From: Candidatus Roizmanbacteria bacterium
GTDB lineage: Bacteria; Patescibacteriota; Microgenomatia; UBA1406; GWC2-37-13
NCBI GenBank assembly: GCA_037130495.1
Contig: JBAXSX010000003.1
Span: 13,793 to 77,792, forward strand
DNA length: 64,000 bases
Direction of reading: 5' to 3'
Shown here: positions 1 through 64,000 of the stretch, one piece after another
Layout of the letters: every line of letters starts with the position of its first letter
Numbering within the stretch: position 1 is the first letter of the stretch
Made by a program: the position numbers and the translations under genes
Notes under the pieces: generated by a model
What the model was told of the DNA's origin: nothing
Seen by the model: the letters and a program-made list of their open reading frames with translations, nothing else
Databases searched by the model: none

Positions 1-51
1 AAATATGCCAAATGATAATGATCGAAGATACGTTTGGAGTAACAGAAGAGA

Positions 52-237
52 TCAATGATCAAGACCGGCCTTTATTTTGACCTTCTTGATAACAGTTTCC
101 TTTGGCAAATATTTTAGTAGTGCTTTCTCAACAAGTTCAGTCAAGCTCATGTCTTCAACTACTGCTTGAGCACGTGCATGGATTGCAATATCTGGATGCA
201 TGAACAATGTGACTCGCTTGGTTGTACTGGTTGTCAT
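52..237 (-). CDS. Ribbon-helix-helix (CopG/Arc-like) small DNA-binding protein, possible antitoxin
   Basis: The last 61 aa of ORF 52..327 (MTTSTTKRVTLFMHPDIAIHARAQAVVEDMSLTELVEKALLKYL) show the strand-helix-helix pattern. The first 30 aa are Cys/Thr-rich and unlikely to be coding, so the start is placed at ATG 237..235. Confidence 0.45.
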   Translation of the reverse strand: MTTSTTKRVTLFMHPDIAIHARAQAVVEDMSLTELVEKALLKYLPKETVIKKVKIKAGLDH

Positions 238-323
238 ACTACAAATAGTACAACTAGTTGTAGTACATGTCAATAGGCAATCGTAGGCATATCCAATAAC
301 AGCATATGCAGTATTGGCGACGA

Positions 324-794
324 TCACGATGTGTGTAGAAGTCTCTGATTCAGAGCTTCATCAATCAAAAACACTTGATTTTTACGGAGGAGAGGGAGGG
401 TATCTTGACTGAAAAATCCATATTCTGATACTTCGTGAGATGGAGTGAAGTCGCCTCCGATATATGCACCCGTGTAGCACATATCTATGCGAGCCGTTTC
501 ACGATCCGTGCGCGTTTTTAAAGGGTCATCTATACTCACAACCAGATTCGATTCTTCCTTGATTTCTCTTTCAATCGCTTCGCGAGGGTGTTCCCCTGCC
601 TTCATGTATCCTCCTGGCAAGCTCCATGAATGTGTGCGATAGGTATGTTTAAAAAGAAGAATTTCATTCTTTTCATTGAATATGATTCCAGTTACTCCGA
701 CGAGAAACTGATCTTGAACAAACCGCATGATGAATAACTGAAATCCCTTTGGCAGATGCAAAGCCTTCCAGATTTTTGCTAAGAATGTTTTCAC
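324..794 (-). CDS. NUDIX hydrolase
   Basis: Nudix box GGYMKAGEHPREAIEREIKEESNL (GX5EX7REUXEEXGU). The start at 794 is GTG, overlapping the upstream stop; an alternative ATG lies at 728. Confidence 0.85.
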   Translation of the reverse strand: MKTFLAKIWKALHLPKGFQLFIMRFVQDQFLVGVTGIIFNEKNEILLFKHTYRTHSWSLPGGYMKAGEHPREAIEREIKEESNLVVSIDDPLKTRTDRETARIDMCYTGAYIGGDFTPSHEVSEYGFFSQDTLPLLRKNQVFLIDEALNQRLLHTS

Positions 795-1135
795 AGTGAG
801 TTAGGATCTTCTGGTTTAACGACCGCCGGATGACGCTGTCTTTCATTTTTTAGTTCGAGCTGGTGCACTTGCTTTGTCAACTCAAGTACTTCATCCTTGC
901 CTTTTTTAATTTCACTATTTTTCCCTCGTAGCGCAAAAAAGTTTAAGATCGCAGGGAGGAGATTGGCCAAGTAAGATAGCAGTATCCCTGTCACGACGGA
1001 ACCGACAATGACATAAAAAAGAGGGATGTTCGAGATCACGTAGGGGCCGAAGTTGACCGAGACAAGTGTGAAGTTAAATTTTGAGATGTAGACCAAAGCC
1101 GATCCAACAACTAAAAGGAGAATAAGAGTGGGCAT
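791..1135 (-). CDS. Small membrane protein, LapA/DUF1049-like
   Basis: Two N-terminal TM helices followed by a charged coiled-coil tail (KGKDEVLELTKQVHQLELKNE). ATG start; 4-nt overlap with the NUDIX gene. Confidence 0.5.
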   Translation of the reverse strand: MPTLILLLVVGSALVYISKFNFTLVSVNFGPYVISNIPLFYVIVGSVVTGILLSYLANLLPAILNFFALRGKNSEIKKGKDEVLELTKQVHQLELKNERQRHPAVVKPEDPNSL

Positions 1136-1306
1136 AATGTGAACATGATTCGCTAATCACACACTATACACCCATTTTGGGTCTTTACTAGACGACCTAT
1201 TCATCTTTCGTTATCTGTACTCAGGAGCAAGAACGATACTAAAGTCTATGTCACCAAAGTATGTGGTCGTAATATTTCAGTGAATCTGTTACCATAATGT
1301 TCATCG

Positions 1307-2035
1307 ATGCGTTATACCCACTCGCTCCACACCGTCCATCACCGACGACACAGGCTCAAGATCTCGGCGATCCTATCGATCATATTGACGATCATGATCG
1401 TAGGTATGGGATATTCCACATTGGATGCCCACGCATTTGTCACTGGTTTTCTCATCAGTCTTTTTCGTATCACTGCGAGCTATTTCATATCACTGATCAT
1501 CGCGGTCATAATCACCCTGTGGGTCACGAGCAATAAACGTGTTGAGGATGCCATGGTCCCAATACTTGACGTGCTCCAGAGCTTTCCCTCCTTTGCACTT
1601 TTCCCCATATTGACACAAGTATTCGGAAGATCTGAAGTCGTTACTATCATGATATTAGTCGTGACCATGGTCTGGCCGCTCATCTTCACCATACTTACCA
1701 GTCAAAAACAAATCAATCATGAGATATTCGAGGCAGCTGAAGTATTTGGTGCGCGAGGATGGAGGAGGATATGGTACGTGCTATTACCTCTCCTTACCCC
1801 ATCGATTGTCACTGGATCCATCATCGCCTGGGGTGAGGCATGGGAGGCAGTTGTCGCTGTTGAGATCATTGTAGGTGGTATGGGACTAGGTACATATCTC
1901 AATGCAGCAGGCGAAGCACATCAAACTCGTATAGTCCTGGTTGGAGTGCTTCTCTTGCTTATGCTTCTATTTCTTATCAACAAGTATGTGTGGCTGAATC
2001 TATTGAGTGCGAGTGTGAAGTCAACGGAGGAATAA
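1307..2035 (+). CDS. ABC transporter permease (SsuC/TauC-like BPD family)
   Basis: Polytopic membrane protein with an EAA-type loop, EAAEVFGARGWRRIWYVLLPLLTP. Followed 8 nt later by the ATPase gene. Confidence 0.85.
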   Translation: MRYTHSLHTVHHRRHRLKISAILSIILTIMIVGMGYSTLDAHAFVTGFLISLFRITASYFISLIIAVIITLWVTSNKRVEDAMVPILDVLQSFPSFALFPILTQVFGRSEVVTIMILVVTMVWPLIFTILTSQKQINHEIFEAAEVFGARGWRRIWYVLLPLLTPSIVTGSIIAWGEAWEAVVAVEIIVGGMGLGTYLNAAGEAHQTRIVLVGVLLLLMLLFLINKYVWLNLLSASVKSTEE

Positions 2036-2042
2036 AACTCAT

Positions 2043-2756
2043 ATGTTACATATCAAAAATATTACCAAGACATACAAAACTGATCTCGGTCGCACGACCG
2101 CGCTGCACGATGTGAGCCTTTCAGTGTACCCGGGCGAGCTGGTTGCTCTCATTGGGCCATCAGGATGCGGCAAATCAACTCTACTTCGGATCATCGCTGG
2201 ACTCGACTCTGACTATCGAGGTACTGTCGACATGGCATATAAACGCACGAGTTTTGTGTTTCAACACTTTGCGCTGATGCCACATATGACTGTCTACGAA
2301 AATGTTGCATTCGGACTGAAGATGCAAGGGAAAAAAGAAAAGGCATATACGCAAATGATCAATAGCCTTCTGCACGAAGTAGGTCTACAAGATCATGGTC
2401 ATGAATTTCCTCGGAATCTTTCAGGGGGGATGCGCCAACGAGTCGGTATCGCACGAGCCCTCGCAATGGATCCCGATCTGCTCCTCATGGATGAGCCATT
2501 TTCTGCTCTCGATGAGTTCACTGCAGACAAGCTGCGGGAGCTCCTTTTGCAGATATGGGAAAAGCGGAAGATTACCGTAGTGCTCGTTACGCATCTGGTG
2601 AGAGAAGCGCTCAAGCTGGCTGATCGTATCGTGGTGATGACTCCTTCACCAGGGAAAATCGAGAAGATACTCGCAAATACGTTGAAGCGTCCTCGTAATC
2701 TCAGATCTGCAGAGTTCTACCGATGGGAGGATGAGCTCATGGAGCTCATCCATTAA
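2043..2756 (+). CDS. ABC transporter ATP-binding protein (SsuB/TauB-like)
   Basis: Walker A GPSGCGKST, signature LSGGMRQRV, Walker B LLLMDEPFSALD, H-loop VTH. Confidence 0.92.
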   Translation: MLHIKNITKTYKTDLGRTTALHDVSLSVYPGELVALIGPSGCGKSTLLRIIAGLDSDYRGTVDMAYKRTSFVFQHFALMPHMTVYENVAFGLKMQGKKEKAYTQMINSLLHEVGLQDHGHEFPRNLSGGMRQRVGIARALAMDPDLLLMDEPFSALDEFTADKLRELLLQIWEKRKITVVLVTHLVREALKLADRIVVMTPSPGKIEKILANTLKRPRNLRSAEFYRWEDELMELIH

Positions 2757-2862
2757 TGACTTAATAGGGTACATATTCGACATGAATACCTTCAGATACT
2801 CTTCAGCAGTATATGCGCTTTCGTAGGGTATGATTATCACTTCATTATCATTTTATTTTCAC

Positions 2863-3348
2863 ATGAAAAATAAAAACCTCGTAGTTGGATTCGTCCTTTT
2901 CGTTTTAATAGTCGGTATCGGGTGGATGATGATCCGTCGACCAGGATCGCGTCAAGGTCTATCAAAAAATACCGAAACAGCTGAAGTCATGGAGGAAATC
3001 CCGCAAAAAACTACAATCAAGATGCAGAAAGTTCCGCCGGTCACTGCTGAAGTTGCCGATGATGCATCGTCATCAGTCAAAACAATCGCAATGGAAGCAG
3101 GAAGCTTTTACTTTATGCCAAATATAATCACGGTGAAAGAAGGGACAACAGTCAAAATCACATTCTCAAGCGTCAGCATGATGCACAATTTTTATTTAGA
3201 TGAGTTTGCCGTGAAGGGTCCAACAGTCAAATCTGGCAACACAGAAACATTTGAGTTCATTGCCAGCAAGAAAGGGACCTATGAATATTATTGTGCGATC
3301 GGAGCACATAGAGCGAATGGACAAGTTGGGACACTCATTGTTGAGTGA
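2863..3348 (+). CDS. Membrane-anchored cupredoxin-domain protein
   Basis: N-terminal TM helix plus a C-terminal YEYYCAIGAHRANGQVGTLIVE (Cys-x4-His copper-site pattern) and an upstream His in SMMHNF. Start moved to ATG 2863. Confidence 0.65.
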   Translation: MKNKNLVVGFVLFVLIVGIGWMMIRRPGSRQGLSKNTETAEVMEEIPQKTTIKMQKVPPVTAEVADDASSSVKTIAMEAGSFYFMPNIITVKEGTTVKITFSSVSMMHNFYLDEFAVKGPTVKSGNTETFEFIASKKGTYEYYCAIGAHRANGQVGTLIVE

Positions 3349-3354
3349 TATCAC

Positions 3355-3927
3355 CTAGCTCTTTTCGTGTAGGAAATCAGCAAACTGACCAAGTCTTTTT
3401 TCCTCTTCGAGAACGTTCATGAGTGACGAAAGGGGTATTTTATTCCCTCGCACAATCTCAAAGGCAATCTCTGGAACAACCATCGAGACCTTGATACCTT
3501 GCTCTGCGAGGCCATGCACCAAAGTTTCATAGACTCTTTTATTCGCAGCAACAAGCAAATGACCTCCATTTGATCTCAATGGTACATATTTTGTTGAGAC
3601 GTCAGTGGGGGAGAAAGGAAGTGTTTGAAGGAATGTATTTTTAAGACGTATTTCCTCCTCAGCGTTTGATGGGAAGACGCTCATTTCGAAAGTAATTTTG
3701 GTCGAGAGTACCAGAGTCAGCGGACCTTTCATATCATGCGCACTCACAAAAGTGGCGAGGACACTTTTCAATAAGTCAGGATCAACGACTTCGAGATGGT
3801 GTATGGCTTGGGTGGGGATGGCGACCTGAGGAGGTTGCTCGTGATTATCGCTACTACATATACTGAGTGATTGTCTATCGACGTAGATCAATGTTTTTTT
3901 TGATGATAAAGCGTCAAGTAGTGACAT
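3355..3927 (-). CDS. Hypothetical protein, PilM N-terminal-half-like
   Basis: Last gene of the pilus array. The segment EEEIRLKNTFLQTLPFSPTDVSTKYVPLRSNGGHLLVAANKRVYETLVHGLAEQGIKVSMVVPEIAFEI resembles the PilM pattern, but the protein is only ~190 aa. ATG at 3927 (3957 is TTG). Confidence 0.35.
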   Translation of the reverse strand: MSLLDALSSKKTLIYVDRQSLSICSSDNHEQPPQVAIPTQAIHHLEVVDPDLLKSVLATFVSAHDMKGPLTLVLSTKITFEMSVFPSNAEEEIRLKNTFLQTLPFSPTDVSTKYVPLRSNGGHLLVAANKRVYETLVHGLAEQGIKVSMVVPEIAFEIVRGNKIPLSSLMNVLEEEKRLGQFADFLHEKS

Positions 3928-3969
3928 TGGATCAGTATAGTATATAACGCCCCCCAAAGGGGCCGAAGA

Positions 3970-4461
3970 TCATCTGGATGCTGAAATATTAGTTGTACCT
4001 TCGGTGCCACATGCCCTAACTGTGATGATGTTATTTGCATCAACGATGACAGAATATCCAGTCTTGGCACTTGTATATGTCGTATCACCAATGGGGTCAA
4101 TAGGGATAGACTTTAAATATTTTACCAATGGTGTGGAAAGATTCACACATGCCGTTGCGACAACAGTGCATCCTCCCGTTGAGATGGCGCAACCAGACCC
4201 ACCTGTGCCGAGTTGTGTCTCAGACATTCCTGTTGTGAGTCCCGTTGGCAGTGAGCCCTTGTTATCGACGATGTACTGATGAATAGAAGTGAGGATAGTA
4301 TCGACGTCGGCAGTTCTATTGGAGTCTTTTGCCTCACGCATTCGCTTTCCTGGATCGAGGGCGGTATATACCACAGTAGAGAGTATGCCAAGTAGCGCGA
4401 TTACGAGAAGCACCTCGATCAACGTGAAACCAGACGACTTGTCTCTTTGGGTATATATCAT
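3970..4461 (-). CDS. Type IV pilin-like protein (prepilin N-terminal methylation motif)
   Basis: N-terminus [24 protein letters not shown]: G|FTLIE with Glu+5 and a hydrophobic helix. Confidence 0.8.
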   Translation of the reverse strand: MIYTQRDKSSGFTLIEVLLVIALLGILSTVVYTALDPGKRMREAKDSNRTADVDTILTSIHQYIVDNKGSLPTGLTTGMSETQLGTGGSGCAISTGGCTVVATACVNLSTPLVKYLKSIPIDPIGDTTYTSAKTGYSVIVDANNIITVRACGTEGTTNISASR

Positions 4462-4509
4462 ATCTCTGATTAAGACTACTTATAAATGATTTGCTTGTCA
4501 AGTCGGCCA

Positions 4510-4989
4510 TCACAGTGATAAAGATAATTCACTTGTTCCTTCTGAACCACACGCTTTCACGGTTACCACATCAGATACTATTTTCACCGAATAATTTGTT
4601 TTTGCATTGCTTCCTGTTTTGAGATCTTTCGGAAAGACAGTCAGATACTTTGCCAATGTTGTGGACAAGTCCAAGCAGGCATTTTCTAGAACATCACACC
4701 CTCTGTTTAGATTTACACAACCAGAAACCGAGTATCCGATCTGTTTCTCTGCTGGACTGAGTCCTGGTGGTATAGCCCCATTGTTTTCAATCGCGTACTC
4801 ATGAATGGCACTGAGAATCGTTTTGAGATCTGCCATCCGAGCAACATCATCTGCCTGAGCAAAACGACGGGGTATATCAATTGCGATTATGAGAAGGCTA
4901 GATAAAATAGCTAATATACTAAAAACGACAAGTAATTCAAACAGTGTGAAACCGCGCTGTTTACCGCGGGTATTTATATCTCCTTCCAT
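4510..4989 (-). CDS. Type IV pilin-like protein
   Basis: N-terminus QRGFTLFELLVVFSILAILSSLL. The C-terminal half resembles 3970..4461 (paralog). Confidence 0.8.
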   Translation of the reverse strand: MEGDINTRGKQRGFTLFELLVVFSILAILSSLLIIAIDIPRRFAQADDVARMADLKTILSAIHEYAIENNGAIPPGLSPAEKQIGYSVSGCVNLNRGCDVLENACLDLSTTLAKYLTVFPKDLKTGSNAKTNYSVKIVSDVVTVKACGSEGTSELSLSL

Positions 4990-5360
4990 GATGTGATAAT
5001 AATATTGGATCCTCGCGTTGCTATTGTTTGAATAGTTCTTTTGTATAGTGTTGTAATACCAGTTGCTGTGACGGTATATACATTAACAGCTTGCGAGACA
5101 GTAATCGTGCATGTTCCCTCAGGTCGAGTTATCGAACCTCCAGAGTATCCTGCATTTGCTTTGATTTTCAGCAATGCATCTTCCATACATCCTTCAACAA
5201 AAGTTAGTTGCTCTTCTCCTTTGTACGTTGCGAGGGCTGATTGCCCCTGGCCTATAGAGAGATATATCACTGTTATGGTGATTGATAAAACGACGACCGA
5301 TACGATCAGCACACTGGTAAGTGCGATAAAGCCTTTTTGAAAATTTGAGTATACTTTCAT
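4974..5360 (-). CDS. Minor pilin-like protein (PilX-like, no Glu+5)
   Basis: N-terminus QKGFIALTSVLIVSVVVLSITITV, a hydrophobic pilin-type helix lacking the Glu at +5. Embedded in the pilin array. Confidence 0.5.
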   Translation of the reverse strand: MKVYSNFQKGFIALTSVLIVSVVVLSITITVIYLSIGQGQSALATYKGEEQLTFVEGCMEDALLKIKANAGYSGGSITRPEGTCTITVSQAVNVYTVTATGITTLYKRTIQTIATRGSNIIITSWKEI

Positions 5361-5386
5361 GATTGTTGTTTGTAATATCTGACTTA

Positions 5387-5881
5387 TCAGTTACTCCTCA
5401 ATTCGGCATCGCCTCTGATCGATGTCGACTCAACGTACTCTTGAGCGACTGTATTGTAATTGCTATCTAGAGTGAAACTAAATTGGATATTTTTTGTTTT
5501 ATTATCTAGGGATGAATAGTTGGTGAATGTCAGACTAGACACATTCGTATCGGTCGAATTTATGTTAATTGCAGCAGATGCCCCGTATTTGACCCTAATT
5601 TTACCGCCCGACAAATCGATCACAGTAGGATTTTGGGCACCATTAGTACTTGCGAGGGAAATACTGTTAGAGGCAACAGAGTTGACTCCAGAAGCATTCC
5701 TGATTTCGTATTTAATACGTTCAGAGGCATATCGTGCTGCAGAAAAAACTTCTTGTTCGGTTGCCGATTTGGCACCGGATCCAATGATACGCCACGCGAA
5801 AAGCACGAGAGCCCCCATGACAGTTGTGACAATAGCGAGGTACAAGACAAGCTCGATGAATGTAAAACCTTTGTGTTTCAT
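5387..5881 (-). CDS. Type IV pilin-like protein
   Basis: N-terminus HKGFTFIELVLYLAIVTTVMGAL. Confidence 0.8.
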   Translation of the reverse strand: MKHKGFTFIELVLYLAIVTTVMGALVLFAWRIIGSGAKSATEQEVFSAARYASERIKYEIRNASGVNSVASNSISLASTNGAQNPTVIDLSGGKIRVKYGASAAININSTDTNVSSLTFTNYSSLDNKTKNIQFSFTLDSNYNTVAQEYVESTSIRGDAELRSN

Positions 5882-5882
5882 A

Positions 5883-7682
5883 TTAGTTTCTCCAATAAGC
5901 GAAAGAAAATGGACTATTGATTGATTGGGGCAAAGTCACCTCAAGGGCCGTGACATCCGAATTCGTCCAGGTGAATACTGGCGTAGCCGTCATCACCAAT
6001 CTTTTTCCGAACAAGTCATTGGAGCCATCAGATACATTAAACATCATCTGATCAGTATTTAAGGGGTTCATCTGGAGACTGTAGTAGCCGTTTGGATTAT
6101 TTGGTTGAGGGGCGGCGGCGGCATCTGCTTGCTTTGTAAACGTGGCGCCATTTCCGACAAACCAGTCTATATTGTTGGACCCCTGGTCAGCATATACCAC
6201 GATTGAGCGTGTAGTCCCTCCCGAGATGAGCCATCCAGTAGATACTAGATGTGATCCAGCAACTGGAGAGTTGCTGGATGTGTCAGCGCTCGCCGTATCT
6301 GTCCATGTTGAGCCGCTCCAATATCCAATCTGCAAATCATTCTGTCCTCTTCCAATAGAAGCGAAAACTATCTCATCGGTATTTGGATTGGCAGAAATAT
6401 CGAGATTAGTTGCATCGTCGACAAATGTTGGAGGTGTGATGACGATGCCCCATGTGCATACTGCTGTTCCGCCAGTACATGTCCGATATCTCACCCCATT
6501 TGTTCCTGGTCCAACTGATGTTCCCCATACAAACATAACATCTCCTGACAATGATTCATACTCAACATCAAAAGCTTCGGAGTCAGATTGCGCGCCGGAT
6601 ATAACATCTACATTTGTTTCTGAGGCAGCACCTGGTTCATTTGCCCATGATGTGCCGTTCCATACGGCAGTCGACAAGTCGCGAGCATTGTCAGCCCATA
6701 TTGCGGTTATTAAGTTGGATGATGACCTGCGGTCCCATGCCATCTTTATCCACTGTACTATTCCAGATGTTCGTAGGGGAGTTATGTTCGTGGCAGCGCT
6801 CCAATTCGCGGCACCGCAGCCACTACTTGAGGATTTAGTACGAAATGCCATTTCGTTTGAACCTGATGCATTGGTGCTATATAAAACAATTGCTTTGCCC
6901 GAGCTAGTTTCATATGCGATGTCGAATCTTCTCGTATTTGCATTTCCGCCTACACTCGCACTCCATTCAGTACTCCAGTTCGTTCCATCATAACAAAGTA
7001 TGTTTAGGGTGCCAGTACTTGTGGCATATCCTGCAATAGCCTCTGTTTTGGTTGGTGAAGTTCTTAGTATGTAGCTTGCTCCACTGGAGCCACTGGGCGC
7101 AGAACTTTCTGCACTATACGCATTGGTTGTGGTATTGAATGCTCTATATTTCGGGATGATGCTCCCATCACCATATATCACGAGTGCATTTCCCAATAGA
7201 GAAGCGGCCGATCGATAGTCAGTGAGATATGTGCCAAAAACAACAGTTTCAGGAAGAGGAGAGCTAGAGTTCCATGAAACAGTTGAGATTACCTTTTTTG
7301 AAGAGGGATCAACTGAGCCACCGCTCGAGACAATATTCCCACTTCCATCACGCTGAACATCTCCAACCGTCAAAACTCTTGTGTATTTGTTGCTGGGTCC
7401 ATATTGATTATTTGCGCCAGAAAATGTCCATACGCCACTCGATTGAGCAGCTCCTGTCCCAGCAGTATTCACTAGATTTGAATACCCCTGATTACGTATT
7501 GACCGCATTGCCTCTACACCCTCAGAAGCGAACTGAGTCGCGATAGTCAACTCTTCTGCACGTCGATTAGATCCAAACCCACCAATCACAGCTTGAGCTA
7601 TTCCGGTAGCAAAAAGGATGAAGACAGCAGAAGCGATGACAATCTCAATCACTGATATGCCCTCGCTGTTATGAATTCTCAT
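5883..7682 (-). CDS. Large (599 aa) pilin-like protein, putative tip/adhesin subunit
   Basis: N-terminus SEGISVIEIVIASAVFILFATGIA (G|ISVIE, Glu+5), followed by a long Ser/Thr/Gly/Trp-rich, beta-type region. ATGA overlap with the upstream pseudopilin gene. Confidence 0.65.
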   Translation of the reverse strand: MRIHNSEGISVIEIVIASAVFILFATGIAQAVIGGFGSNRRAEELTIATQFASEGVEAMRSIRNQGYSNLVNTAGTGAAQSSGVWTFSGANNQYGPSNKYTRVLTVGDVQRDGSGNIVSSGGSVDPSSKKVISTVSWNSSSPLPETVVFGTYLTDYRSAASLLGNALVIYGDGSIIPKYRAFNTTTNAYSAESSAPSGSSGASYILRTSPTKTEAIAGYATSTGTLNILCYDGTNWSTEWSASVGGNANTRRFDIAYETSSGKAIVLYSTNASGSNEMAFRTKSSSSGCGAANWSAATNITPLRTSGIVQWIKMAWDRRSSSNLITAIWADNARDLSTAVWNGTSWANEPGAASETNVDVISGAQSDSEAFDVEYESLSGDVMFVWGTSVGPGTNGVRYRTCTGGTAVCTWGIVITPPTFVDDATNLDISANPNTDEIVFASIGRGQNDLQIGYWSGSTWTDTASADTSSNSPVAGSHLVSTGWLISGGTTRSIVVYADQGSNNIDWFVGNGATFTKQADAAAAPQPNNPNGYYSLQMNPLNTDQMMFNVSDGSNDLFGKRLVMTATPVFTWTNSDVTALEVTLPQSINSPFSFAYWRN

Positions 7683-8122
7683 CTGTTTATGACTCCTTGA
7701 GAATTGATGACAAGTACTTTATCGTTTCCACCTCCGGATATGTTTATTGTTGGTGCACTATCAGGCAAACCAGTCGCTTTCGCGAAAGTAACAGTCGTTA
7801 GACCGGTTACGAGTACTGGCGGATCAACCGGAAAAGTCTCATCAAATGCGCTCGATGATGACGAAAAGAGTGTGAGGCTTGTTCCAACCAACTTAACTCC
7901 CCAACTCGAGTTGTTCTTGCCCATCATGGCGTACATTTGGGCCTTGTGCATCTGCTCGGTGATTTGATCAGAAATATTCGAGACAGCATTTTGATTGATG
8001 AATCGAGAATAAAATACCCCCGATATAGAACCGATTATTAAGACGATGGACATCGTCAAAATCAGCTCAATGAGCGTGAATCCTGATCGAAAGTTTCTTG
8101 AAGAGTATGAAGTATGGACCAT
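7679..8122 (-). CDS. GspH/FimT-like pseudopilin
   Basis: N-terminus RSGFTLIELILTMSIVLIIGSI; 147 aa; 1 nt after pilC. Confidence 0.75.
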   Translation of the reverse strand: MVHTSYSSRNFRSGFTLIELILTMSIVLIIGSISGVFYSRFINQNAVSNISDQITEQMHKAQMYAMMGKNNSSWGVKLVGTSLTLFSSSSSAFDETFPVDPPVLVTGLTTVTFAKATGLPDSAPTINISGGGNDKVLVINSQGVINR

Positions 8123-8123
8123 A

Positions 8124-9200
8124 CTACCGCTTTATGCTTCCGGTAAATTGGTAGATAGGGGATATGATAGCTATTGCCAAAAATGCTACGATCAGCCCTA
8201 CTACAAGCAATAGAATAGGTTCGAAAATAGTAGTAAGGTTTTTGGTCGTATTATCAACCTCATCTTCAAAGAAATCACCCAAATATGTAAAGGAATCGTT
8301 CAACTTTCCCGTTTTTTCTCCAACACTGATCATGCTGATGGCAATTGCTGGAAAATAGGCAAAATGATTACCATCAAGTACTTGAGTGATAGATTCTCCC
8401 TTTTCTACACCATCCAGGATGATAGATATTATTTTCCTATACTCGAGATTTGTTGTAGTTTCTATCTGTGTTGAGAGAGCTTGTGATATAGGCAGGCCAC
8501 TCGACAACATAATCCCCATGTTGCGACAAAATTGGCTCAACTCGACACTCTGGATAAAAAGACCGATATACGGGAGAGAAAGGGTGAATCTTTCCCATAC
8601 ATTTTTAATCCGGGGAATACCAACCAAATACTGAGCTAGGAGATAGAGAGCAAATATTCCTGTCATGATATAGATGCCAAAATCTTTCATGGTTTGTGCG
8701 AAGAAAAGTAAAATACGAGTAGAAAGCGGTATAACCACATCAAGAGACTTAAAAAGGGTGATGAGTCGTGGAAGTATAAATAGACTCGTTCCTCCGCCAA
8801 CGATCACGGCGGTAGCGATAACTATAGATGGATAGAGTGAAGCGCTGAAGACTTTCTTTTTAAAATCAGCGTCTTTTTTCAGGTGCACAGCAAGATATTC
8901 AAGGTTTTTTTCTAGATTTCCTGTTTCTTCTCCTACCTTGATCATATAGAGATAGAAGCTGTCGAAAACATCAGGGAAGCGAGCTAATGATCGCTCGAGA
9001 CGCTGACCATTCAGGACACTGTCGCTCAGAGAAGTTAGGATGCGCTTTAGATATGGACTCGACGTTTGTGCCTCAAGGGATGAAATCGCCTCGCTGATAG
9101 ATATGCCACTTTTCAACATCACCGAGAGGTGTTTGGTGAAAAAAACCTTATCTTGGAGACTTATAGTCCTCACGATGCCAAAAGATGTTGAGAGGTTCAT
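8124..9200 (-). CDS. pilC: Type IV pilus platform protein PilC (GspF family)
   Basis: 358-aa polytopic protein with a duplicated GspF-type cytoplasmic domain and 3 TM segments. Immediately downstream of pilB (2-nt gap). Confidence 0.9.
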   Translation of the reverse strand: MNLSTSFGIVRTISLQDKVFFTKHLSVMLKSGISISEAISSLEAQTSSPYLKRILTSLSDSVLNGQRLERSLARFPDVFDSFYLYMIKVGEETGNLEKNLEYLAVHLKKDADFKKKVFSASLYPSIVIATAVIVGGGTSLFILPRLITLFKSLDVVIPLSTRILLFFAQTMKDFGIYIMTGIFALYLLAQYLVGIPRIKNVWERFTLSLPYIGLFIQSVELSQFCRNMGIMLSSGLPISQALSTQIETTTNLEYRKIISIILDGVEKGESITQVLDGNHFAYFPAIAISMISVGEKTGKLNDSFTYLGDFFEDEVDNTTKNLTTIFEPILLLVVGLIVAFLAIAIISPIYQFTGSIKR

Positions 9201-9202
9201 AT

Positions 9203-10879
9203 TTATTCCTTTACAGCTCGAAGGAGCTCTTCTACTGTTGTGAGTCCCTCAAGGACTTTTGAGATACCATCTTCAAACATTGTAGTCATCCCTTCTTTTA
9301 TCGCTTGTTTTGCAATGATACTGCTATCTGCCCTTTGGGCTATGAGGTCCTGGATAGCTGGGCTCATGATCAACACTTCAAAAACGCCAACACGACCTAC
9401 GTATCCTGTGTTACGACAGACTTTACATCCTTTGCCCTTGTATACACGTAATTCATTCTTGTCTTGTGTCAACTTCTCAACGAGATTTGGAGCAAAGTTG
9501 GCTGACATCTCCTCCTTTGTCATCGTTGAACTGACGCGACACTTTTCGCATATCTTTCGCGCTAGACGTTGAGCAACAATGATATTAATGGTGGAAGCAA
9601 CCAAAAAAGGCTCAACCTTCAGATCCATGAGACGCGGCAATGTGGTTGCAGCGTCATTAGTGTGCAGTGTAGACAAGACGAGATGTCCAGTCATGGCAGC
9701 ATTTATACCAATATTCGCTGTCTCGATATCTCTAATTTCACCGACAAAGATGATATTTGGGTCTTGACGGAGTATAGAGCGCAGACCAGTAGCAAATGTG
9801 AGGTTGGTTTTATCGTTGACTTGGATTTGATTGATTCCCTCTATTTCGTACTCGACTGGATCCTCAATTGTCGATATATTCCGATCTCTCGTATTGAGTA
9901 TCTTCAATATCGAATACATAGAGGTGGTCTTGCCTGATCCAGTTGGTCCTGTGGAGAGGATCATGCCATACGGTTTTTTGAAGGCCTGCTTGACTTTTTC
10001 GAGATCTTTGTCTGACATACCTAGGTCAGAGAGACCGAACTGTCTTGACTTCGAGGAGAGCAATCGAAGCACGGCCTTTTCACCTTTAATGATCGGTATG
10101 ATCGATACACGTACATCCATCGCTTCCTCGGGGAGAACGATTTGTATTTTGCCATCAAGCGCGCTCAAATGAGCATCGGTCGGCAATCTTGCCAAGACTT
10201 TAATACGAGTAATCATCTGCTCGTGGAGGATCTTGGGACCTCTCATCACATCATGGAGCACGCCGTCGACACGAAATCTTACGAGTACTTCATTGTTTTT
10301 TGGCTCGATGTGAATATCTGATGCTTTTTCTGAGTATGCATATTCAATTAACAAATTAACGGCTTCCTTGACGGGAAGTTCAGCGATTGAAAGAGCCTTG
10401 CCACCACCAAATCGTTCTCGAAGAAGTCTATCAAAAGAGGTTTGGAGCTCGTCTTTGTATATACTCAAACAATTCGATATATCTCTTTCGGTTGCAAAAT
10501 ACACATGGATATCTTTACCTACCTTTTTAGAAATATTGGAGATCAGAGTAGTATTTTCGGGACGAGATGTGGCTACCTTGAGAGCATTTGGATCGTCCTC
10601 AAAAGCTATGATGCAGTTAGCAGTAGCTACCTCTTTAGGAATGATGAGAACAACGTCTCGATTGATAGCTGTACGAGAAAGATCAATAAATGGTTTTTTT
10701 AGGTATTCGGCCATGAGTTTGCCGAGGTTTTGATCAGACACGAGATCTAGATCGATGAGGGATTGATAGAGGAGAATTCCTTTTTCTTTACAGTTAAGCA
10801 CCGCTTTGCGGATATCTTCCTCGCCCAAATAACTGTTTTCTTGGATCAGTTTGAGTAGTTGTGCACTATCTATAACCAT
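9203..10879 (-). CDS. pilB: Type IV pilus assembly ATPase PilB (GspE family)
   Basis: Walker A GPTGSGKTT, Walker B/Asp box ILRQDPNIIFVGEIRD, His box GHLVLSTLHTN, and a C-terminal tetracysteine motif CEKC...CKVC. Confidence 0.93.
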   Translation of the reverse strand: MVIDSAQLLKLIQENSYLGEEDIRKAVLNCKEKGILLYQSLIDLDLVSDQNLGKLMAEYLKKPFIDLSRTAINRDVVLIIPKEVATANCIIAFEDDPNALKVATSRPENTTLISNISKKVGKDIHVYFATERDISNCLSIYKDELQTSFDRLLRERFGGGKALSIAELPVKEAVNLLIEYAYSEKASDIHIEPKNNEVLVRFRVDGVLHDVMRGPKILHEQMITRIKVLARLPTDAHLSALDGKIQIVLPEEAMDVRVSIIPIIKGEKAVLRLLSSKSRQFGLSDLGMSDKDLEKVKQAFKKPYGMILSTGPTGSGKTTSMYSILKILNTRDRNISTIEDPVEYEIEGINQIQVNDKTNLTFATGLRSILRQDPNIIFVGEIRDIETANIGINAAMTGHLVLSTLHTNDAATTLPRLMDLKVEPFLVASTINIIVAQRLARKICEKCRVSSTMTKEEMSANFAPNLVEKLTQDKNELRVYKGKGCKVCRNTGYVGRVGVFEVLIMSPAIQDLIAQRADSSIIAKQAIKEGMTTMFEDGISKVLEGLTTVEELLRAVKE

Positions 10880-10924
10880 AGATTAAGTGTAACACTTATC
10901 AGAGATAATACTGTATCAAACTAT

Positions 10925-11296
10925 CTATTTCCCTATATGCAGATTGATCTTTTCGACGATTTGATCGAGCGAGAAATCACTTTTGATGATAAAGTCCTTT
11001 GCTCCTAGGGCAAGTGCTTTCTGCATATCCTCTCGTTGTCCCAAGTTTGATGCGATGATAACGGGTAGCGTATTGTATTTTGGGTCCTTTTTCAATTCTT
11101 CAAGCACAGAAAATCCATCTCTCTTAGGCATCACCAGGTCAAGGAGTACCAAATCAGGGCTGTATGTCTCGACAGACTTTAAAATCTCATCGCCATCTTT
11201 GACAATCAGTACATCAAAGCCAGCCTTTACCATCTTTGCTCGATAGGCATTTGCTAGAAACTTATCATCCTCGGCAATAAGAATTTTTTTCATCAT
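10925..11296 (-). CDS. Single-domain response regulator (CheY-like receiver)
   Basis: ILIAEDD, phospho-acceptor in LVLLDLVMP, IIASN, and Lys in KDFIIKS; no output domain. ATG at 11296 (11320 is TTG). Confidence 0.85.
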   Translation of the reverse strand: MMKKILIAEDDKFLANAYRAKMVKAGFDVLIVKDGDEILKSVETYSPDLVLLDLVMPKRDGFSVLEELKKDPKYNTLPVIIASNLGQREDMQKALALGAKDFIIKSDFSLDQIVEKINLHIGK

Positions 11297-11321
11297 AAAA
11301 ATATGATTAATTAAATACAAC

Positions 11322-11714
11322 TTACTGATAACTGGTTGATAGTTCTTTGATTGTATTAATGATCTCGTCCAGCCTGAATTCTGCCTTTACTATATACTTC
11401 TTAACACCCAGGGCAAGCATATGCTGCACTTTGTCTTCACCTGCCGAATTTGATACAACTATAACAGGTATAGAGGAGAGTCTGTCGTTGGTCTTGATAA
11501 AGGATATGACATCGAGTCCCGTCATGTCTCCTAAGTTGTAATCTAACCAGATTGCGCTCGGAAGACTAACCGAGTCACGGAGGTGATCTATAGCACTGGC
11601 ACCACTTTCACAGGAGACGACTCCGATCTCCATAAGTTCTAATTTTTTGGTTATTGCTTTTCTAAGCAGTGCGTCATCCTCAACGACCATGATAGATAAG
11701 CTTTTGGGTGACAT
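11322..11714 (-). CDS. Single-domain response regulator (CheY-like receiver)
   Basis: IMVVEDD, acceptor Asp in IWLDYNLGDMTG, VVSNS, KKYIVKA; no output domain. Confidence 0.85.
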   Translation of the reverse strand: MSPKSLSIMVVEDDALLRKAITKKLELMEIGVVSCESGASAIDHLRDSVSLPSAIWLDYNLGDMTGLDVISFIKTNDRLSSIPVIVVSNSAGEDKVQHMLALGVKKYIVKAEFRLDEIINTIKELSTSYQ

Positions 11715-11731
11715 GTTTCAATACTAGCATA

Positions 11732-14700
11732 TCAACTATTTAATGTCACTTCGCCTTTCTTTGCTACGGCATGATTGAGAGGCAGAGAGAAGAAAAAGCT
11801 TGATCCATGGCCCTCCTCTGAAGTGAACCATATTTTGCCACCAGTGGAGTTGATGATCGTTTTCACCAGATAGAGTCCGAGCCCTGTCCCGTCTGCCTCA
11901 ACTTGAGCAATATTTTCTGCTCTATAGAACTTTTCAAAAATTCTCGATTGATCCTTAACGGGTATGCCATAACCCGTGTCAGAAACTTGTACTACAACTT
12001 CCTCATCTTTTCTCGATATAAAAATCGAAATTTCACTATTTTTGGGCGAATACTTGATGGCATTTGTGAGAAGGTTAAGAAAAACCTGTTGGATCAGTTT
12101 GGGGTCAGTATCAACTAGTGGCAGATTTTCATTTACGTTAATAATCAACTGCTGTTCTTTTTCGTTTATTTTAGGTCTAAGGTCGGCTATCAATTGATCG
12201 AGTATCACTTTCAAATCAGTTGGTTTCGGATCAATGGTCAATCTGCCTGATTCGATACGAGATATATTCAAGAGTGAATTTACCAAGTCAGTCATCCGCC
12301 TGTTTGAATCAGAAATATTTTGCATATAATCTTTTTGTTCGGGGTTCAATTGACCTGCATCACCGTTGATCAGCATTTCACAAAACCATCTTATTGCAGA
12401 TAGAGGTGTTCTTAGTTGGTGCGAAGCAAGCGAAACGAATTCAGTTTTCATGCGATCAATATCCTTTTCTTTGGTGACGTCTCGCGCCAATATTGATGCT
12501 CCTATGATGTGACCAGACACGTCTTTGATAGGCGACAAGGTGATTGAGACCTCAACCAGAGCTCCATCTTTACGCCTACGAGTTGTAGAATAGTTGGGGA
12601 TCCTTTCTCCTTTTGCTATCTGTTCCAACAATTGAGAGATATCATCACGATCAGGCGCAGCCAGAATCTTTGCTGACTTTCCAATGATTTCAGCAGTGGA
12701 ATATCCATACAGTTTTTCAGCTCCCTGGTTCCAGCTCGTTATTGTGCCGTCGAGCTTCTCGGCGATTACCGCTTCATCTGTATTTTTAATGATTGATGCC
12801 TGCAACTCGTTTTCATTTTTTTCTGCCTGAATATCTTCGAGTAAATTGAGCATGGCTCTTTTTCTTTTTTCATCATCAAGGACTTTGTCATTGAGGATTC
12901 TTTCATTATTTTGCAAGATTGAGTTCTTGAGGGTGAGCTCTTTTTGTGAGGAATTCAGTTCATTGGTTATTCTTTCTGCAAGGGCCCTTGCTCTATTGTT
13001 GATAGTGCTCAGTTGCCAAAATATCAACCACACAGCAATGAATAGGAGTGATCCGACAATGAGAATGATGTATGGAGTGATTTGCTCAAAATCACTACCA
13101 ATGAAATCTTTTGTTCCGAAAAAATGGAAGCCCCATATGCGATTTACAACATCTATCTTACGCGAGTTCTTCACGGGAAAAGTATCATCAAATATTGCAT
13201 GAGCACGAGGGTCTCCATCATATAAGAGATGTGACTGGTCTATCTGATCGTCGTCATACACTTCCAAATCAACACCCTTTTCAGTATCTGATGCGCTTAG
13301 TGCATTCCTAAAAAATACATCTGCTCTAAATCCGGCATATACATATCCAATCAAATCATTTCTTCTGTCAACTTGTGTAATAGGTGTAAATCCATTTTTG
13401 TATACAGGAACGAGGAGTACGAATCCTGGTGTATTCTCATCATCCTGAACAAGGTTGATGATACCTGTTATCGATGGCTTTCCTGAATCACGAGCTGCAT
13501 TTAGGGCCGCAATACGTGTCGGTTCACTATTCAGATCATAACCAAGAGCCAACTCATTGGAAAGAAATGGCTCAATATATGTAACTGGAAAATATTCAGA
13601 TCTTTCTCCGTTTGGGTAAATGTGAAAATGTTTATATCCAGTGTTGCTTACAGTTTTTTCACTTTGTATTTGAAGTTGAAACTTTTCCTTATCTTTGTTT
13701 TGGACGCGAGATATGTATCCTATGACGCGTACTCCTTTTTCTCTTCTGATCACTTCTGATCCCGAAATATACTCCGACCATGCCCCTCCGTTGACGGGTA
13801 GTTTCGAATAGAGATGAGCCCGCGTGCCAATCAAAAATTCGATCGAACGATTGAGATTTAGGGTCACCTGGTCTTGCACCGTTTGCGCGCGCACCTCGAG
13901 ACGATCTCTTAGTTTTTGGTCAGTATTCTCCTTGGAAGAAGCAAACAGGATGAATACGGAACATAGCCCAACTATCGCAAATAAAGACCCAATCATCATG
14001 AGATTGAAATCAATCTTTAATCGATAGCACAGATACAGGAGGAGGGTGAATGCGCAGATTGAGACAAGGGGAAAAGCGATCATGCTCCTGTCGATTTTAT
14101 TCTTCGCTTCTTGTGCTATTTTAACCTGATCAGTTACGCTTTTGTCCGTAAATACGTTAGTATATTTGTTCCACGGCTCAATATATTTACCGGTATTACC
14201 ATCTACAAAGTTCACTTGTCCAGAATCCTCATACTTAATGAGCCAGCCAGAATAGGGTTCTATCCAAAGGCTGACATGAGCATTGGTAAGTATTTTGCGT
14301 AAGTCTGGGACCCCGGGGAGATAACTCAGTTCCTTGCTTTGATCTGCACTTACATTGCCATCAAATCTGAAAACCCTCATCCCTTCAATAGTTTCCTCCT
14401 TTGTAAAAATCATCAGGATTGGCGTATCGTAGTTGACATGCCAGTAGATGAAGTCTTCTTTTGAATTAGAGGGTGGCCCGACGAGATATCCATGCCTATC
14501 GTGATCGCCATATCCGATGACATGATCTTTGTTGTATGCACTTATGCCGTAGAGTCTTTGCGCAGTGAAGATCCTTTGACCGTCTAATGTCCTGACATTA
14601 AAATCGGATTTGATTGTGAGAACATTATTTTCTTCTTTTACAATATATGATGAAAATTTACTCGCCGATTCAATCGCTGGTGAGAACGATTTCATCTGAT

Positions 14701-15514
14701 TGTCGTAGAGATTGTCATGAGAAATGAGATTCGCGTCGTATGAGAAAGTGCTGGTGAGTTTTAAGAGAAAATATGGAGCAAAAATGGCCCACAATATGCC
14801 CATGCCTATGAGGATCAAAAATCCAATAAAAAAATTACGCTTCAGAGAACCTCTAAAAATCAAAAAAGAATAAAATATGATCAAACAGGCTAGTGTGATA
14901 AGGAGGGGCATTCTCTTGGCTGCGTTGATATTTTGCAAGACGAGTGCATAATCAATATCTACACCAATAACACTTGCAACTTTTGATTTTTGGAAATCCT
15001 GAATTGGCACGACAACAGTCGCGTATGTGTTTTGTTGATCTGTGAATGGACCAACAAAGGACGTTGTGCCGACACCCCAAGCTTTTTTGATGGCCGCGTC
15101 GACTTCTTGATTCGGACTTCTATACACTTCTCCCGGCTCTCGATGATCAGCATCGGTCGATGAATCGATAGAATAGACAATATCTGCACCGCGCTTATTT
15201 GTAGAATATATCAATTTAACCCCAGCCTTTTTATCAACTTTTCCCATCTTGATGAGTTCGGACCGTATACTTTGGTAATCTATATCCTTTTGGGGGTTGG
15301 CAGGCAAATTTTCTAAAACTGATAGCTTTTGGCGATCGAGAGAGAGGGATATGGTTTCAGCAACAGCAGTCATGTGTATCCGCATCCGCTGAGCTTCTTT
15401 TTCCCCATATCTATTTGCTATGAGGAAACCAGCGATGCAAATGGAGATAGTTGCAAGAAATATCTTGAAGTAATCCGGAAATCGTGGTGATGAAATGAAC
15501 TTTGTATTAATCAT
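11732..15514 (-). CDS. Multi-sensor histidine kinase (Cache-like + unknown extracytoplasmic module + CHASE + PAS + HisKA + HATPase_c)
   Basis: CHASE-like stretch YFPVTYIEPFLSNELALGYDLNSEPTRIAALNAARDSGKPSITGIINLVQDDENTPGFVLLVPVY; H-box SHQLRTPLSAI; N-box LLTNAIKYSP; G-boxes DTGYGI and GTGLGL. Several TM blocks separate three non-cytoplasmic regions. Confidence 0.9.
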   Translation of the reverse strand: MINTKFISSPRFPDYFKIFLATISICIAGFLIANRYGEKEAQRMRIHMTAVAETISLSLDRQKLSVLENLPANPQKDIDYQSIRSELIKMGKVDKKAGVKLIYSTNKRGADIVYSIDSSTDADHREPGEVYRSPNQEVDAAIKKAWGVGTTSFVGPFTDQQNTYATVVVPIQDFQKSKVASVIGVDIDYALVLQNINAAKRMPLLITLACLIIFYSFLIFRGSLKRNFFIGFLILIGMGILWAIFAPYFLLKLTSTFSYDANLISHDNLYDNQMKSFSPAIESASKFSSYIVKEENNVLTIKSDFNVRTLDGQRIFTAQRLYGISAYNKDHVIGYGDHDRHGYLVGPPSNSKEDFIYWHVNYDTPILMIFTKEETIEGMRVFRFDGNVSADQSKELSYLPGVPDLRKILTNAHVSLWIEPYSGWLIKYEDSGQVNFVDGNTGKYIEPWNKYTNVFTDKSVTDQVKIAQEAKNKIDRSMIAFPLVSICAFTLLLYLCYRLKIDFNLMMIGSLFAIVGLCSVFILFASSKENTDQKLRDRLEVRAQTVQDQVTLNLNRSIEFLIGTRAHLYSKLPVNGGAWSEYISGSEVIRREKGVRVIGYISRVQNKDKEKFQLQIQSEKTVSNTGYKHFHIYPNGERSEYFPVTYIEPFLSNELALGYDLNSEPTRIAALNAARDSGKPSITGIINLVQDDENTPGFVLLVPVYKNGFTPITQVDRRNDLIGYVYAGFRADVFFRNALSASDTEKGVDLEVYDDDQIDQSHLLYDGDPRAHAIFDDTFPVKNSRKIDVVNRIWGFHFFGTKDFIGSDFEQITPYIILIVGSLLFIAVWLIFWQLSTINNRARALAERITNELNSSQKELTLKNSILQNNERILNDKVLDDEKRKRAMLNLLEDIQAEKNENELQASIIKNTDEAVIAEKLDGTITSWNQGAEKLYGYSTAEIIGKSAKILAAPDRDDISQLLEQIAKGERIPNYSTTRRRKDGALVEVSITLSPIKDVSGHIIGASILARDVTKEKDIDRMKTEFVSLASHQLRTPLSAIRWFCEMLINGDAGQLNPEQKDYMQNISDSNRRMTDLVNSLLNISRIESGRLTIDPKPTDLKVILDQLIADLRPKINEKEQQLIINVNENLPLVDTDPKLIQQVFLNLLTNAIKYSPKNSEISIFISRKDEEVVVQVSDTGYGIPVKDQSRIFEKFYRAENIAQVEADGTGLGLYLVKTIINSTGGKIWFTSEEGHGSSFFFSLPLNHAVAKKGEVTLNS

Positions 15515-15589
15515 GATTAAGTCATGTTACTAGATGGAAATACTCCACAAAACTGAGTGAGAGATGAATTTCTGCGAGAGTATATTGCA

Positions 15590-16549
15590 TCACGCAATTT
15601 TTGATTCGAGAATTTTAATTCTGTCTTTCAGCTCAACCATCTTTAACTCCCGATCATTCATGGCATTGTTTAGGTTGACGAGGTCATCCTCTTTTTGCTT
15701 CGTCATGGTAACATCTCTGCCTATGGCATAGAGAGTGGTGCCTCGCGGGGTCACATTCCATTGCAGAGTGATGTAGTCCCCATCCACCTTGCGAAACCGA
15801 TTGACAAAGTTAAGGGTCTTGATACCCGTTGCAAGTTTTTTTATCTCTTCGTTGGTAGCTGAAACATCATCGGGATGAACGAAATTGACAAGTGGTTTTT
15901 TGGTCAGGATTTCAGAAGAGTATCCGAGCACTTGTATGAAAGAAGGGTTAATGCGGGTGAAATATCCTTCAGTGTTTGCAATACACATGAGGTCGTCAGA
16001 TGTCTCAAAAAAAGTCTCTACTTCTTCTATTGATTCCTTGACTTGGTCAAGGGCGACAGAAAGGTTGTGAGAGTTTACCTCAAGCTCGGCCCATTTCGCG
16101 AGAGCTTTTAAGGTTTGTTTTTCATCATCGGTCATTTCGCGGGGTTCGTGTCCCTTGATACAAAAAGTTCCCACACGTTGGCCATCGGCCGAAAAGACAG
16201 GCACTCCAGCATAAAAGCGGATAAATGGCTCTCCAATGACCATAGGGTTGTCACTAAAACGAGGGTCCTTTTTGGCGTCGGGAATGATCAACATTTGCTC
16301 TTCAAGCAGAGCATGTCCACAAAAGGATATTGCTCGGTCTCCCTCAGTTTGACTCAGTCCACAAACAGACTTGAACCATTCGCGATTGGAGTCTATGAGC
16401 GATAGGGTCGAGATGGGGACACTAAAGACCTTGGTTGCAAGTTTGGTAATACGGTCAAAGCGTTCTTCAGGAGGAGTATCCAATATTTGAAGTTTTTTGA
16501 GTGACTTAATACGTTCCAACTCGTTGATTGGTATTGGTGCTGATTGCAT
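15590..16549 (-). CDS. GAF-PAS sensor protein without output domain
   Basis: N-terminal GAF-type pattern (NELERIKSLKKLQILDTPPEERFDRITKLATKVFSVPISTLSLID...), then a PAS-like region and a C-terminal coiled coil. ATG at 16549 (16558 is TTG). Confidence 0.75.
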   Translation of the reverse strand: MQSAPIPINELERIKSLKKLQILDTPPEERFDRITKLATKVFSVPISTLSLIDSNREWFKSVCGLSQTEGDRAISFCGHALLEEQMLIIPDAKKDPRFSDNPMVIGEPFIRFYAGVPVFSADGQRVGTFCIKGHEPREMTDDEKQTLKALAKWAELEVNSHNLSVALDQVKESIEEVETFFETSDDLMCIANTEGYFTRINPSFIQVLGYSSEILTKKPLVNFVHPDDVSATNEEIKKLATGIKTLNFVNRFRKVDGDYITLQWNVTPRGTTLYAIGRDVTMTKQKEDDLVNLNNAMNDRELKMVELKDRIKILESKIA

Positions 16550-16685
16550 ATATATCAAATAGTATCATAAATAGATATTGGGGACTGATAGAAAGAGTCC
16601 TTGGAGGAAACTCATAGTGAGTTGGAGAGAAAAGATGTCATTTCGAATGAAATATGACTCAGCAGTCAAAACATCGGAGGGCGAA

Positions 16686-17198
16686 TCAACTTTGGCTGTG
16701 TTTATTTTCTAATTCATTAATTTGTTTTTTCAGAGCTACCATTTTAATCTCACGGTCAATGAGAAATTCATTCATTTTTTGTAACTCTGCAATCTTTTTG
16801 TCAAGTTCCAACGCACTTCTTTTACGTTCAGAAATATCTCGAATAATCGCGGTAAAAAAAGGCCGACCGGTTTCATCTTGCCATGCCGACAGTGACATCT
16901 CCATAGGAAAGGAATTGCCTTGAAGATGAACTCCTTCCAACTCAGTTACCTTACCTATCACTTTGGGCACGTGGGTATCATGATATCTTTGCATGCCATG
17001 CAAATGACCGATCCGGTATTTCTCGGGCATGAGAATCGTGAGAGGCTTCCCTTTAGATTGTTGACGAGTCAGGCCAAACATTTTTTCTGCTGCAGGATTC
17101 AGATATACAATCTCTCCTTGTTCGTTGGCAGAGACGATAGCATCTATCGAGTTCTCAAGCACAATTTGGGCCTGTTTAATGTCAAATTGGTTATCCAT
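16686..17198 (-). CDS. PAS-domain sensor protein without output domain
   Basis: PAS pattern (IVSANEQGEIVYLNPAAEKMFG ... FTAIIRDISERKR) plus a C-terminal coiled coil, DREIKMVALKKQINELE. Confidence 0.75.
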   Translation of the reverse strand: MDNQFDIKQAQIVLENSIDAIVSANEQGEIVYLNPAAEKMFGLTRQQSKGKPLTILMPEKYRIGHLHGMQRYHDTHVPKVIGKVTELEGVHLQGNSFPMEMSLSAWQDETGRPFFTAIIRDISERKRSALELDKKIAELQKMNEFLIDREIKMVALKKQINELENKHSQS

Positions 17199-17385
17199 AG
17201 TGGTGATTAATGATAATGAGTACCAAAGTTCTCGCTCGAGCCTTTTTCAGCTATGTTGAAAGTGGGATCAGTATACCTTATCCTGATCTTTGCCGAAGGA
17301 TCCATCGATACAGAGGGCTGCATGTGAGATTCGATTGTCAGATATGGCATCAAGCTTCGCATGACTTTTTTAGTATAATTCGCTA

Positions 17386-18168
17386 ATGAATATTGTCAAA
17401 AGAGGGAAGTGGAGATTGGCTTTTCGAGTACTTCCCATAGTCGCTGTCATTATTTTCGCTAAATTGATCTCTCATCAATTTGGATGGGAGTTTTTGACGC
17501 TCAACTCTCTGTTTGGTGCGATCATATCTGCGAATGTTTTCCTCGTTGGATTTCTGATATCGGGGGTACTTTCGGATTATAAAGAGGCTGAAAGACTCCC
17601 TGGCGAGTTGGCGTGCAGCTTAGAAGTTATATCTGATGAGTGCTATATCACCTACAAGAATAAAAAAAGCAAAGTATCAGAGGAACTATTGCATAGTGTG
17701 CACGATATCATCAACTCCATTCTCAAATGGCTTCACAAAAATGAAAGGACAAATATTGTCCTGAGTCAGATTACAAGTCTAAACGATCATTTTCTCGCGC
17801 TTGAGTCGGTGACGCAGGCAAACTTTATCGTAAGACTCAAAAATGAACAAAACAATATGAGGAGACTTATCACCAGAATCCATAGCATCCGTGAGACGTC
17901 ATTTAACCCTTCGGGGTATGCTATCGCAGAGATCATCTCTACGATCATGTGCATTGGACTCATATTCACCAAGATAGATCCCTATTATGAAAGCATATTT
18001 TTTGTCAGCTTTGTTTCGTTTATCCTTATATATATGGTTATGTTGATTCGAGACTTGGATAATCCATTTGGATACTATGAAGCCGCGAACTATGCAGACG
18101 AGGTTTCACTCAAGCCACTACTCGATCTAGAAAAGAGAACGGCACATGACCTCCATCATGTCGAGTAG
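17386..18168 (+). CDS. Integral membrane protein of unknown function (possibly bestrophin/DUF4239-like topology)
   Basis: Two N-terminal and two C-terminal TM helices flank a helical soluble region. The family assignment is only a guess. Confidence 0.55.
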   Translation: MNIVKRGKWRLAFRVLPIVAVIIFAKLISHQFGWEFLTLNSLFGAIISANVFLVGFLISGVLSDYKEAERLPGELACSLEVISDECYITYKNKKSKVSEELLHSVHDIINSILKWLHKNERTNIVLSQITSLNDHFLALESVTQANFIVRLKNEQNNMRRLITRIHSIRETSFNPSGYAIAEIISTIMCIGLIFTKIDPYYESIFFVSFVSFILIYMVMLIRDLDNPFGYYEAANYADEVSLKPLLDLEKRTAHDLHHVE

Positions 18169-18228
18169 GCGATATTCTGCTTAATAGACAGATGCGAAAG
18201 ATGTGCCTGTATTGATATCTCAAACACA

Positions 18229-18256
18229 GAGCGGCAGGCGCGTCCGCCTGCCGCTC
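18229..18256. terminator. GC-rich 12-bp-stem hairpin between convergent genes (possible bidirectional terminator or repeat module)
   Basis: gagcggcaggcg-cgtc-cgcctgccgctc is a perfect 12-bp stem. It lies between the 17386..18168 stop and the trpB stop; the flanking T-runs are weak. Confidence 0.3.
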
Positions 18257-18366
18257 TGACACATATTTCGCCACAGAGAACATCCGGGTCATCCCTCCGG
18301 GCGTAGCCTGAGTTTATCCTGAGCGTAGTCGGAGGAGGCGGAGCCTGAGTGTAGCGAAGGATCTCC
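18229..18366. repeat. Cluster of GC-rich palindromic intergenic modules
   Basis: Contains gtcatccctccgggc, cctgagtttatcctgagcgtagtcgg and gagtgtagcgaaggatctc, the same module vocabulary seen at 31.7, 37.6, 40.0 and 53.1 kb. Confidence 0.7.
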
Positions 18367-18388
18367 CACATGTCTCACGTGCATATGT

Positions 18389-19588
18389 TTACTTTTTGAG
18401 AAAAGTCTCATATACGTGCTCAACATCTTTATCACCTCTTCCTGATAGATTCACCACGATCACTGTGTCCTGAGACAGGGATGGTGCCATCTGGATCACC
18501 TGTGCTATCGCATGTGCTGACTCCAAAGCCGGTATGATCCCCTCAGTCTGGGATAGCGTGACAAAGGCTCGTACTGCATCTTCATCTGTTGCCTCAGCCA
18601 GCTGCATCCTTCCTGATGCCTTGAGCATGCTCAACTCTGGTCCAACTCCAGGATAGTCCAAGCCAGAGGCTGCACTGTAGGACTCTTTGACGGATCCATC
18701 GGGATTTTTCATAACGAGTGTTTTGAATCCATGTATCACATCAATCTGACCCGTTTGCAACGAGAGTCCATGCCTACCTGACGATTTGCCCTTGCCAGCA
18801 GGCTCAACAGCAACGATCTGAACTGACTCATCCGATATGAAATCATGAAAGAGTCCAATCGCATTGCTCCCACCACCAACACAAGCGACCACATAATCCG
18901 GCAGATCTTTTTCGACCGCCATGATCTGGGCTTTCGCTTCTTGGCCGATGATCTTCTGGAACTCGCGCACCATATATGGATATGGATGAGGACCAACGAC
19001 AGATCCAAGTAAATAGTGCACATCGTGCGATTCATTGATATACGCAGTGAGCGCTACATCTACCGCGTCTTTCAATGTCCCTTGGCCTTGCGTGACGGGA
19101 ATCACAGTTGCTCCAAGTATTTTCATACGATATACGTTGGGCTTTTGTGCATCGATGTCGCGCGCACCCATATACACATCACACTCCATCCCAAGGTACG
19201 CAGCGATCGTAGCAGTTGCTACACCATGCTGACCAGCGCCTGTCTCGGCAATGAGTTTTTTCTTACCCATTCTTTTGGCGAGAAGTCCTTGGCCGATCGC
19301 GTTATTTATTTTGTGAGCACCGGTGTGGTTCAGATCCTCACGCTTGAGATATATTTTTGCTCCACCAAGCTTTCTGGTCAGCCGTTGGGCAAAATACAAC
19401 GGGCTTGGGCGATTCGCAAAATCTCGGTACATCGTCCGCAACTCTTTCTGGAAGAGAGGATCGTGCATCGCTTTTTCAAACTCCATGGTTAGCGTCTGTA
19501 ATATGGGCTCTAAAGACGGCGGGACAAACGTCCCACCAAATGCACCAAAGTACCCACTCTGATCAGGAAAACTATATATTTTTTTCAT
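18389..19588 (-). CDS. trpB: Tryptophan synthase beta chain
   Basis: 399 aa with the PLP-lysine motif LNHTGAHKINN, GAGQHGVATA and GGGSNAIG. Full-length TrpB1-type. Confidence 0.95.
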   Translation of the reverse strand: MKKIYSFPDQSGYFGAFGGTFVPPSLEPILQTLTMEFEKAMHDPLFQKELRTMYRDFANRPSPLYFAQRLTRKLGGAKIYLKREDLNHTGAHKINNAIGQGLLAKRMGKKKLIAETGAGQHGVATATIAAYLGMECDVYMGARDIDAQKPNVYRMKILGATVIPVTQGQGTLKDAVDVALTAYINESHDVHYLLGSVVGPHPYPYMVREFQKIIGQEAKAQIMAVEKDLPDYVVACVGGGSNAIGLFHDFISDESVQIVAVEPAGKGKSSGRHGLSLQTGQIDVIHGFKTLVMKNPDGSVKESYSAASGLDYPGVGPELSMLKASGRMQLAEATDEDAVRAFVTLSQTEGIIPALESAHAIAQVIQMAPSLSQDTVIVVNLSGRGDKDVEHVYETFLKK

Positions 19589-19695
19589 ACAATTAGACTA
19601 ATTAATAAAGAAGGTTTGTAGACACACAGGGAGGTGGGGTTACCCCCAGATGAAGAAGAAGCAGTGCCGATCAATACGCGATTTCATGACTACCT

Positions 19696-19704
19696 ATTAT
19701 AACA
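19696..19704 (-). promoter_or_regulatory. Candidate extended -10 promoter element for trpB
   Basis: The minus strand reads TGTTATAAT (TGnTATAAT) about 110 nt upstream of the trpB ATG. There is no convincing -35. Confidence 0.25.
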
Positions 19705-19753
19705 TCTCGTGCGGGTCATCGGCACCTCATCTAGTGCATGTCATATGACACCC

Positions 19754-20074
19754 TCATGATTTAATGATTCGTTTTGCGACTGCTCCGGCAAAGAGTCTGA
19801 AAGCAAGACGATTTTCTTTTTGAAATATGTAGGGCACTCCGAGAAGCTTGTTGCACTTCGCACACGTGAGTGGAGGTATCGAAGACAGTGACTGATTCTG
19901 TCGGTCGGAATAGGTAGAAGATCGAAATATTCGATCGAGATAGAGCCTCATGAGAATGCCAGGGCCATCTTTTTGATAATCGAACATATGTGCGCTGCAT
20001 GAAGCACAGGTGATATCGAGCAGTCTGCTATATCCTCTGCGCGATCGTTTGTACGAGTCTGACGTGAATTTCAT
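19754..20074 (-). CDS. Hypothetical zinc-ribbon protein
   Basis: CxxC...CxxC pairs (CASCSAH ... CAKCNK); 106 aa counted from ATG 20074. Confidence 0.45.
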   Translation of the reverse strand: MKFTSDSYKRSRRGYSRLLDITCASCSAHMFDYQKDGPGILMRLYLDRIFRSSTYSDRQNQSLSSIPPLTCAKCNKLLGVPYIFQKENRLAFRLFAGAVAKRIIKS

Positions 20075-20164
20075 ATCTAGGGAATGAGTATATATAACCA
20101 AGTATAAAATAGCTCCAAGGTGAGGGAGTCCGCCTAGACGACAGGGAGTTCTGTGCAGGCTGAA

Positions 20165-21004
20165 TCAAATTGGACGATTATTTCGTCTGCTGACATCGTC
20201 CATAAACCGTCTATATAGGTATAGGTTCGCGATGATGATTGGACACATGAGCGAGACCCCGATACCCAACAGTCCATACAGACCGAATCGTGCAGCATAG
20301 ACACTGAATGCAATGGTGAGGACTCCATACATGATGGTTGGGACAAGCATCATCTGGGAATCTTTCTTTTCAGATTTCTCCGGTAGGAAGTATTCGACCA
20401 AACGGAAAACACCTACTACTATCGACGCGGTGAAAAACCAACCAACAAAATTACCGATCGGTATGCCAAAGTAAGCGCCGCCCCCCAGCCATCTCCATGC
20501 GCCATCATGTACTTGTACAGGATCCATGAATAGATCGATGACTGTCACCAATGTTGCATCCAAGACAACCAGAGGAATTATGTGATATACGGGACTTTTG
20601 GAGAGTGTGGGTTTCTTTTTGTGCAACCAGTACAAAGATGAATTCACGATACTATATCCCGTGTATATGAAAACTGCCCAGTACACACATACCGAGATGG
20701 GAACTGTTCCTATAGCTATGGAATGACTCGCATAGACGTACTGCCCGCCGAATACCACACCATCCCGCAATCCAATAGTTTCCATCGCCCAACCGACCCC
20801 TGATGCCAATCCAACAAAAAAAATACTCCGCCAGAGACCTAATGAATATATAACATGCAGAATAAATAAAGTTGCAGGAACGATCAATAGGATCCAACGA
20901 AAGAATATATTTTTCGAGAGATCAAACCCACTTGCTAAGCTGATGCAATAGATCAGAAAAACTACGAGAAGAAGATAAAATAATCTCCAGATCCACTTTA
21001 ACAT
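20165..21004 (-). CDS. Polytopic membrane protein, DUF422 / carotenoid-biosynthesis-protein-like
   Basis: About 8 TM helices. The motif LFMDPVQVHDGAWRWLGGGAYFGIPIGNFVGWF resembles the PF04240 family consensus as I recall it. Confidence 0.5.
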   Translation of the reverse strand: MLKWIWRLFYLLLVVFLIYCISLASGFDLSKNIFFRWILLIVPATLFILHVIYSLGLWRSIFFVGLASGVGWAMETIGLRDGVVFGGQYVYASHSIAIGTVPISVCVYWAVFIYTGYSIVNSSLYWLHKKKPTLSKSPVYHIIPLVVLDATLVTVIDLFMDPVQVHDGAWRWLGGGAYFGIPIGNFVGWFFTASIVVGVFRLVEYFLPEKSEKKDSQMMLVPTIMYGVLTIAFSVYAARFGLYGLLGIGVSLMCPIIIANLYLYRRFMDDVSRRNNRPI

Positions 21005-21068
21005 ACATTTATTCTAGCACAAGCGAATAGTTTTGGGCCTACATGACTGCATAGTTGATAGATTCCTT

Positions 21069-22253
21069 CTACTCTTTCGAAGAAGTGAATAAAAGATGCC
21101 GGATAGTGAAGAGTGCTGTCATCCCCAAAACACCCGTCGCCAAAAGGAAAGGCGCGGTTAAGCCAAGTTGGCTATAAATCACCGTCCCAAAAACTGGTCC
21201 CAGAAGTCGGGCCATACTTCCAACTGATTGGCTCATTCCAGCAACATTGCCCTGTTCGTTGTCGGGAGTATTTTTGGATATGAGTCCGGCGAGAACCGGT
21301 CCGGAGATGCTGTTAGAAAATGCGAGGAGTGTGATTGCGACAAAAAGCAAAACCATATTGGTGCTGAGGGCAATCAATCCAAGCGCTATCGCCATACTGA
21401 TGATAGAGATGAAGATTGCTTTGCGCTCCGGAATCCATCGCAACAGTCGCTTGAGAAAAAACATCTGCATCATGACACCAACCAATCCCAAATAGGCGAA
21501 AATATACCCATTATCTTTTGCGGTGAAGTGGAGCGAGTGTTCGGAAAATAGTGCGAAAGTTCCTTGCATGAGCGAAAACGCAAGCATCGTCATAAATGAG
21601 ATAGACAAAAACAGACCTACCTCAGGATGTGTTAATGCATCGTAAAAATCACGAAGACTGAACACTTTTCTCCGTTTCTTCACCGCTGACTTGGTGGCAT
21701 CATTAACCTTGATTGACTCAGGCAAGAAGAAGTACGTCGCCAAAGTAGCGATCAGTGCTACGACACCCGCAACAAATGCAGGTACCGCATATCCATATAC
21801 CGACAGGATCCCTCCAAGTGCTGGACCGAGGATAAAGCCCAAGCTAAATGCAGCCATCATCATGCCCATACCCTGAGTACGATTCTTTTTGCTAGTGATA
21901 TCAGCTATATATGCTTGGGCAGTCGATATGTTCCCGCCTGATGCTCCATCGATGATACGAGAGAGGAATAAGAGCGGTATTGAGTTGGCGATCCCCAAGA
22001 TGCCAAATGATAGAGCTGTGCCTCCGATCGAAAACAAGAGTATCGGACGCCTCCCAAATTTATCCGACAACTCACCAAGTATTGGCGCTGAGAGAAGTTG
22101 AAACAAAGAGTAAACAGCAGTGAGGAGTCCAATAGTCAGTGGTCCAGCTCCAAAGCTTTCGACATAGTAGGGCAACAAGGGGAGGATGATCCCAAACCCA
22201 AACATATTGATAAATATGATCAAAAAAATGATCCACATGCGTTTGTCTTTCAT
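21069..22253 (-). CDS. MFS transporter (drug/H+ antiporter-like)
   Basis: 12-TM profile with motif A GELSDKFGRRPILL. ATG at 22253 (22265 is TTG). Confidence 0.85.
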   Translation of the reverse strand: MKDKRMWIIFLIIFINMFGFGIILPLLPYYVESFGAGPLTIGLLTAVYSLFQLLSAPILGELSDKFGRRPILLFSIGGTALSFGILGIANSIPLLFLSRIIDGASGGNISTAQAYIADITSKKNRTQGMGMMMAAFSLGFILGPALGGILSVYGYAVPAFVAGVVALIATLATYFFLPESIKVNDATKSAVKKRRKVFSLRDFYDALTHPEVGLFLSISFMTMLAFSLMQGTFALFSEHSLHFTAKDNGYIFAYLGLVGVMMQMFFLKRLLRWIPERKAIFISIISMAIALGLIALSTNMVLLFVAITLLAFSNSISGPVLAGLISKNTPDNEQGNVAGMSQSVGSMARLLGPVFGTVIYSQLGLTAPFLLATGVLGMTALFTIRHLLFTSSKE

Positions 22254-22506
22254 AGGATGTACCAAATGATTGAAGTGATTCGACGTGAGCGAGAGTTATA
22301 CTCGCATACTCCCTTGAGAGTCACCGACGAGTGAGCACGAGAGGTATTATAGTCGCGTCGAGGCAGGAAATGTGTTTGTAATATCTGTTACATCATCACC
22401 TTTCAAAACAGACCCCATACTGGTAGATGTACTCCAGAAGATTACTCGGAAATGAGGTGATTTGGATGCTGAGAAGGTGGGATATATCGACACCTGGTTC
22501 TCAAAA

Positions 22507-23094
22507 TCACAATTGAGGATTGCTTATCTGGTCGTCAATATATGAGAGAGTTGCGTTGCATAGATGTCTCTCTTTCATTCCCATTTTCGTATTGAGAGAT
22601 TCGTTGATTGTGGTGCTATCTAGAGTAACGAATACCTGTATTCCGCAAACTTGATGTAAGATTTGTGTATACCTTTCGCGATTTATATAATCAGCATCGC
22701 TATAGTCGAGACGAATAATTCTGTTGAGCTGGTCGATTCTATACCCTTTTTGCTTCAGGGTTGCTAAGGTATCCTTTCCTCCGAGGTCACTTATTCTCAC
22801 AAGACATCCTGCACCACTGCAGCGACTTTCTACGGACCACTGAGTGGGGACTCTGATGCCCTGTGCCATTGTTGGCATTTCTTTGCCAATGATTCGCCAT
22901 TGTATATCAGCTAGGACTGCATCGTACGTCTTGTTCATCATATTGAACCGGTCGACATTGGGCTGCGTACGTATTTTTTGCTGCATTCCCAAGTAGAAGC
23001 CCACAAAGGGGAAAATAATAAATAGGAACATTGCTAAATACCTAGAAAATGGAGTGACTTCATTCCATCGTATTGCTATTTTTGGCTTCTTCAT
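22507..23094 (-). CDS. Hypothetical membrane-anchored protein
   Basis: Long ORF with one N-terminal TM helix (YLAMFLFIIFPFVGFYLG). No recognisable domain. Confidence 0.55.
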   Translation of the reverse strand: MKKPKIAIRWNEVTPFSRYLAMFLFIIFPFVGFYLGMQQKIRTQPNVDRFNMMNKTYDAVLADIQWRIIGKEMPTMAQGIRVPTQWSVESRCSGAGCLVRISDLGGKDTLATLKQKGYRIDQLNRIIRLDYSDADYINRERYTQILHQVCGIQVFVTLDSTTINESLNTKMGMKERHLCNATLSYIDDQISNPQL

Positions 23095-23126
23095 TTGTTT
23101 GCGGGTATATCAATATTTCGGTGATA

Positions 23127-24197
23127 TTAACGTTTCACTGTATTCTGATTTATCGAATCGTAACACTCGGCAAGCATATTGATGGGGAACTCAGGATATG
23201 ATGAGAAGGCTGAGCACTCAATCGTCCCGTTGCCATCCCAGACCAATTTCCACACACCATCTTCTTTCACGGCGTACCACATGCCTCCGCCTCCCTCTTT
23301 GTCTGACACTCCTCCTTTAGCATACTTTCCTTCGATCTTTGATACTGTGATGGTGAGCGAGGTATCGACAGTGTTGTGTTTCAGCGCTATATACTTTCCC
23401 ATAACATATTTGAGGGTTGCCGACTCATCTATGGTGGGGAGGGGAGTGAGCGGTGCACTGATTTTCACCGTTGCGATCATTTTTTCATAGATATTGAGAT
23501 CACTTGCGTTCTTTAGAGATACTCTTATCAGGGCTATTTTGTTGCCTGGGATCTCAAAGAAAGTGATTGGTAAGGACGCAGACCCTTTTGAGGTAGGTGG
23601 GACACCATTGATCGTCATGGGCTGCACCATCCATGTTGCCTCATATCCCACGGTGCCACCAGACGTCGTGATTTTCTTGATAGAGCCTAGAGTATTGTAA
23701 TTTTGTATTTCTGCACCAGCCACCTTCACATATTCTTCAAGTGATAGATTGGCGTAACTACCGAGTGCGTTGCCTTTTGAGATGACGATAGCAGCACTTA
23801 CATCAGCATCGGTCGGCTTGAGCATAGGATCGAAGGACGCGCCAGTCTGAGAGTTAGCAAATTCGCTAGCAACCCAATCGCTTGGATAGTCCATCGAGTA
23901 GCTATATTTTGTATTTTCATACGTTTTCCATGTGGTTTCTTTGACCGGAGGGGAAGTGGGGACTACTGGACTCGATGAAGTGGGGACTATTTGACTTGCT
24001 GAAGTAGGCACTGCCGTAGGCTTGGCCGTGGCAACTGCACCATTTTGACCTTTGCCTAGGAAATACATCCCAATGCTGGAGGCCACGAGTACCGGGATTG
24101 CGATGACCAAACCGATGATGATGGGGGCGGGAGATCGTGGAGAGGGAGCGACAGGTAGAGGGACAGTTGGGGGGATTTTTTCTTGCATATATTTCAT
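23127..24197 (-). CDS. Hypothetical membrane-anchored extracellular protein
   Basis: Pro-rich N-terminus, one TM helix (IIIGLVIAIPVLVASSIGMYFLG) and a Pro/Thr/Ser linker. ATG at 24197 (24230 is GTG). Confidence 0.55.
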   Translation of the reverse strand: MKYMQEKIPPTVPLPVAPSPRSPAPIIIGLVIAIPVLVASSIGMYFLGKGQNGAVATAKPTAVPTSASQIVPTSSSPVVPTSPPVKETTWKTYENTKYSYSMDYPSDWVASEFANSQTGASFDPMLKPTDADVSAAIVISKGNALGSYANLSLEEYVKVAGAEIQNYNTLGSIKKITTSGGTVGYEATWMVQPMTINGVPPTSKGSASLPITFFEIPGNKIALIRVSLKNASDLNIYEKMIATVKISAPLTPLPTIDESATLKYVMGKYIALKHNTVDTSLTITVSKIEGKYAKGGVSDKEGGGGMWYAVKEDGVWKLVWDGNGTIECSAFSSYPEFPINMLAECYDSINQNTVKR

Positions 24198-24264
24198 GAT
24201 CTCAGAAAAACTCAACTGAGTCAAATACACTCGTTCCGATTAGGAAACGGTATCATTTTCGTGC

Positions 24265-24966
24265 CTATTTCTTACCGCAGTTCCAGTAGCATGGTCCAAC
24301 TGTGCTTATGATATTTTCCCGCGGGACAAATCCCCACTCACGTGAGTCGGAGCTCTCTGGTCTGTTGTCACCCAGCATGAAGTACTGACCGGAGGGGATC
24401 TGCACTGTTTGCTCCTCAGCCAAAAAAGTACTCCCTGATGTATACACTGTAGATGATATGTATTTGCCTTCATCTAGTTTTTTTCCATTTATATATATGT
24501 CACCCGATCTGAGCATCACTGTTTCTCCGGGTAGCCCAACGACTCGTTTGATGTAATCTACTCCTGCACTTTTTGGTGACACAAATATTAAGACGTCACT
24601 TCTTTTAACCTTCGTATTATTTTGGTTTACTACATCCGTCATCACATACATGCCGTTAGTGTAATTCGGATACATTGCTACACCTTTGATCTGGTACGGT
24701 CTGCTCATGAATAAGTAGATGAACGTGGGGATCGAAGAGAGGAAAAGGATCGAAAAAAGTAATCCAAATGGCACAGCTATCACGATCTTGAGCCACTTTG
24801 GAAGAGATGTCCATACACAGAGGAGGACAATGCCAACTATGCCGAGGAGGGGGAAGATGAGCCCAATCAGGATCAGTGCTCCTACGAGAACCATTCTCAA
24901 TACGTGAGCATTTCTTGGTAGAGGTTTTTTACTAACACCTTTGTCGAGAAGGTGATTGTAGGGCAT
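24265..24966 (-). CDS. Signal peptidase I (S26) homolog with Ala at the nucleophile position
   Basis: Box D YIKRVVGLPGETV and box E GDNRPESSDSREWGFV are present. Box B reads KGVAMYPNY instead of G-x-S-M-x-P-T (codon GCA at 24678..24676). Confidence 0.8.
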   Translation of the reverse strand: MPYNHLLDKGVSKKPLPRNAHVLRMVLVGALILIGLIFPLLGIVGIVLLCVWTSLPKWLKIVIAVPFGLLFSILFLSSIPTFIYLFMSRPYQIKGVAMYPNYTNGMYVMTDVVNQNNTKVKRSDVLIFVSPKSAGVDYIKRVVGLPGETVMLRSGDIYINGKKLDEGKYISSTVYTSGSTFLAEEQTVQIPSGQYFMLGDNRPESSDSREWGFVPRENIISTVGPCYWNCGKK

Positions 24967-25028
24967 GATTTAGTATATCAAAAAGTCAGAAATGTTCTGA
25001 ATTCGCGATTTCAAAACACATCTTCGTC

Positions 25029-25433
25029 TTAACTCAAATCCGTAAATGGATTGTAGGCTACCTCCCACAAGTACCCATCATGATCGGCAAAATATCCTGA
25101 GTACCCACCCCAGAATGCATCTTGGGGTATCTTGATAGATTGTGCTCCCGCATCCAGAGCTTCCTTATAGATCTTGTTCACTTGTTCTTTCGAGGAGACA
25201 TTGTGCGCGAGAGTGATAGAGGAGAGTCCTGGACTCACGGTCGGCAAGGAGACATCCTTGATCAGTTCTTCCTTGGGGCACAGTGCGAGCCATGTGCCCT
25301 CCATTTCTAACATAACATATTCATCTTTCCCATTGTAGTCGTGGGGTTTGAAACCAAGTCCAGCGGTATAAAAATCAAATGATCTATGGAAATCGTGTAC
25401 GCCCAAAGTGATTATGCTGATTTTTGATTTCAT
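25029..25433 (-). CDS. VOC/glyoxalase-bleomycin resistance family protein
   Basis: 134 aa with the typical VOC start ISIITLGVHDFHRSFDFYTAGLGF and C-terminal DHDGYLWEV. Confidence 0.8.
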   Translation of the reverse strand: MKSKISIITLGVHDFHRSFDFYTAGLGFKPHDYNGKDEYVMLEMEGTWLALCPKEELIKDVSLPTVSPGLSSITLAHNVSSKEQVNKIYKEALDAGAQSIKIPQDAFWGGYSGYFADHDGYLWEVAYNPFTDLS

Positions 25434-25509
25434 GATTTGATTATACTTTCTGGGCAGTTCACATGCTGAGTGACATAGAATGTGAATATGTAAGATGCAC
25501 CTCGGGGGA

Positions 25510-26217
25510 TCAGAGCCTGCTTATATCTACTTGCTGATCCTTTGGATCTGCTGGATCTGAGTAAATATAATCTGCAATATCAGTACTCGGTATGACACCA
25601 TAGTCTGAGATGAATTTATCTACTTTGATGTCGGGATTGGTCTTAGTGAGCTCAATTAGATTCGTAAAGAGCTGGTGAAGTTCCAGAGAAGGATAAGTAT
25701 TCAAGCCAAACTCTACTTCTTTGCTATCACCTTTAATTAAGCAGTTATGGTAAGTGAAATCCGTTCCATTCCTGCGTTGACCTGTGCGTCTTACGTGCGC
25801 AATTTCTCTAATATCCTTCAGGAGCATTTCATCTTTGCCAAATAGAGTTTGTGAAATGATACGGTCTCGTTTTAGTATTACTTTAAATCTTTTATTGAGT
25901 ATGAAGAAAAGAAGTTCAAATAGTGCTACTCCGATCACAAATTCCTTTACAGAACTTGCGTTGATGCCTCTAAAAATAATATAAAAGGGAGTCCCAATAA
26001 AGAGAGCAAACTGCATGAAAATCATGCTGAAGTGTACTTGGGAAACGATGCCTTGATTTAAGTTGACAGTATTTGAGAGGAGAGGAGGTGGCGTACTGAT
26101 TGAATCTGAGGCGGGGGGCAATGTAGAAATGACAAGCGGAGTATATGTAGGAGTCTGGCCAGATGGAATATCTGTTTGCTGTGGTATGAAATTGGGTATT
26201 ACTGGATCGTTTGTCAT
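25510..26217 (-). CDS. Hypothetical membrane protein
   Basis: Pro/Thr-rich N-terminus and two TM helices. No recognised domain. Confidence 0.5.
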   Translation of the reverse strand: MTNDPVIPNFIPQQTDIPSGQTPTYTPLVISTLPPASDSISTPPPLLSNTVNLNQGIVSQVHFSMIFMQFALFIGTPFYIIFRGINASSVKEFVIGVALFELLFFILNKRFKVILKRDRIISQTLFGKDEMLLKDIREIAHVRRTGQRRNGTDFTYHNCLIKGDSKEVEFGLNTYPSLELHQLFTNLIELTKTNPDIKVDKFISDYGVIPSTDIADYIYSDPADPKDQQVDISRL

Positions 26218-26333
26218 ATGATTCCAATCATATAGATATTACCAATCGAGCGCAAGCCTATGCCTGATATGTTTGTGTAAAATGGGTTCATTGGAGGTAT
26301 TTCAGATCAGAAGGATTGCAAGCGCTGATGATT

Positions 26334-27188
26334 TTACTGCTCAAGGCTTTGAACCCGAGGCTTACTGGCATTTTCGACCGATGGTGTCTCACATGTAGCA
26401 GTTGACTTCGTGTCAATCACTGCCATCAATCCTTTACAACATTTGTCTGTATTGTTTGGACAGATTATTCCATTGATACAAATTGACTCACCTATCTGTT
26501 TGCACTGTGCGTCAGTCTCTGCGGGAACTGCAGGCACTGATGTGATTGCGGTGGCCGGAGGTTGAGGCATAGTCCCTTCTATCTTTAGCGCATACGAGAC
26601 TCTTTGCATAGAGTCCTCATTGGCTAGCGTAAAACAATATGCATAGCTGACATCCGTACATCTCGGTGGTGCAGTAATACAATCTGTATCCTTTATTGTA
26701 TAGTCCTTTATTTCTTCGATTGATCTAGCTAGTTCATTTTTCCAATTCAATTCCTTTATCTTAAAGGTAACAGAATCTTTTGTAATGGCACTTAAAGTAG
26801 CAACGGTATCCTCGACGCAACTATCCTTAGGAGAGAAATGGAAAGTATCACCTAAAATGACTTTTTTGTCTTGAAAGAGTATTGATCTGTACATTTCAGG
26901 GGATGGGGCAGTGCCCAAAGTGGGAGATATCAGAACGGGGATATCTACTGATGTTGGGGTGATAGATACCGGAGGTATATTTTCGACCTTATCAAATCTG
27001 GTATTCACATACCATCCTCCTCCAGCTATGATCATAACCAGTACAGTTAGTCCCACTATCAGGAGTGGGATAAACACCCCGTTGTTACTTCGAGCATGAT
27101 TACCCTCAACCTGAGGTGCACCAGGCGTTGTAGGTCGCTCTTGGACTGGGGAACTGTTCTGTGCTTTCGGAACGACATTCTGATCCAT
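26334..27188 (-). CDS. Hypothetical membrane-anchored, Cys-rich extracellular protein
   Basis: One TM helix (VFIPLLIVGLTVLVMIIAGGGWY) and a C-terminal Cys cluster (CKQIGESICINGIICPNNTDKCCKG). Confidence 0.5.
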   Translation of the reverse strand: MDQNVVPKAQNSSPVQERPTTPGAPQVEGNHARSNNGVFIPLLIVGLTVLVMIIAGGGWYVNTRFDKVENIPPVSITPTSVDIPVLISPTLGTAPSPEMYRSILFQDKKVILGDTFHFSPKDSCVEDTVATLSAITKDSVTFKIKELNWKNELARSIEEIKDYTIKDTDCITAPPRCTDVSYAYCFTLANEDSMQRVSYALKIEGTMPQPPATAITSVPAVPAETDAQCKQIGESICINGIICPNNTDKCCKGLMAVIDTKSTATCETPSVENASKPRVQSLEQ

Positions 27189-27218
27189 AGGTTGAGTATA
27201 GCAAAAACACCTTGTTCA

Positions 27219-27899
27219 TCAAAGTTTCGCATCGGGATCATCGTAGAGTTCTTTTAGTGTTCCAACTGTTCTTGTCAATCTAGCTAAAACCTCTTTATGT
27301 TTGTATCCGGCGATTACATTTACACCTGCAGAGATAAGAGCTTCGTTAATAGGGAGAATTGAAGGGGCCGTTCTCACTTCTTTAAACCCATCACGAAATT
27401 GAACGTGCATTCCTCTTAAATCCTGTTGGGATAGAGCGTACACTAACGTACCAACGTTGGTATTTCTCATTGCACCAGCACACATCTCACAGGGCTGAGC
27501 AGTGCTGAGTATGAGACATCCATCGAGGTGTCGGTTCCCGATATGTTGTTGTGCCTGTGTAAGTACCACCATTTCTGCATGTTGGGTAGAATCACCTCGT
27601 GCCTTCACCATATTTGTTGAACGCGCAAGTACCTCAATTGCTCCGTTGACATATCTTACTACTGAGGCGGCAAACGGAAACTCAGTCTTTTCAGGATCAT
27701 CAGGATTAGGAAGTTGCCCGAGCAACTCATCGAATTCCTGACTGAGACCTGGATGACTTGCCTCAAACTCTCTTATTAGTCTTTCGTGTTCTTCGGACCA
27801 CAGCCCTTCAAGAGCCCCACCTGGATCACTGTTAACTCCCGCAGCACTTTTATATCGAGCAAAGTCCTGACTGAAATCTTGATGTGTTGATTCGCTCAT
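27219..27899 (-). CDS. CMP/dCMP-type zinc deaminase (TadA/guanine-deaminase-like) with N-terminal extension
   Basis: Zinc motifs HAEMVVL and PCEMCAGA. About 85 extra N-terminal residues compared with typical ~150-aa family members. Confidence 0.8.
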   Translation of the reverse strand: MSESTHQDFSQDFARYKSAAGVNSDPGGALEGLWSEEHERLIREFEASHPGLSQEFDELLGQLPNPDDPEKTEFPFAASVVRYVNGAIEVLARSTNMVKARGDSTQHAEMVVLTQAQQHIGNRHLDGCLILSTAQPCEMCAGAMRNTNVGTLVYALSQQDLRGMHVQFRDGFKEVRTAPSILPINEALISAGVNVIAGYKHKEVLARLTRTVGTLKELYDDPDAKL

Positions 27900-27995
27900 A
27901 ATATGTATTCGAACATTGCTTTTGATAAACGGAACCTACTGCCATGCCTATGGTAGATAAGAGTATATAGGCTCTATGGATGGTTTTGTAGAAGA

Positions 27996-28619
27996 TTAAG
28001 AAGTTAGTTTATTTATTTCCATAATCAAGTCTTTACTCGCTTTTACATAATCAGATGAGTCGTAAAGAAAAGTATTCCATCCCGCTTCTTTTGCAGCAAG
28101 AACATGCTCCTTGCTGTTTTCTATAAATAATATCTGGCGAGGGCCAACACCCGCTCTCTTCTGAGCGAGTTCAAATATTTCCTTTTGAGGTTTGCGTACC
28201 TTTTCAATACTTGAGTCGATAACTACAGTCCATTTTGTCTCGGGGATCAATCCCTTTTTATTTATCGCATCTAACATACCAGGGTACATATTAGTCAGCT
28301 GACCAATTCTAATATCTTTTGGTATGGATGCGAATACAGGTACAATTGAATCATTTTTCTCAAATCTATCAACGAATTCATCGAGGAAGGAATACCGATC
28401 GGGAAAGTTCAATCCAAACTCCTTTTCCATCAGGGGAACCAAAGATTGTATATCGGTACCCAGGCAGATCTCCTTCTCGTAAATGGCGAAGAACTCACTA
28501 AAGGCGTCATCATGGCCTGCGTCTATTCCAATACTACGTCTCAATTCCTCCCACTTATTTGTGCAACTAAAATCTTTGAGTAGAACACCGCCTACATCAA
28601 AATATATAAACTTAATCAT
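27996..28619 (-). CDS. HAD-superfamily hydrolase (FDxGGVL subtype)
   Basis: Motif I-like IYFDVGGVLL and a later FIENSKEHVLAAKEAGW. Start set at ATG 28619. Confidence 0.7.
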   Translation of the reverse strand: MIKFIYFDVGGVLLKDFSCTNKWEELRRSIGIDAGHDDAFSEFFAIYEKEICLGTDIQSLVPLMEKEFGLNFPDRYSFLDEFVDRFEKNDSIVPVFASIPKDIRIGQLTNMYPGMLDAINKKGLIPETKWTVVIDSSIEKVRKPQKEIFELAQKRAGVGPRQILFIENSKEHVLAAKEAGWNTFLYDSSDYVKASKDLIMEINKLTS

Positions 28620-28687
28620 ACGAGGTAGATTTGCATGCCTTTCTCTGCCATATTCCTGAATGGTGGACCGCATTGGAACCACTAAGG

Positions 28688-28969
28688 TTACTCTATAGCG
28701 AACATAATTTTTTCCTTGCAATTTTTATTTGCTGTGTCTATTAATCCACTCATGTCATGTTTTTTGGTCGAGATTTCTGTTCCATCGCTGACCCAAACTG
28801 CGATTGATTGATCAAGCTGTTGAACGACATATTTGACGTCACATTTAGAGAATGCGGATTGTATCTGTTCCCAACTGCGAGCTGGTTTGATAAAAGTGTC
28901 TGCTATGAAATACAAAAGAATACCAGCGAGAATAATCAAAAATAGATAGAGATACTTATTTTTATGCAT
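28688..28969 (-). CDS. Small membrane-anchored hypothetical protein
   Basis: 93-aa ORF with an N-terminal TM helix (YLYLFLIILAGILLYFIA). Confidence 0.4.
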   Translation of the reverse strand: MHKNKYLYLFLIILAGILLYFIADTFIKPARSWEQIQSAFSKCDVKYVVQQLDQSIAVWVSDGTEISTKKHDMSGLIDTANKNCKEKIMFAIE

Positions 28970-29060
28970 ATATTATTGGTAATAACGATATGTTCTCCGC
29001 TTTCATGTGTAAACCAGACCTGCTCGTACTCCTACCGATTGATAAGAGTATAATAGCCCT

Positions 29061-29444
29061 ATGAACACTTTTGTACAAGATATCGAACAACTCACTCTAA
29101 CCAATACATACTTCAGGAAAGTGATATATACAGGTCAACATGCACAGCTTGTGGTCATGTCATTGCTCCCGAACGAAGACATTGGTATGGAAGTGCACGA
29201 AACGACTGATCAGTTCCTCAGGATTGAAAAAGGCGAGGGAAAAGTCATCATGAATGGAGAAGAGCACCTCATCAAAGACGGGAGTGCAATCATCGTCCCG
29301 GCGGGAACCCAACATAACATCATAAATACATCATCTAAGAACCCGATGAAGCTATATACGATATATTCACCTTCACATCACAAAGACGGGACTGTCCATG
29401 CTACGAAGCAGGAGGCAGAGGCAGATACTGCAGATCATATATAA
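29061..29444 (+). CDS. Cupin-domain protein
   Basis: Cupin motifs GMEVHETTDQFLRIEKGEG and IVPAGTQHNIIN. Confidence 0.75.
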   Translation: MNTFVQDIEQLTLTNTYFRKVIYTGQHAQLVVMSLLPNEDIGMEVHETTDQFLRIEKGEGKVIMNGEEHLIKDGSAIIVPAGTQHNIINTSSKNPMKLYTIYSPSHHKDGTVHATKQEAEADTADHI

Positions 29445-29532
29445 CTTCAGGGCTGATTTGCTCCAGGCAATAGACGATGTTCCGACTTATCACTCTTTTG
29501 TGACCTAAAAGTTATCGATAACCTAATAAAAA

Positions 29533-29844
29533 ATGAATACTATAGATTTTCTCAGACAATTTCGCATTGGAGGATATGCACTATTTGATCTCGGCATATC
29601 ATTTTTAGGAATCTATTTGCTTTCACCAATATTGTCAAAGATATTTCTCAAGCTTGGGATTAAAATACCAAAACGAAGCTGGTTGTTATTTACGTTACCA
29701 TTGAGTATCTTGATCCATCTTCTCATAGGAAAAATGACTCTTATGACGAAAAACTTTATTGACCCACATGGTCAGTATGTGCTGAAAATATTGATTTTAG
29801 GTTTATTTGCTCTTGGAATAAAAGGTGTAAAGAGAGTTAAATAA
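29533..29844 (+). CDS. Small membrane protein
   Basis: 103 aa with three predicted TM helices. Confidence 0.45.
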   Translation: MNTIDFLRQFRIGGYALFDLGISFLGIYLLSPILSKIFLKLGIKIPKRSWLLFTLPLSILIHLLIGKMTLMTKNFIDPHGQYVLKILILGLFALGIKGVKRVK

Positions 29845-29925
29845 ATATAGATTGCCAATCTGCCTGATATCCACTTGCTCTCTCAAACTGAACCAACATG
29901 AGCTTGTCCTGTTACAATTTGAAGA

Positions 29926-30144
29926 ATGAATCTAAAAAACGATAGTTACGAAATCTGTATCGGCACGAAAAACTTCACCGAAAAGTATTTCAGAGATGAA
30001 AAAGGATGGCTAAAGATTTCAGCAACGGGTAAGGAATTTCGAATGACTGCTGAACAAGCACTCAATCATATGCTGCCTGCAATGGCAGGTGTTAAACCGA
30101 ATCTGATCCTGAAGGTAGAACATCACGAGATGGATGAAACGTAA
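29926..30144 (+). CDS. Hypothetical small protein
   Basis: 72-aa ORF with an ATG start. No motif recognised. Confidence 0.3.
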   Translation: MNLKNDSYEICIGTKNFTEKYFRDEKGWLKISATGKEFRMTAEQALNHMLPAMAGVKPNLILKVEHHEMDET

Positions 30145-30213
30145 ACAATTGTGTTCCTCGCATGGAAACACGTTGAGTAACTGAGAGATCGAAATGATTG
30201 TGCCACCTGCATA

Positions 30214-30954
30214 CTATTCACCAACACGATTTTTAGACTCGAGGGCAATCACCACTGAAGAATGAAACCCTTTTGCGACGAGCCAGACTCCGAGTGAAAG
30301 CTCAAATAGCGCGACAAAAAGTGCAGACAGTCCAGCCAATGGGTCATGCTGCCCAACGAGCCCGAACACGACCGCGAGGTAACCAGCGATGAGTACGGGC
30401 CCCCCGATGATACCAATCAGAGAAAGGCCTCTAGGTACCAGGCGTGACTTGTATAGTAAGAAGCCCAACAGCAAATCGTTTATGGCCGGCATGAAGCTTT
30501 GGCTCAGTAGGAAGATGCGATCATACAGTATCGCAAGTGTGTGGCTGGTAACCAACGCGTTTGTTCCTGCCTCGATCTGCCGTAGAGTGACTATTGTTAA
30601 GATGCATGCCACGCCAATAAAAATAGAGCTTGCCTCCAGAACTCTGGAGGCGATGAGACCCAGCGCAAGGCTTTCATTCTGCTTCTTGAGGGTAGGGAAG
30701 AGCACGACTGCAGTGCTGATACCTGCGAGGGCCACGATGATCTCGAGGACACCTCCGATCATAGCAGCGGTATCTGGGCCAGCACCAAGGATGTAGCTCG
30801 CACTTTTGACCTGGGTATAGAGTACAAGTGATGGGATTGAGACGAAGGTGAGGAGGTAGAGTACACCTGCCGCTAATGATATTTTTCTGGAGGACTGCAA
30901 AATTCTCTTATCTGTCTCGAGTATCTGTGTGTTTGAGTATATTTTTCCTTGCAT
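30214..30954 (-). CDS. DUF4386-like membrane protein
   Basis: About 6 TM helices. The N-terminal LAAGVLYLLTFVSIPSLVLY pattern is typical of the family as I recall it. Confidence 0.55.
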   Translation of the reverse strand: MQGKIYSNTQILETDKRILQSSRKISLAAGVLYLLTFVSIPSLVLYTQVKSASYILGAGPDTAAMIGGVLEIIVALAGISTAVVLFPTLKKQNESLALGLIASRVLEASSIFIGVACILTIVTLRQIEAGTNALVTSHTLAILYDRIFLLSQSFMPAINDLLLGFLLYKSRLVPRGLSLIGIIGGPVLIAGYLAVVFGLVGQHDPLAGLSALFVALFELSLGVWLVAKGFHSSVVIALESKNRVGE

Positions 30955-31063
30955 CGCTCATCGTAACACATAAAAAATTTCTCGTACAAGAGGATGTTCG
31001 TCCAGAATCATCTAGATGATGATCATCAGGAGGTTAAATAATTCCGTCCAAGAACTGCAGCAT

Positions 31064-31603
31064 TTACGCAGCATGTTTTTGTCTCGAGTTCCTTAGTCTC
31101 TTTATTAGGTAGAGAGTCAACACTAAGACTAGAATGACGATAAGGAATCCAATTTGGAATATTGGGTCACCGATTTTTTCCTTGAATGTTTGAATGATGT
31201 GAGCTGTCTGATTGATTTTAATGTACTCAATCGTATTCCCAGAAAGCGATGGGCCGAAATGGCCGTTTTCCTGACGATTAAGCCAAATCTTTATTACATC
31301 TCCGTTTAGCACCGTCACAGAAGAAGAGCCGAGTTCCAAACGATTTTCTGGAACATAACGGAAATCAACTACGAGAATATCACCAGACTTAACTGCTCCA
31401 TTGGCTCCTTGAGCATCAGAAATAAGTATATTAAAGGTTCCGGCGTCTCCAGTTATTTGTCTGTCTTGAACTTCTCCAATTACCACCATTTCCGAGTTCG
31501 TCTGAGCTTCCTCAACTTGTTGAGGCGATGGAACTGCGTAAATGGATCTAGTCGAAAGAAATAGATAGAGCAGAATTGAAAAGATAGCAAGTGGCTTTCT
31601 CAT
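31064..31603 (-). CDS. Hypothetical secreted protein with C-terminal membrane anchor
   Basis: Signal peptide MRKPLAIFSILLYLFLSTRSIYA and a C-terminal TM helix (IGFLIVILVLVLTLYLI). Confidence 0.55.
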   Translation of the reverse strand: MRKPLAIFSILLYLFLSTRSIYAVPSPQQVEEAQTNSEMVVIGEVQDRQITGDAGTFNILISDAQGANGAVKSGDILVVDFRYVPENRLELGSSSVTVLNGDVIKIWLNRQENGHFGPSLSGNTIEYIKINQTAHIIQTFKEKIGDPIFQIGFLIVILVLVLTLYLIKRLRNSRQKHAA

Positions 31604-31766
31604 AGTAGTGTATTTTATGAAATATGCTTAATGTATATGTACATATTACTATGATTTGGTTCGAGAATCATAATGCAAATATAGCCGTATAGTTTTCATG
31701 CACTATGAAGGTTTTCGCTGACTTTAGGCTTGGTTGTCCTGAGTTTATCGAAGGATAGCTCAAAAA

Positions 31767-32357
31767 CTAATCTGCTTTGTATTCGATACCACCCAATCTC
31801 TCTAGGGATACTTTCTGACCTGTTTTATCTATAAGTACGTATGCACAATCTGCGATATCGAAAACTCTATCATCACTCAGGATGTCACTAAGAACTGTCC
31901 AAATAGGCCCACCGTGTGTAACGATGCCAATCGTTGAGTAGTTTTCACTACTTGCAACTTCCGCAAACACGTCCTGTATCCTTTCTACAAAATCATCTTG
32001 AGACTCAGCTCCTTGTATTTGACTTCTGTAGTTCTTCAGTTCTTCGACCAATTCCGGATACTGTATTTTTGCTTCGCTCTTTGTCATTCCCGTCAGAATC
32101 CCATTCTTATTTCTTTCTTTTAAATTTTCAACTGTTTTAACCCCACACCCTAACTTAGCTTTTAGAATCATTGCAGTTTGCTGTGCACGTATCAAAGGAC
32201 TACAAAATAGGATTTGTATACCTGAGGTCTCTAGCTTATGAGCAAGTTCGTGGGTCTGAATAGTACCCTTGTCCGACAACTCATCATCATGGGCACCCCC
32301 ATATCTATCCTCAGTATCACCAGTGGTTTGTCCGTGTCGAATTAGATAAATCTTCAT
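31767..32357 (-). CDS. Histidine phosphatase family protein (phosphoglycerate mutase-like)
   Basis: IYLIRHGQT catalytic motif and a downstream VTHGGPI. Start set at ATG 32357. Confidence 0.85.
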   Translation of the reverse strand: MKIYLIRHGQTTGDTEDRYGGAHDDELSDKGTIQTHELAHKLETSGIQILFCSPLIRAQQTAMILKAKLGCGVKTVENLKERNKNGILTGMTKSEAKIQYPELVEELKNYRSQIQGAESQDDFVERIQDVFAEVASSENYSTIGIVTHGGPIWTVLSDILSDDRVFDIADCAYVLIDKTGQKVSLERLGGIEYKAD

Positions 32358-32541
32358 TGTTATTGTAAATATCATACACTCTCCGGACTCAAGGTATTGA
32401 TGAGGCATCACTCAGTAGACGAAGGAGCAACTGGCTTTTCTTCATTGTTCCGCTCTGACCGAAGCTTTGCTCAATCGCATTAAGGCTTTTCAAAAACCCT
32501 GTATGGGCTTCATAGCTAGAGGAAGATTGAAATAAAACTGC

Positions 32542-32760
32542 TTACTTCAATTTCTTGATTATTTCTGAAACTTTTGGACCGAAGTGAAGTAGAGAATACA
32601 ATAAAAGCAAGCCGCCTATTGTGGTTGCTATGCTTTCTAGTGAATATTTTTCAAATAGGTCAGCCCTTAACTTATATGCTGAAACTCCAACACCGAAAAA
32701 AATTAAACCAATTCCCAAAGAAAGTAAATTCACGTATCGATTGATTATTTTCTTCTCCAT
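32542..32760 (-). CDS. Small two-TM membrane protein
   Basis: 72 aa with two hydrophobic helices. Confidence 0.4.
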   Translation of the reverse strand: MEKKIINRYVNLLSLGIGLIFFGVGVSAYKLRADLFEKYSLESIATTIGGLLLLYSLLHFGPKVSEIIKKLK

Positions 32761-33021
32761 ACTTATTAAAAACTACCAGCGCGGAAGAATATAAAGATTA
32801 GCGCAACAATGATAACCAAGAAAAACCATATTCTTAATAGTTCCTGTCTTTAATTTTTGATAGTTTAATTCCGATCATTCATAGACTTGCTATCATGTCT
32901 TTATGATACATTAATTTGGTTAGAAAATGAGCTATTTGCTCCCCCCTAGTAGACATGTTTCGGAACAGGGAAATAGATTTTGGGATTAGTCTACAGAATA
33001 TCAAAGCTGTTTTGAGTTATT

Positions 33022-33282
33022 TCACTCTTTACAACCAAGCATTGCTTTCCCATCGCAATATTGCCCGGGTAATGGCGAATTAAGTGCTTTATATATGAGC
33101 CCAAAAACAGCGAACATGGGGGCTTCACGAGGCACCTCTATGATCACCGGCACACTCTCTGCACCTTTTATTGGCCCGGCGACCATTTCAAAACCCGGAA
33201 CCTGTTCACGTAATTGAGCAACTCTAGAAGCTTGATTAGGACTCATCCTACAGGGGAGTGAATATGGGAGTAATTCAGCCAT
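33022..33282 (-). CDS. Hypothetical protein
   Basis: 86-aa ORF with an ATG start. No motif recognised. Confidence 0.3.
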   Translation of the reverse strand: MAELLPYSLPCRMSPNQASRVAQLREQVPGFEMVAGPIKGAESVPVIIEVPREAPMFAVFGLIYKALNSPLPGQYCDGKAMLGCKE

Positions 33283-33348
33283 TTACTTATTGAGTATACA
33301 TCAGACCTGTTCTACAAACGGTTAATATTGTCAGATTCAAACGTCTTG

Positions 33349-33420
33349 CTCCCCGGCGAGGATTCGAACCTCGAACCTTGATGTTAACAGCATCCTGCTC
33401 TACCGTTGAGCTACCAGGGA
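33349..33420 (-). tRNA. tRNA-Asn (anticodon GUU)
   Basis: Minus strand reads TCCCTGG-TA-GCTC-AACGGTA-GAGC-A-GGATG-CTGTTAA-CATCA-AGGTT-CGAGG-TTCGAAT-CCTCG-CCGGGGA-G. It has U1-A72, G73, U33 and A37. One G27-A43 mismatch; no encoded CCA. Confidence 0.85.
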
Positions 33421-33663
33421 AATTTGTTTGCGTATGAACTCTCTACCTCGATATGACTTAAGTTGCTTCTCGCGGACTAAAGCCTCGTTTCGGTTAGTAA
33501 CTCTCTCAGTATAAATCACTACCCAACGTCCATCAAAACGAGAAGTGTATGTATGGCAAAAATCATGGTCATTGTGTTGCCCAACTCTTTCATCTAGGTT
33601 AACAGTCTGACCGACATATATTTTGTCATGTCTCGGATTGTAAAGTGCGTATACAGTCACCAT
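33400..33663 (-). CDS. GIY-YIG nuclease (YhbQ/UPF0213-like), copy 1; 3' end overlaps tRNA-Asn
   Basis: YALYNPRHDKIYVGQTVNLDERVGQHN ... REKQLKSYRGREFIRK is the GIY-YIG core pattern. The last 21 nt are the first 21 nt of the tRNA (ISLVAQR*). Confidence 0.75.
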   Translation of the reverse strand: MVTVYALYNPRHDKIYVGQTVNLDERVGQHNDHDFCHTYTSRFDGRWVVIYTERVTNRNEALVREKQLKSYRGREFIRKQISLVAQR

Positions 33664-34024
33664 CTTTCAATGGTACCTCATCCTACCTACCTCCGCCAGC
33701 TGGCGGAGAGCTACCAGGGAAATTTGTTTGCGTATGAACTCTCTACCTCGATATGACTTAAGTTGCTTCTCGCGGACTAAAGCCTCGTTTCGGTTAGTAA
33801 CTCTCTCAGTATAAATCACTACCCAACGTCCATCAAAACGAGAAGTGTATGTATGGCAAAAATCATGGTCATTGTGTTGCCCAACTCTTTCATCTAGGTT
33901 AACAGTCTGACCGACATATATTTTGTCATGTCTCGGATTGTAAAGTGCGTATACAGTCACCATCTTTCAATGGTACCTCATCCTACCTACCTCCGCCAGC
34001 TGGCGGAGAGCTACCAGGGAAATT
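33408..34024 (-). mobile_element. Perfect tandem duplication (2.06 copies) of a 300-bp GIY-YIG cassette abutting tRNA-Asn
   Basis: 33408..33707 and 33708..34007 are identical in every 60-nt line compared. Each unit is the tRNA 5' mimic TCCCTGGTAGCTC, an 18-nt palindrome CTCCGCCAGCTGGCGGAG, an SD-like GGATGAGG, and the ORF. Confidence 0.85.
33667..33963 (-). CDS. GIY-YIG nuclease (YhbQ/UPF0213-like), copy 2
   Basis: Identical to copy 1 for 84 aa, then reads through the 13-nt tRNA mimic into the hairpin module (ISLVALRQLAEVGRMRYH*). Confidence 0.7.
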   Translation of the reverse strand: MVTVYALYNPRHDKIYVGQTVNLDERVGQHNDHDFCHTYTSRFDGRWVVIYTERVTNRNEALVREKQLKSYRGREFIRKQISLVALRQLAEVGRMRYH

Positions 34025-34229
34025 GATTAATCGTGTGCTATCTACTTTGATTGGTACCGCATCCTGTCTACCTCCGCCAGCTGGCGGAGAGTTATCAGGG
34101 ATATCGATATTTTGAAAAGTACATGTCTATTCTACCAAATAATCTCTACAGCAGGTGGGGACCTGACGAGAGTCTAGTTACAAGCACGAGATATCGTGAG
34201 GTGAAGAAGCATCCTCCAGTTTTGAGCAC

Positions 34230-37200
34230 TCATGGTGCAGCAGCAAAGGCAGCGTCACCCTGATATTGACCCAACTGGTCGGTGCCATAATATATAGTCG
34301 CTGGAACAGTGGTGAGGGCAGTGGGACTGCTGAGGCTGGCCTTGGTAACTCCGTTCACCTTCAACACATCTTGCAACGAGTTGTAGTTGATCGTGATCGC
34401 GTAGGTAGTGCCAGCCACTATCGCACCTGTCGCATCCCAGGTGGTCGTGATCCTCGTGCCATTTCCTCTGTGATGGAACTGCACTATATTATTTGCTCCC
34501 CAGTAGGCAAGGATATAGTTGTTGCTATCTCCGAATATAGTCACTATAGCCGCATCTAGTGATGTTGTCCCGCCGAAGTTCAGCATATTTGCAGCCGAAT
34601 GGCGAGGGGTGTAATTGAACGAAATCTCTCCAGCTGATGTTGTTAAGTTATACACACTTTGGGTCAATGTGTCTTTGCCATCTACCCGGACTCCGCTCGC
34701 CTCAGTACTATTGGCCAGCGATGCGGGGGTGAGGGTGAGGGTAACAGCGGTCAGGGCGAAGGAATAAAAGTCATCGATATAATACTGAAAGCCGGATCCT
34801 GTCCCTCCCCAACTTTGAACATCCAAGTATGCGAAATTTTGATCCGCTCTATGTGTACTCGGGTACAAACTCCATGCAGTTGAGCTTATTGTATTTAAAT
34901 TCCCTCCATCCACCCCGCCCATGGTTTGTCTGGGGAACCAAGGCTCAAAGTGAGTTATAGGTGATATTGTCCCTGCAACTTTTTTCCCAAAGACCCCAAC
35001 AGAATAATATTTGCCTTGAGTTACACTGCTATAGCTGAATTTGATTCCTTTATTATAGCCAGCCGTCAAAACTTGTACCCCAGATGATCCAGAATGCATG
35101 TTCGCAACTTCTTGTATGCCCTCACCTGCAACCAGATTATTGTTGGACCAGCCTGTGGGTATCCACGGATTGCCAGCTCCAACTTCGAGTGATGGATTTG
35201 TAATGTTGTTTGCTTGTACCTCCACCTGATGCCAGTAGCAGGTACCGGTGGCTGCTGTATTGATGAGTTGTATTTGTTCACTCTCTGCTGCAGGAGACTG
35301 CCAGGTGAATACATATACATCAGGAGCTGTGCGAGTACTGGTCGTAGTCCCTGTAAGAGAGCTGATGACCGTACTCCCATCTGCTCGAGTCACTTGGATC
35401 TTCGGTGCACAGGTCCCATCACTATTGCCTATGGCTCGGAGGACATAGTTCCCATTGAGTGTTGCACTAAATGTGTTGTACATCCCTAGATTCGCAGCAG
35501 TACTGGTGAACTTGTATCCCCCAGAGAATATCTTCTCTCCTGTAGCAAGAGCAGTAGGAGTAACTCCTGCTACTGCAGTACGATTGAGCAGTGCTGCAGC
35601 ACTGGTGATCGCTTGAGCCTGAGTAGCACTCAAGGTGATATCGTAATAGGCTACCGCTGCTACATAGGCTCGTCCAAATCCTGAGATCACTCCTGAGCTA
35701 TTGACACTTCCTCCAATACCCGTACCTTGAGTGATTGATCCACTCCATGTCGGTGTCCACGCTGTTGCGGTCCCATCGACATAGTATGCCGTATCAGTGA
35801 GTGCTATGACTCCTGCAGCACTCATCGCAGGAGTGGCTGGTGCTACACTCATATCTCCATATCCTACGTTACCATATCCAATAGTAAACCGAGGAACGCT
35901 GCTATAGCTCATGAGTGGTCCACTGATACCTGAGGTATATTTCAACACTGCACTGTAGTGTGTTGCTGGATTGAGTCCACTGTACAGGATACGTCCTCCA
36001 TCAAAGTACCATCCATTCACTGCATCCCATGTCGGACCACTACTCCCATACAGTGTATTGACTCCAGGATTTGCAATATTTGTTTTCGCATCTGTCACAC
36101 TTGCTGCTCCCACTGCTTGATAGACTGCTACCGCATTGGCTTGCGGTACTCCTCCTGCAAGATACCAGGGAACTATGGAGATACCGTTCCAGTTATCATT
36201 CACAGCTGTCCCATTCATCATATATCCCCCTGTATTTGTGGTATTGGTATACAGGAGATTACTTGCATGCGGATGACTCCATGCTTCACCCGTCGTACCC
36301 AATGCTCCTACCGTACTATTCGTTGGTAATGCAAATACGACATCCCAGGATCCAGTGACTAATGTAGGATCTTTCCCTGTTCCTCCATTGTAAATCTGAC
36401 TGACTTCATCTCCATTCCCTACATTGATACCCGATGGTGTTGTTGCTTCGTAGAGAGGACGTCTATAAATAGTGAGACCTTGGATAAGGGCGTTGGCTGA
36501 ACTATTAAATAGTGTCTGATTGCCTATATCTTGAAGAGCTGAAAAACCTATTCCAGTAATAGCAGTTCCCGAAAATGTATTTGTTCCGTTTACACTAAAG
36601 CGAACATAATTAGTGCCATCAAACTTATTTTTGCTGTCCCAGCTAACAATAATGTTGTATGTTGTGCCTGCAGTCCAAGAGGAAATAGACGGCCCATTAA
36701 TTTCGTGTCCTACAGAATCTGTAAAGTGAAGTGTATTATCTGTTTGCTTGAAGAAAGTTCCAAATCCTCCAGCTGACCCAAAGATTCCGTGACGTAACCC
36801 ATCGTTGCCAGCCCATTCAGGAGTGATCCATAACACAATTGAGCCTTGATCTCCATCTACGTTTTGATAGAAATTTCCACTTACTTGATTGCCACGAGGG
36901 AAAGTTACTGTATCTGGTGTTCCACTTACATCAGTCTTTCCTTGCACCATTACCCCAGCTGCAAATGGCCCGGCGGGGGGAGTGCGTTTGGCTATAGCAG
37001 GAGTGAATGTTCCTGCTGCAAATGCCATGATAGTAGAAGGAGGAGTAATGAACTCATCAGGTACTTGACCATACACAGCTACATTCACTCCAGACTGGTT
37101 TACGAGTGATATCCCTGTGGGTGAATACACTCCTATCTTCCCTGAGCTATTGGCTACAGCACTGTATCCGGTACTGTATGTACTGGTACAGTCTTTCACT

Positions 37201-37541
37201 ATGTTCCCGGGACTATTAGGATCAATCGGTAATCCAGCTATATGAGGAGAAAGTAATCCACACAGATCTGCCTCAGGACCTCCTGAGTTCTTTGCTATTG
37301 GCTTAGGAGTATTCAAGGGATACATCTGAGTAGGGACTACTCCTTTCATAGATACGAGATACGTATCTAATGACTTCCCTATGGTAGATACATCAGATGA
37401 GCGTTTCGTCTGTTGAGCAGCAGCAAACATACGGAAGGGATTCACTGCTACCAGTACTACAGTCATGAGGACTGCAATGATGAGGGTAGCGACTAATACT
37501 TCAATGAGAGTAAATCCACGAATACCACGGTGGCGTATCAT
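34230..37541 (-). CDS. Giant (1103 aa) pilin-like protein with LamG/ConA-like domains
   Basis: From ATG 37541 the N-terminus is [30 protein letters not shown] (prepilin motif). LamG_3-like stretches occur at [23 protein letters not shown]... and near the C-terminus. The upstream in-frame 39 aa are repeat-derived. Confidence 0.75.
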
Positions 37542-37544
37542 ACA

Positions 37545-37945
37545 GTCAGTATACGCAAAGACAGTCCATAAAGTCCATCGCGCCTGCCTGTCGGCAGACA
37601 GGTCAAACGCGACTATGTGGGATGCGTAAAGTCTGTAAAGTCCATAAAGTGACACCACAGTGTCATCCTGAATGATCCTTAAGCATCAGATCCTTCGCTA
37701 CTCTCAGGATGACATGGGAGAGAGATTCTTCACTCCGTTCAGAATGACCCTGCATGGTTCACTTCTCGACAGGCTCGAAGTGACATGCTTCTCGACCCCG
37801 CAGAGCGGGGCAGGCAAGGCTCCGCGGGACAAGTCAGGTTATAACGTTGTCAAGTTATCAAGTAAAACACGGTCGAATTGCTGCAACATTAAATTGTTGA
37901 GGAAGCTCCGCGGGAGAAGTCAGGTCGAAAGTCATCACCACAAAA
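37545..37945. repeat. Dense cluster of GC-rich palindromic modules (400 bp, non-coding)
   Basis: Hairpins cctgtc-ggca-gacagg (37587..37602) and gtcatcctga...tcaggatgac (37662..37713). Direct repeat gctccgcggga[c/g]aagtcaggt at 37819..37839 and 37905..37925. Modules are shared with the 40.0 and 53.1 kb clusters. Confidence 0.8.
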
Positions 37946-37962
37946 TCTCAGAATGATCGATG

Positions 37963-38541
37963 TTAGAAGGGGAGTGTGCTGGGGACAGTGTCAGACTTAC
38001 TCTGGCCATCACGGTATTTTTCCCATCGAGTAGGTATTTTCGCACGCTGATCTCCTGCTCCTACGTACACATTGCCGTAGGTCGCACCATACTCGAATAC
38101 TTGCTTGGTGATTTTCACGTCATCCCGACAATACTCGATGATTTTGTCGATCTGTCCAGTTTTGTACCACTCAAGTGCTTGGAGACCATTTGCAGACTTT
38201 TTCACTCCGAGCGTGGCTTGGGAGACGTCGTTGAGTCCAAAGCGGCGACCTGTCGTCTTGCGGATATCCTCAAGCATATCAAAGCGAGAAAACGCAAAGA
38301 CATCCCCATGGTAGTACGCCTGGAGGACAGGCAAATCAAATCCATCACTGTTGTAACCGATTACATATGATGCAGTCTCAAGACGGGGGAAGAGATCAGA
38401 GAGTTGATCCTCAGTATAACTATGATAGATGCCGTCGGTGTAGTCATATGCGATGACCACTGAGATGCCCAACTTTGCTGGATCCGAGAATTGTCGAAAC
38501 GAATGTTTTGTCTCTATATCTATGATGATTGGCTTGGACAT
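37963..38541 (-). CDS. DEDDy-type 3'-5' exonuclease (RNase H-like fold, PolB-exo/YprB-like)
   Basis: Exo I IIIDIETK, Exo II GYNSDGFDLPVL, Exo III YCRDDVKIT. Confidence 0.65.
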   Translation of the reverse strand: MSKPIIIDIETKHSFRQFSDPAKLGISVVIAYDYTDGIYHSYTEDQLSDLFPRLETASYVIGYNSDGFDLPVLQAYYHGDVFAFSRFDMLEDIRKTTGRRFGLNDVSQATLGVKKSANGLQALEWYKTGQIDKIIEYCRDDVKITKQVFEYGATYGNVYVGAGDQRAKIPTRWEKYRDGQSKSDTVPSTLPF

Positions 38542-38588
38542 ATCTAGAGTTTGATTGTAGGTGGACCAGTATCAATTACAAGTCTTGA

Positions 38589-38665
38589 CATTGAGAGGCA
38601 GAACATGAAACATAAAACATAAAATATAAAATATGAAATATGGAGTATGAAACAGAGAACGGAGA
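38589..38665. repeat. Degenerate heptanucleotide tandem repeat (about 11 units)
   Basis: attgaga ggcagaa catgaaa cataaaa cataaaa tataaaa tatgaaa tatggag tatgaaa cagagaa cggagaa. Lies just upstream of the exonuclease gene start. Confidence 0.7.
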
Positions 38666-38688
38666 ATGCCAAGCATCATTGATTGACT

Positions 38689-38755
38689 CTCTGAATGTAG
38701 TTCAGAGTCCATGCGCGGAAAACAGCATGGTTCCTGATCGTCATCAGGAAGTCAA
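38689..38755. repeat. Left copy of an inverted-repeat pair (partner at 40090..40150)
   Basis: ...ttcagagtccatgc[gcggaaaaca]gcatggttcctgatcgtcatcaggaagtcaa matches the reverse complement of 40090..40150, apart from one indel and two substitutions. Confidence 0.75.
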
Positions 38756-38800
38756 GGAAAAGAACATAAAACATGGATTGTGAAATAGGCAGAAGATCAC

Positions 38801-39253
38801 TCAATGGACTTTGTGCTTTGACTTGCGGTTTTCGCGGAATATTTCGATTGAAACGGGCTGCTCAGTACCTCTGGATTTCACCTGAGGGAGGCGCATATCT
38901 ATCCGATTGAGCGTGTCTTGGAATTGTTGTCTGAAATATGATGACATCTGATAAAACATATCGATTTCCTTACGAGGGAGTTTATCCACGGTGTTTTCAA
39001 TATATTCATCTATTTTAATGATCGACCACAGTGCGTCGATGAACTGGTCATTGCTCATATTGAGTGAAAAGACATCACCCAAGTGAGGTCTAATGAGAAG
39101 CTTGTTCATTTGTATGTCGCGCTTCATCTGTGAGATGGGAGGCTTTTGTTTGAGGATGCTATGATTCAAGAGAGCTACCGCATCAAAGGCGTCGAATTTT
39201 TTACGATTCGTTTTGATCATGAGTTTTTTGAGAAATTGAGTATTCATATTCAT
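38801..39253 (-). CDS. Hypothetical protein
   Basis: 150-aa ORF from ATG 39253. No motif recognised. Divergent from the YqeY-like gene. Confidence 0.4.
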   Translation of the reverse strand: MNMNTQFLKKLMIKTNRKKFDAFDAVALLNHSILKQKPPISQMKRDIQMNKLLIRPHLGDVFSLNMSNDQFIDALWSIIKIDEYIENTVDKLPRKEIDMFYQMSSYFRQQFQDTLNRIDMRLPQVKSRGTEQPVSIEIFRENRKSKHKVH

Positions 39254-39321
39254 TCTGCTGATTTTAAAAGATGATTTCAAGAGATCAAAACTAGGGCAAT
39301 ATGTTACAATCGATAACACCT

Positions 39322-39774
39322 ATGTCATCATTACTCACTCGTATCCAAACTGAAGTCATCGCCGCGATGAAAAGTCGTGATTCTGTGCGTCTAGAAACTC
39401 TCAGACTCATTGTATCACAGGCCAAATACAAGCAAATCGAAACACAAAAAGATCTGACCGATGAGGACATCATCACGGTCATTCGCAAGCAGATCAAAGA
39501 GCTCACTGAGGCTAGTGCTCAGTTTAGCGCGGCTGGGAGAAATGACCTCAGCGAAGCAAATACCGCACAGGTCAATATCTTACAGTCATATCTCCCTGCG
39601 GAGATATCAGACGAGGAGTTGAAAAAACTCATACAGGGATTCATCGACGAGAATATGCCTGCATTCACAGCAAATCCGCGAGTTCTCACTGGTAAAGTCA
39701 TTGGTGCTTTGCGATCAAAGGCATCTCCAGATCGTATATCCAAGATGTACGGACAGATGATGTCGAAGGTCTAA
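39322..39774 (+). CDS. GatB/YqeY-domain protein
   Basis: MSSLLTRIQTEVIAAMKSRDSVRLETLRLIVSQAKYKQIE ... is the typical YqeY family N-terminus; 150 aa. Confidence 0.8.
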   Translation: MSSLLTRIQTEVIAAMKSRDSVRLETLRLIVSQAKYKQIETQKDLTDEDIITVIRKQIKELTEASAQFSAAGRNDLSEANTAQVNILQSYLPAEISDEELKKLIQGFIDENMPAFTANPRVLTGKVIGALRSKASPDRISKMYGQMMSKV

Positions 39775-39898
39775 GGTCGAAAGTCGAACGTCAAATTGTT
39801 TTCATGTTCAAGGTTATCAGGTTGGGAAAGCGAAGAGTCTAGAACGTAGAGTTTATAACGTACAACGGGAATACAAGATGGTTTGTATAAATTATCAG

Positions 39899-40150
39899 TT
39901 CGAGCCCCGAAGGGGCCACGTTGTGGTTAGGCATACCTATTCATTTCAAGTGTCATCCCAGCGCATGCTGGGATCTTTCGAATGGATCCCGGATCCCTCC
40001 TTCGCTCCCGCAGAGCGGGACAAGTAAGGCTTCGGATGGGCAGGCTTGTCCGGGAAGTCAACAGAGTACGTTGATTTCCAAACTTTTCATTGATTTCCTG
40101 ATGACGATCAGGAACCATGCAGGACTCTGAGCTAAACTCAGGGATTCAGG
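39899..40150. repeat. Cluster of GC-rich palindromic modules, including the right inverted-repeat copy
   Basis: gccccgaaggggc, gtcatcccagcgcatgctgggatc, ccctccttcgctcccgcagagcggga (reverse complement at 53041..53068) and tcctgatgacgatcaggaaccatgc. Confidence 0.8.
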
Positions 40151-40188
40151 GTAGAGACAACTAAGACACCAAGAAAACCACTTGCTCA

Positions 40189-43100
40189 TCATCCATTATC
40201 AGCTACCACTTCTTTGGCTTCATGGGAGACACCTTCTTCGTCGACTTCGAGATGTTTGGTATTTTCTTCTTTCACTGTATGATCCACGGACACGAGATTT
40301 TCTTCAGCATTCGCTGATTCTGTTTGAGCGATGTCTTCAGCCTCCTTCTTTTTGATAAGTGATTTGCTAACTTGTTTTGCAGCTGACAATTTTGCTTTGA
40401 GGTAGGTGATGAGTTGTGCACCGTTCAGGTTATTGATCAAAAATACTGGGATGATAAACCCAACATCATCGAGTGCTTGCTGCCGCATTTTCGCATCCTT
40501 TGATAGAAATTTATTTAATATATTTGTGATGATTGTTGTATCTTGTTTGATCCAATCCAAACGTGTGTGGACATCCTCTGAAGTTGGCACTTCACCTTCT
40601 TCATATTGGGATACCCAGAGGTTACGTATCTCCTCATATTCATCCAAAGATTGCTCCTCAGGGAGCGGGATGAGCTGATCGATTTGCATTTCGGGATCGA
40701 CCGCTGTCTCAAGTTGTTCTTTGAACAGGTCAACATCTGCTCCTACTCGTGGACCCCCATCTGCTCCTGGTGCGCCCAAGAGGTTCGATGTAGAGCCCAG
40801 CTGCTTCACCGCAGATTGTATGATCGATAATGCTTTTTGTGGCTCGACTCCGACTGTGGCTTTGATTTTTTCAAGCGTTTGTTGATCGGCAATAGATGTG
40901 GCAGTACTAAAGATGCTGATCGTAGACTCAACCTGTTTTTTACTTAGTCCTGACTCAGTCTGAATAGTGGTGATCACAGTATCATCAGCAAGAGTCCGTT
41001 TGAGGATGGCTTGGGTAAAGTTGCGTACCTTTTCATTTTCAAATAGTGATCCACCTCCACCACTGGTAGAAGTTTCACTCGAAGTAGTATCGCCAATAGA
41101 TGTTGTACCTCCTACAGATGTTGCACCGCCTATAGATGTCGTCTTATTTATATTGTTGTTCGTAGTTTTTGTATACTGCATATCGGACGATGAGTCGGTG
41201 TCAGACATAGCTGCCTGCTCCTGCCGGATATTGTTTGTTGTAGATATACTTGCAACGACTGGTGCTAGTGGAGCAGATGTAGATGTGGTTATGGCCCCGG
41301 CAGTGATGGTTGCCTTGCTGATTTGCGTCAGCAAATCAGTTGCCTTGGTATCGCTGATCTTCGTGATCTGAGTGATATTCGCGAGCGATTGGGCGCGTTC
41401 GATCACTGATCGTGTTTCTTTCAATACTAGCCTCACTTGATCGCTTGAGATGTTTGAGATTTTCGCTATTGACTCAATGATCTTGCTGAGAGGCTGCATC
41501 GTCTGCTGAGAAAAAGTCTGCAGGATGCTCTTCACCGACTCTTCTGAAACACCGGAATGCTGAGCGATCGCGGTCATTGTCTGTGTGTTGTTCAGTATAT
41601 TTCCAACTATCTGTTGACTCACTTGGCTGATGCGGTCGCTTGATGCCCCGCTCGATTGAGAAACGACCTTGTCGAGAGAGAGCGTATCGGAGGTGTTCAC
41701 GAGTGCTGCTTCGATTGACTTCGTCAACTCACTTCGTCTCTGGATATTTTCTTGACTTGTGGTTGATGCCGTGGAGAGCATGTAGCGTGCATAGCTATCA
41801 TTTTTACTCGTCGCTCTATTAAAGAGCTCAGTACGCACATTCAAATATTTTTGACGATCTGATGAAGTCGTTGCAGTCAAAGGATTTTGCAACAGTCCAA
41901 AATTCTGTCGTGCAGACGATAGCAATGTTTTGTTTGTCTCGAGCCGTGCGACATCACGGAGAGATGTTGCTCGTAAGCCCATAGTCGAGGCGATATCGGC
42001 GGTATGTGCCTGGTGAACTTGCTCGACATTGTCTAGACGGAGCGCTTTCTGCGTCAGTGATGAAGTCTTGGTTGAAGATGTAATCGGTGTATCTCGAACG
42101 ATATTTGTTGGTACTCGCATTGGCTGTGGCACGGGGCCTTTTGGAGGAGGTGGGTGGATGCCATCTCCGAGACTTTTGAGCGCAGAGCCCATCGCATATA
42201 TACCATCACAACAATAATCTCTAAATATACGAAGGAGCCACCACGGGAAAAATATGACCGCCCACATCATTATCAGACTGATTGCGTACTCAGCAAATGT
42301 ATCTATATAGTTTGCACTGTTGAATGCATTGATTGCAGTGTTGCCGAGTTGGGCAGGACCGCCATAGGTGATAATGAGCGCATTTGGATAGACATATCCG
42401 AGGTAGCTATTGATACGTGAAAAATCAAATTGAAATGGTATCCCATAGCGCCAGAGTGCTCCCGTTGCACCCAAAAAGAGAGCAAACAGAGGACCATAAA
42501 ATAACCATTGGAAAAATACCCCGATCCAGATTTTGCCGGTATTTCGAATGAGAGGAAATGAAAGGAGTATGGGCAAAAATGGAGATACAAAGAGCATGAA
42601 CCATAGCAATATCTTGCGAAGTATGATCATGATACCCATGGTGTAGTACGTGAGGTTCGTGAGACGAAGCATGAATACTTGGGCATCTATGGACTCCTGG
42701 ACACGGATATTAATATCTCTACAACCGATGAATCCAATATAGTTTGCCTCGGTATTGTGAGATCCGAAGTAGACATTGAAAAGTTGTCCACCCCCGAGAG
42801 ACAATATGAAAAAGCGCATGAATATTTCGGATATCTGGATGAGCAAAAGAACAATTGCAGCGGACAGAGATATATAGAGGAGCGATAGTGCGATTTTGCC
42901 GACAGATCTCCAGACTCCAAACTCCCCAGATAGTCGATACCTCATGCGTTGAGCGAGGATCATCCATACTCCAAGTACTCCTGCCATCAGGATGACTACA
43001 GATATGGCAATATTTCGGGATACGCCCCAGATCTCTTTGATCTTCGGATTGTCATCGATAGCCGAACGACTCAGCGTCCAAAACAAAAACTGTCTGGCTC

Positions 43101-43554
43101 GCTCATTTGATTTGCCAAGCGCGGTGATGGCTGAGTCCTCGGCCCAATAATGATTGGCACTCGGGTTGTCGATGAAGTTCACATCAGTTGCTACAGGGGT
43201 CACAGACGGGAGCGGTGCATAGAGATTTGCACACTTTTCTGTAGCTGTGTCTGTCTGACTGCCGACTGTGTTCAATTGCTTTTTGTAATCGTTATATCCT
43301 GTTGGACGGATGTTTGCTGGATTTGGACTGCTTGTTTGACCAGTAGAATAAAACTCAGGAAATCCTATGGGGCACTTCGGGGCGTTGCCACCTGATAGTT
43401 TGCAGGGAATAGGGGTGATACCAAGCTGAATATAGTCATACATGTCCTTTCCGGTCGCCTTTTGTGCATGTATTTGAGATACAGAAGTTACGAGAAAAGC
43501 ACACATGAAAAACAAAACAGCGATACGGAGGAAGAAACGAGATGAGAATGTCAC
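40189..43554 (-). CDS. Giant polytopic membrane protein, TrbL/VirB6-like core with ~650-aa C-terminal tail
   Basis: Signal peptide (GTG start), an extracytoplasmic N-domain, about 7 TM helices (e.g. ILLWFMLFVSPFLPILLSF, VFFQWLFYGPLFALFLGATG), then a Ser/Thr-rich helical tail. The VirB6 assignment rests on topology, context and resemblance only. Confidence 0.45.
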   Translation of the reverse strand: MTFSSRFFLRIAVLFFMCAFLVTSVSQIHAQKATGKDMYDYIQLGITPIPCKLSGGNAPKCPIGFPEFYSTGQTSSPNPANIRPTGYNDYKKQLNTVGSQTDTATEKCANLYAPLPSVTPVATDVNFIDNPSANHYWAEDSAITALGKSNERARQFLFWTLSRSAIDDNPKIKEIWGVSRNIAISVVILMAGVLGVWMILAQRMRYRLSGEFGVWRSVGKIALSLLYISLSAAIVLLLIQISEIFMRFFILSLGGGQLFNVYFGSHNTEANYIGFIGCRDINIRVQESIDAQVFMLRLTNLTYYTMGIMIILRKILLWFMLFVSPFLPILLSFPLIRNTGKIWIGVFFQWLFYGPLFALFLGATGALWRYGIPFQFDFSRINSYLGYVYPNALIITYGGPAQLGNTAINAFNSANYIDTFAEYAISLIMMWAVIFFPWWLLRIFRDYCCDGIYAMGSALKSLGDGIHPPPPKGPVPQPMRVPTNIVRDTPITSSTKTSSLTQKALRLDNVEQVHQAHTADIASTMGLRATSLRDVARLETNKTLLSSARQNFGLLQNPLTATTSSDRQKYLNVRTELFNRATSKNDSYARYMLSTASTTSQENIQRRSELTKSIEAALVNTSDTLSLDKVVSQSSGASSDRISQVSQQIVGNILNNTQTMTAIAQHSGVSEESVKSILQTFSQQTMQPLSKIIESIAKISNISSDQVRLVLKETRSVIERAQSLANITQITKISDTKATDLLTQISKATITAGAITTSTSAPLAPVVASISTTNNIRQEQAAMSDTDSSSDMQYTKTTNNNINKTTSIGGATSVGGTTSIGDTTSSETSTSGGGGSLFENEKVRNFTQAILKRTLADDTVITTIQTESGLSKKQVESTISIFSTATSIADQQTLEKIKATVGVEPQKALSIIQSAVKQLGSTSNLLGAPGADGGPRVGADVDLFKEQLETAVDPEMQIDQLIPLPEEQSLDEYEEIRNLWVSQYEEGEVPTSEDVHTRLDWIKQDTTIITNILNKFLSKDAKMRQQALDDVGFIIPVFLINNLNGAQLITYLKAKLSAAKQVSKSLIKKKEAEDIAQTESANAEENLVSVDHTVKEENTKHLEVDEEGVSHEAKEVVADNG

Positions 43555-43620
43555 CTAACTATACTAATTGATACAGTTGTCATTGACAAGAGATTTTGTG
43601 AACCTGTATGATGGAGTACT

Positions 43621-45714
43621 ATGTCAAACTATTTTAAAAAGGTCCTACTTTTAACAGTCTTTGTACTCCTGTTTGTACCTGCTTACACCCACGCAGCAGA
43701 TTTTGAAAAAAATTCTGAAGGTGCTATGGAGTTCACTTCATCAAAGATGGCCTCGAGCGTACATAGAATCAAGCTTGTTCCGACAAACACGTTATCAAAA
43801 GAAGAATTCCTCAATATCTTTGTATTAGGTTGTGTGACCAACGATAGATTAAAGGGAGATATCGTCGTTGGGAGCTGGACGTTTTCCAATCTCACGGGTG
43901 ATGTCTGTACGACTGGTACTCAGACACACGATGTGCTCTGGTGTAACGCCGAATATCGATCGGCCCCAACAGGATACTGTGACGCCGTCGCGAATGCCAA
44001 ATGGAAGCGATTGGGACGGATCAGTTATGGTCTCGAGGGGTCCCAGCCACAGCTCAAAAATGGCAAAGCCTTTTCGTGTTTAGCAGATACTTTCTGTAAC
44101 GATGGCTCGATGGAGCTCTCTCCTACAGATTCGATCGAGTGGCAGCAAAAAAATGGATATCATGAGACACTCAATTGGTTTTACGCTGTCGGCTATTTCA
44201 CTCCCGTTGTGACAGCCGATGTCCCAGTAGACGGGAACTCGCCCAAAATCAAAGATCAGATCTTCAAGCCCAGCAACCAAGTCAATGTTATTAAATACAG
44301 ATTTGATCCGTATGGATATGTATTTGATGCTCAGACCCTTGAGCCGCTTGCCAACGTTCCTGTATACCTATTTGAAAAGTGGCAGCCTGTGGTGAGTCCA
44401 ACTCCTCCAGCCGCTCTCGAGTTTTATAACAATCTGAGTGACAATAATATTGGAGTTGCCTCGGTACAGAACACCCTTGCCACTGGTTCATTTGCATTTG
44501 TAATAGCCAATGGGACATATGCGCTGGACGTCCTTACAGCCGCTCCAGATCAGACGCTCCCCTATACAAGTCGAGCGAACAGTGTGTTGGTCGATGCCAG
44601 TCAGGCATCAGCAGTCCGGGGAGCAAAACAAGACAATGGTACCTATAAAGTGTTTGTCACCGTTGATCAGAAATCAAAAGAGTTATATACCGAACTGTAC
44701 CCAACTAACGCGGCTACAATAGAGGACATCGTGCAAGCCAATGGCAAAATTCAACGTCGTGATTTGCCCGTCACTGCATCCAAAATCGGAGTATCTGCCA
44801 CGCGACCCCTTACTGTCATCAACGAAACGAATGCACGGAATAACGATGCAGGATTGTATGTTTTCGGTACAGTCTCTCATCCATATACTCTCGTTGAGGC
44901 AGTCATCGATGGCGTCGTCCAACCGATCACTACTCGTGCAACGATCGACGGCACATGGGGATTCACGATACCTACAGATACCATCACTCCAGTCAGTGTC
45001 GTGACAGTGAAGCTCACGAAACCTGCCTTTTATTCATCAGTGCTCGGTGTATCTACTGACTCCGTAGTAGCAAAGGGCGATGGTCTGGAGATAAGTATCC
45101 CTGTCATGCCTCGGTATATAGATGCGATAGCAAAGAGCGATGCAGGTGCAGTTTTGCCACTGACGGAAGTCCGTGTCATAGATGAAACGGATGGACAGAT
45201 CACCTATACCACCAAAACTGATGAGACGGGGAGATTCCTCATCCCACCTCATGGCCTCTCTGCATTTCGATATAGACTTGAGTATGGATCCGGAGCAACA
45301 CTCCGAACAGTGAAGACCACGGATATTTTTGCTGAGAATAAAACATATCTGGCATCTAAGGCAATCAATCCATTTTCAGCAGTCGAGGCTGAAAAGGTCG
45401 AGGTCCTGACCTATTCACAGTCTACGCCGAGTGCGACACTGTCGACAGCGCCGATTAGTCCAACTGTCATACAGCCCAGTCAAGCATTGACGAATATATC
45501 TGGAGTCCCCGTGACGCCAAGTGCAGCTGTGTCTAAGCAGCCCACACGACCCGTCGGCCAACTTGCCCAGATATTCGTATATATAGCAATTCTGATCTTA
45601 CTTGTTGGCGTTACGGCATTGTTAGTCATGTACTATCTGAAGCGTCGTCAAGATCCGCATATGTATGATGCGAGTCAACCGCCTCCATCAGCGCCTATGC
45701 CACCGACCGCATAA
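43621..45714 (+). CDS. Secreted, C-terminally anchored protein with CarboxypepD_reg-like beta-sandwich segments
   Basis: Signal peptide ...FVPAYTHA|AD. Segments YGYVFDAQTLEPLANVPVYLF and LPLTEVRVIDETDGQITYTTKTDETGRFLI. C-terminal TM helix plus a Pro-rich tail. Confidence 0.55.
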   Translation: MSNYFKKVLLLTVFVLLFVPAYTHAADFEKNSEGAMEFTSSKMASSVHRIKLVPTNTLSKEEFLNIFVLGCVTNDRLKGDIVVGSWTFSNLTGDVCTTGTQTHDVLWCNAEYRSAPTGYCDAVANAKWKRLGRISYGLEGSQPQLKNGKAFSCLADTFCNDGSMELSPTDSIEWQQKNGYHETLNWFYAVGYFTPVVTADVPVDGNSPKIKDQIFKPSNQVNVIKYRFDPYGYVFDAQTLEPLANVPVYLFEKWQPVVSPTPPAALEFYNNLSDNNIGVASVQNTLATGSFAFVIANGTYALDVLTAAPDQTLPYTSRANSVLVDASQASAVRGAKQDNGTYKVFVTVDQKSKELYTELYPTNAATIEDIVQANGKIQRRDLPVTASKIGVSATRPLTVINETNARNNDAGLYVFGTVSHPYTLVEAVIDGVVQPITTRATIDGTWGFTIPTDTITPVSVVTVKLTKPAFYSSVLGVSTDSVVAKGDGLEISIPVMPRYIDAIAKSDAGAVLPLTEVRVIDETDGQITYTTKTDETGRFLIPPHGLSAFRYRLEYGSGATLRTVKTTDIFAENKTYLASKAINPFSAVEAEKVEVLTYSQSTPSATLSTAPISPTVIQPSQALTNISGVPVTPSAAVSKQPTRPVGQLAQIFVYIAILILLVGVTALLVMYYLKRRQDPHMYDASQPPPSAPMPPTA

Positions 45715-45726
45715 GCAGATTCATTT

Positions 45727-47241
45727 ATGCTTGCAAAAGTATATTCAGGCGCAACTCTCGGATTGGAGGGGATACTTATCACCGTTGAGGTGGATATCGC
45801 TGATCGTGGATTTCCTACGTTCACGATCGTGGGTTTGCCCGGCAAAGAGATCAACGAGAGTAAGGATCGTATTCGTACCGCACTCACAAATACAGGTTTT
45901 GATGTGCCTGATTCACGGTTGACTGTGAATCTTGCTCCTGCAGATGTGCCAAAAACAGGGAGTCGATACGATCTGGCTATTGCGATAGGCATACTCGCTG
46001 CACAGAAATTGTGCGCATCAGATGTATTAGAGCAGGCTTTTTTCATCGGCGAGCTTTCTCTCGAGGGCGGTGTGCGATCGGTGACCGGTGTCATGCCACT
46101 TGCTCTCATGGCAGCTCGAGCTGGCAAGACACAACTGTTTGTTCCACGCGCAAATGCTCCTGAGGCAGCGGTAGTCGATGATGTTGTAGTGTATCCGGTC
46201 GACAGTCTGCGTGATCTCATCGACCATTTGGTAGGGAAGACGACTATAGTGCCACAGACACAGACCATCATCGATCAATATCTCCCGACCTACGTTACTG
46301 ATTTTGCAGACGTGCGAGGGCAAGGACAAGCCAAACGAGCGCTCGAAATAGCTGCAGCTGGATCACACAATATCCATCTGAGAGGTGTACCGGGAGCTGG
46401 CAAAACACTTCTCGCACGATCCTTTCCTTCCATTCTTCCGCCACTGACCAAATCAGAAATGTTGGAAGTCACTCAGATATATTCCGTCACGGGACTCCTG
46501 AGCGGTGCACCAGTAGTGGCATCTCGACCATTTCGTTCACCTCATCACACTACCAGTAGGATTGGCTTGATTGGTGGGGGGACCAATCCCTCACCGGGCG
46601 AGATTAGTCTCGCTCACAGGGGTGTGCTTTTCTTGGACGAGTTTCCCGAATACGAACGGGGTACGCTCGAGGCGCTCCGTCAGCCAATGGAGGATGGGGT
46701 GGTGACTATATCTCGAGCTGCTGGAACAGTTACGTATCCTGCACGGTTCCTCTTGCTTGCTGCGAGCAACCCCTGTCCGTGTGGATATCTCGGCCATCCA
46801 ACCAAAGCATGTACCTGTCCGCAGACAGCGATACTCAAGTACCGCAAAAAGCTCTCAGGTCCTATCCTCGATCGTATCGATCTGCACATCGATATCCCTC
46901 CGGTTGCATATGATAAGTTGCATGGGGTTGAGGAGGCAGAGTCATCATCCGATATCCGCAGCCGAGTCGTCGCAGCTCGAGCTCGCCAACATGCACGGCT
47001 TGCTGCAATAGGCAAATATGCCAATGTCGAGATGAGTAGTGTCGATGTGCGCAAACTCTGTGTCATCGATGATACTGGTGCACGATTGCTCAAACAAGCC
47101 TCAGAGCGTATGTCACTCTCTGCCCGATCACACTTCAAAATCATCAAAGTCGCACAGACTATTGCAGATCTTGCAGGATCTGCTACTATAAATGAGATAC
47201 ACATCGCTGAGGCCTTGCAATATAGGCCCAAAGATGAGTAG
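45727..47241 (+). CDS. comM: Mg-chelatase-like AAA+ protein YifB/ComM
   Basis: N-terminal Lon-like domain (LAKVYSGATLGLEGILITVEVDI), Walker A GVPGAGKT, Walker B VLFLDEFPE, and the zinc-like CPCGYLG...CTC insert. Confidence 0.92.
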   Translation: MLAKVYSGATLGLEGILITVEVDIADRGFPTFTIVGLPGKEINESKDRIRTALTNTGFDVPDSRLTVNLAPADVPKTGSRYDLAIAIGILAAQKLCASDVLEQAFFIGELSLEGGVRSVTGVMPLALMAARAGKTQLFVPRANAPEAAVVDDVVVYPVDSLRDLIDHLVGKTTIVPQTQTIIDQYLPTYVTDFADVRGQGQAKRALEIAAAGSHNIHLRGVPGAGKTLLARSFPSILPPLTKSEMLEVTQIYSVTGLLSGAPVVASRPFRSPHHTTSRIGLIGGGTNPSPGEISLAHRGVLFLDEFPEYERGTLEALRQPMEDGVVTISRAAGTVTYPARFLLLAASNPCPCGYLGHPTKACTCPQTAILKYRKKLSGPILDRIDLHIDIPPVAYDKLHGVEEAESSSDIRSRVVAARARQHARLAAIGKYANVEMSSVDVRKLCVIDDTGARLLKQASERMSLSARSHFKIIKVAQTIADLAGSATINEIHIAEALQYRPKDE

Positions 47242-47269
47242 AATGGAGGTAATCAATTATTTTATTATT

Positions 47270-47848
47270 ATGAACCAATTCAGAAAACTCTTTGTCGGCA
47301 GCCTTGCTATCGTGTTGGTCGCAACATCAGTTATGACTTTTGCTGCACAGTCCTCGCACGCAGCAGCAGGAGATAATCCTCGGTGTGAGTGTATGCACAC
47401 AGCTGGCAATGCTGCTACTGTGGGAACGTGGACACCACGAGTCGACGATGGAGCTGGTGGAAGGGCAGATGGGTCTACTGTTTGTGCTGACACAGGCCTT
47501 GCGGCGTTGTCATGTAATCCTCTCACCGATACCTTTGTCTCACCAGGATTTAAAGTGCCCAAGCTTGGAGATTTTCTCGGAAATATGATCCGATTCTTCT
47601 TCTTCATCGCAGGGATCGTTGCACTGGTATTCTTGCTCATTGGCGCATTTAAATGGGTCACCTCAGAGGGCAAGGAGGAAGGTGTGAAAGAAGCACGAGA
47701 ACAGATCCAGGCAGCAATACTCGGTCTCATTGTCATGGTTGCAGTACTTACGCTCGTAGTCGTTGTGGAACAGGTGATATTCGGAGGCAAGCTCTGTCTC
47801 GGTATATCATGTCCGCTCCAACTCGGATCATTTAACCTTGTGAAGTAA
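47270..47848 (+). CDS. T4SS pilin-like (VirB2/TrbC-type) small secreted membrane protein
   Basis: Signal peptide, then two hydrophobic helices flanking a charged loop: FFFIAGIVALVFLLIGAFKWVTSEGKEEGVKEAREQIQAAILGLIVMVAVLTLVVVV. Confidence 0.5.
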   Translation: MNQFRKLFVGSLAIVLVATSVMTFAAQSSHAAAGDNPRCECMHTAGNAATVGTWTPRVDDGAGGRADGSTVCADTGLAALSCNPLTDTFVSPGFKVPKLGDFLGNMIRFFFFIAGIVALVFLLIGAFKWVTSEGKEEGVKEAREQIQAAILGLIVMVAVLTLVVVVEQVIFGGKLCLGISCPLQLGSFNLVK

Positions 47849-47956
47849 TCTACATTTGAAACGAGCCAAAAGGCGACGCATGTGCGTCGCCTTTTTCATT
47901 GATCGGGAGCCTTGATCTTGCAATGTGTATACGCTATTTGCTATAGTGAGTGAGTC

Positions 47957-48238
47957 ATGATCAGTCCACTTCTCATTAGTATCATCATTCGTACTGTATT
48001 CATTGTATTTGGGCTGGCAGGGATGTTTTACCAACTCTTTCGTGCAACTGAGTGGGTGAACAATGCACATAATCCAAATAGAGTCGCCTTAGTGAAGAAA
48101 AAACTTCAACGGACGACAGTGATCTTGGCGGTCTATATCGCCCTGCTCAGTAGTATCGTCCTTGTCGAAAAAATTCCTTTCTCTCCTGATCATCCTATTT
48201 GTCTTGGATTCACATGCAATTGGGAAAAGACCAATTAA
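47957..48238 (+). CDS. Small two-TM membrane protein
   Basis: 93 aa with two hydrophobic helices. Lies between the two pilin-like genes. Confidence 0.4.
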   Translation: MISPLLISIIIRTVFIVFGLAGMFYQLFRATEWVNNAHNPNRVALVKKKLQRTTVILAVYIALLSSIVLVEKIPFSPDHPICLGFTCNWEKTN

Positions 48239-48251
48239 TTATTTTTTTCTT

Positions 48252-48695
48252 ATGATACGATCATTTTTTGTGATTGCGATCCTCGCAACACTGTTGGGTT
48301 CGATTATTTCAACACCTGCATATGCTCAGGTACGGGATTGGGAAGTGGTTGATCCAGTCACGGGCAAAGTCGATACGACCAAGTCTTGCACAGTTGACGG
48401 GGTCCCAACATTTCAGTGTTTATCAGTTGTCTATGACAATATATTATTTCTTGCTTCCTCTCTCGTACTTATAGTCCTGTTTGTAATGTTGGTGTATGGT
48501 GGTATTTTATTTCTCACTTCATTTGGCGATGCCGAAAAAGTCCAACAAGCACAAAGCACGCTCATGTGGGCACTGATCGGTATTGGATTGTTTGCCGCAA
48601 GTTATCTGATATTGTTTATCATCGATCAGGCCTTCTTGGGGGGACAGGGCAAGATATTTGAACTCAATATCCCGGGTCCTGCAACTACACCTTGA
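48252..48695 (+). CDS. T4SS pilin-like (VirB2/TrbC-type) small secreted membrane protein
   Basis: Signal peptide ...STPAYA|QV, then LVLIVLFVMLVYGGILFLTSFGDAEKVQQAQSTLMWALIGIGLFAASYLILFII. Same architecture as 47270..47848. Confidence 0.5.
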   Translation: MIRSFFVIAILATLLGSIISTPAYAQVRDWEVVDPVTGKVDTTKSCTVDGVPTFQCLSVVYDNILFLASSLVLIVLFVMLVYGGILFLTSFGDAEKVQQAQSTLMWALIGIGLFAASYLILFIIDQAFLGGQGKIFELNIPGPATTP

Positions 48696-48707
48696 GGATG
48701 ATAGATT

Positions 48708-48863
48708 TTATGGAGTAGGGTAGATGATCTGGAGCGGATTCTCCTGAGGTACGGGCGTCAAAAACTCTGCTTTTTGCGACCATGAGAGGAGTAGCCAAAA
48801 TACCACTGCAGCAGTCCCTACAGCAATCAAACCAATTCCGAAATAATGCAGGACATGTTTCAT
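48708..48863 (-). CDS. Possible 51-aa single-TM protein translationally coupled to the glycosyltransferase
   Basis: Not in the ORF track (<60 aa). The sequence is MKHVLHYFGIGLIAVGTAAVVFWLLLSWSQKAEFLTPVPQENPLQIIYPTP*. Its ATG overlaps the GT2 stop as ATGA. Confidence 0.3.
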   Translation of the reverse strand: MKHVLHYFGIGLIAVGTAAVVFWLLLSWSQKAEFLTPVPQENPLQIIYPTP

Positions 48864-49828
48864 GAGTGAGCGGGACGAGTGATATTTTTGAGTGATTTGA
48901 TCACATACAGTGGACGACCTTGGACCTGCCCAAAGATGCGTCCGATGTATTCACCAATCATCCCCAAGATCAATATCTGCATCCCTGAAAAGAACATGAT
49001 CGAAACAAACAGTGCTGTCCATCCGGTCACCCAGTATTCATGAGGCAAAAGAAATCGACGAATGATCGCATATGACATCCCTGCAAATCCAAGAGCTGCA
49101 GTGACAAATCCGAGATATGTCACTAGACGGAGTGGCTTGACTGAAAATGCAGTAATTCCCGTCATCGCAAAGCTAATCATATTTTTGAGGGGGTAGTGTG
49201 TATGACCGAGGTGTCGGCTTTCGCGATCAAACTCAACCATCGCTGTCGGATATCCACTCCATGCGACTAGCCCGCGCAAAAAACGAGATGACTCGGGCAG
49301 CTTGTTGAGATAGTCCACAACTTCGCGATCAATGAGTCGATAATCGCCGACGTCGGTAGGGATAGGGATCTCTGAGAGTTGGTTGATGAACCAGTAAAAA
49401 GCTTGTGCAGAAATCCTCTTGAACATGCCATCGGTGCTTCGCGTTTTACGCTTTGCATACACTATCTGGTTGCCTTCATGCCACTTTTTGACAAGATCTG
49501 GGATCAGCTCGGGAGGATCTTGCAAATCTGCGTCGATGGATATGACTGCATTGCCCTGAGCATATGCGTATCCTGCTGAAAGTGCACGCTGGTGGCCAAA
49601 ATTACGCGTGAACGAAATGAGTTTGATGTGGGGATTTTTTAGGACATGTTGGTTGATATCGTGCGATGTCTTGTCTGTCGATCCATCGTCGATGAATATG
49701 ATTTCATAATGGTATTTGCTGACTACAGGGAGGAGTCGCTGAAGGAGGGTGTCGATATTACCAAACTCGTTGTAGACGGGGACGATGACAGAAAGCTGTA
49801 TTGATGTTTCCACGTGGTGATTGTACAC
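48860..49828 (-). CDS. Family 2 glycosyltransferase (GtrB/ArnC/DPM1-like polyprenyl-phosphate glycosyltransferase)
   Basis: LSVIVPVYNE, IIFIDDGSTDKT, DADLQDPPE and two C-terminal TM helices. The track start (TTG 49897) lies inside a tRNA; the real start is probably GTG 49828 or 49813. Confidence 0.85.
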   Translation of the reverse strand: MYNHHVETSIQLSVIVPVYNEFGNIDTLLQRLLPVVSKYHYEIIFIDDGSTDKTSHDINQHVLKNPHIKLISFTRNFGHQRALSAGYAYAQGNAVISIDADLQDPPELIPDLVKKWHEGNQIVYAKRKTRSTDGMFKRISAQAFYWFINQLSEIPIPTDVGDYRLIDREVVDYLNKLPESSRFLRGLVAWSGYPTAMVEFDRESRHLGHTHYPLKNMISFAMTGITAFSVKPLRLVTYLGFVTAALGFAGMSYAIIRRFLLPHEYWVTGWTALFVSIMFFSGMQILILGMIGEYIGRIFGQVQGRPLYVIKSLKNITRPAHS

Positions 49829-49873
49829 CAAAGAAGTATTTAGTTTCAACTCGCCGGAGAGAACAATCGTATG

Positions 49874-49943
49874 TTGCGGAGCTTGGAATTGAACCAAGTC
49901 TAGAAGATTATGAGCCTTCTGTGCTACCGTACACTACCCCGCA
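49874..49943 (-). tRNA. tRNA with anticodon CAU (elongator Met or Ile2; not initiator-like)
   Basis: Minus strand reads TGCGGGG-TA-GTGT-ACGGTA-GCAC-A-GAAGG-CTCATAA-TCTTC-TAGA-CTTGG-TTCAATT-CCAAG-CTCCGCA-A. There is no GGG/CCC run in the anticodon stem. Confidence 0.8.
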
Positions 49944-49991
49944 TATTCTGACGCTCTATCTCAAAGGTCTATTATACCATGCAAAAGGGGG

Positions 49992-50300
49992 TCATGGCCC
50001 AGGTGTAGGACTCGGTGTGGTGGTCGGAGAAGTATCCTGGATGATGACGACCTCTTCTCCAGCTTTCACGAATCCGAGTTTGTTGCGCATGATTTTTTCA
50101 ATCTCAAATGGATTGCTACTTTTCGCATTTTGTAGCTTGAGCTTGTCATTGCGGACTTTTTGCTCATCGTACTCTTTTTGGAGTTGAGTGAAAAATGTTG
50201 CGTTTCTTTTCAATGCTGCCGAGTTCCGCAAAAATGATGTAATCAGCGTGAAAATGAGAAACCCAATGAGTATATGGTGCAGCTTGAGTCGCATGTGCAT
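49992..50300 (-). CDS. Septum formation initiator family protein (FtsB/DivIC-like)
   Basis: From ATG 50300: one TM helix (LHHILIGFLIFTLITSFL), then a coiled coil (QLQKEYDEQKVRNDKLKLQN) and IEKIMRNKLGFVKAGEEVV. Confidence 0.6.
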   Translation of the reverse strand: MHMRLKLHHILIGFLIFTLITSFLRNSAALKRNATFFTQLQKEYDEQKVRNDKLKLQNAKSSNPFEIEKIMRNKLGFVKAGEEVVIIQDTSPTTTPSPTPGP

Positions 50301-50454
50301 ATGATATATCTTTTGTGGGGCAATGTGTACTGAGAGTTGTTCTAGTCGGGTGCACCGACTTGCTTTTGAGGCAGATCTGATGCATGATATAGCATCCACA
50401 TTAAGACCGATTTCTATCGGTGATAATGGACCATTTACAAATATCCGAAATTGT

Positions 50455-50931
50455 ATGAACAAAATTATCATTCTTATTACGCTCGTTATCATTGGAGTCA
50501 TTGCCTATATATTGACCCAGCCACGCCGAAGCGCGCCTGTAGTCAAGATACCCGATGTCATCGCGCAACCTACCGAAGCACCATCAAGCTTGCCTGATTC
50601 ATCCACAGTTAAAAAAGTCGATACAGTGGTGGGCCAAGGAGACGAGGCAGTAAAAGGCAAAAAAGTCTCAGTTCAATACAAGGGCTCACTCGAAGATGGG
50701 ACAGTCTTCGACTCTTCTGCTGTGCACAACAATGAGCCGCTCACTTTCGAGGTTGGTGCAGGCCAGATGATCCCAGGATTTGATACGGGTGTAGTGGGGA
50801 TGAAAGTAGGCGGAACCCGTACCATCACGATCCCGCCTGAGCTCGGATATGGTAGCCAAGGCGCAGGTGGTGGCAAGATACCACCAAACGCGACCCTGAT
50901 ATTCGAAGTGACATTGGAAAAAGTAGAGTAA
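50455..50931 (+). CDS. FKBP-type peptidyl-prolyl cis-trans isomerase, membrane anchored
   Basis: VQYKGSLEDGTVFDSS ... FEVGAGQMIPGFDTGVVGMKVGGTRTITIPPELGYG ... LIFEVTLEKV. N-terminal TM helix from ATG 50455. Confidence 0.9.
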   Translation: MNKIIILITLVIIGVIAYILTQPRRSAPVVKIPDVIAQPTEAPSSLPDSSTVKKVDTVVGQGDEAVKGKKVSVQYKGSLEDGTVFDSSAVHNNEPLTFEVGAGQMIPGFDTGVVGMKVGGTRTITIPPELGYGSQGAGGGKIPPNATLIFEVTLEKVE

Positions 50932-51038
50932 AAACAAATTTAAAATTTAAAATGACTAATTTAAAATTAAATGTTGTTCTTTATTTCCTGACTCGTTGTT
51001 AATTTTACATTCTACCTTCTACACTCTTTATACTTACT

Positions 51039-51602
51039 ATGCCACGAAACCCCCTTCCTTCCCACGCGAAAAAAGTATTTAACGGTCATATTTTTGATGT
51101 CTATCAATGGGAGCAGGAGATGTTTGATGGATCTAAGGCAATATTTGAAAAAGTTTCGAGACCCAATATCGCAATCATTATTGCAGTAACTGAAGATCAT
51201 AAGATCATCATTGAGCATCAGGATCAGCCAAACAACCATGGGCTCATCTCTACTCCAGCTGGTCGGATAGAGCGCGGCGAGGACGAGCTCGTCGGAGCAA
51301 AGCGAGAGCTCTTGGAAGAGACGGGATACACGAGTGACGACTGGCATCTATGGAAAGTCTCCACCCCCAATGAAAAAATACAGTGCGATGTGCACTACTT
51401 CATCGCTCGTGATTGTAAGCTGACGGGAAAACAGCACCTCGATGCGGGTGAGAAGATACGACTCGAATTTGTGGACTTTGAGACCTTTCTTGCGCTTTCT
51501 GAATCCGATGATTTCCGAGATTGGATATTGGGGAGATACATCATGCAGGTTCGTCTCCACCCGGACAAGCTCAGCGCATTTCGAGATCTTCTCAGGCTGT
51601 AA
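51039..51602 (+). CDS. NUDIX hydrolase (ADP-ribose pyrophosphatase-like)
   Basis: Nudix box GRIERGEDELVGAKRELLEETGY. Confidence 0.85.
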   Translation: MPRNPLPSHAKKVFNGHIFDVYQWEQEMFDGSKAIFEKVSRPNIAIIIAVTEDHKIIIEHQDQPNNHGLISTPAGRIERGEDELVGAKRELLEETGYTSDDWHLWKVSTPNEKIQCDVHYFIARDCKLTGKQHLDAGEKIRLEFVDFETFLALSESDDFRDWILGRYIMQVRLHPDKLSAFRDLLRL

Positions 51603-52845
51603 CATTGGCAATCACTTGATGAGGACGATATGCGAAGAAGAAATAGAGTCCTGCGATGAAAATGAGTGCTGATGCGGTGATAATACTTGCTGTGGGATCA
51701 AAGTTTGCAGCAACTGCTCCCGCGACAAGAGGAGGGATCCCCTGTGCAACTGCTTGAATTGATGATCCAACTCCCAAGATTTCTCCCTGTCTCTCTGGAC
51801 CAACGGACTTACTGATGAGGCCTGATAGTTTGGGCGTCGCGAGACTAAACGGTATGGTATAGAACGGTACGAGCATATAGAGCATCCATCGTGAGTGAGC
51901 CAGTGGATAGGTTGCGAGTGCGATTGCGACCATGAATATCGCTCCTCGAACAATGCGATGTTCGGGTATCGAGACGGGGATTTTACGTAGGATGAATCCC
52001 TGGGTGATGATGATCCAGATCCCAATATATGCGAAGAAAAATCCAATAGTACTCTCAGTGAATTTGAAGTACTGAGTCAGGTATACCCCAGCAAATGAGG
52101 TGTAGAAAGTGAATCCTCCCTGAAAAAGGAGCGCAGTGATAAACAGAGGTGTAGCTGATTTGAGCGTAAATACCTTCATGATATTTCGCACGGACATACC
52201 CGGAGTGAACCGAATTTCCTTATTGATATGTTTGTGTGTCTCAGGCAGCAGGAACTTGACTGAGATGACATTGATGAGACTGAGCAATGCAGCAAAGTAA
52301 AATGGCGTTGTTACGTCCAAATGCACACTGAAACTATTTGAAGACAGAAGCCCACCGATCATAGGTCCGAGGATGAAGCCTAGTGCAAAAGCGGCGCCAA
52401 CGAGCCCAAAGTTTTTCGATCTGTTCTCAGGCGTAGATACATCTGCGATGACTGCCTGGGCTACGGCGATATTGCCGCCGGTCAAGCCATCGAAAATACG
52501 GGATGCAAAGAGCAGAGCTAGACTATGGACATGCAAACCATAGGCGAATAATATGTATGACACACATGTGCCTGCCAGCGAAATGAGGAGGATGGGACGT
52601 CTCCCATATTTATCAGATAGTTGACCAAGGATAGGGGTGGCAAAAAATTGTGCGATCGGGTACGCTGCAGTCAAGAGTCCGACAAGATATGCGCCCTGTC
52701 TGAGCGTGAGACTGTAATCGTTGAGGAGGTAGTATTTGCTAGCTGGATTGGAAAAGAGTTGGGGGATGATGGGGATGAGTATCCCAAATCCCAACATGTC
52801 GAGAAAAATAGTCAAGAAAACGACCAACAAAGGATTCTTACGCAT
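51592..52845 (-). CDS. MFS transporter (paralog of 21069..22253)
   Basis: Motif [15 protein letters not shown] and a 12-TM profile. ATG at 52845. Confidence 0.85.
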
Positions 52846-53027
52846 ATGAATAAAAGAGTATACCTGATCGGAACGCAACTAGCCTCCTAAGAGACGCATC
52901 GTTACACTGCTATATTGTCATATTGTTGGGTAGACAGGATAGCCACGAAGCATGTTCATCTCCTCGACTCCCTGACGACGGTCAGGGTCCATGAATGAAA
53001 ACATACATGGTTCTCAAACTAAACCAC

Positions 53028-53205
53028 AAAGCTGCCTGCTTGCCCGCTCTGCGGGGGCGAAGGAGGGTCATCCCGTCCGCCAGCTGGCGGACGGGATCTA
53101 GTCCATACAGTTCTTAAGGTGTCACTTCGAGCCTGCCGAGAAGTGGACGGACAGCCCGCCAGGTACCGTACGGTACCTGGCGGGACCACGAAGGATCCCA
53201 TCGAC
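53028..53205. repeat. Cluster of GC-rich palindromic modules with two long perfect palindromes
   Basis: 28-nt palindrome atcccgtccgccag|ctggcggacgggat (53070..53097). 30-nt palindrome cccgccaggtaccgt|acggtacctggcggg (53155..53184). 53119..53147 matches the reverse complement of 37761..37787. Confidence 0.85.
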
Positions 53206-53248
53206 ATGATTTGCATTGTGCGTGTCGGATGTGATAGATTTACCTAAC

Positions 53249-53572
53249 ATGGACATGTTGCCTATACAGACCAAAACAGAACAGCTCTACCTCAGGCAGA
53301 TGGCCAAGGGGATCCGTGATGGCTCGGTGACCAAGGTGCATGCGCAATATATGGCCAAGGCTATGCTTGCAATCGAGCCCTTTGCATCGTGGGATGATCT
53401 GCTCACTAAGATGCGACTCCTCGTGCAACACTTCCCAAATTTTCAACCTGTTGTGGATCAGCTCGCCTCTGAGTATGAGGAGACGAAAACACAATCCGTA
53501 GTAGAGGAGATGAGGAAACACCTACATGCGGGAGATATCGACCAAGCCTTATCAGTTGCCCAAGGAGTATGA
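53249..53572 (+). CDS. Hypothetical protein
   Basis: ORF from ATG 53249. ATGA overlap with the next gene, which has a good AAGGAG SD inside this ORF's end. Confidence 0.45.
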   Translation: MDMLPIQTKTEQLYLRQMAKGIRDGSVTKVHAQYMAKAMLAIEPFASWDDLLTKMRLLVQHFPNFQPVVDQLASEYEETKTQSVVEEMRKHLHAGDIDQALSVAQGV

Positions 53573-54621
53573 CCGAAGGCCTTGGATACAATCCAAATCT
53601 TCTGGAAACGACTATTGATATCAGTGGTAAGGATACCGCTGAGCCTAAAGTGGACCTTGCGTCAGCGGTTATTGAGGGATCTCAAAGAAATCCAAATAAT
53701 ACGTTGAATTATCTTTCGAATGGGACGCTCGATAGTAGCCTTTTTTCACCCGACGCTATAACTCCAGCGAGTACTGCAAGAACAGAACCTGCCACCCCTT
53801 CAGGTGCAACTGAAGCCGCCGCACCTGCTGCTGAAGCACCTCAAACAGCAGAACAAATAGATGCAAAAGAAAAGAAAGAAGCCCAGGAAAAGGCAAATGG
53901 ATATCTGAAGAGTGCCACGGAAAGTGTGCGACAATCTGTCATCAAAGACATGAAGGAAGATATGAAGAAAAAGGGGATAGATGTTACATTAGATAAAGAT
54001 GGTTGGCCAGAAGACGATATCCAGAAACTGGCGGTCCATGAGGCGATGGCAAAACGTCAAGGAGAGATAGAGGATACAGCCCTCAAGCTAGGTGTTATAG
54101 ATGCTCTTGGAGCTGCGCCCAATCCAAACACAGATCCACAGGGATATCACAAATGGAGTGAGGACTTCAAAAAAGGTGTTGATGCTGCGCTCGATGCAAA
54201 GCAAAAAATAAAAGCCGGGCCTGTAACATCCCAAGAGGGCACAGTTGTGATAACTGAACAGAGCAGCGCGCCTACTGCTGAAGCAGCTGCACGAGCTCCT
54301 GCTCCAGAAGCCGCTCCAGCTCCTGAGACAGAGTCAAAAAAGAATACCCTCGAGCAAGCATTCAAAGACGCAACTGAATATCTACTTGCGCCGAATAAAA
54401 ATCAAAGAACCAAAGCTGGTACGAGAACAAAAGAGGCGATCATGGCAGACGTGAATAAGTATGCAGTGTCCGAAGAAGGAAAAGGATATAAAGCAAAGTT
54501 CACTATGGCTCGTATCACCCTCACCGCCGTCCTCGGTTTGGCAGTAACTGGAACAGAGGATCTCGTACAAAAAGCACATGATGAGTTACGGCGAACAAGT
54601 GGCTCCCCTGCAAGCCGATAA
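53569..54621 (+). CDS. Hypothetical Ala/Pro/Glu/Lys-rich, probably disordered protein
   Basis: 350-aa ORF with SD aaggag 2-7 nt upstream of the ATG. Low-complexity APAAEAP tracts; no domain recognised. Confidence 0.55.
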   Translation: MTEGLGYNPNLLETTIDISGKDTAEPKVDLASAVIEGSQRNPNNTLNYLSNGTLDSSLFSPDAITPASTARTEPATPSGATEAAAPAAEAPQTAEQIDAKEKKEAQEKANGYLKSATESVRQSVIKDMKEDMKKKGIDVTLDKDGWPEDDIQKLAVHEAMAKRQGEIEDTALKLGVIDALGAAPNPNTDPQGYHKWSEDFKKGVDAALDAKQKIKAGPVTSQEGTVVITEQSSAPTAEAAARAPAPEAAPAPETESKKNTLEQAFKDATEYLLAPNKNQRTKAGTRTKEAIMADVNKYAVSEEGKGYKAKFTMARITLTAVLGLAVTGTEDLVQKAHDELRRTSGSPASR

Positions 54622-54627
54622 CCGTTT

Positions 54628-54665
54628 GACCTGAAGACCTTCGACCTGAAGACTTTCGACTTTTT
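54628..54665 (+). repeat. 15-bp tandem repeat (about 2.5 copies)
   Basis: gacctgaagaccttc gacctgaagactttc gacttttt. The reverse complement shares the ggtcgaa(a/g)gtc core seen at 37921 and 39775. Confidence 0.7.
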
Positions 54666-54723
54666 CCTCTCATATCCCTGTTCCGACATGCGGTATAATC
54701 TATAGATTGATAGGACGACATAT

Positions 54724-55170
54724 ATGAAAATCATCAATAAAGACTTTTTTCGCGACTATGAAGAAATTGAGTCCTTTGAAGCGGGCATGTCTCTCTTGGG
54801 GGGTGAGGTCAAACAGATTAAAGCAGGTGCGCTCAAGCTCGAGCATGCGTTCGTCAAGATCTTGAATGACGGCGTCTATCTCATCAACGCAAATATACCT
54901 CGCTATACCTTTAGCTTTCCTGCTGGGTATGATCCGACGCGGAGTCGCAAACTACTGTTACACAAACACCAGATACTGCGTTTGGAGAACAAGATGAAGA
55001 AGGGCAATCTCACTATCGCACCCAAGTCATGCTATACCAAAGGACAACTGTTGAAACTAGAGGTTGCACTGGTCCGTGGTCGCAAAGATATTGAAAAAAA
55101 GAAGTTGGTCAAAGATCGCGACGTCCGTCTCGAACAGCGCAAAATGCTCAAGGAAGCAATGAAGAGTTGA
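54724..55170 (+). CDS. smpB: SsrA-binding protein SmpB
   Basis: 148 aa: FEAGMSLLGGEVKQIKAG, YLINANIPRY, RSRKLLLHKHQILRL, KGQLLKLEVALVRGRK. Confidence 0.93.
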   Translation: MKIINKDFFRDYEEIESFEAGMSLLGGEVKQIKAGALKLEHAFVKILNDGVYLINANIPRYTFSFPAGYDPTRSRKLLLHKHQILRLENKMKKGNLTIAPKSCYTKGQLLKLEVALVRGRKDIEKKKLVKDRDVRLEQRKMLKEAMKS

Positions 55171-55186
55171 GTTGCTCAAGGTCTAT

Positions 55187-55474
55187 TTAATAACCCAAAG
55201 TGTTTTTAAGAATCTGTTTTAGTTGCATGCGTCCATATCCACTCTTTAGGAACTTTTCTCGTGCTTTCGCATCGTGCATGTTCACAAAATACTCATAGTG
55301 GATAAGTTTGAATGGTCTGCGATCTTTGGTGGCGATATTGACTCCATGAGCGTGGGAGATGAGTCGATTTTTCAAGTCGATTGTATAGCCAATATATAGA
55401 CCATGGTCTTTTCGACTCTGTAGGACATATACGTAGTAGCGTTTATCCCTTTGGGAAACGTCTGACGTTTCCAT
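55187..55474 (-). CDS. GIY-YIG nuclease (YhbQ/UPF0213-like), third copy in the window
   Basis: YYVYVLQSRKDHGLYIGYTIDLKNRLISHAHG ... AKAREKFLKSGYGRMQLKQIL. Confidence 0.75.
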   Translation of the reverse strand: METSDVSQRDKRYYVYVLQSRKDHGLYIGYTIDLKNRLISHAHGVNIATKDRRPFKLIHYEYFVNMHDAKAREKFLKSGYGRMQLKQILKNTLGY

Positions 55475-55497
55475 ATGAACTGCAGAAAATATATATC

Positions 55498-55571
55498 TGT
55501 GGTCGCGTCATACGCGACACACCTTGCAAACGCAGCCTCGCTCAAGTGTGGCGAAGCCGCGTTTGACGCGG
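55498..55571. repeat. Palindromic modules directly 5' of the third GIY-YIG gene
   Basis: Hairpins gtcgcg-tcata-cgcgac (55502..55518) and ccgcg-tttga-cgcgg (55557..55571). Confidence 0.75.
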
Positions 55572-55995
55572 TGGACACTCTATCTAAAAGTTGGAACCAA
55601 TACGAAAACTACATTATGAAGTGGTATCCCGTACTACGTATAGGGCAAGATAAGGCAGTTCAATCTACTTCATACTTATCACATATGGGTATATAAACCA
55701 TATGAGCATTACACATATATCAGTATCTCCGCGAGATATAGGATATAAGTGGTAAAAGATAACAATCAAGAAATATGATGTATATCCCTCGCACAATTAC
55801 AAGATATTTAGGTAGGAATTGTGTAGATCGCTTGAAATGATATATTAAATGGGGTAGTATTAATGCAGATATAGTGTTGATTACAACCTATAGTAGAGGT
55901 ATAATTGATCAAAGAGTTAGTTTGAGGAGTGAAAGGGCAACGCCCTTCATAACACCATACGGCTAAAAACCTGAAGGTGTGAGGCACTTCTCAAA

Positions 55996-56409
55996 CTAGC
56001 TCTTTATTTTATTTACCTCCACATCCCGATCCATTATTGAGAGAAATGAACACTTGCCATATGTATCTTTCCTTATTATCACTATCACTTTCCTGTATCT
56101 TTGCCCCCCATTCAAGTTTATAACTTCTACAGATTCAATAGAAAAATCAGTGTAATTGTTTGTGCGACGTACATTCTGGAATGTTGTTGAGGTATCAATA
56201 ATTTTTTTAGCCAGCGGGAGCAACATAAGTCTTCGGAAAGTGTCGTCAACTGATCTTTGCTTGTGGCCATTGATACCCATCAAATGACTCCACCCATTTA
56301 AAGTTATAAAAACAAACTCTTTTAAAGCATTGCAGTAATATGGCGAGTCTTTTCGCCAAATGTTATAAATAATCCAAGACTTCTGTTTAAGTTGCGAAAG
56401 TTTTGACAT
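55996..56409 (-). CDS. Hypothetical protein (island)
   Basis: 137-aa ORF from ATG 56409 in a low-GC context. No motif recognised. Confidence 0.45.
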   Translation of the reverse strand: MSKLSQLKQKSWIIYNIWRKDSPYYCNALKEFVFITLNGWSHLMGINGHKQRSVDDTFRRLMLLPLAKKIIDTSTTFQNVRRTNNYTDFSIESVEVINLNGGQRYRKVIVIIRKDTYGKCSFLSIMDRDVEVNKIKS

Positions 56410-56662
56410 ATAAAAAAACGCCCTCTGCACAACCGCAAAATTATTGCGATCAAGCAAAAAGCGTTGTATATCTTTTCTTTTTGTCTTAGTTTATTTGTTG
56501 TGCACAACTACACATATTAACTGCATCATAGTACCACTTTTTGAGCTCAAAAGCAAGCAGAGTTGAAGACTAAGTGCTAAGGCGGGAATATCAGCAACGC
56601 TTCACAATAGTGTGCTAGCTCTGTATTTTGTTTATGCAAAATAGGCGTATAATATCCGTGTT

Positions 56663-57160
56663 ATGAGGAAAAACACGATAATCATTATCCTTGTGCTTGT
56701 TATTGTTTTAGGTGTTGTGTATTTAGTCAGGAAACCCCAGCTACTCGCAAGTGACAATAATTCAATAGCTTCCTATTCTGCCGAATATAGTCAACCGCTA
56801 AGTGAAGATATAATTAACTGTGAATTCAAAATTGTATCTGATTTTTCATTCACTAGCAAAGGAGAGGCAACAGGTAACCAAAATAGCAAGATCTATTATG
56901 GAACGAAAGAAAACAAGCCAATGCTCATTACATTCGCATCACTCACGTCAGATAAGCCCAAGATTAAAGGAAACAATGGCGATGGTCCCGTGTCCATACT
57001 AAATAATGATGACGAAACTATTACGATCGCAGAAAAAAATGATCTGGGCGATACATTTATTTATACTATCTTCAAAAAAGAAAAAGTAGCGACATGGTAT
57101 AAGGGCTACAAATTACTTACTACACCTTTTGGAATGCTCTCAATGGGGTATTGTTATTAA
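56663..57160 (+). CDS. Membrane-anchored/secreted hypothetical protein (island)
   Basis: N-terminal TM helix IIIILVLVIVLGVVYLV. One Cys near the N-terminus of the mature part and one at the C-terminus (GYCY). Confidence 0.5.
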   Translation: MRKNTIIIILVLVIVLGVVYLVRKPQLLASDNNSIASYSAEYSQPLSEDIINCEFKIVSDFSFTSKGEATGNQNSKIYYGTKENKPMLITFASLTSDKPKIKGNNGDGPVSILNNDDETITIAEKNDLGDTFIYTIFKKEKVATWYKGYKLLTTPFGMLSMGYCY

Positions 57161-57171
57161 CAAAATCAAAA

Positions 57172-57426
57172 ATGAAAATATCCACAACATCAATAATAGT
57201 TATAGCTATCGTTATTTTAGGAATTGCTTTTTATTGGTATGAATTAAGACCAGCACAAATAAGAACATGGTGTATTAATAAAGTTAGTGTAGATAAGCTT
57301 TACCGTACAACTGAAGCAGAGTCGAAAGAACTACAGGGTAATATGGTGAAAATCAATACTTTAGAAAGGGATAAATCTGACTTTTGGTACAAAGACTGTC
57401 TTCGAAACAAGGGAATAAAAGACTAA
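57172..57426 (+). CDS. Small membrane-anchored hypothetical protein (island)
   Basis: ATG 57172; TM helix SIIVIAIVILGIAFYWY. Confidence 0.4.
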   Translation: MKISTTSIIVIAIVILGIAFYWYELRPAQIRTWCINKVSVDKLYRTTEAESKELQGNMVKINTLERDKSDFWYKDCLRNKGIKD

Positions 57427-57570
57427 ATGTAATGCCCTATACACTGCACATCAAATAGATCAATGTGTCTACTATTAAAGATACCCAATTAAGTTTATAG
57501 ATTGGTTCATTCACGACTTAAGTGTGCATGAAGAAGATTGTAAAATAACCCTTGTCTAATTCCTTAATAC

Positions 57571-58068
57571 TTATTTACAACTCATGTAACTTGAGTCAGA
57601 GGTTGGGGCACCGTAGCCAGGAAACTCCGATCTTATTTTCGACCAAACTGCTAGACCATTGTCCTTATTTATGACGATACTATTCATTGAGTTGTCATTC
57701 CATAGAGCTGCCACCAGCTCCTTACTATCATTTTTTATGATTTGGAAATCCACCCCACCAGATTCCCCAGTATCAAATGATGCTCCTGATAAGAAAGTTA
57801 TCGTTTTATCATCTTTAATTTTGATAGATGCCTTATTAGTGCCTTTTCTAACTTCGTACTCAATCCCGTTTGTTAGGGACTCCTCCTTGCTTCCTGTGGC
57901 TGAAGAATCTATCAACGACTGACATGCAAAACTGGTGTTATTTGCGACTGATTCTGAATATGGAAAAGCAACCTTTACTTTTGTCTCCGCAGAAAATAGC
58001 TTGTAGAGTGTAATGCTCCCGATAATTAATAAGATAATTAGCACAGACCACATTGCTTTATTTTTCAT
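57571..58068 (-). CDS. Membrane-anchored/secreted hypothetical protein (island), distant paralog of 56663..57160
   Basis: Same length (165 aa), same N-terminal anchor and the same Cys placement (FACQS ... YMSCK). Confidence 0.5.
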   Translation of the reverse strand: MKNKAMWSVLIILLIIGSITLYKLFSAETKVKVAFPYSESVANNTSFACQSLIDSSATGSKEESLTNGIEYEVRKGTNKASIKIKDDKTITFLSGASFDTGESGGVDFQIIKNDSKELVAALWNDNSMNSIVINKDNGLAVWSKIRSEFPGYGAPTSDSSYMSCK

Positions 58069-58130
58069 AATTAGTCAACAATAGATAATTATTTGTATAT
58101 CACTTTTATTGTATCCCCAAAGGCATGCGC

Positions 58131-58634
58131 TTATTCGATGACTTTAGGATTTTTATGGATATATTCCCATGCCCACGGTTGCAAATTATAAGGCCAACTA
58201 TTTAAATCCGTGCCGATGCTAGATCCAGAATAAATAATTTTAGACAATTCCAAGCTTCCCACCACTCCACTTTCTTTATCAAGGTAAAGAGTTTTTGTCT
58301 CCTTTGAGATAAACTCTCTAATTATCGACTTCTCCTCTGGTGATAAATGGTCTAACTCCCTATAAAGATTTATATATTTTTCACGAATTTTAAATTTTCT
58401 ATATACCCACATATATAGTTTTATGAGTATGTCCGTAAGAAGTGATATCCCAGAGTATATGCACACTATTCCAACTATCCACCTGTAGTTTGTGACTGGA
58501 GAATCTAGAGCCACCAGGCCAAGAATATGTTGAGGTAAAAACAGTAGAAGCACAGAGACAGCAAATAACGAAATGAGATGCCTCGGTTTGAGTTTAATCC
58601 ACTCTAAGAAATTCTTGGTAAATTCAGAAAACAT
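58131..58634 (-). CDS. Superinfection exclusion protein B (SieB, PF14163)-like membrane protein
   Basis: Two N-terminal TM helices, then LSPEEKSIIREFISKETKTLYLDKESGVVGSLELSKIIY ... YNLQPWAWEYIHKNP. This matches my recollection of the SieB family pattern. Confidence 0.45.
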   Translation of the reverse strand: MFSEFTKNFLEWIKLKPRHLISLFAVSVLLLFLPQHILGLVALDSPVTNYRWIVGIVCIYSGISLLTDILIKLYMWVYRKFKIREKYINLYRELDHLSPEEKSIIREFISKETKTLYLDKESGVVGSLELSKIIYSGSSIGTDLNSWPYNLQPWAWEYIHKNPKVIE

Positions 58635-58746
58635 CTGTGGATATTATATAACTTTTATAACAAAGAGCTATCAATACAAAGCTAAACTCTTACCTTACAT
58701 CTCTACCCCTTTAAGACGATATTAAACGTTATGGTGTGTTATGCGA

Positions 58747-58752
58747 TATAAT
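58747..58752 (+). promoter_or_regulatory. Candidate -10 box (TATAAT) preceding the structured leader
   Basis: Perfect TATAAT about 15 nt before the first hairpin. Weak -35. Confidence 0.25.
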
Positions 58753-58764
58753 TCACATTAACAA

Positions 58765-58930
58765 ATCGGTTTACCTAACCCCAGTTATCGCAAGATATTG
58801 GGCAAGGTAATAAATTCCGCAAAGGAAGACGAGAGCTTCTCGTTCAGTAACCTTTGTGGGCCATATGAGGAAACTCATATGGGCGAAAGCCAAACTGGTG
58901 GGAAGCTTTTTTTGTATTCCACCAGCCTAG
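58765..58930 (+). ncRNA. Candidate structured RNA / 5' leader rich in GNRA-capped hairpins (class unknown)
   Basis: Hairpins: 58771..58810 (loop GCAA), 58815..58827 (GCAAA), 58828..58844, 58861..58882 (9 bp, GAAA), a mini-hairpin ggc-GAAA-gcc ending at 58891, and 58895..58925. GNRA loops appear only when read on the plus strand. Confidence 0.4.
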
Positions 58931-58986
58931 AAGCAAGGATTAACTATTGTTAAATTGCAATACAGGGGAGGTGAATACAAAGCAAT

Positions 58987-59562
58987 ATGTCTACAAAAAA
59001 ATGTAATAAGTGTCAAAAAGAAATTGATCAAAAAGCTACAAAATGTCCGTATTGCCAATCAGATCTAAGAAACTGGTTTAGGAGACACCCAATTATTACG
59101 ATTATTTTAGTTTTACTTACCATATTAATGTTCGGAGCCGCTGGTGAGAGTAAGAAGCCAACATCTAGCACTAGTTCAACTAATACCGACGATAATAAGC
59201 AGGCTAATATCCAAACAAATATAAAAGAAGAACAGTCTGCAACTGTACCAGCTGTGCCAGCTGAATATAAGTCCGCTTTAAATAAAGCAACTTCGTATGT
59301 CAACACAATGCATATGTCAAAAAAAGGCGTTTACGACCAGCTAGTATCAGAATATGCAGAAAAGTTTTCGCCAGAAGCCGCACAGTATGCGATAGATAAC
59401 GTTAAAGCTAACTGGAATGCAAATGCCCTAGCCAAAGCGAAGAATTATCAAGGCCAAATGAATATGTCGCCAGCAGCAATACGTGATCAGCTAGTATCAA
59501 GTTATGGTGAAAAGTTCACCGAAGCGGAGGCAGATTATGCGATTCAGAATCTTAATAAATAA
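58987..59562 (+). CDS. Ltp-like (host cell surface-exposed lipoprotein family) superinfection-exclusion-type protein with N-terminal zinc ribbon and TM helix
   Basis: CNKCQKE...CPYCQSD, a TM helix, then two Ltp-type repeats (YKSALNKATSYVNTMHMSKKGVYDQLVSEYAEKFSPEAAQYAIDNV and ALAKAKNYQGQMNMSPAAIRDQLVSSYGEKFTEAEADYAIQNL). Confidence 0.65.
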   Translation: MSTKKCNKCQKEIDQKATKCPYCQSDLRNWFRRHPIITIILVLLTILMFGAAGESKKPTSSTSSTNTDDNKQANIQTNIKEEQSATVPAVPAEYKSALNKATSYVNTMHMSKKGVYDQLVSEYAEKFSPEAAQYAIDNVKANWNANALAKAKNYQGQMNMSPAAIRDQLVSSYGEKFTEAEADYAIQNLNK

Positions 59563-59679
59563 ATGCGGTCTCACAGAATGTAAGAAAATTGTTTACATTT
59601 TTTCTGGGTGAAAATAACCTCATCAAGAATAAATCGATTGATCCGCTAAAAGCGGCCATTTTCTCGTATTCTTTTCTTT

Positions 59680-59740
59680 AGATCTCCTGTAGATCTCCTG
59701 TAGATCTCCTGTAGATCTCCTGTAGATCTCCTGTAGATCC
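59680..59740 (+). repeat. Perfect 11-bp tandem repeat, 5.5 copies (iteron-like)
   Basis: (agatctcctgt)x5 plus agatcc. Each unit contains a BglII-type palindrome, agatct. Confidence 0.95.
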
Positions 59741-59867
59741 AGTATATAGACTACCGTCTATTAGCTTTAGAATGTACGTGTAGTACATGAAAAAATTATA
59801 GTCCCACTTCGTTAAAACTACGCGGGACACATTTAGCAGATGAGTATACAACCTAGATAGTACTTAA

Positions 59868-59915
59868 CGGGTGGCCTGCCACGCGAAGCTCTCTACCGGC
59901 GGTAGAGAGCGAAGT
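59868..59915. repeat. Palindromic module (10-bp stem)
   Basis: gctctctacc-ggc-ggtagagagc (59888..59910), flanked by gcgaag on both sides. Confidence 0.75.
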
Positions 59916-60109
59916 GTGGACACTGTGACGAATAGTTGGAACGAGTTGGTAGATTACATATGGAAATGGTATCCAGCTACATCTAGCTTTAACTTTAGCC
60001 TGTCCAATCAATCATTATGAATATAGCCCATCCTCATTTATATCACATGAGTGATATAGAACTTAAGTTAATATTCAAAATCACTAATGAATTAGCGACT
60101 TTTTAATAT

Positions 60110-60688
60110 ATGTCGGAAACGCAAACTGAAGATAACAGAAATAGTGAAGTATTAGGAGGTCCTAAAACTGAAGAAGGAAAGCGTGTCTCCAAATACAATG
60201 CCACAACGCATGGGATTTTGAAGTTTTCCTTAACGACTTATGAATCAGATATTTTAAAAGTTTACCTTGACCAATTTATGGCTGAATTTGCTCCTGTAGG
60301 AGCTCTGGAGACATTATTGACCGAAAGAGCAACGATGTACTATGTCAAGCTCTTTAGAGTAGCCAAATCAGAAAATGAATATATGCGCGCTATCCTTGAA
60401 CCGAGAGTTGTCAAATACTCGAATCCACTTCTGGCAGTCTCGCTCGAAGGAGACGAAACAGTGATAAATGAGGGATATTTTGCCAAAATTACGCAAGAGC
60501 ATGTAAAAGAATTGGCGAATACTTTCCAACGATACGAGGTTACACTCGAAAATAGATTTTACAAAACACTTCATGAGCTCGAGCGTCTTCAACGTGCCAG
60601 GAAAGGCGAGATCGTTTCCCCACCTATGAGCGTAGAAATTACAAATTTAGGAAGTTCGTTTGGTAGAAATAATAATTTAACAGATTGA
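60110..60688 (+). CDS. Hypothetical protein (widespread GPKTxEGK...NAxxHG family, function unknown)
   Basis: N-terminal GGPKTEEGKRVSKYNATTHGIL and a later APVGALETLLTERATMYYVKLFR. I recognise the pattern from many hypothetical proteins. Confidence 0.55.
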   Translation: MSETQTEDNRNSEVLGGPKTEEGKRVSKYNATTHGILKFSLTTYESDILKVYLDQFMAEFAPVGALETLLTERATMYYVKLFRVAKSENEYMRAILEPRVVKYSNPLLAVSLEGDETVINEGYFAKITQEHVKELANTFQRYEVTLENRFYKTLHELERLQRARKGEIVSPPMSVEITNLGSSFGRNNNLTD

Positions 60689-60689
60689 T

Positions 60690-61070
60690 ATGGAAAAACA
60701 AATAATCGATGAATTTTTAATTAAACTTTTAAAGAGAGCATATGAGCGTAAAATATCATGCTATCTCGCACACATTGACATCGAGGTTATTAAGCCAATT
60801 TGTCAGATTACTTATGTATCCGAAGCATTTAGGAGATACTTTGAAGAAAAGATAAAAGATGTGCTTAGTCCACCAACCGTATTGGTTTACCAGAAGGGGT
60901 CCATTTTTATTGCTTCAGATGACCTTAATACGCTTTTTCTTTACCGAGAGAAAAAATACAAACGTATTCCATGTGTGGTTTTAGGAATGCCCTTAGGAAG
61001 ACATGTTCTTGCTAAAAGTAAACCTTTTTATTTGCCCCATCCTATACCCGAATTCATTTCTACAAAATAA
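60690..61070 (+). CDS. Hypothetical protein, weak ParB/Srx-like N-terminal-domain pattern
   Basis: Starts 1 nt after the previous stop. IDIEVIKPI...PPTVLVYQKGSIFIASDDLNTLFLYREKKYKRIPCVVLG loosely follows the ParB-N pattern but lacks the DGHHR motif. Confidence 0.45.
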   Translation: MEKQIIDEFLIKLLKRAYERKISCYLAHIDIEVIKPICQITYVSEAFRRYFEEKIKDVLSPPTVLVYQKGSIFIASDDLNTLFLYREKKYKRIPCVVLGMPLGRHVLAKSKPFYLPHPIPEFISTK

Positions 61071-61156
61071 TCATGTCAATATTTTACTTAATAGATGGGT
61101 TTTGCAATCCGCATGATTTGCTGACTAGCAAAAACTACTTTTTTGGTCTATTTCAC

Positions 61157-61867
61157 TCAACATGCCATAACTTTCGCTATAGACTGAGCACTTATTCTCT
61201 TTGTCTCGTTTATTTCCTCATTTAGTTTCGTCATTTCCGAAGTAATCTTATCTTTGGTAGGTTTATGTGGTTTCCAACATAATCTACAAACACCCAAAAG
61301 CCCCGGTTTATCCTTTTGTATTTTGATTCGTATCAAGCAAAGGAGTGATTTGGTCTCATTATCTTTTTCTAGAACCACCTTAATTAGTGATTCCATATTG
61401 CCGATCAAGTTCTGAGCGTTAGCTTTGATAGTTACTTCGTTCCCCTTGTCGCTCATTACCACCTCTCGAAGAATATCGGTTGCTTTATTTGCTGTCTCAA
61501 AGTCATTATTGAGTGCATTAATTGAATCCCTATAGTCGAAATACTTATTTATTAAATCTAGATCGAGAAATGACAGCTCAATATCTTCCACCAATCGATA
61601 ATTCCGTAATATGTTGTAGGTCATTGCCCCAGCACTCAAAGTGGTCATTGAACCATGCATCAAAAATATGTTTTTCGAGGATACGTTTAAGTGCTCGTTT
61701 AGAACCCCTTCAAGCTTAACCATGGCATTGTAATCTTTGTTCTGTCTTTCAACCCATTTTGTCCAGTAGTATGTAACCAATCCAAACATGAATGCAAAAA
61801 ATGCACCAAAGAAAGCCCCTGAGGTCTCACCTATTATTTTCAAAGTTGCAGAATCTGTTGCGTTCAT
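61157..61867 (-). CDS. Hypothetical single-TM protein (island)
   Basis: N-terminal TM helix GAFFGAFFAFMFGLVTYYW followed by a ~200-aa helical region. Confidence 0.5.
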   Translation of the reverse strand: MNATDSATLKIIGETSGAFFGAFFAFMFGLVTYYWTKWVERQNKDYNAMVKLEGVLNEHLNVSSKNIFLMHGSMTTLSAGAMTYNILRNYRLVEDIELSFLDLDLINKYFDYRDSINALNNDFETANKATDILREVVMSDKGNEVTIKANAQNLIGNMESLIKVVLEKDNETKSLLCLIRIKIQKDKPGLLGVCRLCWKPHKPTKDKITSEMTKLNEEINETKRISAQSIAKVMAC

Positions 61868-62028
61868 ATTATATTATTCTTCAACTTCCAACCTATTACG
61901 CATTGTATAAAGTGTCTAAACTCCAAACATTCAGAAAATCTTTCCCTGCGTATATGCAAAAGAAGACTATTGTTACGAGGAGCAACATTTCGCCAGATGT
62001 TATGATAAATTCCCCAATAATAGGCCGC

Positions 62029-62286
62029 TCACACCTTTTCAAATGTCTTTCTAAATTCTTCAATGATCTCATCACCTTTAAGAGGTGGATTAGGGTCATA
62101 TTTCTCAACAATTCGATATGCTGTTAAGAGTCCATTGAAAAAATCCTCACTCCCACCTTGAAAGATTTCTCCATTAGGCCCATTCATCGCACGGACTATT
62201 GCACTCTCAATTGTGATGATTACTTCTTGAACAATCTTTTCTTTTTCAGTTAGTTCCCTTTTAATTGCACCTCTGTCATCTAACAT
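62029..62286 (-). CDS. Hypothetical small protein (island)
   Basis: 85-aa ORF with an ATG start. No motif recognised. Confidence 0.4.
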   Translation of the reverse strand: MLDDRGAIKRELTEKEKIVQEVIITIESAIVRAMNGPNGEIFQGGSEDFFNGLLTAYRIVEKYDPNPPLKGDEIIEEFRKTFEKV

Positions 62287-62381
62287 ATATAAATGGAAAA
62301 GTTATAAACATATACGCTTCATTCTTTCATTAACATACCCTTTTAACTCTCGGATTTGGGCTTGTGTGTTTGGCACGACCT

Positions 62382-64000
62382 TCAATCATTCAGTTCTCCA
62401 ATAAACTGGTTCAGCTTCTTCATTTCAACTTCTTTATCTTGGAACCAATTTGTTGACCAAATACGATATATAACAAAGCCCATTTTTTCTAACTCTTTTT
62501 GCCTATACATATCGTGAGCATAAGCCTCTTCAGATTGGTGATATGCCTTCCCATCACATTCGAGCACTATGTCTTTGTTATTAGCTTTGATAACAAAATC
62601 CAATCTAAACCCTCCCACTTTATGTTGCTGGATAATACTATCTTTTGGATAGTATTTTATTAGCATGTCATAAACCTCTTCTTCAAATGGAGACTCTGAA
62701 AGACCGTCTAAATTGGACATAACCCTAGGTTTTTCATAGCTTTGAGTTTTTAGACAACTAAGAATGCTATTTGCCAGTTCAGAGTTATTGTTTGATATGG
62801 CTTCTGCATATGCTAGGTATGCATATAGAATTCCTTTTTTATTATTACCTTCATTCTTAATAATCTCTGAATACGTGAGGTAACTTTCCTTAGGAATTGA
62901 GGTGCATACATATAACTTGTGCTTTGCTCTAGTTATGAGTACGTTAAGAAGCTTGTATCCCTCTATTCTATTAAGACGTGCGAAGTTTTGTGAAAAAGTG
63001 CCATCTGGCTTGATACCATAGGTTGTTGAAATAATGATTATATCTTTTTCATCACCTTGGATATTTTCAAGATTTTTAACAAATAAACCATTTTTTCTCA
63101 ACTCTTGCAATTTATTTGCAAACTCCTCATCATTCTCTGCTACTTCATTCAAAGACTCGGTAATTAGGTTTCTCTGATTTATATTAAATGTTGCGATACC
63201 TATAGATGGATACTTCCCTTTATTATTAGTATGTATCTCGTCTCTTATGATCTTGATTATCTCTGCTACTTCAGAGGGATTGGTTCTGGACTCATACCTA
63301 CCATTTACCGCTCGAAACTCGATCGGTTTGTATACCTCACGTGCAGGAAAAGCCACTAAATTTCCACCATAAAATGCATTGTTTGAAAAATCAATTAATG
63401 CAGGATGATTTGATCTATAGTGAAAATCCAGATATGACTTATTAACATTTGTTAGATCGGTGGCAAATTGTAGAAGCGATTCACTCTCCGCCAGTATTGA
63501 CTGTTCATCTTCTTCGTCAAAAACTGACTCATCCTCGTTCTCCGTGCTATCAAGAGTTTCATTTATAGTCTGGAAATAGCTTGATGGCGGCATTTGATGC
63601 TCGTCACCGGCAATTACTTTATACTGAACTCGTATCAGACTTGTGAAAGTGTCCGACACTCTTAATTGACTTGCTTCGTCAAATATCACTATATTAAATA
63701 TTCCCTTTTCTAGTGGAAAGATTGCGTTTACCGCAACTGGATTAGTTAGAATTACTGGAAATAAAGTTGTGAATAAGTCGAAATCCTTTGCAATGATCCT
63801 TCTAAGCGAATTTTTAGGCCCTGAGTTATTCTTTCTTAGATTGTAAAGGGTGTTAAAGTTGTATGTTACTCGTGATGACTTTACCATTCTTTTTTGGCCC
63901 CATATTGACCCAATCTGTTTGATTTGTTGTTTACTAAGGTCTTCATATAGCGCAGAGAGGCTTTGTAGCCTAGTATCGGATTTATGGAAACCTACACTCG
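62382..64000 (-). CDS. SF1 (Upf1/DNA2-like, AAA_11/AAA_12) helicase fused to a C-terminal DUF559/Vsr-like endonuclease domain; N-terminus lies beyond the window
   Basis: Motif II FDEASQL, GDEHQMPP, NIQGDEKDIIIISTTYG and VLITRAK. The C-terminus GFRLDFVI...VLECDGKAYHQSEEAYAHDMYRQKELEKMGFVIYRIWSTNWF is DUF559-type. The frame stays open upstream of the track's Met through to position 64000. Confidence 0.85.
   Translation of the reverse strand, partial: SVGFHKSDTRLQSLSALYEDLSKQQIKQIGSIWGQKRMVKSSRVTYNFNTLYNLRKNNSGPKNSLRRIIAKDFDLFTTLFPVILTNPVAVNAIFPLEKGIFNIVIFDEASQLRVSDTFTSLIRVQYKVIAGDEHQMPPSSYFQTINETLDSTENEDESVFDEEDEQSILAESESLLQFATDLTNVNKSYLDFHYRSNHPALIDFSNNAFYGGNLVAFPAREVYKPIEFRAVNGRYESRTNPSEVAEIIKIIRDEIHTNNKGKYPSIGIATFNINQRNLITESLNEVAENDEEFANKLQELRKNGLFVKNLENIQGDEKDIIIISTTYGIKPDGTFSQNFARLNRIEGYKLLNVLITRAKHKLYVCTSIPKESYLTYSEIIKNEGNNKKGILYAYLAYAEAISNNNSELANSILSCLKTQSYEKPRVMSNLDGLSESPFEEEVYDMLIKYYPKDSIIQQHKVGGFRLDFVIKANNKDIVLECDGKAYHQSEEAYAHDMYRQKELEKMGFVIYRIWSTNWFQDKEVEMKKLNQFIGELND

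Follow-up and report, generated by a model that had tools for sequence, protein, structure and literature searches.

A repeated GIY-YIG nuclease cassette at the 5' end of a tRNA-Asn gene in Candidatus Roizmanbacteria: a candidate selfish element of tRNA genes

Why should the tRNA-Asn gene of a Candidatus Roizmanbacteria bacterium be preceded by two identical copies of a small nuclease gene, each headed by a copy of the 5' end of that same tRNA? An earlier note, made from the sequence, had taken the arrangement for a candidate tRNA-targeting mobile element, apparently inserted repeatedly after nt 13 of the tRNA. We analysed the locus in a 64-kb stretch of the metagenome-assembled genome (MAG), referred to below as the window, where the two ORFs are annotated as MEI6326782.1 and MEI6326783.1.

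Layout of the array

ARAGORN and Rfam both placed an intact tRNA-Asn(GUU) on the minus strand, and the tandem array was found to start within this functional gene. TRF gave two 300-bp units, 33408..33707 and 33708..34007, with 100 % identity. Read on the minus strand, each unit consists of TCCCTGGTAGCTC, which is tRNA nt 1-13 (copies at 33720..33708 and 34020..34008), the 18-nt palindrome CTCCGCCAGCTGGCGGAG, a 27-nt leader with an SD-like motif, and the ORF. All of this agrees with the earlier note. The GIY-YIG ORF is the only gene in the unit; a tyrosine or serine recombinase gene is absent. The features are listed by coordinate.

33348/9..33420, minus strand: intact tRNA-Asn(GTT) (ARAGORN; Rfam RF00005, 61.5 bits against a 29-bit threshold)
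33400..33663, minus strand: proximal GIY-YIG ORF, 87 aa, ending ...ISLVAQR*, its stop TAG being tRNA nt 19-21
33408..34024, minus strand: whole tandem array (TRF: period 300, 2.1 copies, 100 %)
33664..33690, minus strand: leader from hairpin to ATG, a degenerate remnant of tRNA nt 18-32 (GGTAGGTAGGATGAGG) plus SD-like GGATGAGG/GAAAG
33667..33963, minus strand: distal GIY-YIG ORF, 98 aa, ending ...ISLVALRQLAEVGRMRYH*
33691..33708: hairpin copy 1, the 18-nt perfect palindrome CTCCGCCAGCTGGCGGAG, with core TCCGCC-AGCT-GGCGGA
33708..33720, minus strand: copy of tRNA nt 1-13 at the head of the proximal cassette, also supplying 3' codons of the distal ORF
33991..34008: hairpin copy 2, CTCCGCCAGCTGGCGGAG, read from the sequence
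34008..34020, minus strand: copy of tRNA nt 1-13 at the head of the distal cassette, read from the sequence
34021..34044, minus strand: 24-nt spacer between module 3 and the distal cassette
34045..34101, minus strand: module 3, lacking an ORF, with a decayed 13-mer TCCCTGATAACTC (two G>A changes) and an intact hairpin at 34072..34089
34129..34137, minus strand: TGGTAGAAT, resembling an extended -10 element and lying 28 nt upstream of module 3, by sequence
53076..53091: fourth exact 16-nt copy of the hairpin core, nested in a longer stem (z = -5.3)

Nucleotides 1-21 of the tRNA also serve the proximal ORF, as its final codons and TAG stop. The distal ORF equals the proximal one over its first 85 aa, through the shared 13-mer, and then continues across the next hairpin; both C-terminal ends had been read in the same way in the earlier note. 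No group I intron was found in the window by Rfam search (no RF00028 match), and the tRNA-Asn is uninterrupted. In relatives, separate group I introns lie in the anticodon loop of the same tRNA-Asn, and integrases adjoin it.

The degenerate third module, also recognised in the earlier note, matches the cassette leader at 50 of 57 positions, with an identical palindrome. It contains tRNA nt 18-32 with a 1-nt deletion, and its GGTAGA-CAGGATGC matches tRNA GGTAGAGCAGGATGC. Module 3, the oldest of the array, adjoins the promoter directly and is orthologous by position to the one leader that the related loci L002 and L017 carry. The array is thus composed of two young identical copies and one old ORF-less copy, the two-copy state being that of the assembly. 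The TGGTAGAAT motif is passed over by a consensus promoter scan because a -35 element is absent. The spacer at 34021-34044 was considered as the remnant of a deleted ORF and rejected, its similarity to the ORF being no better than that of shuffles (p = 0.8). Homology to L002 and L017 reaches its upstream limit at 34139 (blastn boundaries), and the block shared with L001, L002 and L017 covers only 34139..33345, from the promoter to the tRNA 3' end. Comparison of genes and blastn alignments found no flanking-gene synteny with these closest loci.

The hairpin core TCCGCCNNNNGGCGGA occurs four times in the 64-kb window against 0.06 expected, so chance is excluded. Three of the four copies are at the tRNA-Asn locus; the fourth lies in an ORF-free, hairpin-rich spacer and may be a dispersed solo copy that belongs to this system. 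No Rfam family was found in that spacer (52.9-53.2 kb), nor did the leader and hairpin match any curated RNA family at the Rfam gathering threshold other than tRNA, the rest being chance-level matches with E up to 5. Similar GC palindromes away from cassettes were noted at 53155 in the window, at 737 in L002 and in L074, inside a group I intron. A leader pairing TGGTA/TACCA, suggested by folding of the window, was dropped as it is absent from L002.

The nuclease and the same design in relatives

Both ORFs matched Pfam GIY-YIG PF01541 (48.3 and 47.9 bits, cut-off 22.6, E ~1e-12); this was the sole Pfam match, and no HUH/Y1 transposase was found. Residues Y5, Y16, G18, R26, H30 and E65 were invariant in an alignment of 44 sequences. 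The AF2 model of the 87-aa protein (pLDDT 94) has the topology E-E-H-E-H-H, which is the GIY-YIG beta-beta-alpha-beta-alpha-alpha fold. Foldseek ranks 1-11 were occupied by 1zg2, 7wme, Slx1 entries and 1ywl, with a modest best E of 1.7e-3, and I-TevI appeared only at ranks 12 and 14. The fold is nearest to UPF0213 BH0048, HIGLE and Slx1, neighbours that suit the "YhbQ-type" label chosen in the earlier note. These proteins are cutters of branched or stem-loop DNA. The protein consists of one bare domain of 83-87 aa with no DNA-binding domain, and by its modelled structure it is a single-domain nuclease of Slx1/UPF0213 type, predicted to be structure-specific. Sequence similarity to I-TevI was confined to the N-terminal 37 residues (E 0.004), TIGR01453 scored 20.7 bits, below its 56-bit cut-off, and profile search gave no curated NCBIfam/Pfam subfamily match beyond PF01541. 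The family is large, with 8,981 clusters at 50 % identity in a profile search, and fused two-domain gene calls of the ORF are present in the protein library.

Membership of a defence system or phage family was discarded after searches that gave nothing specific: PADLOC returned no full-length match, only a 33-residue N-terminal PDC-S14 motif at E 2.5e-4 or weaker. A viral origin was likewise set aside, the scan of viral-contig proteins giving N-terminal motif matches only; the mimic-plus-hairpin DNA pattern had 0 matches in viral contigs. Codon comparisons indicate that the nuclease ORF is under purifying selection, with dN/dS of 0.15 for the proximal ORF against L001 and L002 and a range of 0.05-0.28 across comparisons. 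Despite a dS of ~0.6-0.7 between the window, L001 and L002, these share an identical 13-mer and differ by 0-1 nt in the 16-mer.

We compared 80 Patescibacteria loci, the most similar 80 of 413 matches, duplicates included, with 67 distinct ORFs. The GIY-YIG ORF was found at a tRNA 5' end in 80/80 loci, almost always that of tRNA-Asn. It ends 9 nt inside the tRNA in 57 of the 80 loci and 20 nt inside in 9, and the stop codon lies within the tRNA in 67/80, usually as U8-A9-G10. The translated tRNA 5' end is visible as a C-terminus [IVL]-P-x or VAQ[RW] in 83/120 homologue cluster representatives. Upstream of the ORF, the layout runs from a tRNA 13-mer through the GC hairpin TCCGCC-N4-GGCGGA to tRNA nt 18 to ~30, and this full mimic-hairpin design is readable in most of the 80 loci. 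The 13-mer equals nt 1-13 of the local tRNA perfectly in 66/80 loci (53/67 distinct ORFs); 18 different acceptor 7-mers occur among the loci compared, and the perfect copies span 15 acceptor types. In the other 14/80 the mimic is mismatched and the ORF intact. Where the D-stem varies (GCGC in 6 loci, GTTC in 2), the same variant stands on either side of the hairpin. The acceptor strand tracks the local tRNA and the anticodon-stem part does not, and the 13-mer has decayed where it is parted from the ORF (module 3, L045, L067). Many leaders carry TATAAT 6-10 nt before the ATG. The earlier note had named homologues at unrelated sites without the mimic as the observation that would speak against tRNA targeting; the opposite was found in these 80 loci, in support of a tRNA-specific, apparently selfish cassette.

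The note's proposal of an insertion behind nt 13 that duplicates a 13-bp target fared differently. As tRNA sequence resumes past the hairpin (nt 18 to ~30), the hairpin replaces D-loop nt 14-16 within a longer duplicated tRNA 5' segment, and a simple 13-bp target-site duplication is ruled out. On the alignments, the "13-nt mimic" is a duplicated 5' third of the tRNA with a hairpin in place of D-loop nt 14-16.

The same hairpin was found beside ORFs 42-48 % identical in Ignavibacteria (L005) and Bacteroidota (L006, L104, L105, L111). These cassettes are associated with tRNA-Met and tRNA-Val in mirror orientation, and in Bacteroidota the ORF is followed by a terminator, with the hairpin and a pseudo-tRNA beyond it. 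Arrays starting inside tRNA-Met occur independently in L104 (348 bp x 3.0 copies, 99 %) and L105 (121 bp x 2.5 copies). The same 6-bp arms and ORF family are found in three phyla and with four tRNA species, the position of the hairpin relative to the ORF being fixed within each phylum. Across loci the arms TCCGCC/GGCGGA are invariant and the loops variable (90 distinct contexts).

Signs of movement and the competing explanations

Divergent cassette stacks were found in L092, L078 and L049; in the latter two, more distant GIY-YIG ORFs with different hairpins are stacked at the same tRNA-Asn. Divergent stacks together with ORF-less modules were seen across L092, L052, L084 and L105. Such stacks fit repeated arrival at one site, in line with the repeated insertion put forward in the earlier note, whereas the window's perfect pair is more simply explained by recent tandem amplification between flanking repeats than by two independent insertions. 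Hairpins also occur in the loops of other hairpins and in the D-, anticodon- and T-loops of spare pseudo-tRNAs (L092, L093, L095, L025). L087 has an intact tRNA-Asn of a different sequence, and past it a displaced 3' fragment, ...CGCCGGA, to which the upstream arm TCCGGCG is complementary; these sequences point to a fossil in which a resident tRNA was split by an incoming cassette plus tRNA. Two cassettes have switched host, to tRNA-Thr in L068 and to another tRNA in L076, each with a matching arm, and both nest among tRNA-Asn cassettes in the protein tree. The NJ tree of the 80-aa proteins is star-like and without resolution, so the case for horizontal transfer is carried only by individual fossils.

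The sequences show how the array is built, that this build is conserved at 80 loci and in three phyla, that ORF, 13-mer and hairpin are constrained, and that fossils of replacement exist. The stacks of divergent cassettes with their ORF-less modules, the nested hairpins, the L087 fossil and a homology to close relatives that stops at promoter and tRNA 3' end point to a cassette that is selfish and recombination-driven rather than a host gene. With its design recurring in ~80 further uncultured bacteria, it appears to be a selfish element on tRNA genes of a kind not yet described. Our preferred reading, to which we give a probability of about 0.55, is that the array represents three copies of a selfish cassette that colonises tRNA genes and is spread by nuclease-triggered recombination. 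We infer the nuclease activity, its substrate and every mobility step. The cassette comprises a minimal Slx1/UPF0213-type nuclease gene and its cognate 16-nt GC hairpin within a partial tRNA duplicate. In Patescibacteria it sits between the tRNA-Asn promoter and the tRNA body, its ORF running into the real tRNA and borrowing its stop, so that the tRNA remains intact and the nuclease gene can use the tRNA promoter. The structure-specific nuclease may nick or cut stem-loop DNA, either its own hairpin or a cloverleaf-forming tRNA gene, and the break would be repaired by recombination through the short tRNA-derived arms. By homing-like or Campbell-like events, such repair could bring copies of the cassette, often with its tRNA, to tRNA alleles that are naive or of another type; unequal exchange between the repeated tRNA segments could produce tandem arrays, ORF-less modules and deletions; and the upstream tRNA arm could be kept in agreement with the local tRNA. 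In the window, the latest amplification of this type would be the perfect 300-bp duplication. Ends-in or gap-repair integration was set aside, as it would lose the hairpin or place it in the real tRNA.

Several observations limit the recombination reading. An arm of 13 nt is short for RecA-type recombination, which counts against it. Flank comparison with the closest loci gave no empty site or presence/absence polymorphism. Most ORFs are intact, and the family combines strong constraint with deep divergence, which also fits a long-term, vertically inherited resident. The post-hairpin arm is not regularly refreshed from the tRNA, because an old 1-nt deletion is common to the window, L001 and L002. 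Finally, a simple homing scheme in which the empty tRNA allele is cleaved has a self-immunity problem, because the intact tRNA adjoins the nuclease gene.

Homologous recombination would be unneeded if the GIY-YIG protein were a transposase and the 16-nt hairpin its element end, with hairpin-led DNA (solo, ORF-less or a full cassette) being pasted into stem-loop loops, above all those of tRNA genes. We regard such a hairpin-guided transposon as unlikely. It would account for hairpins that exactly replace a few nt in the D-, anticodon- and T-loops of pseudo-tRNAs or sit in the loops of other hairpins, for solo hairpins elsewhere (window 53076, L085, L002), for the L087 junction, where the hairpin marks the exact boundary of resident and incoming DNA, and for a conserved arm sequence with a free loop; the structure-specific nuclease fold would suit it too. 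Nevertheless, no GIY-YIG transposases are known, an 83-aa nuclease has no evident strand-transfer activity, and each cassette has one hairpin only. Simple pasting also leaves the tRNA-derived arms on either side of the hairpin unexplained, and the hairpin is little dispersed, with 4 copies in 64 kb, 3 of them at the tRNA-Asn locus. The hairpin might instead be an independent miniature palindromic repeat, its link to GIY-YIG genes incidental because both collect in a recombination-prone tRNA "junkyard" of dispensable duplicates. The palindromes away from cassettes (window 53076 and 53155, L002 737, L074 in a group I intron) are what such a repeat would leave, and tRNA-Asn also bears group I introns and neighbouring integrases. 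Against this, the same 6-bp arms accompany the ORF family in three phyla and at four tRNA species, distinct GIY-YIG subfamilies have distinct hairpins, the hairpin is intact at dS ~0.6, and its position relative to the ORF is fixed per phylum; we give this explanation very little credence.

It is also improbable, in our view, that the gene is a resident, essentially immobile one whose tRNA mimic works at the RNA or regulatory level and whose arrays are ordinary tandem duplications. The mimic could stand in for the acceptor 5' strand: paired with the 3' strand of the tRNA, it would shift RNase P cleavage upstream and leave the ORF the stop that it takes from the tRNA. Alternatively, mimic and hairpin could form an operator or an SD-sequestering hairpin (GGAGG in the 3' arm) that limits nuclease expression. 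Strong purifying selection on the ORF, and a 13-mer and hairpin far more conserved than synonymous sites, are consistent with such a role, as is an acceptor strand that is tracked beside an anticodon-stem part that is not. The stop within the tRNA in 67/80 loci means that RNase P processing would remove it, and two of three single changes in the mimic acceptor strand are C>T opposite G, hence wobble-compatible (L042, L063). However, Bacteroidota, a phylum without reliance on SD sequences, have a terminator after the ORF and the hairpin and pseudo-tRNA only beyond it, and the mimic may be outside the mRNA because many leaders have TATAAT just before the ATG. Nor does a resident gene account for modules lacking an ORF, for hairpins placed in other loops, for the fossil in L087 or for the missing flank synteny, and in 14/80 loci mismatched mimics accompany intact ORFs. 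As to copy number, the perfect two-copy state could be an assembly artefact in which a repeat loop was walked twice, the genome having one young cassette and the old module. Identity of 100 % over 300 bp, longer than typical k-mers, in a MAG of short-read style would allow this. Assemblers, however, tend to collapse rather than expand perfect tandem repeats, and the diverged module 3 with its own junction shows that more than one module is truly present. Other assemblies contain arrays whose copies can be told apart by a few mismatches (L104 with 3.0 copies at 99 %, L105, L092), and the fused two-domain gene calls in the protein library also speak for real arrays; we consider an artefact quite improbable.

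Known systems and what the cassette may mean

We found no description of a nuclease-hairpin-tRNA arrangement in the literature on GIY-YIG, tRNA, CPR, UPF0213 and hairpin topics. A paper on tRNA fragments mentions integrase-type elements only (PMC9897764). Free-standing GIY-YIG homing genes are known from T4-like phages, for instance SegB in the T4 tRNA gene cluster, as is "collaborative homing" with an ORF-less group I intron (PMC2330249, PMC2988022). The T4 Seg-type genes resemble the cassette in being small selfish nuclease genes beside or inside conserved genes, with an association with tRNA genes, and in their presumed spread by break repair with co-conversion of flanks. They differ in that Seg and I-TevI belong to the UvrC+/HEase lineage and have a C-terminal DNA-binding domain, in contrast to the bare 83-87-aa Slx1/UPF0213-type domain found here. 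Homing genes also lack a cognate hairpin, a duplicated target segment, tandem arrays and an overlap of ORF and tRNA, and the cassette, unlike phage homing genes, is bacterial and chromosomal. Examined as a homing endonuclease, the cassette has a fixed site (the tRNA-Asn 5' end) in 80 loci, flank comparison with the closest loci yielded no empty allele, and linker and DNA-binding domain are absent. The prokaryotic Slx1-like/UPF0213 proteins (YhbQ, BH0048, EF2693) share its fold (1zg2, 1ywl, Slx1, HIGLE), size, single domain and ancestry among structure-specific nucleases. That family has so far been treated as vertically inherited and repair-type, the selfish GIY-YIG enzymes being assigned to the other lineage (PMC1564403), whereas the members described here behave as cassette-borne, tRNA-linked, amplified genes. 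A fusion of a prokaryotic Slx1-like domain to TrmH, linked to G18 of the D-loop, is reported in the literature.

Integrase-borne islands and prophages integrate into tRNA genes and regenerate the tRNA end, with attL and attR (PMC9897764). Like the cassette, they leave partial tRNA copies and can stack at one tRNA; in both, part of the tRNA is directly repeated around the element, which keeps the tRNA functional. In the cassette, the ORF is flanked by the 13-nt tRNA repeat and, beyond the hairpin, by nt 18 to ~30, and the tRNA is intact. The islands, however, extend over kilobases and depend on a tyrosine or serine recombinase, with the 3' end of the tRNA as the usual target; the cassette has ~300 bp and no recombinase, lies at the 5' end in Patescibacteria, and its displaced tRNA copy is interrupted by a hairpin. 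In "fractured genes", split by free-standing endonuclease genes (PMC2677866), a small endonuclease ORF likewise interrupts a host gene whose function is kept. There split inteins restore a protein; here part of an RNA gene is duplicated. A further likeness is to REP/REPIN-RAYT, IS200/IS605 and the yeast mitochondrial GC clusters that accompany mobile ORFs. As in the cassette, a GC-rich palindrome, short and conserved in its arms, goes with a single cognate nuclease gene; copies lacking the ORF occur, palindromes lie within one another, and structured RNA genes receive insertions. Those systems rely on HUH (Y1) transposases or LAGLIDADG ORFs, and the hairpin of the cassette differs from theirs in having only 16 nt, lying mostly within tRNA duplicates and being single-ended.

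Tentatively, and with more doubt than conviction, the cassettes may be taken as a new class of DNA mobile element, common to Patescibacteria, Bacteroidota and Ignavibacteria, in which an ~83-aa Slx1-type GIY-YIG nuclease and a 16-nt hairpin cut stem-loop DNA and install cassettes in tRNA loops, duplicating or replacing parts of tRNAs or whole tRNAs while one working copy is kept. If so, it would be a recombinase-free, structure-guided "tRNA-gene parasite" and provide the first biological role for the prokaryotic UPF0213/Slx1-like family.

For annotation, the cassettes imply pseudo-tRNA fragments, overlaps of ORF and tRNA, and read-through or fused gene calls; for assembly, contig breaks and copy-number errors at such arrays. 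Should the nuclease truly read the 16-nt hairpin, it would be a compact structure- and sequence-specific enzyme of possible value as a tool, and the Bacteroidota homologues are culturable test systems. The cassette is an example of genetic economy, with a stop codon taken from the invariant tRNA U8-A9-G10 and an ORF that is probably transcribed from the tRNA promoter. The L087 fossil and the homology limited to the block suggest that essential, single-copy tRNA genes in the reduced genomes of CPR bacteria can be replaced horizontally within such a unit. The finding would add a very small and very widespread selfish element to the dwellers of tRNA genes, from the Slx1/UPF0213 lineage, hitherto seen as non-selfish and lacking a firm bacterial function.

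The tRNA-Asn locus of the window

ARAGORN and Rfam agreed on a normal minus-strand tRNA-Asn (61.5 bits), so the tRNA-Asn(GUU) of the earlier note passed the covariance-model check. Two repeat searches (Tandem Repeats Finder and a repeat finder) recovered the claimed pair of identical 300-bp units as an array that starts inside this tRNA; the two copies, a perfect repeat, are the state as assembled in a MAG. Each cassette has the described order of 13-mer (a copy of tRNA nt 1-13), 18-nt palindrome, leader and GIY-YIG ORF. The proximal ORF (the one nearer the tRNA body) does end inside the genuine tRNA, its TAG stop being nt 19-21, and the third, ORF-less module was found where it had been placed, near 34040..34100. 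The earlier description is therefore accurate. Both ORFs are annotated in the source Candidatus Roizmanbacteria MAG.

Features of the window locus
34137..34129, minus: -10-like motif TGGTAGAAT, 5'-most part of the locus
34101..34045, minus: module 3, ORF-less (TCCCTGATAACTC, palindrome, GGTAGACAGGATGCGGTACCAATCAAAG)
Between module 3 and the distal cassette, minus: 24-nt spacer
34020..34008, minus: distal 13-mer TCCCTGGTAGCTC
34008..33991: distal palindrome CTCCGCCAGCTGGCGGAG, then a 27-nt leader
33963..33667, minus: distal GIY-YIG ORF, 98 aa (PF01541, E about 1e-12)
33720..33708, minus: proximal 13-mer; proximal cassette identical to distal
33708..33691: proximal palindrome
33663..33400, minus: proximal GIY-YIG ORF, 87 aa (PF01541, E about 1e-12), then the tRNA body; the two ORFs are MEI6326782.1/MEI6326783.1 in the source annotation
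33408..34024: tandem array, 300-bp unit x 2.1, 100 % identity
33349..33420, minus: tRNA-Asn(GTT)

The 13-nt copy of the tRNA is present as claimed, but it is not a mimic of 13 nt alone; it belongs to a longer tRNA 5' duplicate. Beyond the hairpin, module 3 reads GGTAGA-CAGGATGC, against GGTAGAGCAGGATGC in the tRNA (nt 18-32), and the hairpin of related loci leads straight into GGTAGAGC. Because tRNA-derived sequence returns past it, the hairpin is a substitute for D-loop nt 14-16 in a duplicated tRNA 5' third. The match fades at about nt 27-30 in related loci, never reaching beyond U33. Across 80 loci the mimic tracks the variable acceptor strand and not the equally variable anticodon-stem strand.

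Elsewhere in the window, neither a cassette nor a hairpin lies near tRNA-Met(CAT) (49873..49943, minus); the system is tRNA-Asn-specific in this genome, though Bacteroidota relatives use tRNA-Met. The upstream neighbour (34230..37658, minus) encodes a protein of 1142 aa that bears a prepilin-type motif at its N-terminus, and has no counterpart beside the cassette in the homologous loci L001 and L002. A LOOT RNA (RF03000) lies at 58772..58891 on the plus strand (61.5 bits against a gathering score of 46.4 bits). A fourth exact copy of TCCGCCAGCTGGCGGA was found at 53076..53091, enclosed by a 12-bp stem (z = -5.3 for the DNA fold) within an ORF-free, hairpin-rich spacer (52879..53215). This spacer also holds a second palindrome (53155..53184, CCCGCCAG[GTACCGTACGGTAC]CTGGCGGG) whose outer arms are the core of the cassette hairpin, and it matched no Rfam family at E <= 1. 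It could represent solo or nested hairpins of the cassette system, or an unrecognised structured RNA.

Recurrence in Patescibacteria and other phyla

We collected relatives from many Patescibacteria by genome scan (7 loci) and metagenome scan (413 loci, the best 80 of them retained). The 80 analysed loci (67 distinct ORFs), all metagenomic and partly redundant, are the most similar subset of matches. The survey proposed in the earlier note, for GIY-YIG ORFs ending in tRNA 5' ends, was rewarded: in these loci a tRNA begins at or just past the ORF end, 9 nt inside the ORF in 57/80 (stop = U8-A9-G10) and 20 nt inside in 9/80. Upstream of the ORF, 66/80 loci carry a mismatch-free copy of the local tRNA nt 1-13, despite 18 forms of the acceptor 7-mer. 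In 58/80 the hairpin is followed by 8 nt identical to the local G18..C25, and the D-stem variants GCGC and GTTC are mirrored on both hairpin sides. Independently of DNA context, the C-terminal peptide is a translated tRNA 5' end in 83/120 homologue cluster representatives, and 13 over-long gene calls start with ...VALRQLAEV..., the translated mimic and hairpin. We rate the cassette on tRNA genes as a real, widespread feature.

In most of the loci lacking an ARAGORN tRNA, the tRNA-Asn was split by a group I intron; Rfam scored it at 86-95 bits in L054, L074 and L084. Such introns (RF00028) follow the anticodon-loop CTGT in many cassette-bearing Patescibacteria tRNA-Asn genes (L054 2302..2514; L074 2203..2469; L084 2338..2557; also L019, L049/51/58, L057, L064, L070, L073, L077). 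Two kinds of selfish insert share this single-copy gene. The intron site is near U33-U35, where the longest tRNA mimics stop. In some samples (L097/L098, 1834..3252) a large serine recombinase (Resolvase + Recombinase + Zn_ribbon_recom) lies 3' of the cassette-bearing tRNA-Asn; in others (L099-L102) it is absent, an integration polymorphism. Many cassette leaders (L003, L004, L027, L030, L040, L050, L052, L061, L072, L075, L092, L095) have a TATAAT-like box 6-10 nt before the ATG, which suggests an own promoter and a leaderless or near-leaderless mRNA; the window leader has the SD-like GGATGAGG in its place. In loci whose ORF ends short of the tRNA, 8-11-nt inverted repeats bracket the intact tRNA (e.g. 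CTAAGTCGAGC-tRNA-GCTCGACTTAG; L025 1540..1660; L087 2240..2335; L093 505..615; L095 2240..2350) and would lengthen the precursor's acceptor stem.

TCCGCC/GGCGGA arms also accompany ORFs 42-48 % identical in Ignavibacteria and Bacteroidota. At an Ignavibacteria tRNA-Met (L005), promoter and 5' part are duplicated, with the hairpin in place of about nt 22-31. The Bacteroidota cassettes, at tRNA-Met (L006, L104, L105) or tRNA-Val (L111), have a mirrored order: real tRNA, terminator, ORF, then a displaced tRNA 3' part with the hairpin replacing about nt 38-48. In L104 three 348-bp units (99 %) begin within the T-arm of tRNA-Met; the 121-bp units of L105 lack an ORF.

The nuclease, its hairpin and their constraint

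The AlphaFold model is a confident single domain (pLDDT 94), with no DNA-binding domain. Its nearest solved folds were UPF0213 BH0048, At-HIGLE, Slx1 and EF2693; the I-TevI catalytic domain ranked lower, sequence similarity to it being confined to the N-terminal motif. The protein profile matched 8,981 clusters at 50 % identity, 699 of them at E <= 1e-10. A 2006 classification of the superfamily (PMC1564403) takes the prokaryotic Slx1-like proteins to be minimal and inherited vertically, and traces the selfish GIY-YIG enzymes to the other lineage. It also describes a Slx1-like domain fused to a TrmH-type tRNA G18 (D-loop) methyltransferase, an independent hint that this nuclease lineage deals with the tRNA D-arm, where the hairpin lies here.

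The nuclease gene has a conserved partner in the hairpin, whose 6-bp arms are identical in 90 distinct sequence contexts, with a variable loop (AGCT, AGCC, GGCT, AACT and others); the pair count showed invariance only and no covariation. In L078 and L049/51/58, more distant GIY-YIG ORFs stacked at the same tRNA-Asn follow the tRNA 5' end and GC hairpins of other kinds, which fits cognate nuclease-hairpin pairs. In L007, a different GIY-YIG subfamily (38 % identity, no adjoining tRNA) is flanked by inverted copies of a different hairpin repeat, GTCAT-TCCYGCGRAAGCRGGA-ATCCAG (2949..2975 and about 3262..3290; the repeat recurs at L007 4405 and L081 1795), and such pairing may be more general.

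ORF dN/dS was 0.05-0.28 in 40 pairs. The window, L001 and L002 differ by a dS of about 0.6-0.7, at which about a dozen changes were expected in 13 neutral sites over the three lineages; the mimic shows 0, the hairpin 16-mer at most one, and the post-hairpin leader is less conserved than either. Without a following ORF, or in some old copies, the 13-mer decays by transitions (module 3, L045, L067). Thus ORF, 13-mer and hairpin are maintained together. Either selection for recombination or an RNA-level role could keep the 13-mer; it may, for example, be an alternative acceptor strand that spares the ORF stop codon from RNase P.

Turnover, transfer and a proposed explanation

Divergent ORFs stand in tandem in L092, L078 and L049, and ORF-less modules lie proximal or distal to the ORF (window, L052, L084, L092, L105); the most decayed array copies are the most distal. 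Hairpins are nested in hairpin loops (L003, L020, L021, L023, L034, L041, L074, L082) and sit in D-, anticodon- and T-loops of spare pseudo-tRNAs (L092, L093, L095, L025). In L087 the upstream arm TCCGGCGTGGCGC is unlike the adjoining intact tRNA (TCCCCTG...CGGGGGA) and complementary to a displaced T-arm/acceptor fragment, ...CCGCCGGAGC, just downstream of it. This locus is a fossil, a resident tRNA-Asn split by an incoming hairpin, leader, ORF and complete foreign tRNA-Asn, with the switch at the hairpin. Arms of another acceptor type also occur in L071, L082 and L018. Cassettes at tRNA-Thr (L068, arm 10/13 to tRNA-Thr) and at another non-Asn tRNA (L076, arm 13/13 to it) nest among tRNA-Asn cassettes in a tree otherwise without resolution. 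L001, L002 and L017, the closest relatives, are about 85 % identical to the window at the nt level, and their homology to it is limited to the stretch between 34139 (promoter motif) and 33345 (tRNA 3' end); the genes on either side are unrelated, and this flank comparison yielded no empty site (a tRNA without cassette).

The simplest reading of these comparisons is a selfish, probably mobile nuclease gene plus hairpin, specialised for tRNA genes. Partial duplication would keep one intact tRNA while the cassette exploits the tRNA promoter and even tRNA nucleotides (the stop codon). The predicted structure-specific nuclease would provoke recombination at stem-loop DNA, and the short tRNA-derived arms would direct both unequal exchange and the copying of the cassette into tRNA alleles; together these steps would account for arrays, ORF-less units, fossils and matched arms. 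The perfect duplication in the window would be the latest amplification. Module 3, contiguous with the promoter and the positional orthologue of the L002 leader, would be an ancestral cassette that lost its ORF.

A literature search found no published description of a tRNA-linked GIY-YIG/hairpin cassette. In its workings the cassette is closest to a free-standing homing endonuclease gene, but without a DNA-binding domain. It shares tRNA-regenerating logic with integrative islands yet has no recombinase, and the logic of a hairpin with cognate enzyme with REP/RAYT or IS200/IS605 yet has no HUH enzyme; the ribozyme of a group I intron is likewise absent. The cassette is best classed with selfish endonuclease cassettes on tRNA genes, and there is a substantial chance that the mechanism behind it is new.

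Follow-up and report, generated by a model that had tools for sequence, protein, structure and literature searches.

The plus-strand RNA at positions 58772-58891 of the window (the whole 64,000-nt stretch of DNA that was analysed) belongs to the LOOT RNA family. We propose that this copy may serve as a cis-acting, two-state, attenuator-like leader of the gene for an Ltp-like protein downstream of it; for identity and mechanism taken jointly, we put the probability of this reading at about 0.55. The proposal draws on 70 LOOT loci, in which covariation shows a predicted long-range pseudoknot helix, P5, that is absent from the Rfam model.

A LOOT RNA and its relatives

In the cmscan search, segment 58772-58891 matched Rfam RF03000 (LOOT RNA) with 61.5 bits against a gathering threshold of 46.4 (E-value 4e-9 for the whole window). 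The match is full-length, from model position 1 to 121 of 121, and is found on the plus strand only. The score, the P1 internal loop, the long P2, the capped P3 and P4 helices and the host range are all those of the family, and we regard the assignment as practically certain. Helices P1-P4, the conserved loop sequences and the tiny Patescibacteria/CPR metagenome hosts are shared with RF03000, and nothing in this copy differs in kind. Its peculiarities are a P4 of 3 bp, an atypical CAAGG in P1 and a low score, the lowest among the LOOT members of its order. A covariance-model scan of the source genome (1.2 Mb) found LOOT to be single-copy there.

The original prediction had presented this region as a candidate novel structured RNA. 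The novelty is lost, since RF03000 matches over its whole model above the curated cut-off; a structured plus-strand RNA with GNRA-capped helices is borne out by the fold (z -7.4), the homologues and the covariation. The plus strand of 58765-58930 has a minimum free energy (MFE) of -67.9 kcal/mol (z -7.38), equalled by none of 200 shuffles. The fold of the minus strand is weaker (z -5.08), and the GNRA loops are indeed limited to the plus-strand reading. The shuffling check that had been suggested along with the prediction was thus run with a significant outcome, and the two other suggestions, an Infernal/Rfam search and a collection of homologues with a covariation analysis, were decisive, revealing a known family and a conserved structure. 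Other Rfam classes such as GEMM, TPP, T-box, ZTP and twister gave no covariance-model match at E <=10, in agreement with the earlier remark that the RNA matches neither GEMM, TPP nor T-box. Other Rfam families were rejected as the identity, the matches found at E <=10 being sub-threshold chance matches alone: trpB (17.5 bits against 59), IMES-2 (13 against 54.7) and snoU85.

To our knowledge, LOOT is a structured orphan RNA found in Patescibacteria/CPR, and no function has been assigned to it since 2017. The type given for the family in Rfam is 'Gene; sRNA'. The motif goes back to the Weinberg/Breaker ZWD alignments, which belong to the study on '224 candidate structured RNAs' of 2017 (PMC5737381). 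It is depicted in PMC7779021, many cross-covariations have been remarked for it (PMC7657543), and its structure was refined with R-scape in Rfam 15 (PMC11701678).

Within the order, 51 of 223 genomes have a LOOT above the cut-off; across the phylum, 76 of 401 do. This distribution is patchy (~19-25% of genomes), with up to 3-4 copies per genome. Nearly all named records with the motif are from Patescibacteria groups. Pattern matches in Sphingomonas, Prosthecochloris, Bryobacteraceae, Prolixibacteraceae and Blastomonas proved to be chance and not LOOT. True LOOT RNAs were found in records labelled Pacearchaeota and Nanoarchaeia. The Pacearchaeota-labelled record contains a full bacterial tmRNA and is therefore mislabelled, so that an archaeal LOOT was rejected in this case; the Nanoarchaeia-labelled record is fragmentary. 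Four IMG/VR contigs gave pattern matches, and LOOT was confirmed in two of them, the other two being chance. The description of the RNA as phage-associated, made in the original prediction, holds loosely for these two contigs, but in CPR genomes LOOT heads genes with accessory or defence roles and genes for surface proteins. For the comparisons below, this copy and 69 relatives were aligned with MAFFT in sets of 40 and 70 loci, and neither alignment was fitted to any structure.

The conserved core and the pseudoknot helix

The core defined by RF03000 (58772-58891, plus strand) consists of P1, P2, P3 and P4. P1 (58772-58809) has the apical loop GCAA; P1a and P1b are paired in 92-95% of cells, with compensatory changes. 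A tally over the 70 loci places the P1 internal loop CCUAAC/CAAGG at 58774-79 and 58803-07, and CAAGG is unique to this copy, the other 69 loci having (C/U)AUGG, which differs by one base. P2 as a whole (58817-58859) is made up of the closing stem P2a (58817-25 with 58851-59) and the apical segment that it encloses, which forms either the local hairpin P2b (58829-34 with 58838-43) or the 5' strand of P5; P2a and P2b are found both in the MFE fold and in the Rfam alignment. P3 (58862-58881) carries a GAAA tetraloop at 58870-73 that is invariant in 70/70 loci. It is paired in 95-97% of cells with compensatory changes in all 8 pairs, and a ninth pair, C58861-G58882, is possible. P4 (58882-58891) is the mini-hairpin ggc-GAAA-gcc, present in the Rfam alignment and 88% paired in the 40-locus alignment; its stem is longer than 3 bp in most relatives.

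The hairpins that had been drawn by eye (H1 to H6) are all real possibilities of the sequence, but two of the six are not conserved pairings. H1, H4 and the mini-hairpin correspond to P1, P3 and P4. H2 (ttcc-GCAAA-ggaa) was rejected because its bases lie in the 5' strand of P2a, an arrangement backed by the MFE fold, the Rfam model and covariation. H3 is P2b and can form (-7.1 kcal/mol), but its columns are paired in only 59% of relatives. H6 is likewise possible (-14.6 kcal/mol) and is available in about a third to half of the loci, but the conserved partner of its 5' arm is the loop and 3' arm of H3, the pairing that constitutes P5.

The most conserved bases of LOOT are the tetraloop, the receptor-like loop of P1 and an A-rich joiner. 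Conservation in the aligned loci made evident no unpaired pocket typical of a ligand-binding aptamer. The 11-nt GAAA tetraloop receptor was reportedly described by Costa and Michel in 1995 as CCUAAG...UAUGG, and the P1 internal loop is similar to it. The LOOT consensus CCUAA(A/C)...(C/U)AUGG agrees with this motif, and the P3 loop is always GAAA. Unlike the receptor, which has G.U at the closing position, LOOT has A..C or C..GU there, and this copy has its CAAGG. We infer from these sequences that the P3 tetraloop may dock into the receptor-like loop of P1. A closing helix that would join the 14-nt 5' leader, with its conserved AACAAUU, to the linker, tail or U-run was rejected, as cognate strands paired no better than non-cognate ones (p 0.79 and 0.74).

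The Rfam model stops at P4 (58891), and a conserved 3' tail, P5 and a U-run lie beyond it. The 5' strand of P5, here called T, occupies 58832-58847 on the plus strand, as delimited by RNAalifold and covariation. Its 3' strand is the tail, called B, at 58895-58908 (plus strand), which follows P4 in all loci with the consensus CUGGCGGGGAGC and doubles as the 5' arm of H6. In the predicted helix G58833-T58844 and A58846-G58847 pair with 58895-58908, leaving C58845 bulged. RNAalifold picked P5 unaided. Over the two alignments, its 14 bp are paired in 94-96% of cells and 13-14 of the 14 pairs show compensatory changes; in the 70-locus set the figures are 94% and all 14 pairs. None of 500 shuffles reached the observed values, and controls in which the strands were slid were 34-56% paired. 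At least 10 bp can form in 70/70 loci with a mean of -21 kcal/mol, the duplex of this copy being at -15 to -16 kcal/mol. UG wobbles occupy 46 and 52 of the 70 cells at two P5 positions. With its strands ~48-60 nt apart, the helix crosses P2a and encloses P3 and P4, and it would therefore be a long-range pseudoknot.

P5 has a competitor. A local hairpin in the apical P2 segment is present in 63/70 loci, with a mean z of -2.1 and invariable overlap with the T strand. It has been kept in at least three different sequence forms, that of this copy being P2b. Because P2b and P5 use the same bases, they are mutually exclusive.

Directly 3' of P5, whose 3' strand ends at 58906-08, lies a terminator-like U-run at 58907-58913 (plus strand), which is also the loop of H6. 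Over the 70 loci, the 8 nt after the tail contain on average 5.9 T, and at least 5 T in 64/70. P5 and the U-run thus present a stable GC-rich helix followed by a U-rich tract, as in an intrinsic terminator, and the upstream A/G residues can pair with the first U's. A consensus terminator scan found no simple local terminator hairpin with a short loop on the plus strand, its lone match being the H3 palindrome read on the minus strand. Unlike such a hairpin, P5 has its 5' strand in the apical loop of P2 and forms a pseudoknot, and termination at it is a prediction.

Position ahead of genes and the expression platform

The 352-nt intergenic region (58635-58986) lies between the two genes that had been named in the original prediction. 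Upstream, and mentioned for context only, is a divergent gene for a SieB-family protein (58131-58634, minus strand; Pfam PF14163, 8.2e-26). Downstream is the Ltp-like gene (58987-59562, plus strand), which encodes 191 aa and matches Pfam PF07553 in two stretches (2.3e-46). Its product has an N-terminal zinc ribbon (weak Zn_ribbon_3/DZR matches), one TM segment and two Ltp repeats. It is probably a protein of the superinfection-exclusion type, and its gene is probably under the control of the LOOT leader, as judged from sequence comparison. A homologue with 63% identity also lies 3' of LOOT in another family of the phylum (locus L061).

A -10 box TATAAT stands where it had been predicted, at 58747-58752 on the plus strand, 19 nt before the start of the LOOT model. 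A perfect TATAAT lies at most 60 nt upstream in 30/70 LOOT loci (median spacing 19 nt) and in 2/68 control windows. At this locus, a two-hexamer consensus scan found neither a -35 match nor a canonical sigma-70 promoter. Between the U-run and the next ORF, a perfect TATAAT is present in 1/44 loci, against 17/44 windows of equal length upstream of LOOT. The next ORF is co-oriented with LOOT at 65/68 loci and the upstream gene at 29/69 (Fisher 2e-12). The median gap from the end of the model to the start codon is 59 nt, and a few loci have more than 300 nt before the next ORF. These data show that LOOT heads a transcription unit whose promoter is upstream of LOOT and not between LOOT and the gene. 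LOOT is therefore placed as a riboswitch would be, as a same-strand 5' leader downstream of a promoter, and this placement favours a 5' leader over the sRNA label in Rfam.

The genes downstream of LOOT are very diverse and have no shared metabolic theme. Their products include proteins for superinfection exclusion, methylases of restriction-modification systems, nucleases and a large number of surface proteins. When the downstream proteins were scanned with PADLOC, nothing emerged beyond the type III/II methyltransferases that Pfam had already shown.

The translation initiation region (TIR) of the Ltp-like gene (58965-58989, plus strand) comprises the Shine-Dalgarno (SD) sequence GGGGAGG at 58965-71, the spacer GGUGAAUACAAA at 58970-81 and the ATG at 58987. 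The SD sequence had been noted before, but the gap to the ATG is 15 nt and not ~13. Upstream of this region, the segment B' or X (58911-58925, plus strand) has two alternative partners. Its part 58917-25, the 3' arm of H6, can pair with tail B (-14.6 kcal/mol); alternatively, 58911-19 and 58921-23 can pair with the SD and spacer at 58970-81. An H6-like B:B' pairing has z below -1.5 in 31/70 loci (-2.2 in this copy) and is absent or weak in about half. In divergent loci, the sequence of B' changes in step with B. The X:TIR pairing reaches -18.5 kcal/mol, a value equalled by 1.1% of shuffles and by 0.36% of 24-nt windows in the 64-kb window, and the MFE fold of the full leader selects the X:SD pairing. 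Cognate X:TIR pairs were better than non-cognate ones (p 2e-4), some of the tested windows overlapping each other. The X:SD pairing is in part generic because a pyrimidine-rich B' pairs with any purine-rich SD. At L061, the U-run has a different sequence, which by eye is complementary to the start codon region of that locus.

About a quarter of the loci (~15-17/69), here called 'address' loci, have an exact copy, 9-17 nt long, of the hypervariable P2a 5' strand over the ribosome-binding site (RBS). This shows that the helices of LOOT and the start site downstream evolve together. At the Ltp-like gene, the 'address' mechanism, in which the P2a 3' strand would pair with such a copy, was rejected, as the match consists of a 6-nt ACAAAG alone (z -0.6), and the on/off logic of that platform is not obviously the same as here.

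The two-state leader and its alternatives

We propose a functional unit longer than the Rfam model, composed of the -10 box, P1, P2, P3, P4, the tail and the U-run, in which four strands would exchange partners: T (58832-47), B (58895-908), B'/X (58911-25) and the SD region (58965-81). In the OFF state, T would pair with B to form P5, and this GC-rich helix with its U-run would stop RNA polymerase. Where transcription reads through, B'/X, no longer bound by B, would mask the SD region. The Ltp-like gene would then be off. In the ON state, T would be held in P2b and B would pair with B' (H6); no terminator helix would form, the SD would be free and the Ltp-like gene would be expressed. The trigger could be a ligand, a protein, Mg2+ or temperature, or simply folding kinetics.

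This scheme has parallels in known systems. The exclusive pairings T:B, B:B' and B':SD resemble 1:2, 2:3 and 3:4 of a trp-type attenuator, although LOOT lacks a leader peptide and its last strand is an SD mask instead of a second terminator. Mutually exclusive structures that link the domain to a terminator and an SD mask, as in a riboswitch, are present as far as sequence and covariation alone can tell. Like the c-di-GMP-I/GEMM-I, ZTP and fluoride riboswitches, LOOT places a structured domain near the promoter and an expression platform behind it. It also shares with them the combination of a GNRA tetraloop and a receptor-like internal loop, a pseudoknot on which expression would depend, and downstream genes of very heterogeneous kinds, many for membrane or secreted proteins. 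In contrast to these riboswitches, LOOT has no such Rfam match, no ligand candidate and no evident conserved pocket; its pseudoknot helix would itself be the terminator stem and would not prevent one; and its patchy occurrence looks linked to mobile elements.

Four other explanations deserve consideration. LOOT could be a stand-alone trans-acting sRNA of ~150 nt, extending from the -10 box to P5 and the U-run, with the downstream gene expressed independently or by leak-through. The Rfam class, the promoter-like box combined with a strong 3' helix and U-run, and the few loci with a distant next ORF (>300 nt) would all fit such a molecule, as would the compact fold with its invariant tetraloop and receptor-like loop, which is of the kind seen in discrete RNA particles; at the 'address' loci, the P2a 3' strand could even be an antisense seed on the neighbouring mRNA. 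Yet the next gene is co-oriented and close in nearly all loci (65/68, median 59 nt), and scarcely any -10 box is found in between (1/44 against 17/44). Moreover, B', the RBS copy of P2a and the X:TIR complement co-vary with LOOT strands from beyond the supposed 3' end, and a transcript always stopping there would have no need of them. We therefore consider a free sRNA unlikely, while giving it some weight. The same co-varying strands bear on a second alternative, a constitutive structural leader that does not switch and travels with mobile cargo. Such a leader could attenuate or insulate in a fixed manner, protect the 5' end from RNases or offer a handle for protein binding; its alternative pairings would arise as intermediates of folding or as a by-product of strands rich in purines or pyrimidines. 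This would agree with the very diverse cargo, with a spread through ~19-25% of genomes like that of mobile elements, with the lack of an obvious ligand pocket among conserved bases that are mostly tertiary-contact motifs, and with the fact that B, B', T and SD are complementary by composition. It appears distinctly unlikely, because maintaining alternative pairings has a cost that is repaid only where the second state matters, and here a P2b-type hairpin is kept over the T strand in 63/70 loci and at least three sequence forms, B' tracks B in divergent loci, and exact 9-17-nt copies of a P2a strand cover the RBS.

In a catalytic or processing leader, for example a self-cleaving ribozyme or an RNase target, cleavage would detach P1 together with the P2a 5' strand and thereby release an anti-RBS strand, which would account for the exact P2a 5'-strand copy that some loci have at the RBS. 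A compact pseudoknot with a tetraloop-receptor-type contact, and a patchy, mobile-linked occurrence in up to 3-4 copies per genome, are also features of several small ribozyme classes or compatible with them. Nevertheless, no Rfam ribozyme family matched even at E up to 10, the core has no invariant unpaired nucleotides besides the tetraloop and receptor, and no data point to a cleavage site, which makes this reading highly improbable. The region is rich in inverted repeats, as would be expected if it acted at the level of DNA, for instance in recombination or attachment, as a cluster of operators or as an origin-like repeat. We give this possibility almost no credence: the covariation preserves pairing and not sequence, the GNRA loops and the Rfam match are confined to the plus strand, and many conserved pairs are G-U wobbles (UG at two P5 positions in 46 and 52 of 70), which are C-A mismatches on the other strand and meaningless in duplex DNA.

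The two-state leader that we prefer for the Ltp-like gene may also be viewed as one instance of a general device. On this wider scale, LOOT would be the sensor core of Patescibacteria-wide two-state leaders with a built-in pseudoknot terminator, and not a free sRNA; a shared signal would gate the cargo of mobile islands, with co-evolving mask strands linking each copy to its own gene, through B':SD here and through the P2a copy over the RBS elsewhere. Candidates for this signal are metabolites, second messengers and factors from a host or phage, and folding kinetics might also take its role. We offer this generalisation tentatively, as possible but doubtful.

The locus itself is an ordinary annotation, that of an already catalogued RNA family. 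CPR bacteria are uncultured, and for this reason almost all available evidence is comparative. The comparison turns an orphan sRNA into a concrete model with a pseudoknotted terminator-like helix, a competing hairpin, a promoter-proximal position and co-varying masks, to which this locus adds a B':SD mask platform ahead of an Ltp-type gene. The model is open to in vitro transcription and reporter fusions that do not require CPR culture. If true, it would represent an unusual terminator architecture and would be the first account of how CPR bacteria regulate their accessory, defence and surface genes.

A LOOT RNA between the SieB-like and Ltp-like genes

The 352-nt gap between two divergent ORFs, a minus-strand SieB-like ORF (58131-58634; Pfam SieB PF14163, 8e-26) and a plus-strand Ltp-like ORF (58987-59562), contains an RNA of a known family. 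The Ltp-like product carries two Ltp repeats (Pfam PF07553, 2e-46), preceded, according to Pfam, by a zinc ribbon and one TM segment. Using Infernal against Rfam 15, we identified 58772-58891 of the plus strand as LOOT RNA (RF03000), with 61.5 bits (gathering score 46.4) across the whole model, positions 1-121 of 121. No other family approaches its threshold in this region with E values up to 10. The original prediction had proposed a novel structured RNA here. The RNA is real: the plus strand of 58765-58930 folds at -67.9 kcal/mol (z -7.38), a value equalled by none of 200 dinucleotide shuffles, and the minus strand folds more weakly (z -5.08). The claim of novelty fails, because 58772-58891 belongs to RF03000; the RNA is a member of an orphan family, not a new class. 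The predicted coordinates and letters were correct when re-read in the sequence, including TATAAT at 58747-52 and GGGGAGG at 58965-71 (both plus strand), and Pfam upholds both flanking genes.

LOOT comes from the metagenome alignments of Weinberg and Breaker (PMC5737381), was imported into Rfam 14 (PMC7779021) and has the Rfam type 'Gene; sRNA'. No function is assigned to it in the literature found, LOOT's own supplementary description lying outside that search.

The genome, 1.2 Mb and 94% complete, has no second copy of RF03000. Two minus-strand tRNA genes (33349-33420 and 49874-49943) make up all other Rfam matches in the window. The tmRNA gene of the genome (G000:C23:83257-83693; 68.5 bits) lies about 5.5 kb past the window end. 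Since this gene is just beyond the window, the low-GC accessory island (window 55700-64000) with the SieB gene, LOOT and the Ltp gene lies between smpB and ssrA. ssrA is a classic site of island integration.

The conserved fold and the P5 pseudoknot

Alignments of 40 and then 70 loci were made with MAFFT, with flanks kept and no fitting to any structure, and both show compensatory changes in the conserved helices, although P2a and P4 were badly aligned in the 70-locus set. In the 40-locus alignment the LOOT helices P1, P3 and P4 are 88-97% paired with many compensatory changes; these are the predicted hairpins H1, H4 and a ggc-GAAA-gcc mini-hairpin. Another predicted hairpin, H2, is not conserved, and its bases form the 5′ strand of P2a, the closing stem of P2 (58817-25 with 58851-59, plus strand).

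All 70 loci have GAAA as the P3 loop. The internal loop of P1, CCUAA(A/C)...(C/U)AUGG across loci, resembles the 11-nt GAAA-tetraloop receptor. Judged from this resemblance, the P3 loop is likely to dock on P1. The window has CAAGG at 58803-58807, unique among the 70 loci; the other 69 have (C/U)AUGG or CACGG. Its P4 has only 3 bp, and its score is the lowest above the cut-off among close relatives. Therefore, the window LOOT may be a weakened copy.

A conserved tail follows P4 in all loci (consensus CUGGCGGGGAGC; CTGGTGGGAAGC at 58895-906 in the window), and after it comes a U-run averaging 5.9 T over 8 nt. RNAalifold, unaided, pairs the tail with the apical hairpin of P2, at its loop and 3′ half. 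The resulting helix, P5, joins 58833-44 and 58846-47 to 58895-908 on the plus strand, 14 pairs as counted on the unfitted alignments. In the 40- and 70-locus alignments 94-96% of its cells are paired and 13-14 pairs have changed on both sides; none of 500 shuffles equals these values, and slid controls are 34-56% paired. In every one of the 70 loci P5 reaches 10 bp or more, and its mean energy is -21 kcal/mol (-15 to -16 for the window copy), pseudoknot energies being approximated via duplex energies. It is a pseudoknot because it crosses P2a, and it cannot be in the Rfam model because the model stops at 58891. That the RNA is the plus strand follows from the many G-U pairs among those conserved.

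Placement, downstream genes and distribution

Within the 60 nt upstream of LOOT, 30 of 70 loci have a perfect TATAAT, versus 2 of 68 control windows, at a median of 19 nt from the model start. Of 68 loci, 65 have the next ORF in the orientation of LOOT, whereas the upstream gene shares that orientation in only 29 of 69 (Fisher 2e-12). The median distance from the model end to the first start codon is 59 nt, the ORF start being the first in-frame one. In the spacer between U-run and ORF a perfect TATAAT was found in 1 of 44 loci, versus 17 of 44 equal-length windows upstream of LOOT. Such a placement is characteristic of a 5′ leader rather than of a free-standing sRNA gene.

The genes that follow LOOT encode a wide mix of products, among them zinc-ribbon membrane proteins, DUF4352/DUF5067 proteins, type III/II DNA methyltransferases, HsdR/Mrr/PD-(D/E)XK/DUF2726 nucleases, SNase proteins and Ltp. 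Of 65 downstream proteins, 47 begin with an N-terminal hydrophobic segment. Ltp follows LOOT in the window and in locus L061, a 63%-identical homologue from another family.

Among close relatives, 15 of 61 genomes have RF03000 above the cut-off, as do 51 of 223 in the same order and 76 of 401 sampled evenly across the phylum; all of these are 0.6-1.8 Mb in size and have 1-4 copies each. Only 2 of 11 genomes in the window's own genus are positive, so LOOT is patchily distributed. Searched with an exact pattern, 185,579 species genomes gave more than 120 matching records, almost all named Patescibacteria/CPR groups. True LOOTs also occur in MAG records titled Pacearchaeota, Nanoarchaeia, Gammaproteobacteria, Pseudomonadales and Bdellovibrionales (L126, L105, L148, L099, L150, L080, L108, L090, L083, L076, L082); the four genomes checked are about 1 Mb. 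Because the 'Pacearchaeota' genome carries a full bacterial tmRNA, CPR bacteria seem to have been mislabelled in these records; the genome titled 'Nanoarchaeia' is fragmentary.

In two IMG/VR contigs (L071 2916-7071; L073 5281-7981) a true LOOT again takes the usual position of a leader. One copy precedes a 352-aa protein without assigned function and has a large terminase subunit and a reverse transcriptase as neighbours, and the second heads a type I HsdM-HsdS operon. The pattern match in L072 (IMGVR_UViG_3300032282_004241) is due to chance. Between 3460 and 8208 that viral contig has an array of 14 or more tRNA genes, all on a single strand, and a group I intron lies within the array (RF00028, 63.5 bits, 4758-5040). 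Another IMG/VR contig carries a type II hammerhead ribozyme unrelated to LOOT (L074 8351-8421, minus strand; RF02276, 46.5 bits versus 37).

Competing strands and a proposed switch

The predicted hairpin H3, or P2b, shares its bases with the 5′ strand of P5 (T, 58832-47). In its own form it is poorly kept, its columns being paired in only 59% of relatives, but 63 of 70 loci have some form of local hairpin there (mean z -2.1), in at least three distinct sequence designs, each overlapping T. Both of two mutually exclusive structures are thus kept.

Past the U-run, a strand complementary to the tail (B, 58895-908) is present in roughly a third to a half of the loci; this strand, B′, changes in step with B in divergent loci. 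For the B:B′ hairpin, z is below -1.5 in 31 of 70 loci and below -2 in 22; in the window (B′, 58911-25) it is H6, at -14.6 to -14.8 kcal/mol (z -2.2). The 5′ arm of H6 is also the 3′ strand of P5. In this locus B′ can instead pair with the ribosome-binding region, 58911-19 with 58973-81 (UUUGUAUUC:GAAUACAAA) and 58921-23 with 58970-72, for a total of -18.5 kcal/mol, a value that only 1.1% of shuffles equal, and only 0.36% of the 24-nt windows in the 64 kb. The full-leader MFE picks this pairing. Over 32 loci, cognate duplexes with the translation initiation region exceed non-cognate ones (p 2e-4; the windows overlap in some cases, and part of the pairing is generic). L061 has a different post-tail sequence, UUUAUGUUUCU, matching its own AGAAACAUGAA over the start codon.

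A second device is found in about a quarter of the loci: the hypervariable P2a 5′ strand is repeated directly and exactly, over 9-17 nt, at 38-53 nt past the model end, where the copy covers the RBS or start codon of the next gene (L041, L042, L046, L047, L051, L058, L063, L070, L002, L025, L028, L029, L037). The copy differs in sequence between loci; matches of at least 9 nt occur in 16 of 69 loci versus 1 of 69 for the upstream control (cognate versus non-cognate p 3e-5). It is absent from the window locus (z -0.6), and no locus in the sample has both devices. From these sequences, the copy appears to be used in place of the B′:SD mask.

We infer that the chain T:B, B:B′ and B′:SD works as a four-strand attenuator. 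If P5 formed, its GC-rich helix and the U-run would act as a stop, and the freed B′ would mask the SD in read-through RNA, turning the gene off. If T were kept in P2b, B would capture B′, leaving no terminator helix and an open SD, and the gene would be on.

A stand-alone sRNA ending at P5 would fit the Rfam label and the strong 3′ helix, and it deserves consideration as an unlikely alternative; the orientation bias, the missing downstream promoter and the co-varying strands past the U-run would all be left unexplained. A structural leader that does not switch is decidedly doubtful and leaves the retention of the competitor hairpin and of B′ unexplained. A ribozyme or processing role has little support and is very improbable, and a DNA-level site, also with little support, is hardly credible.

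As to how the attenuator might decide, no conserved unpaired pocket suggesting a small ligand was seen in LOOT across the compared loci. P2b would be the first to form during transcription, and its exposed loop could be a toehold for the tail. The decision between gene on and gene off may therefore be kinetic.
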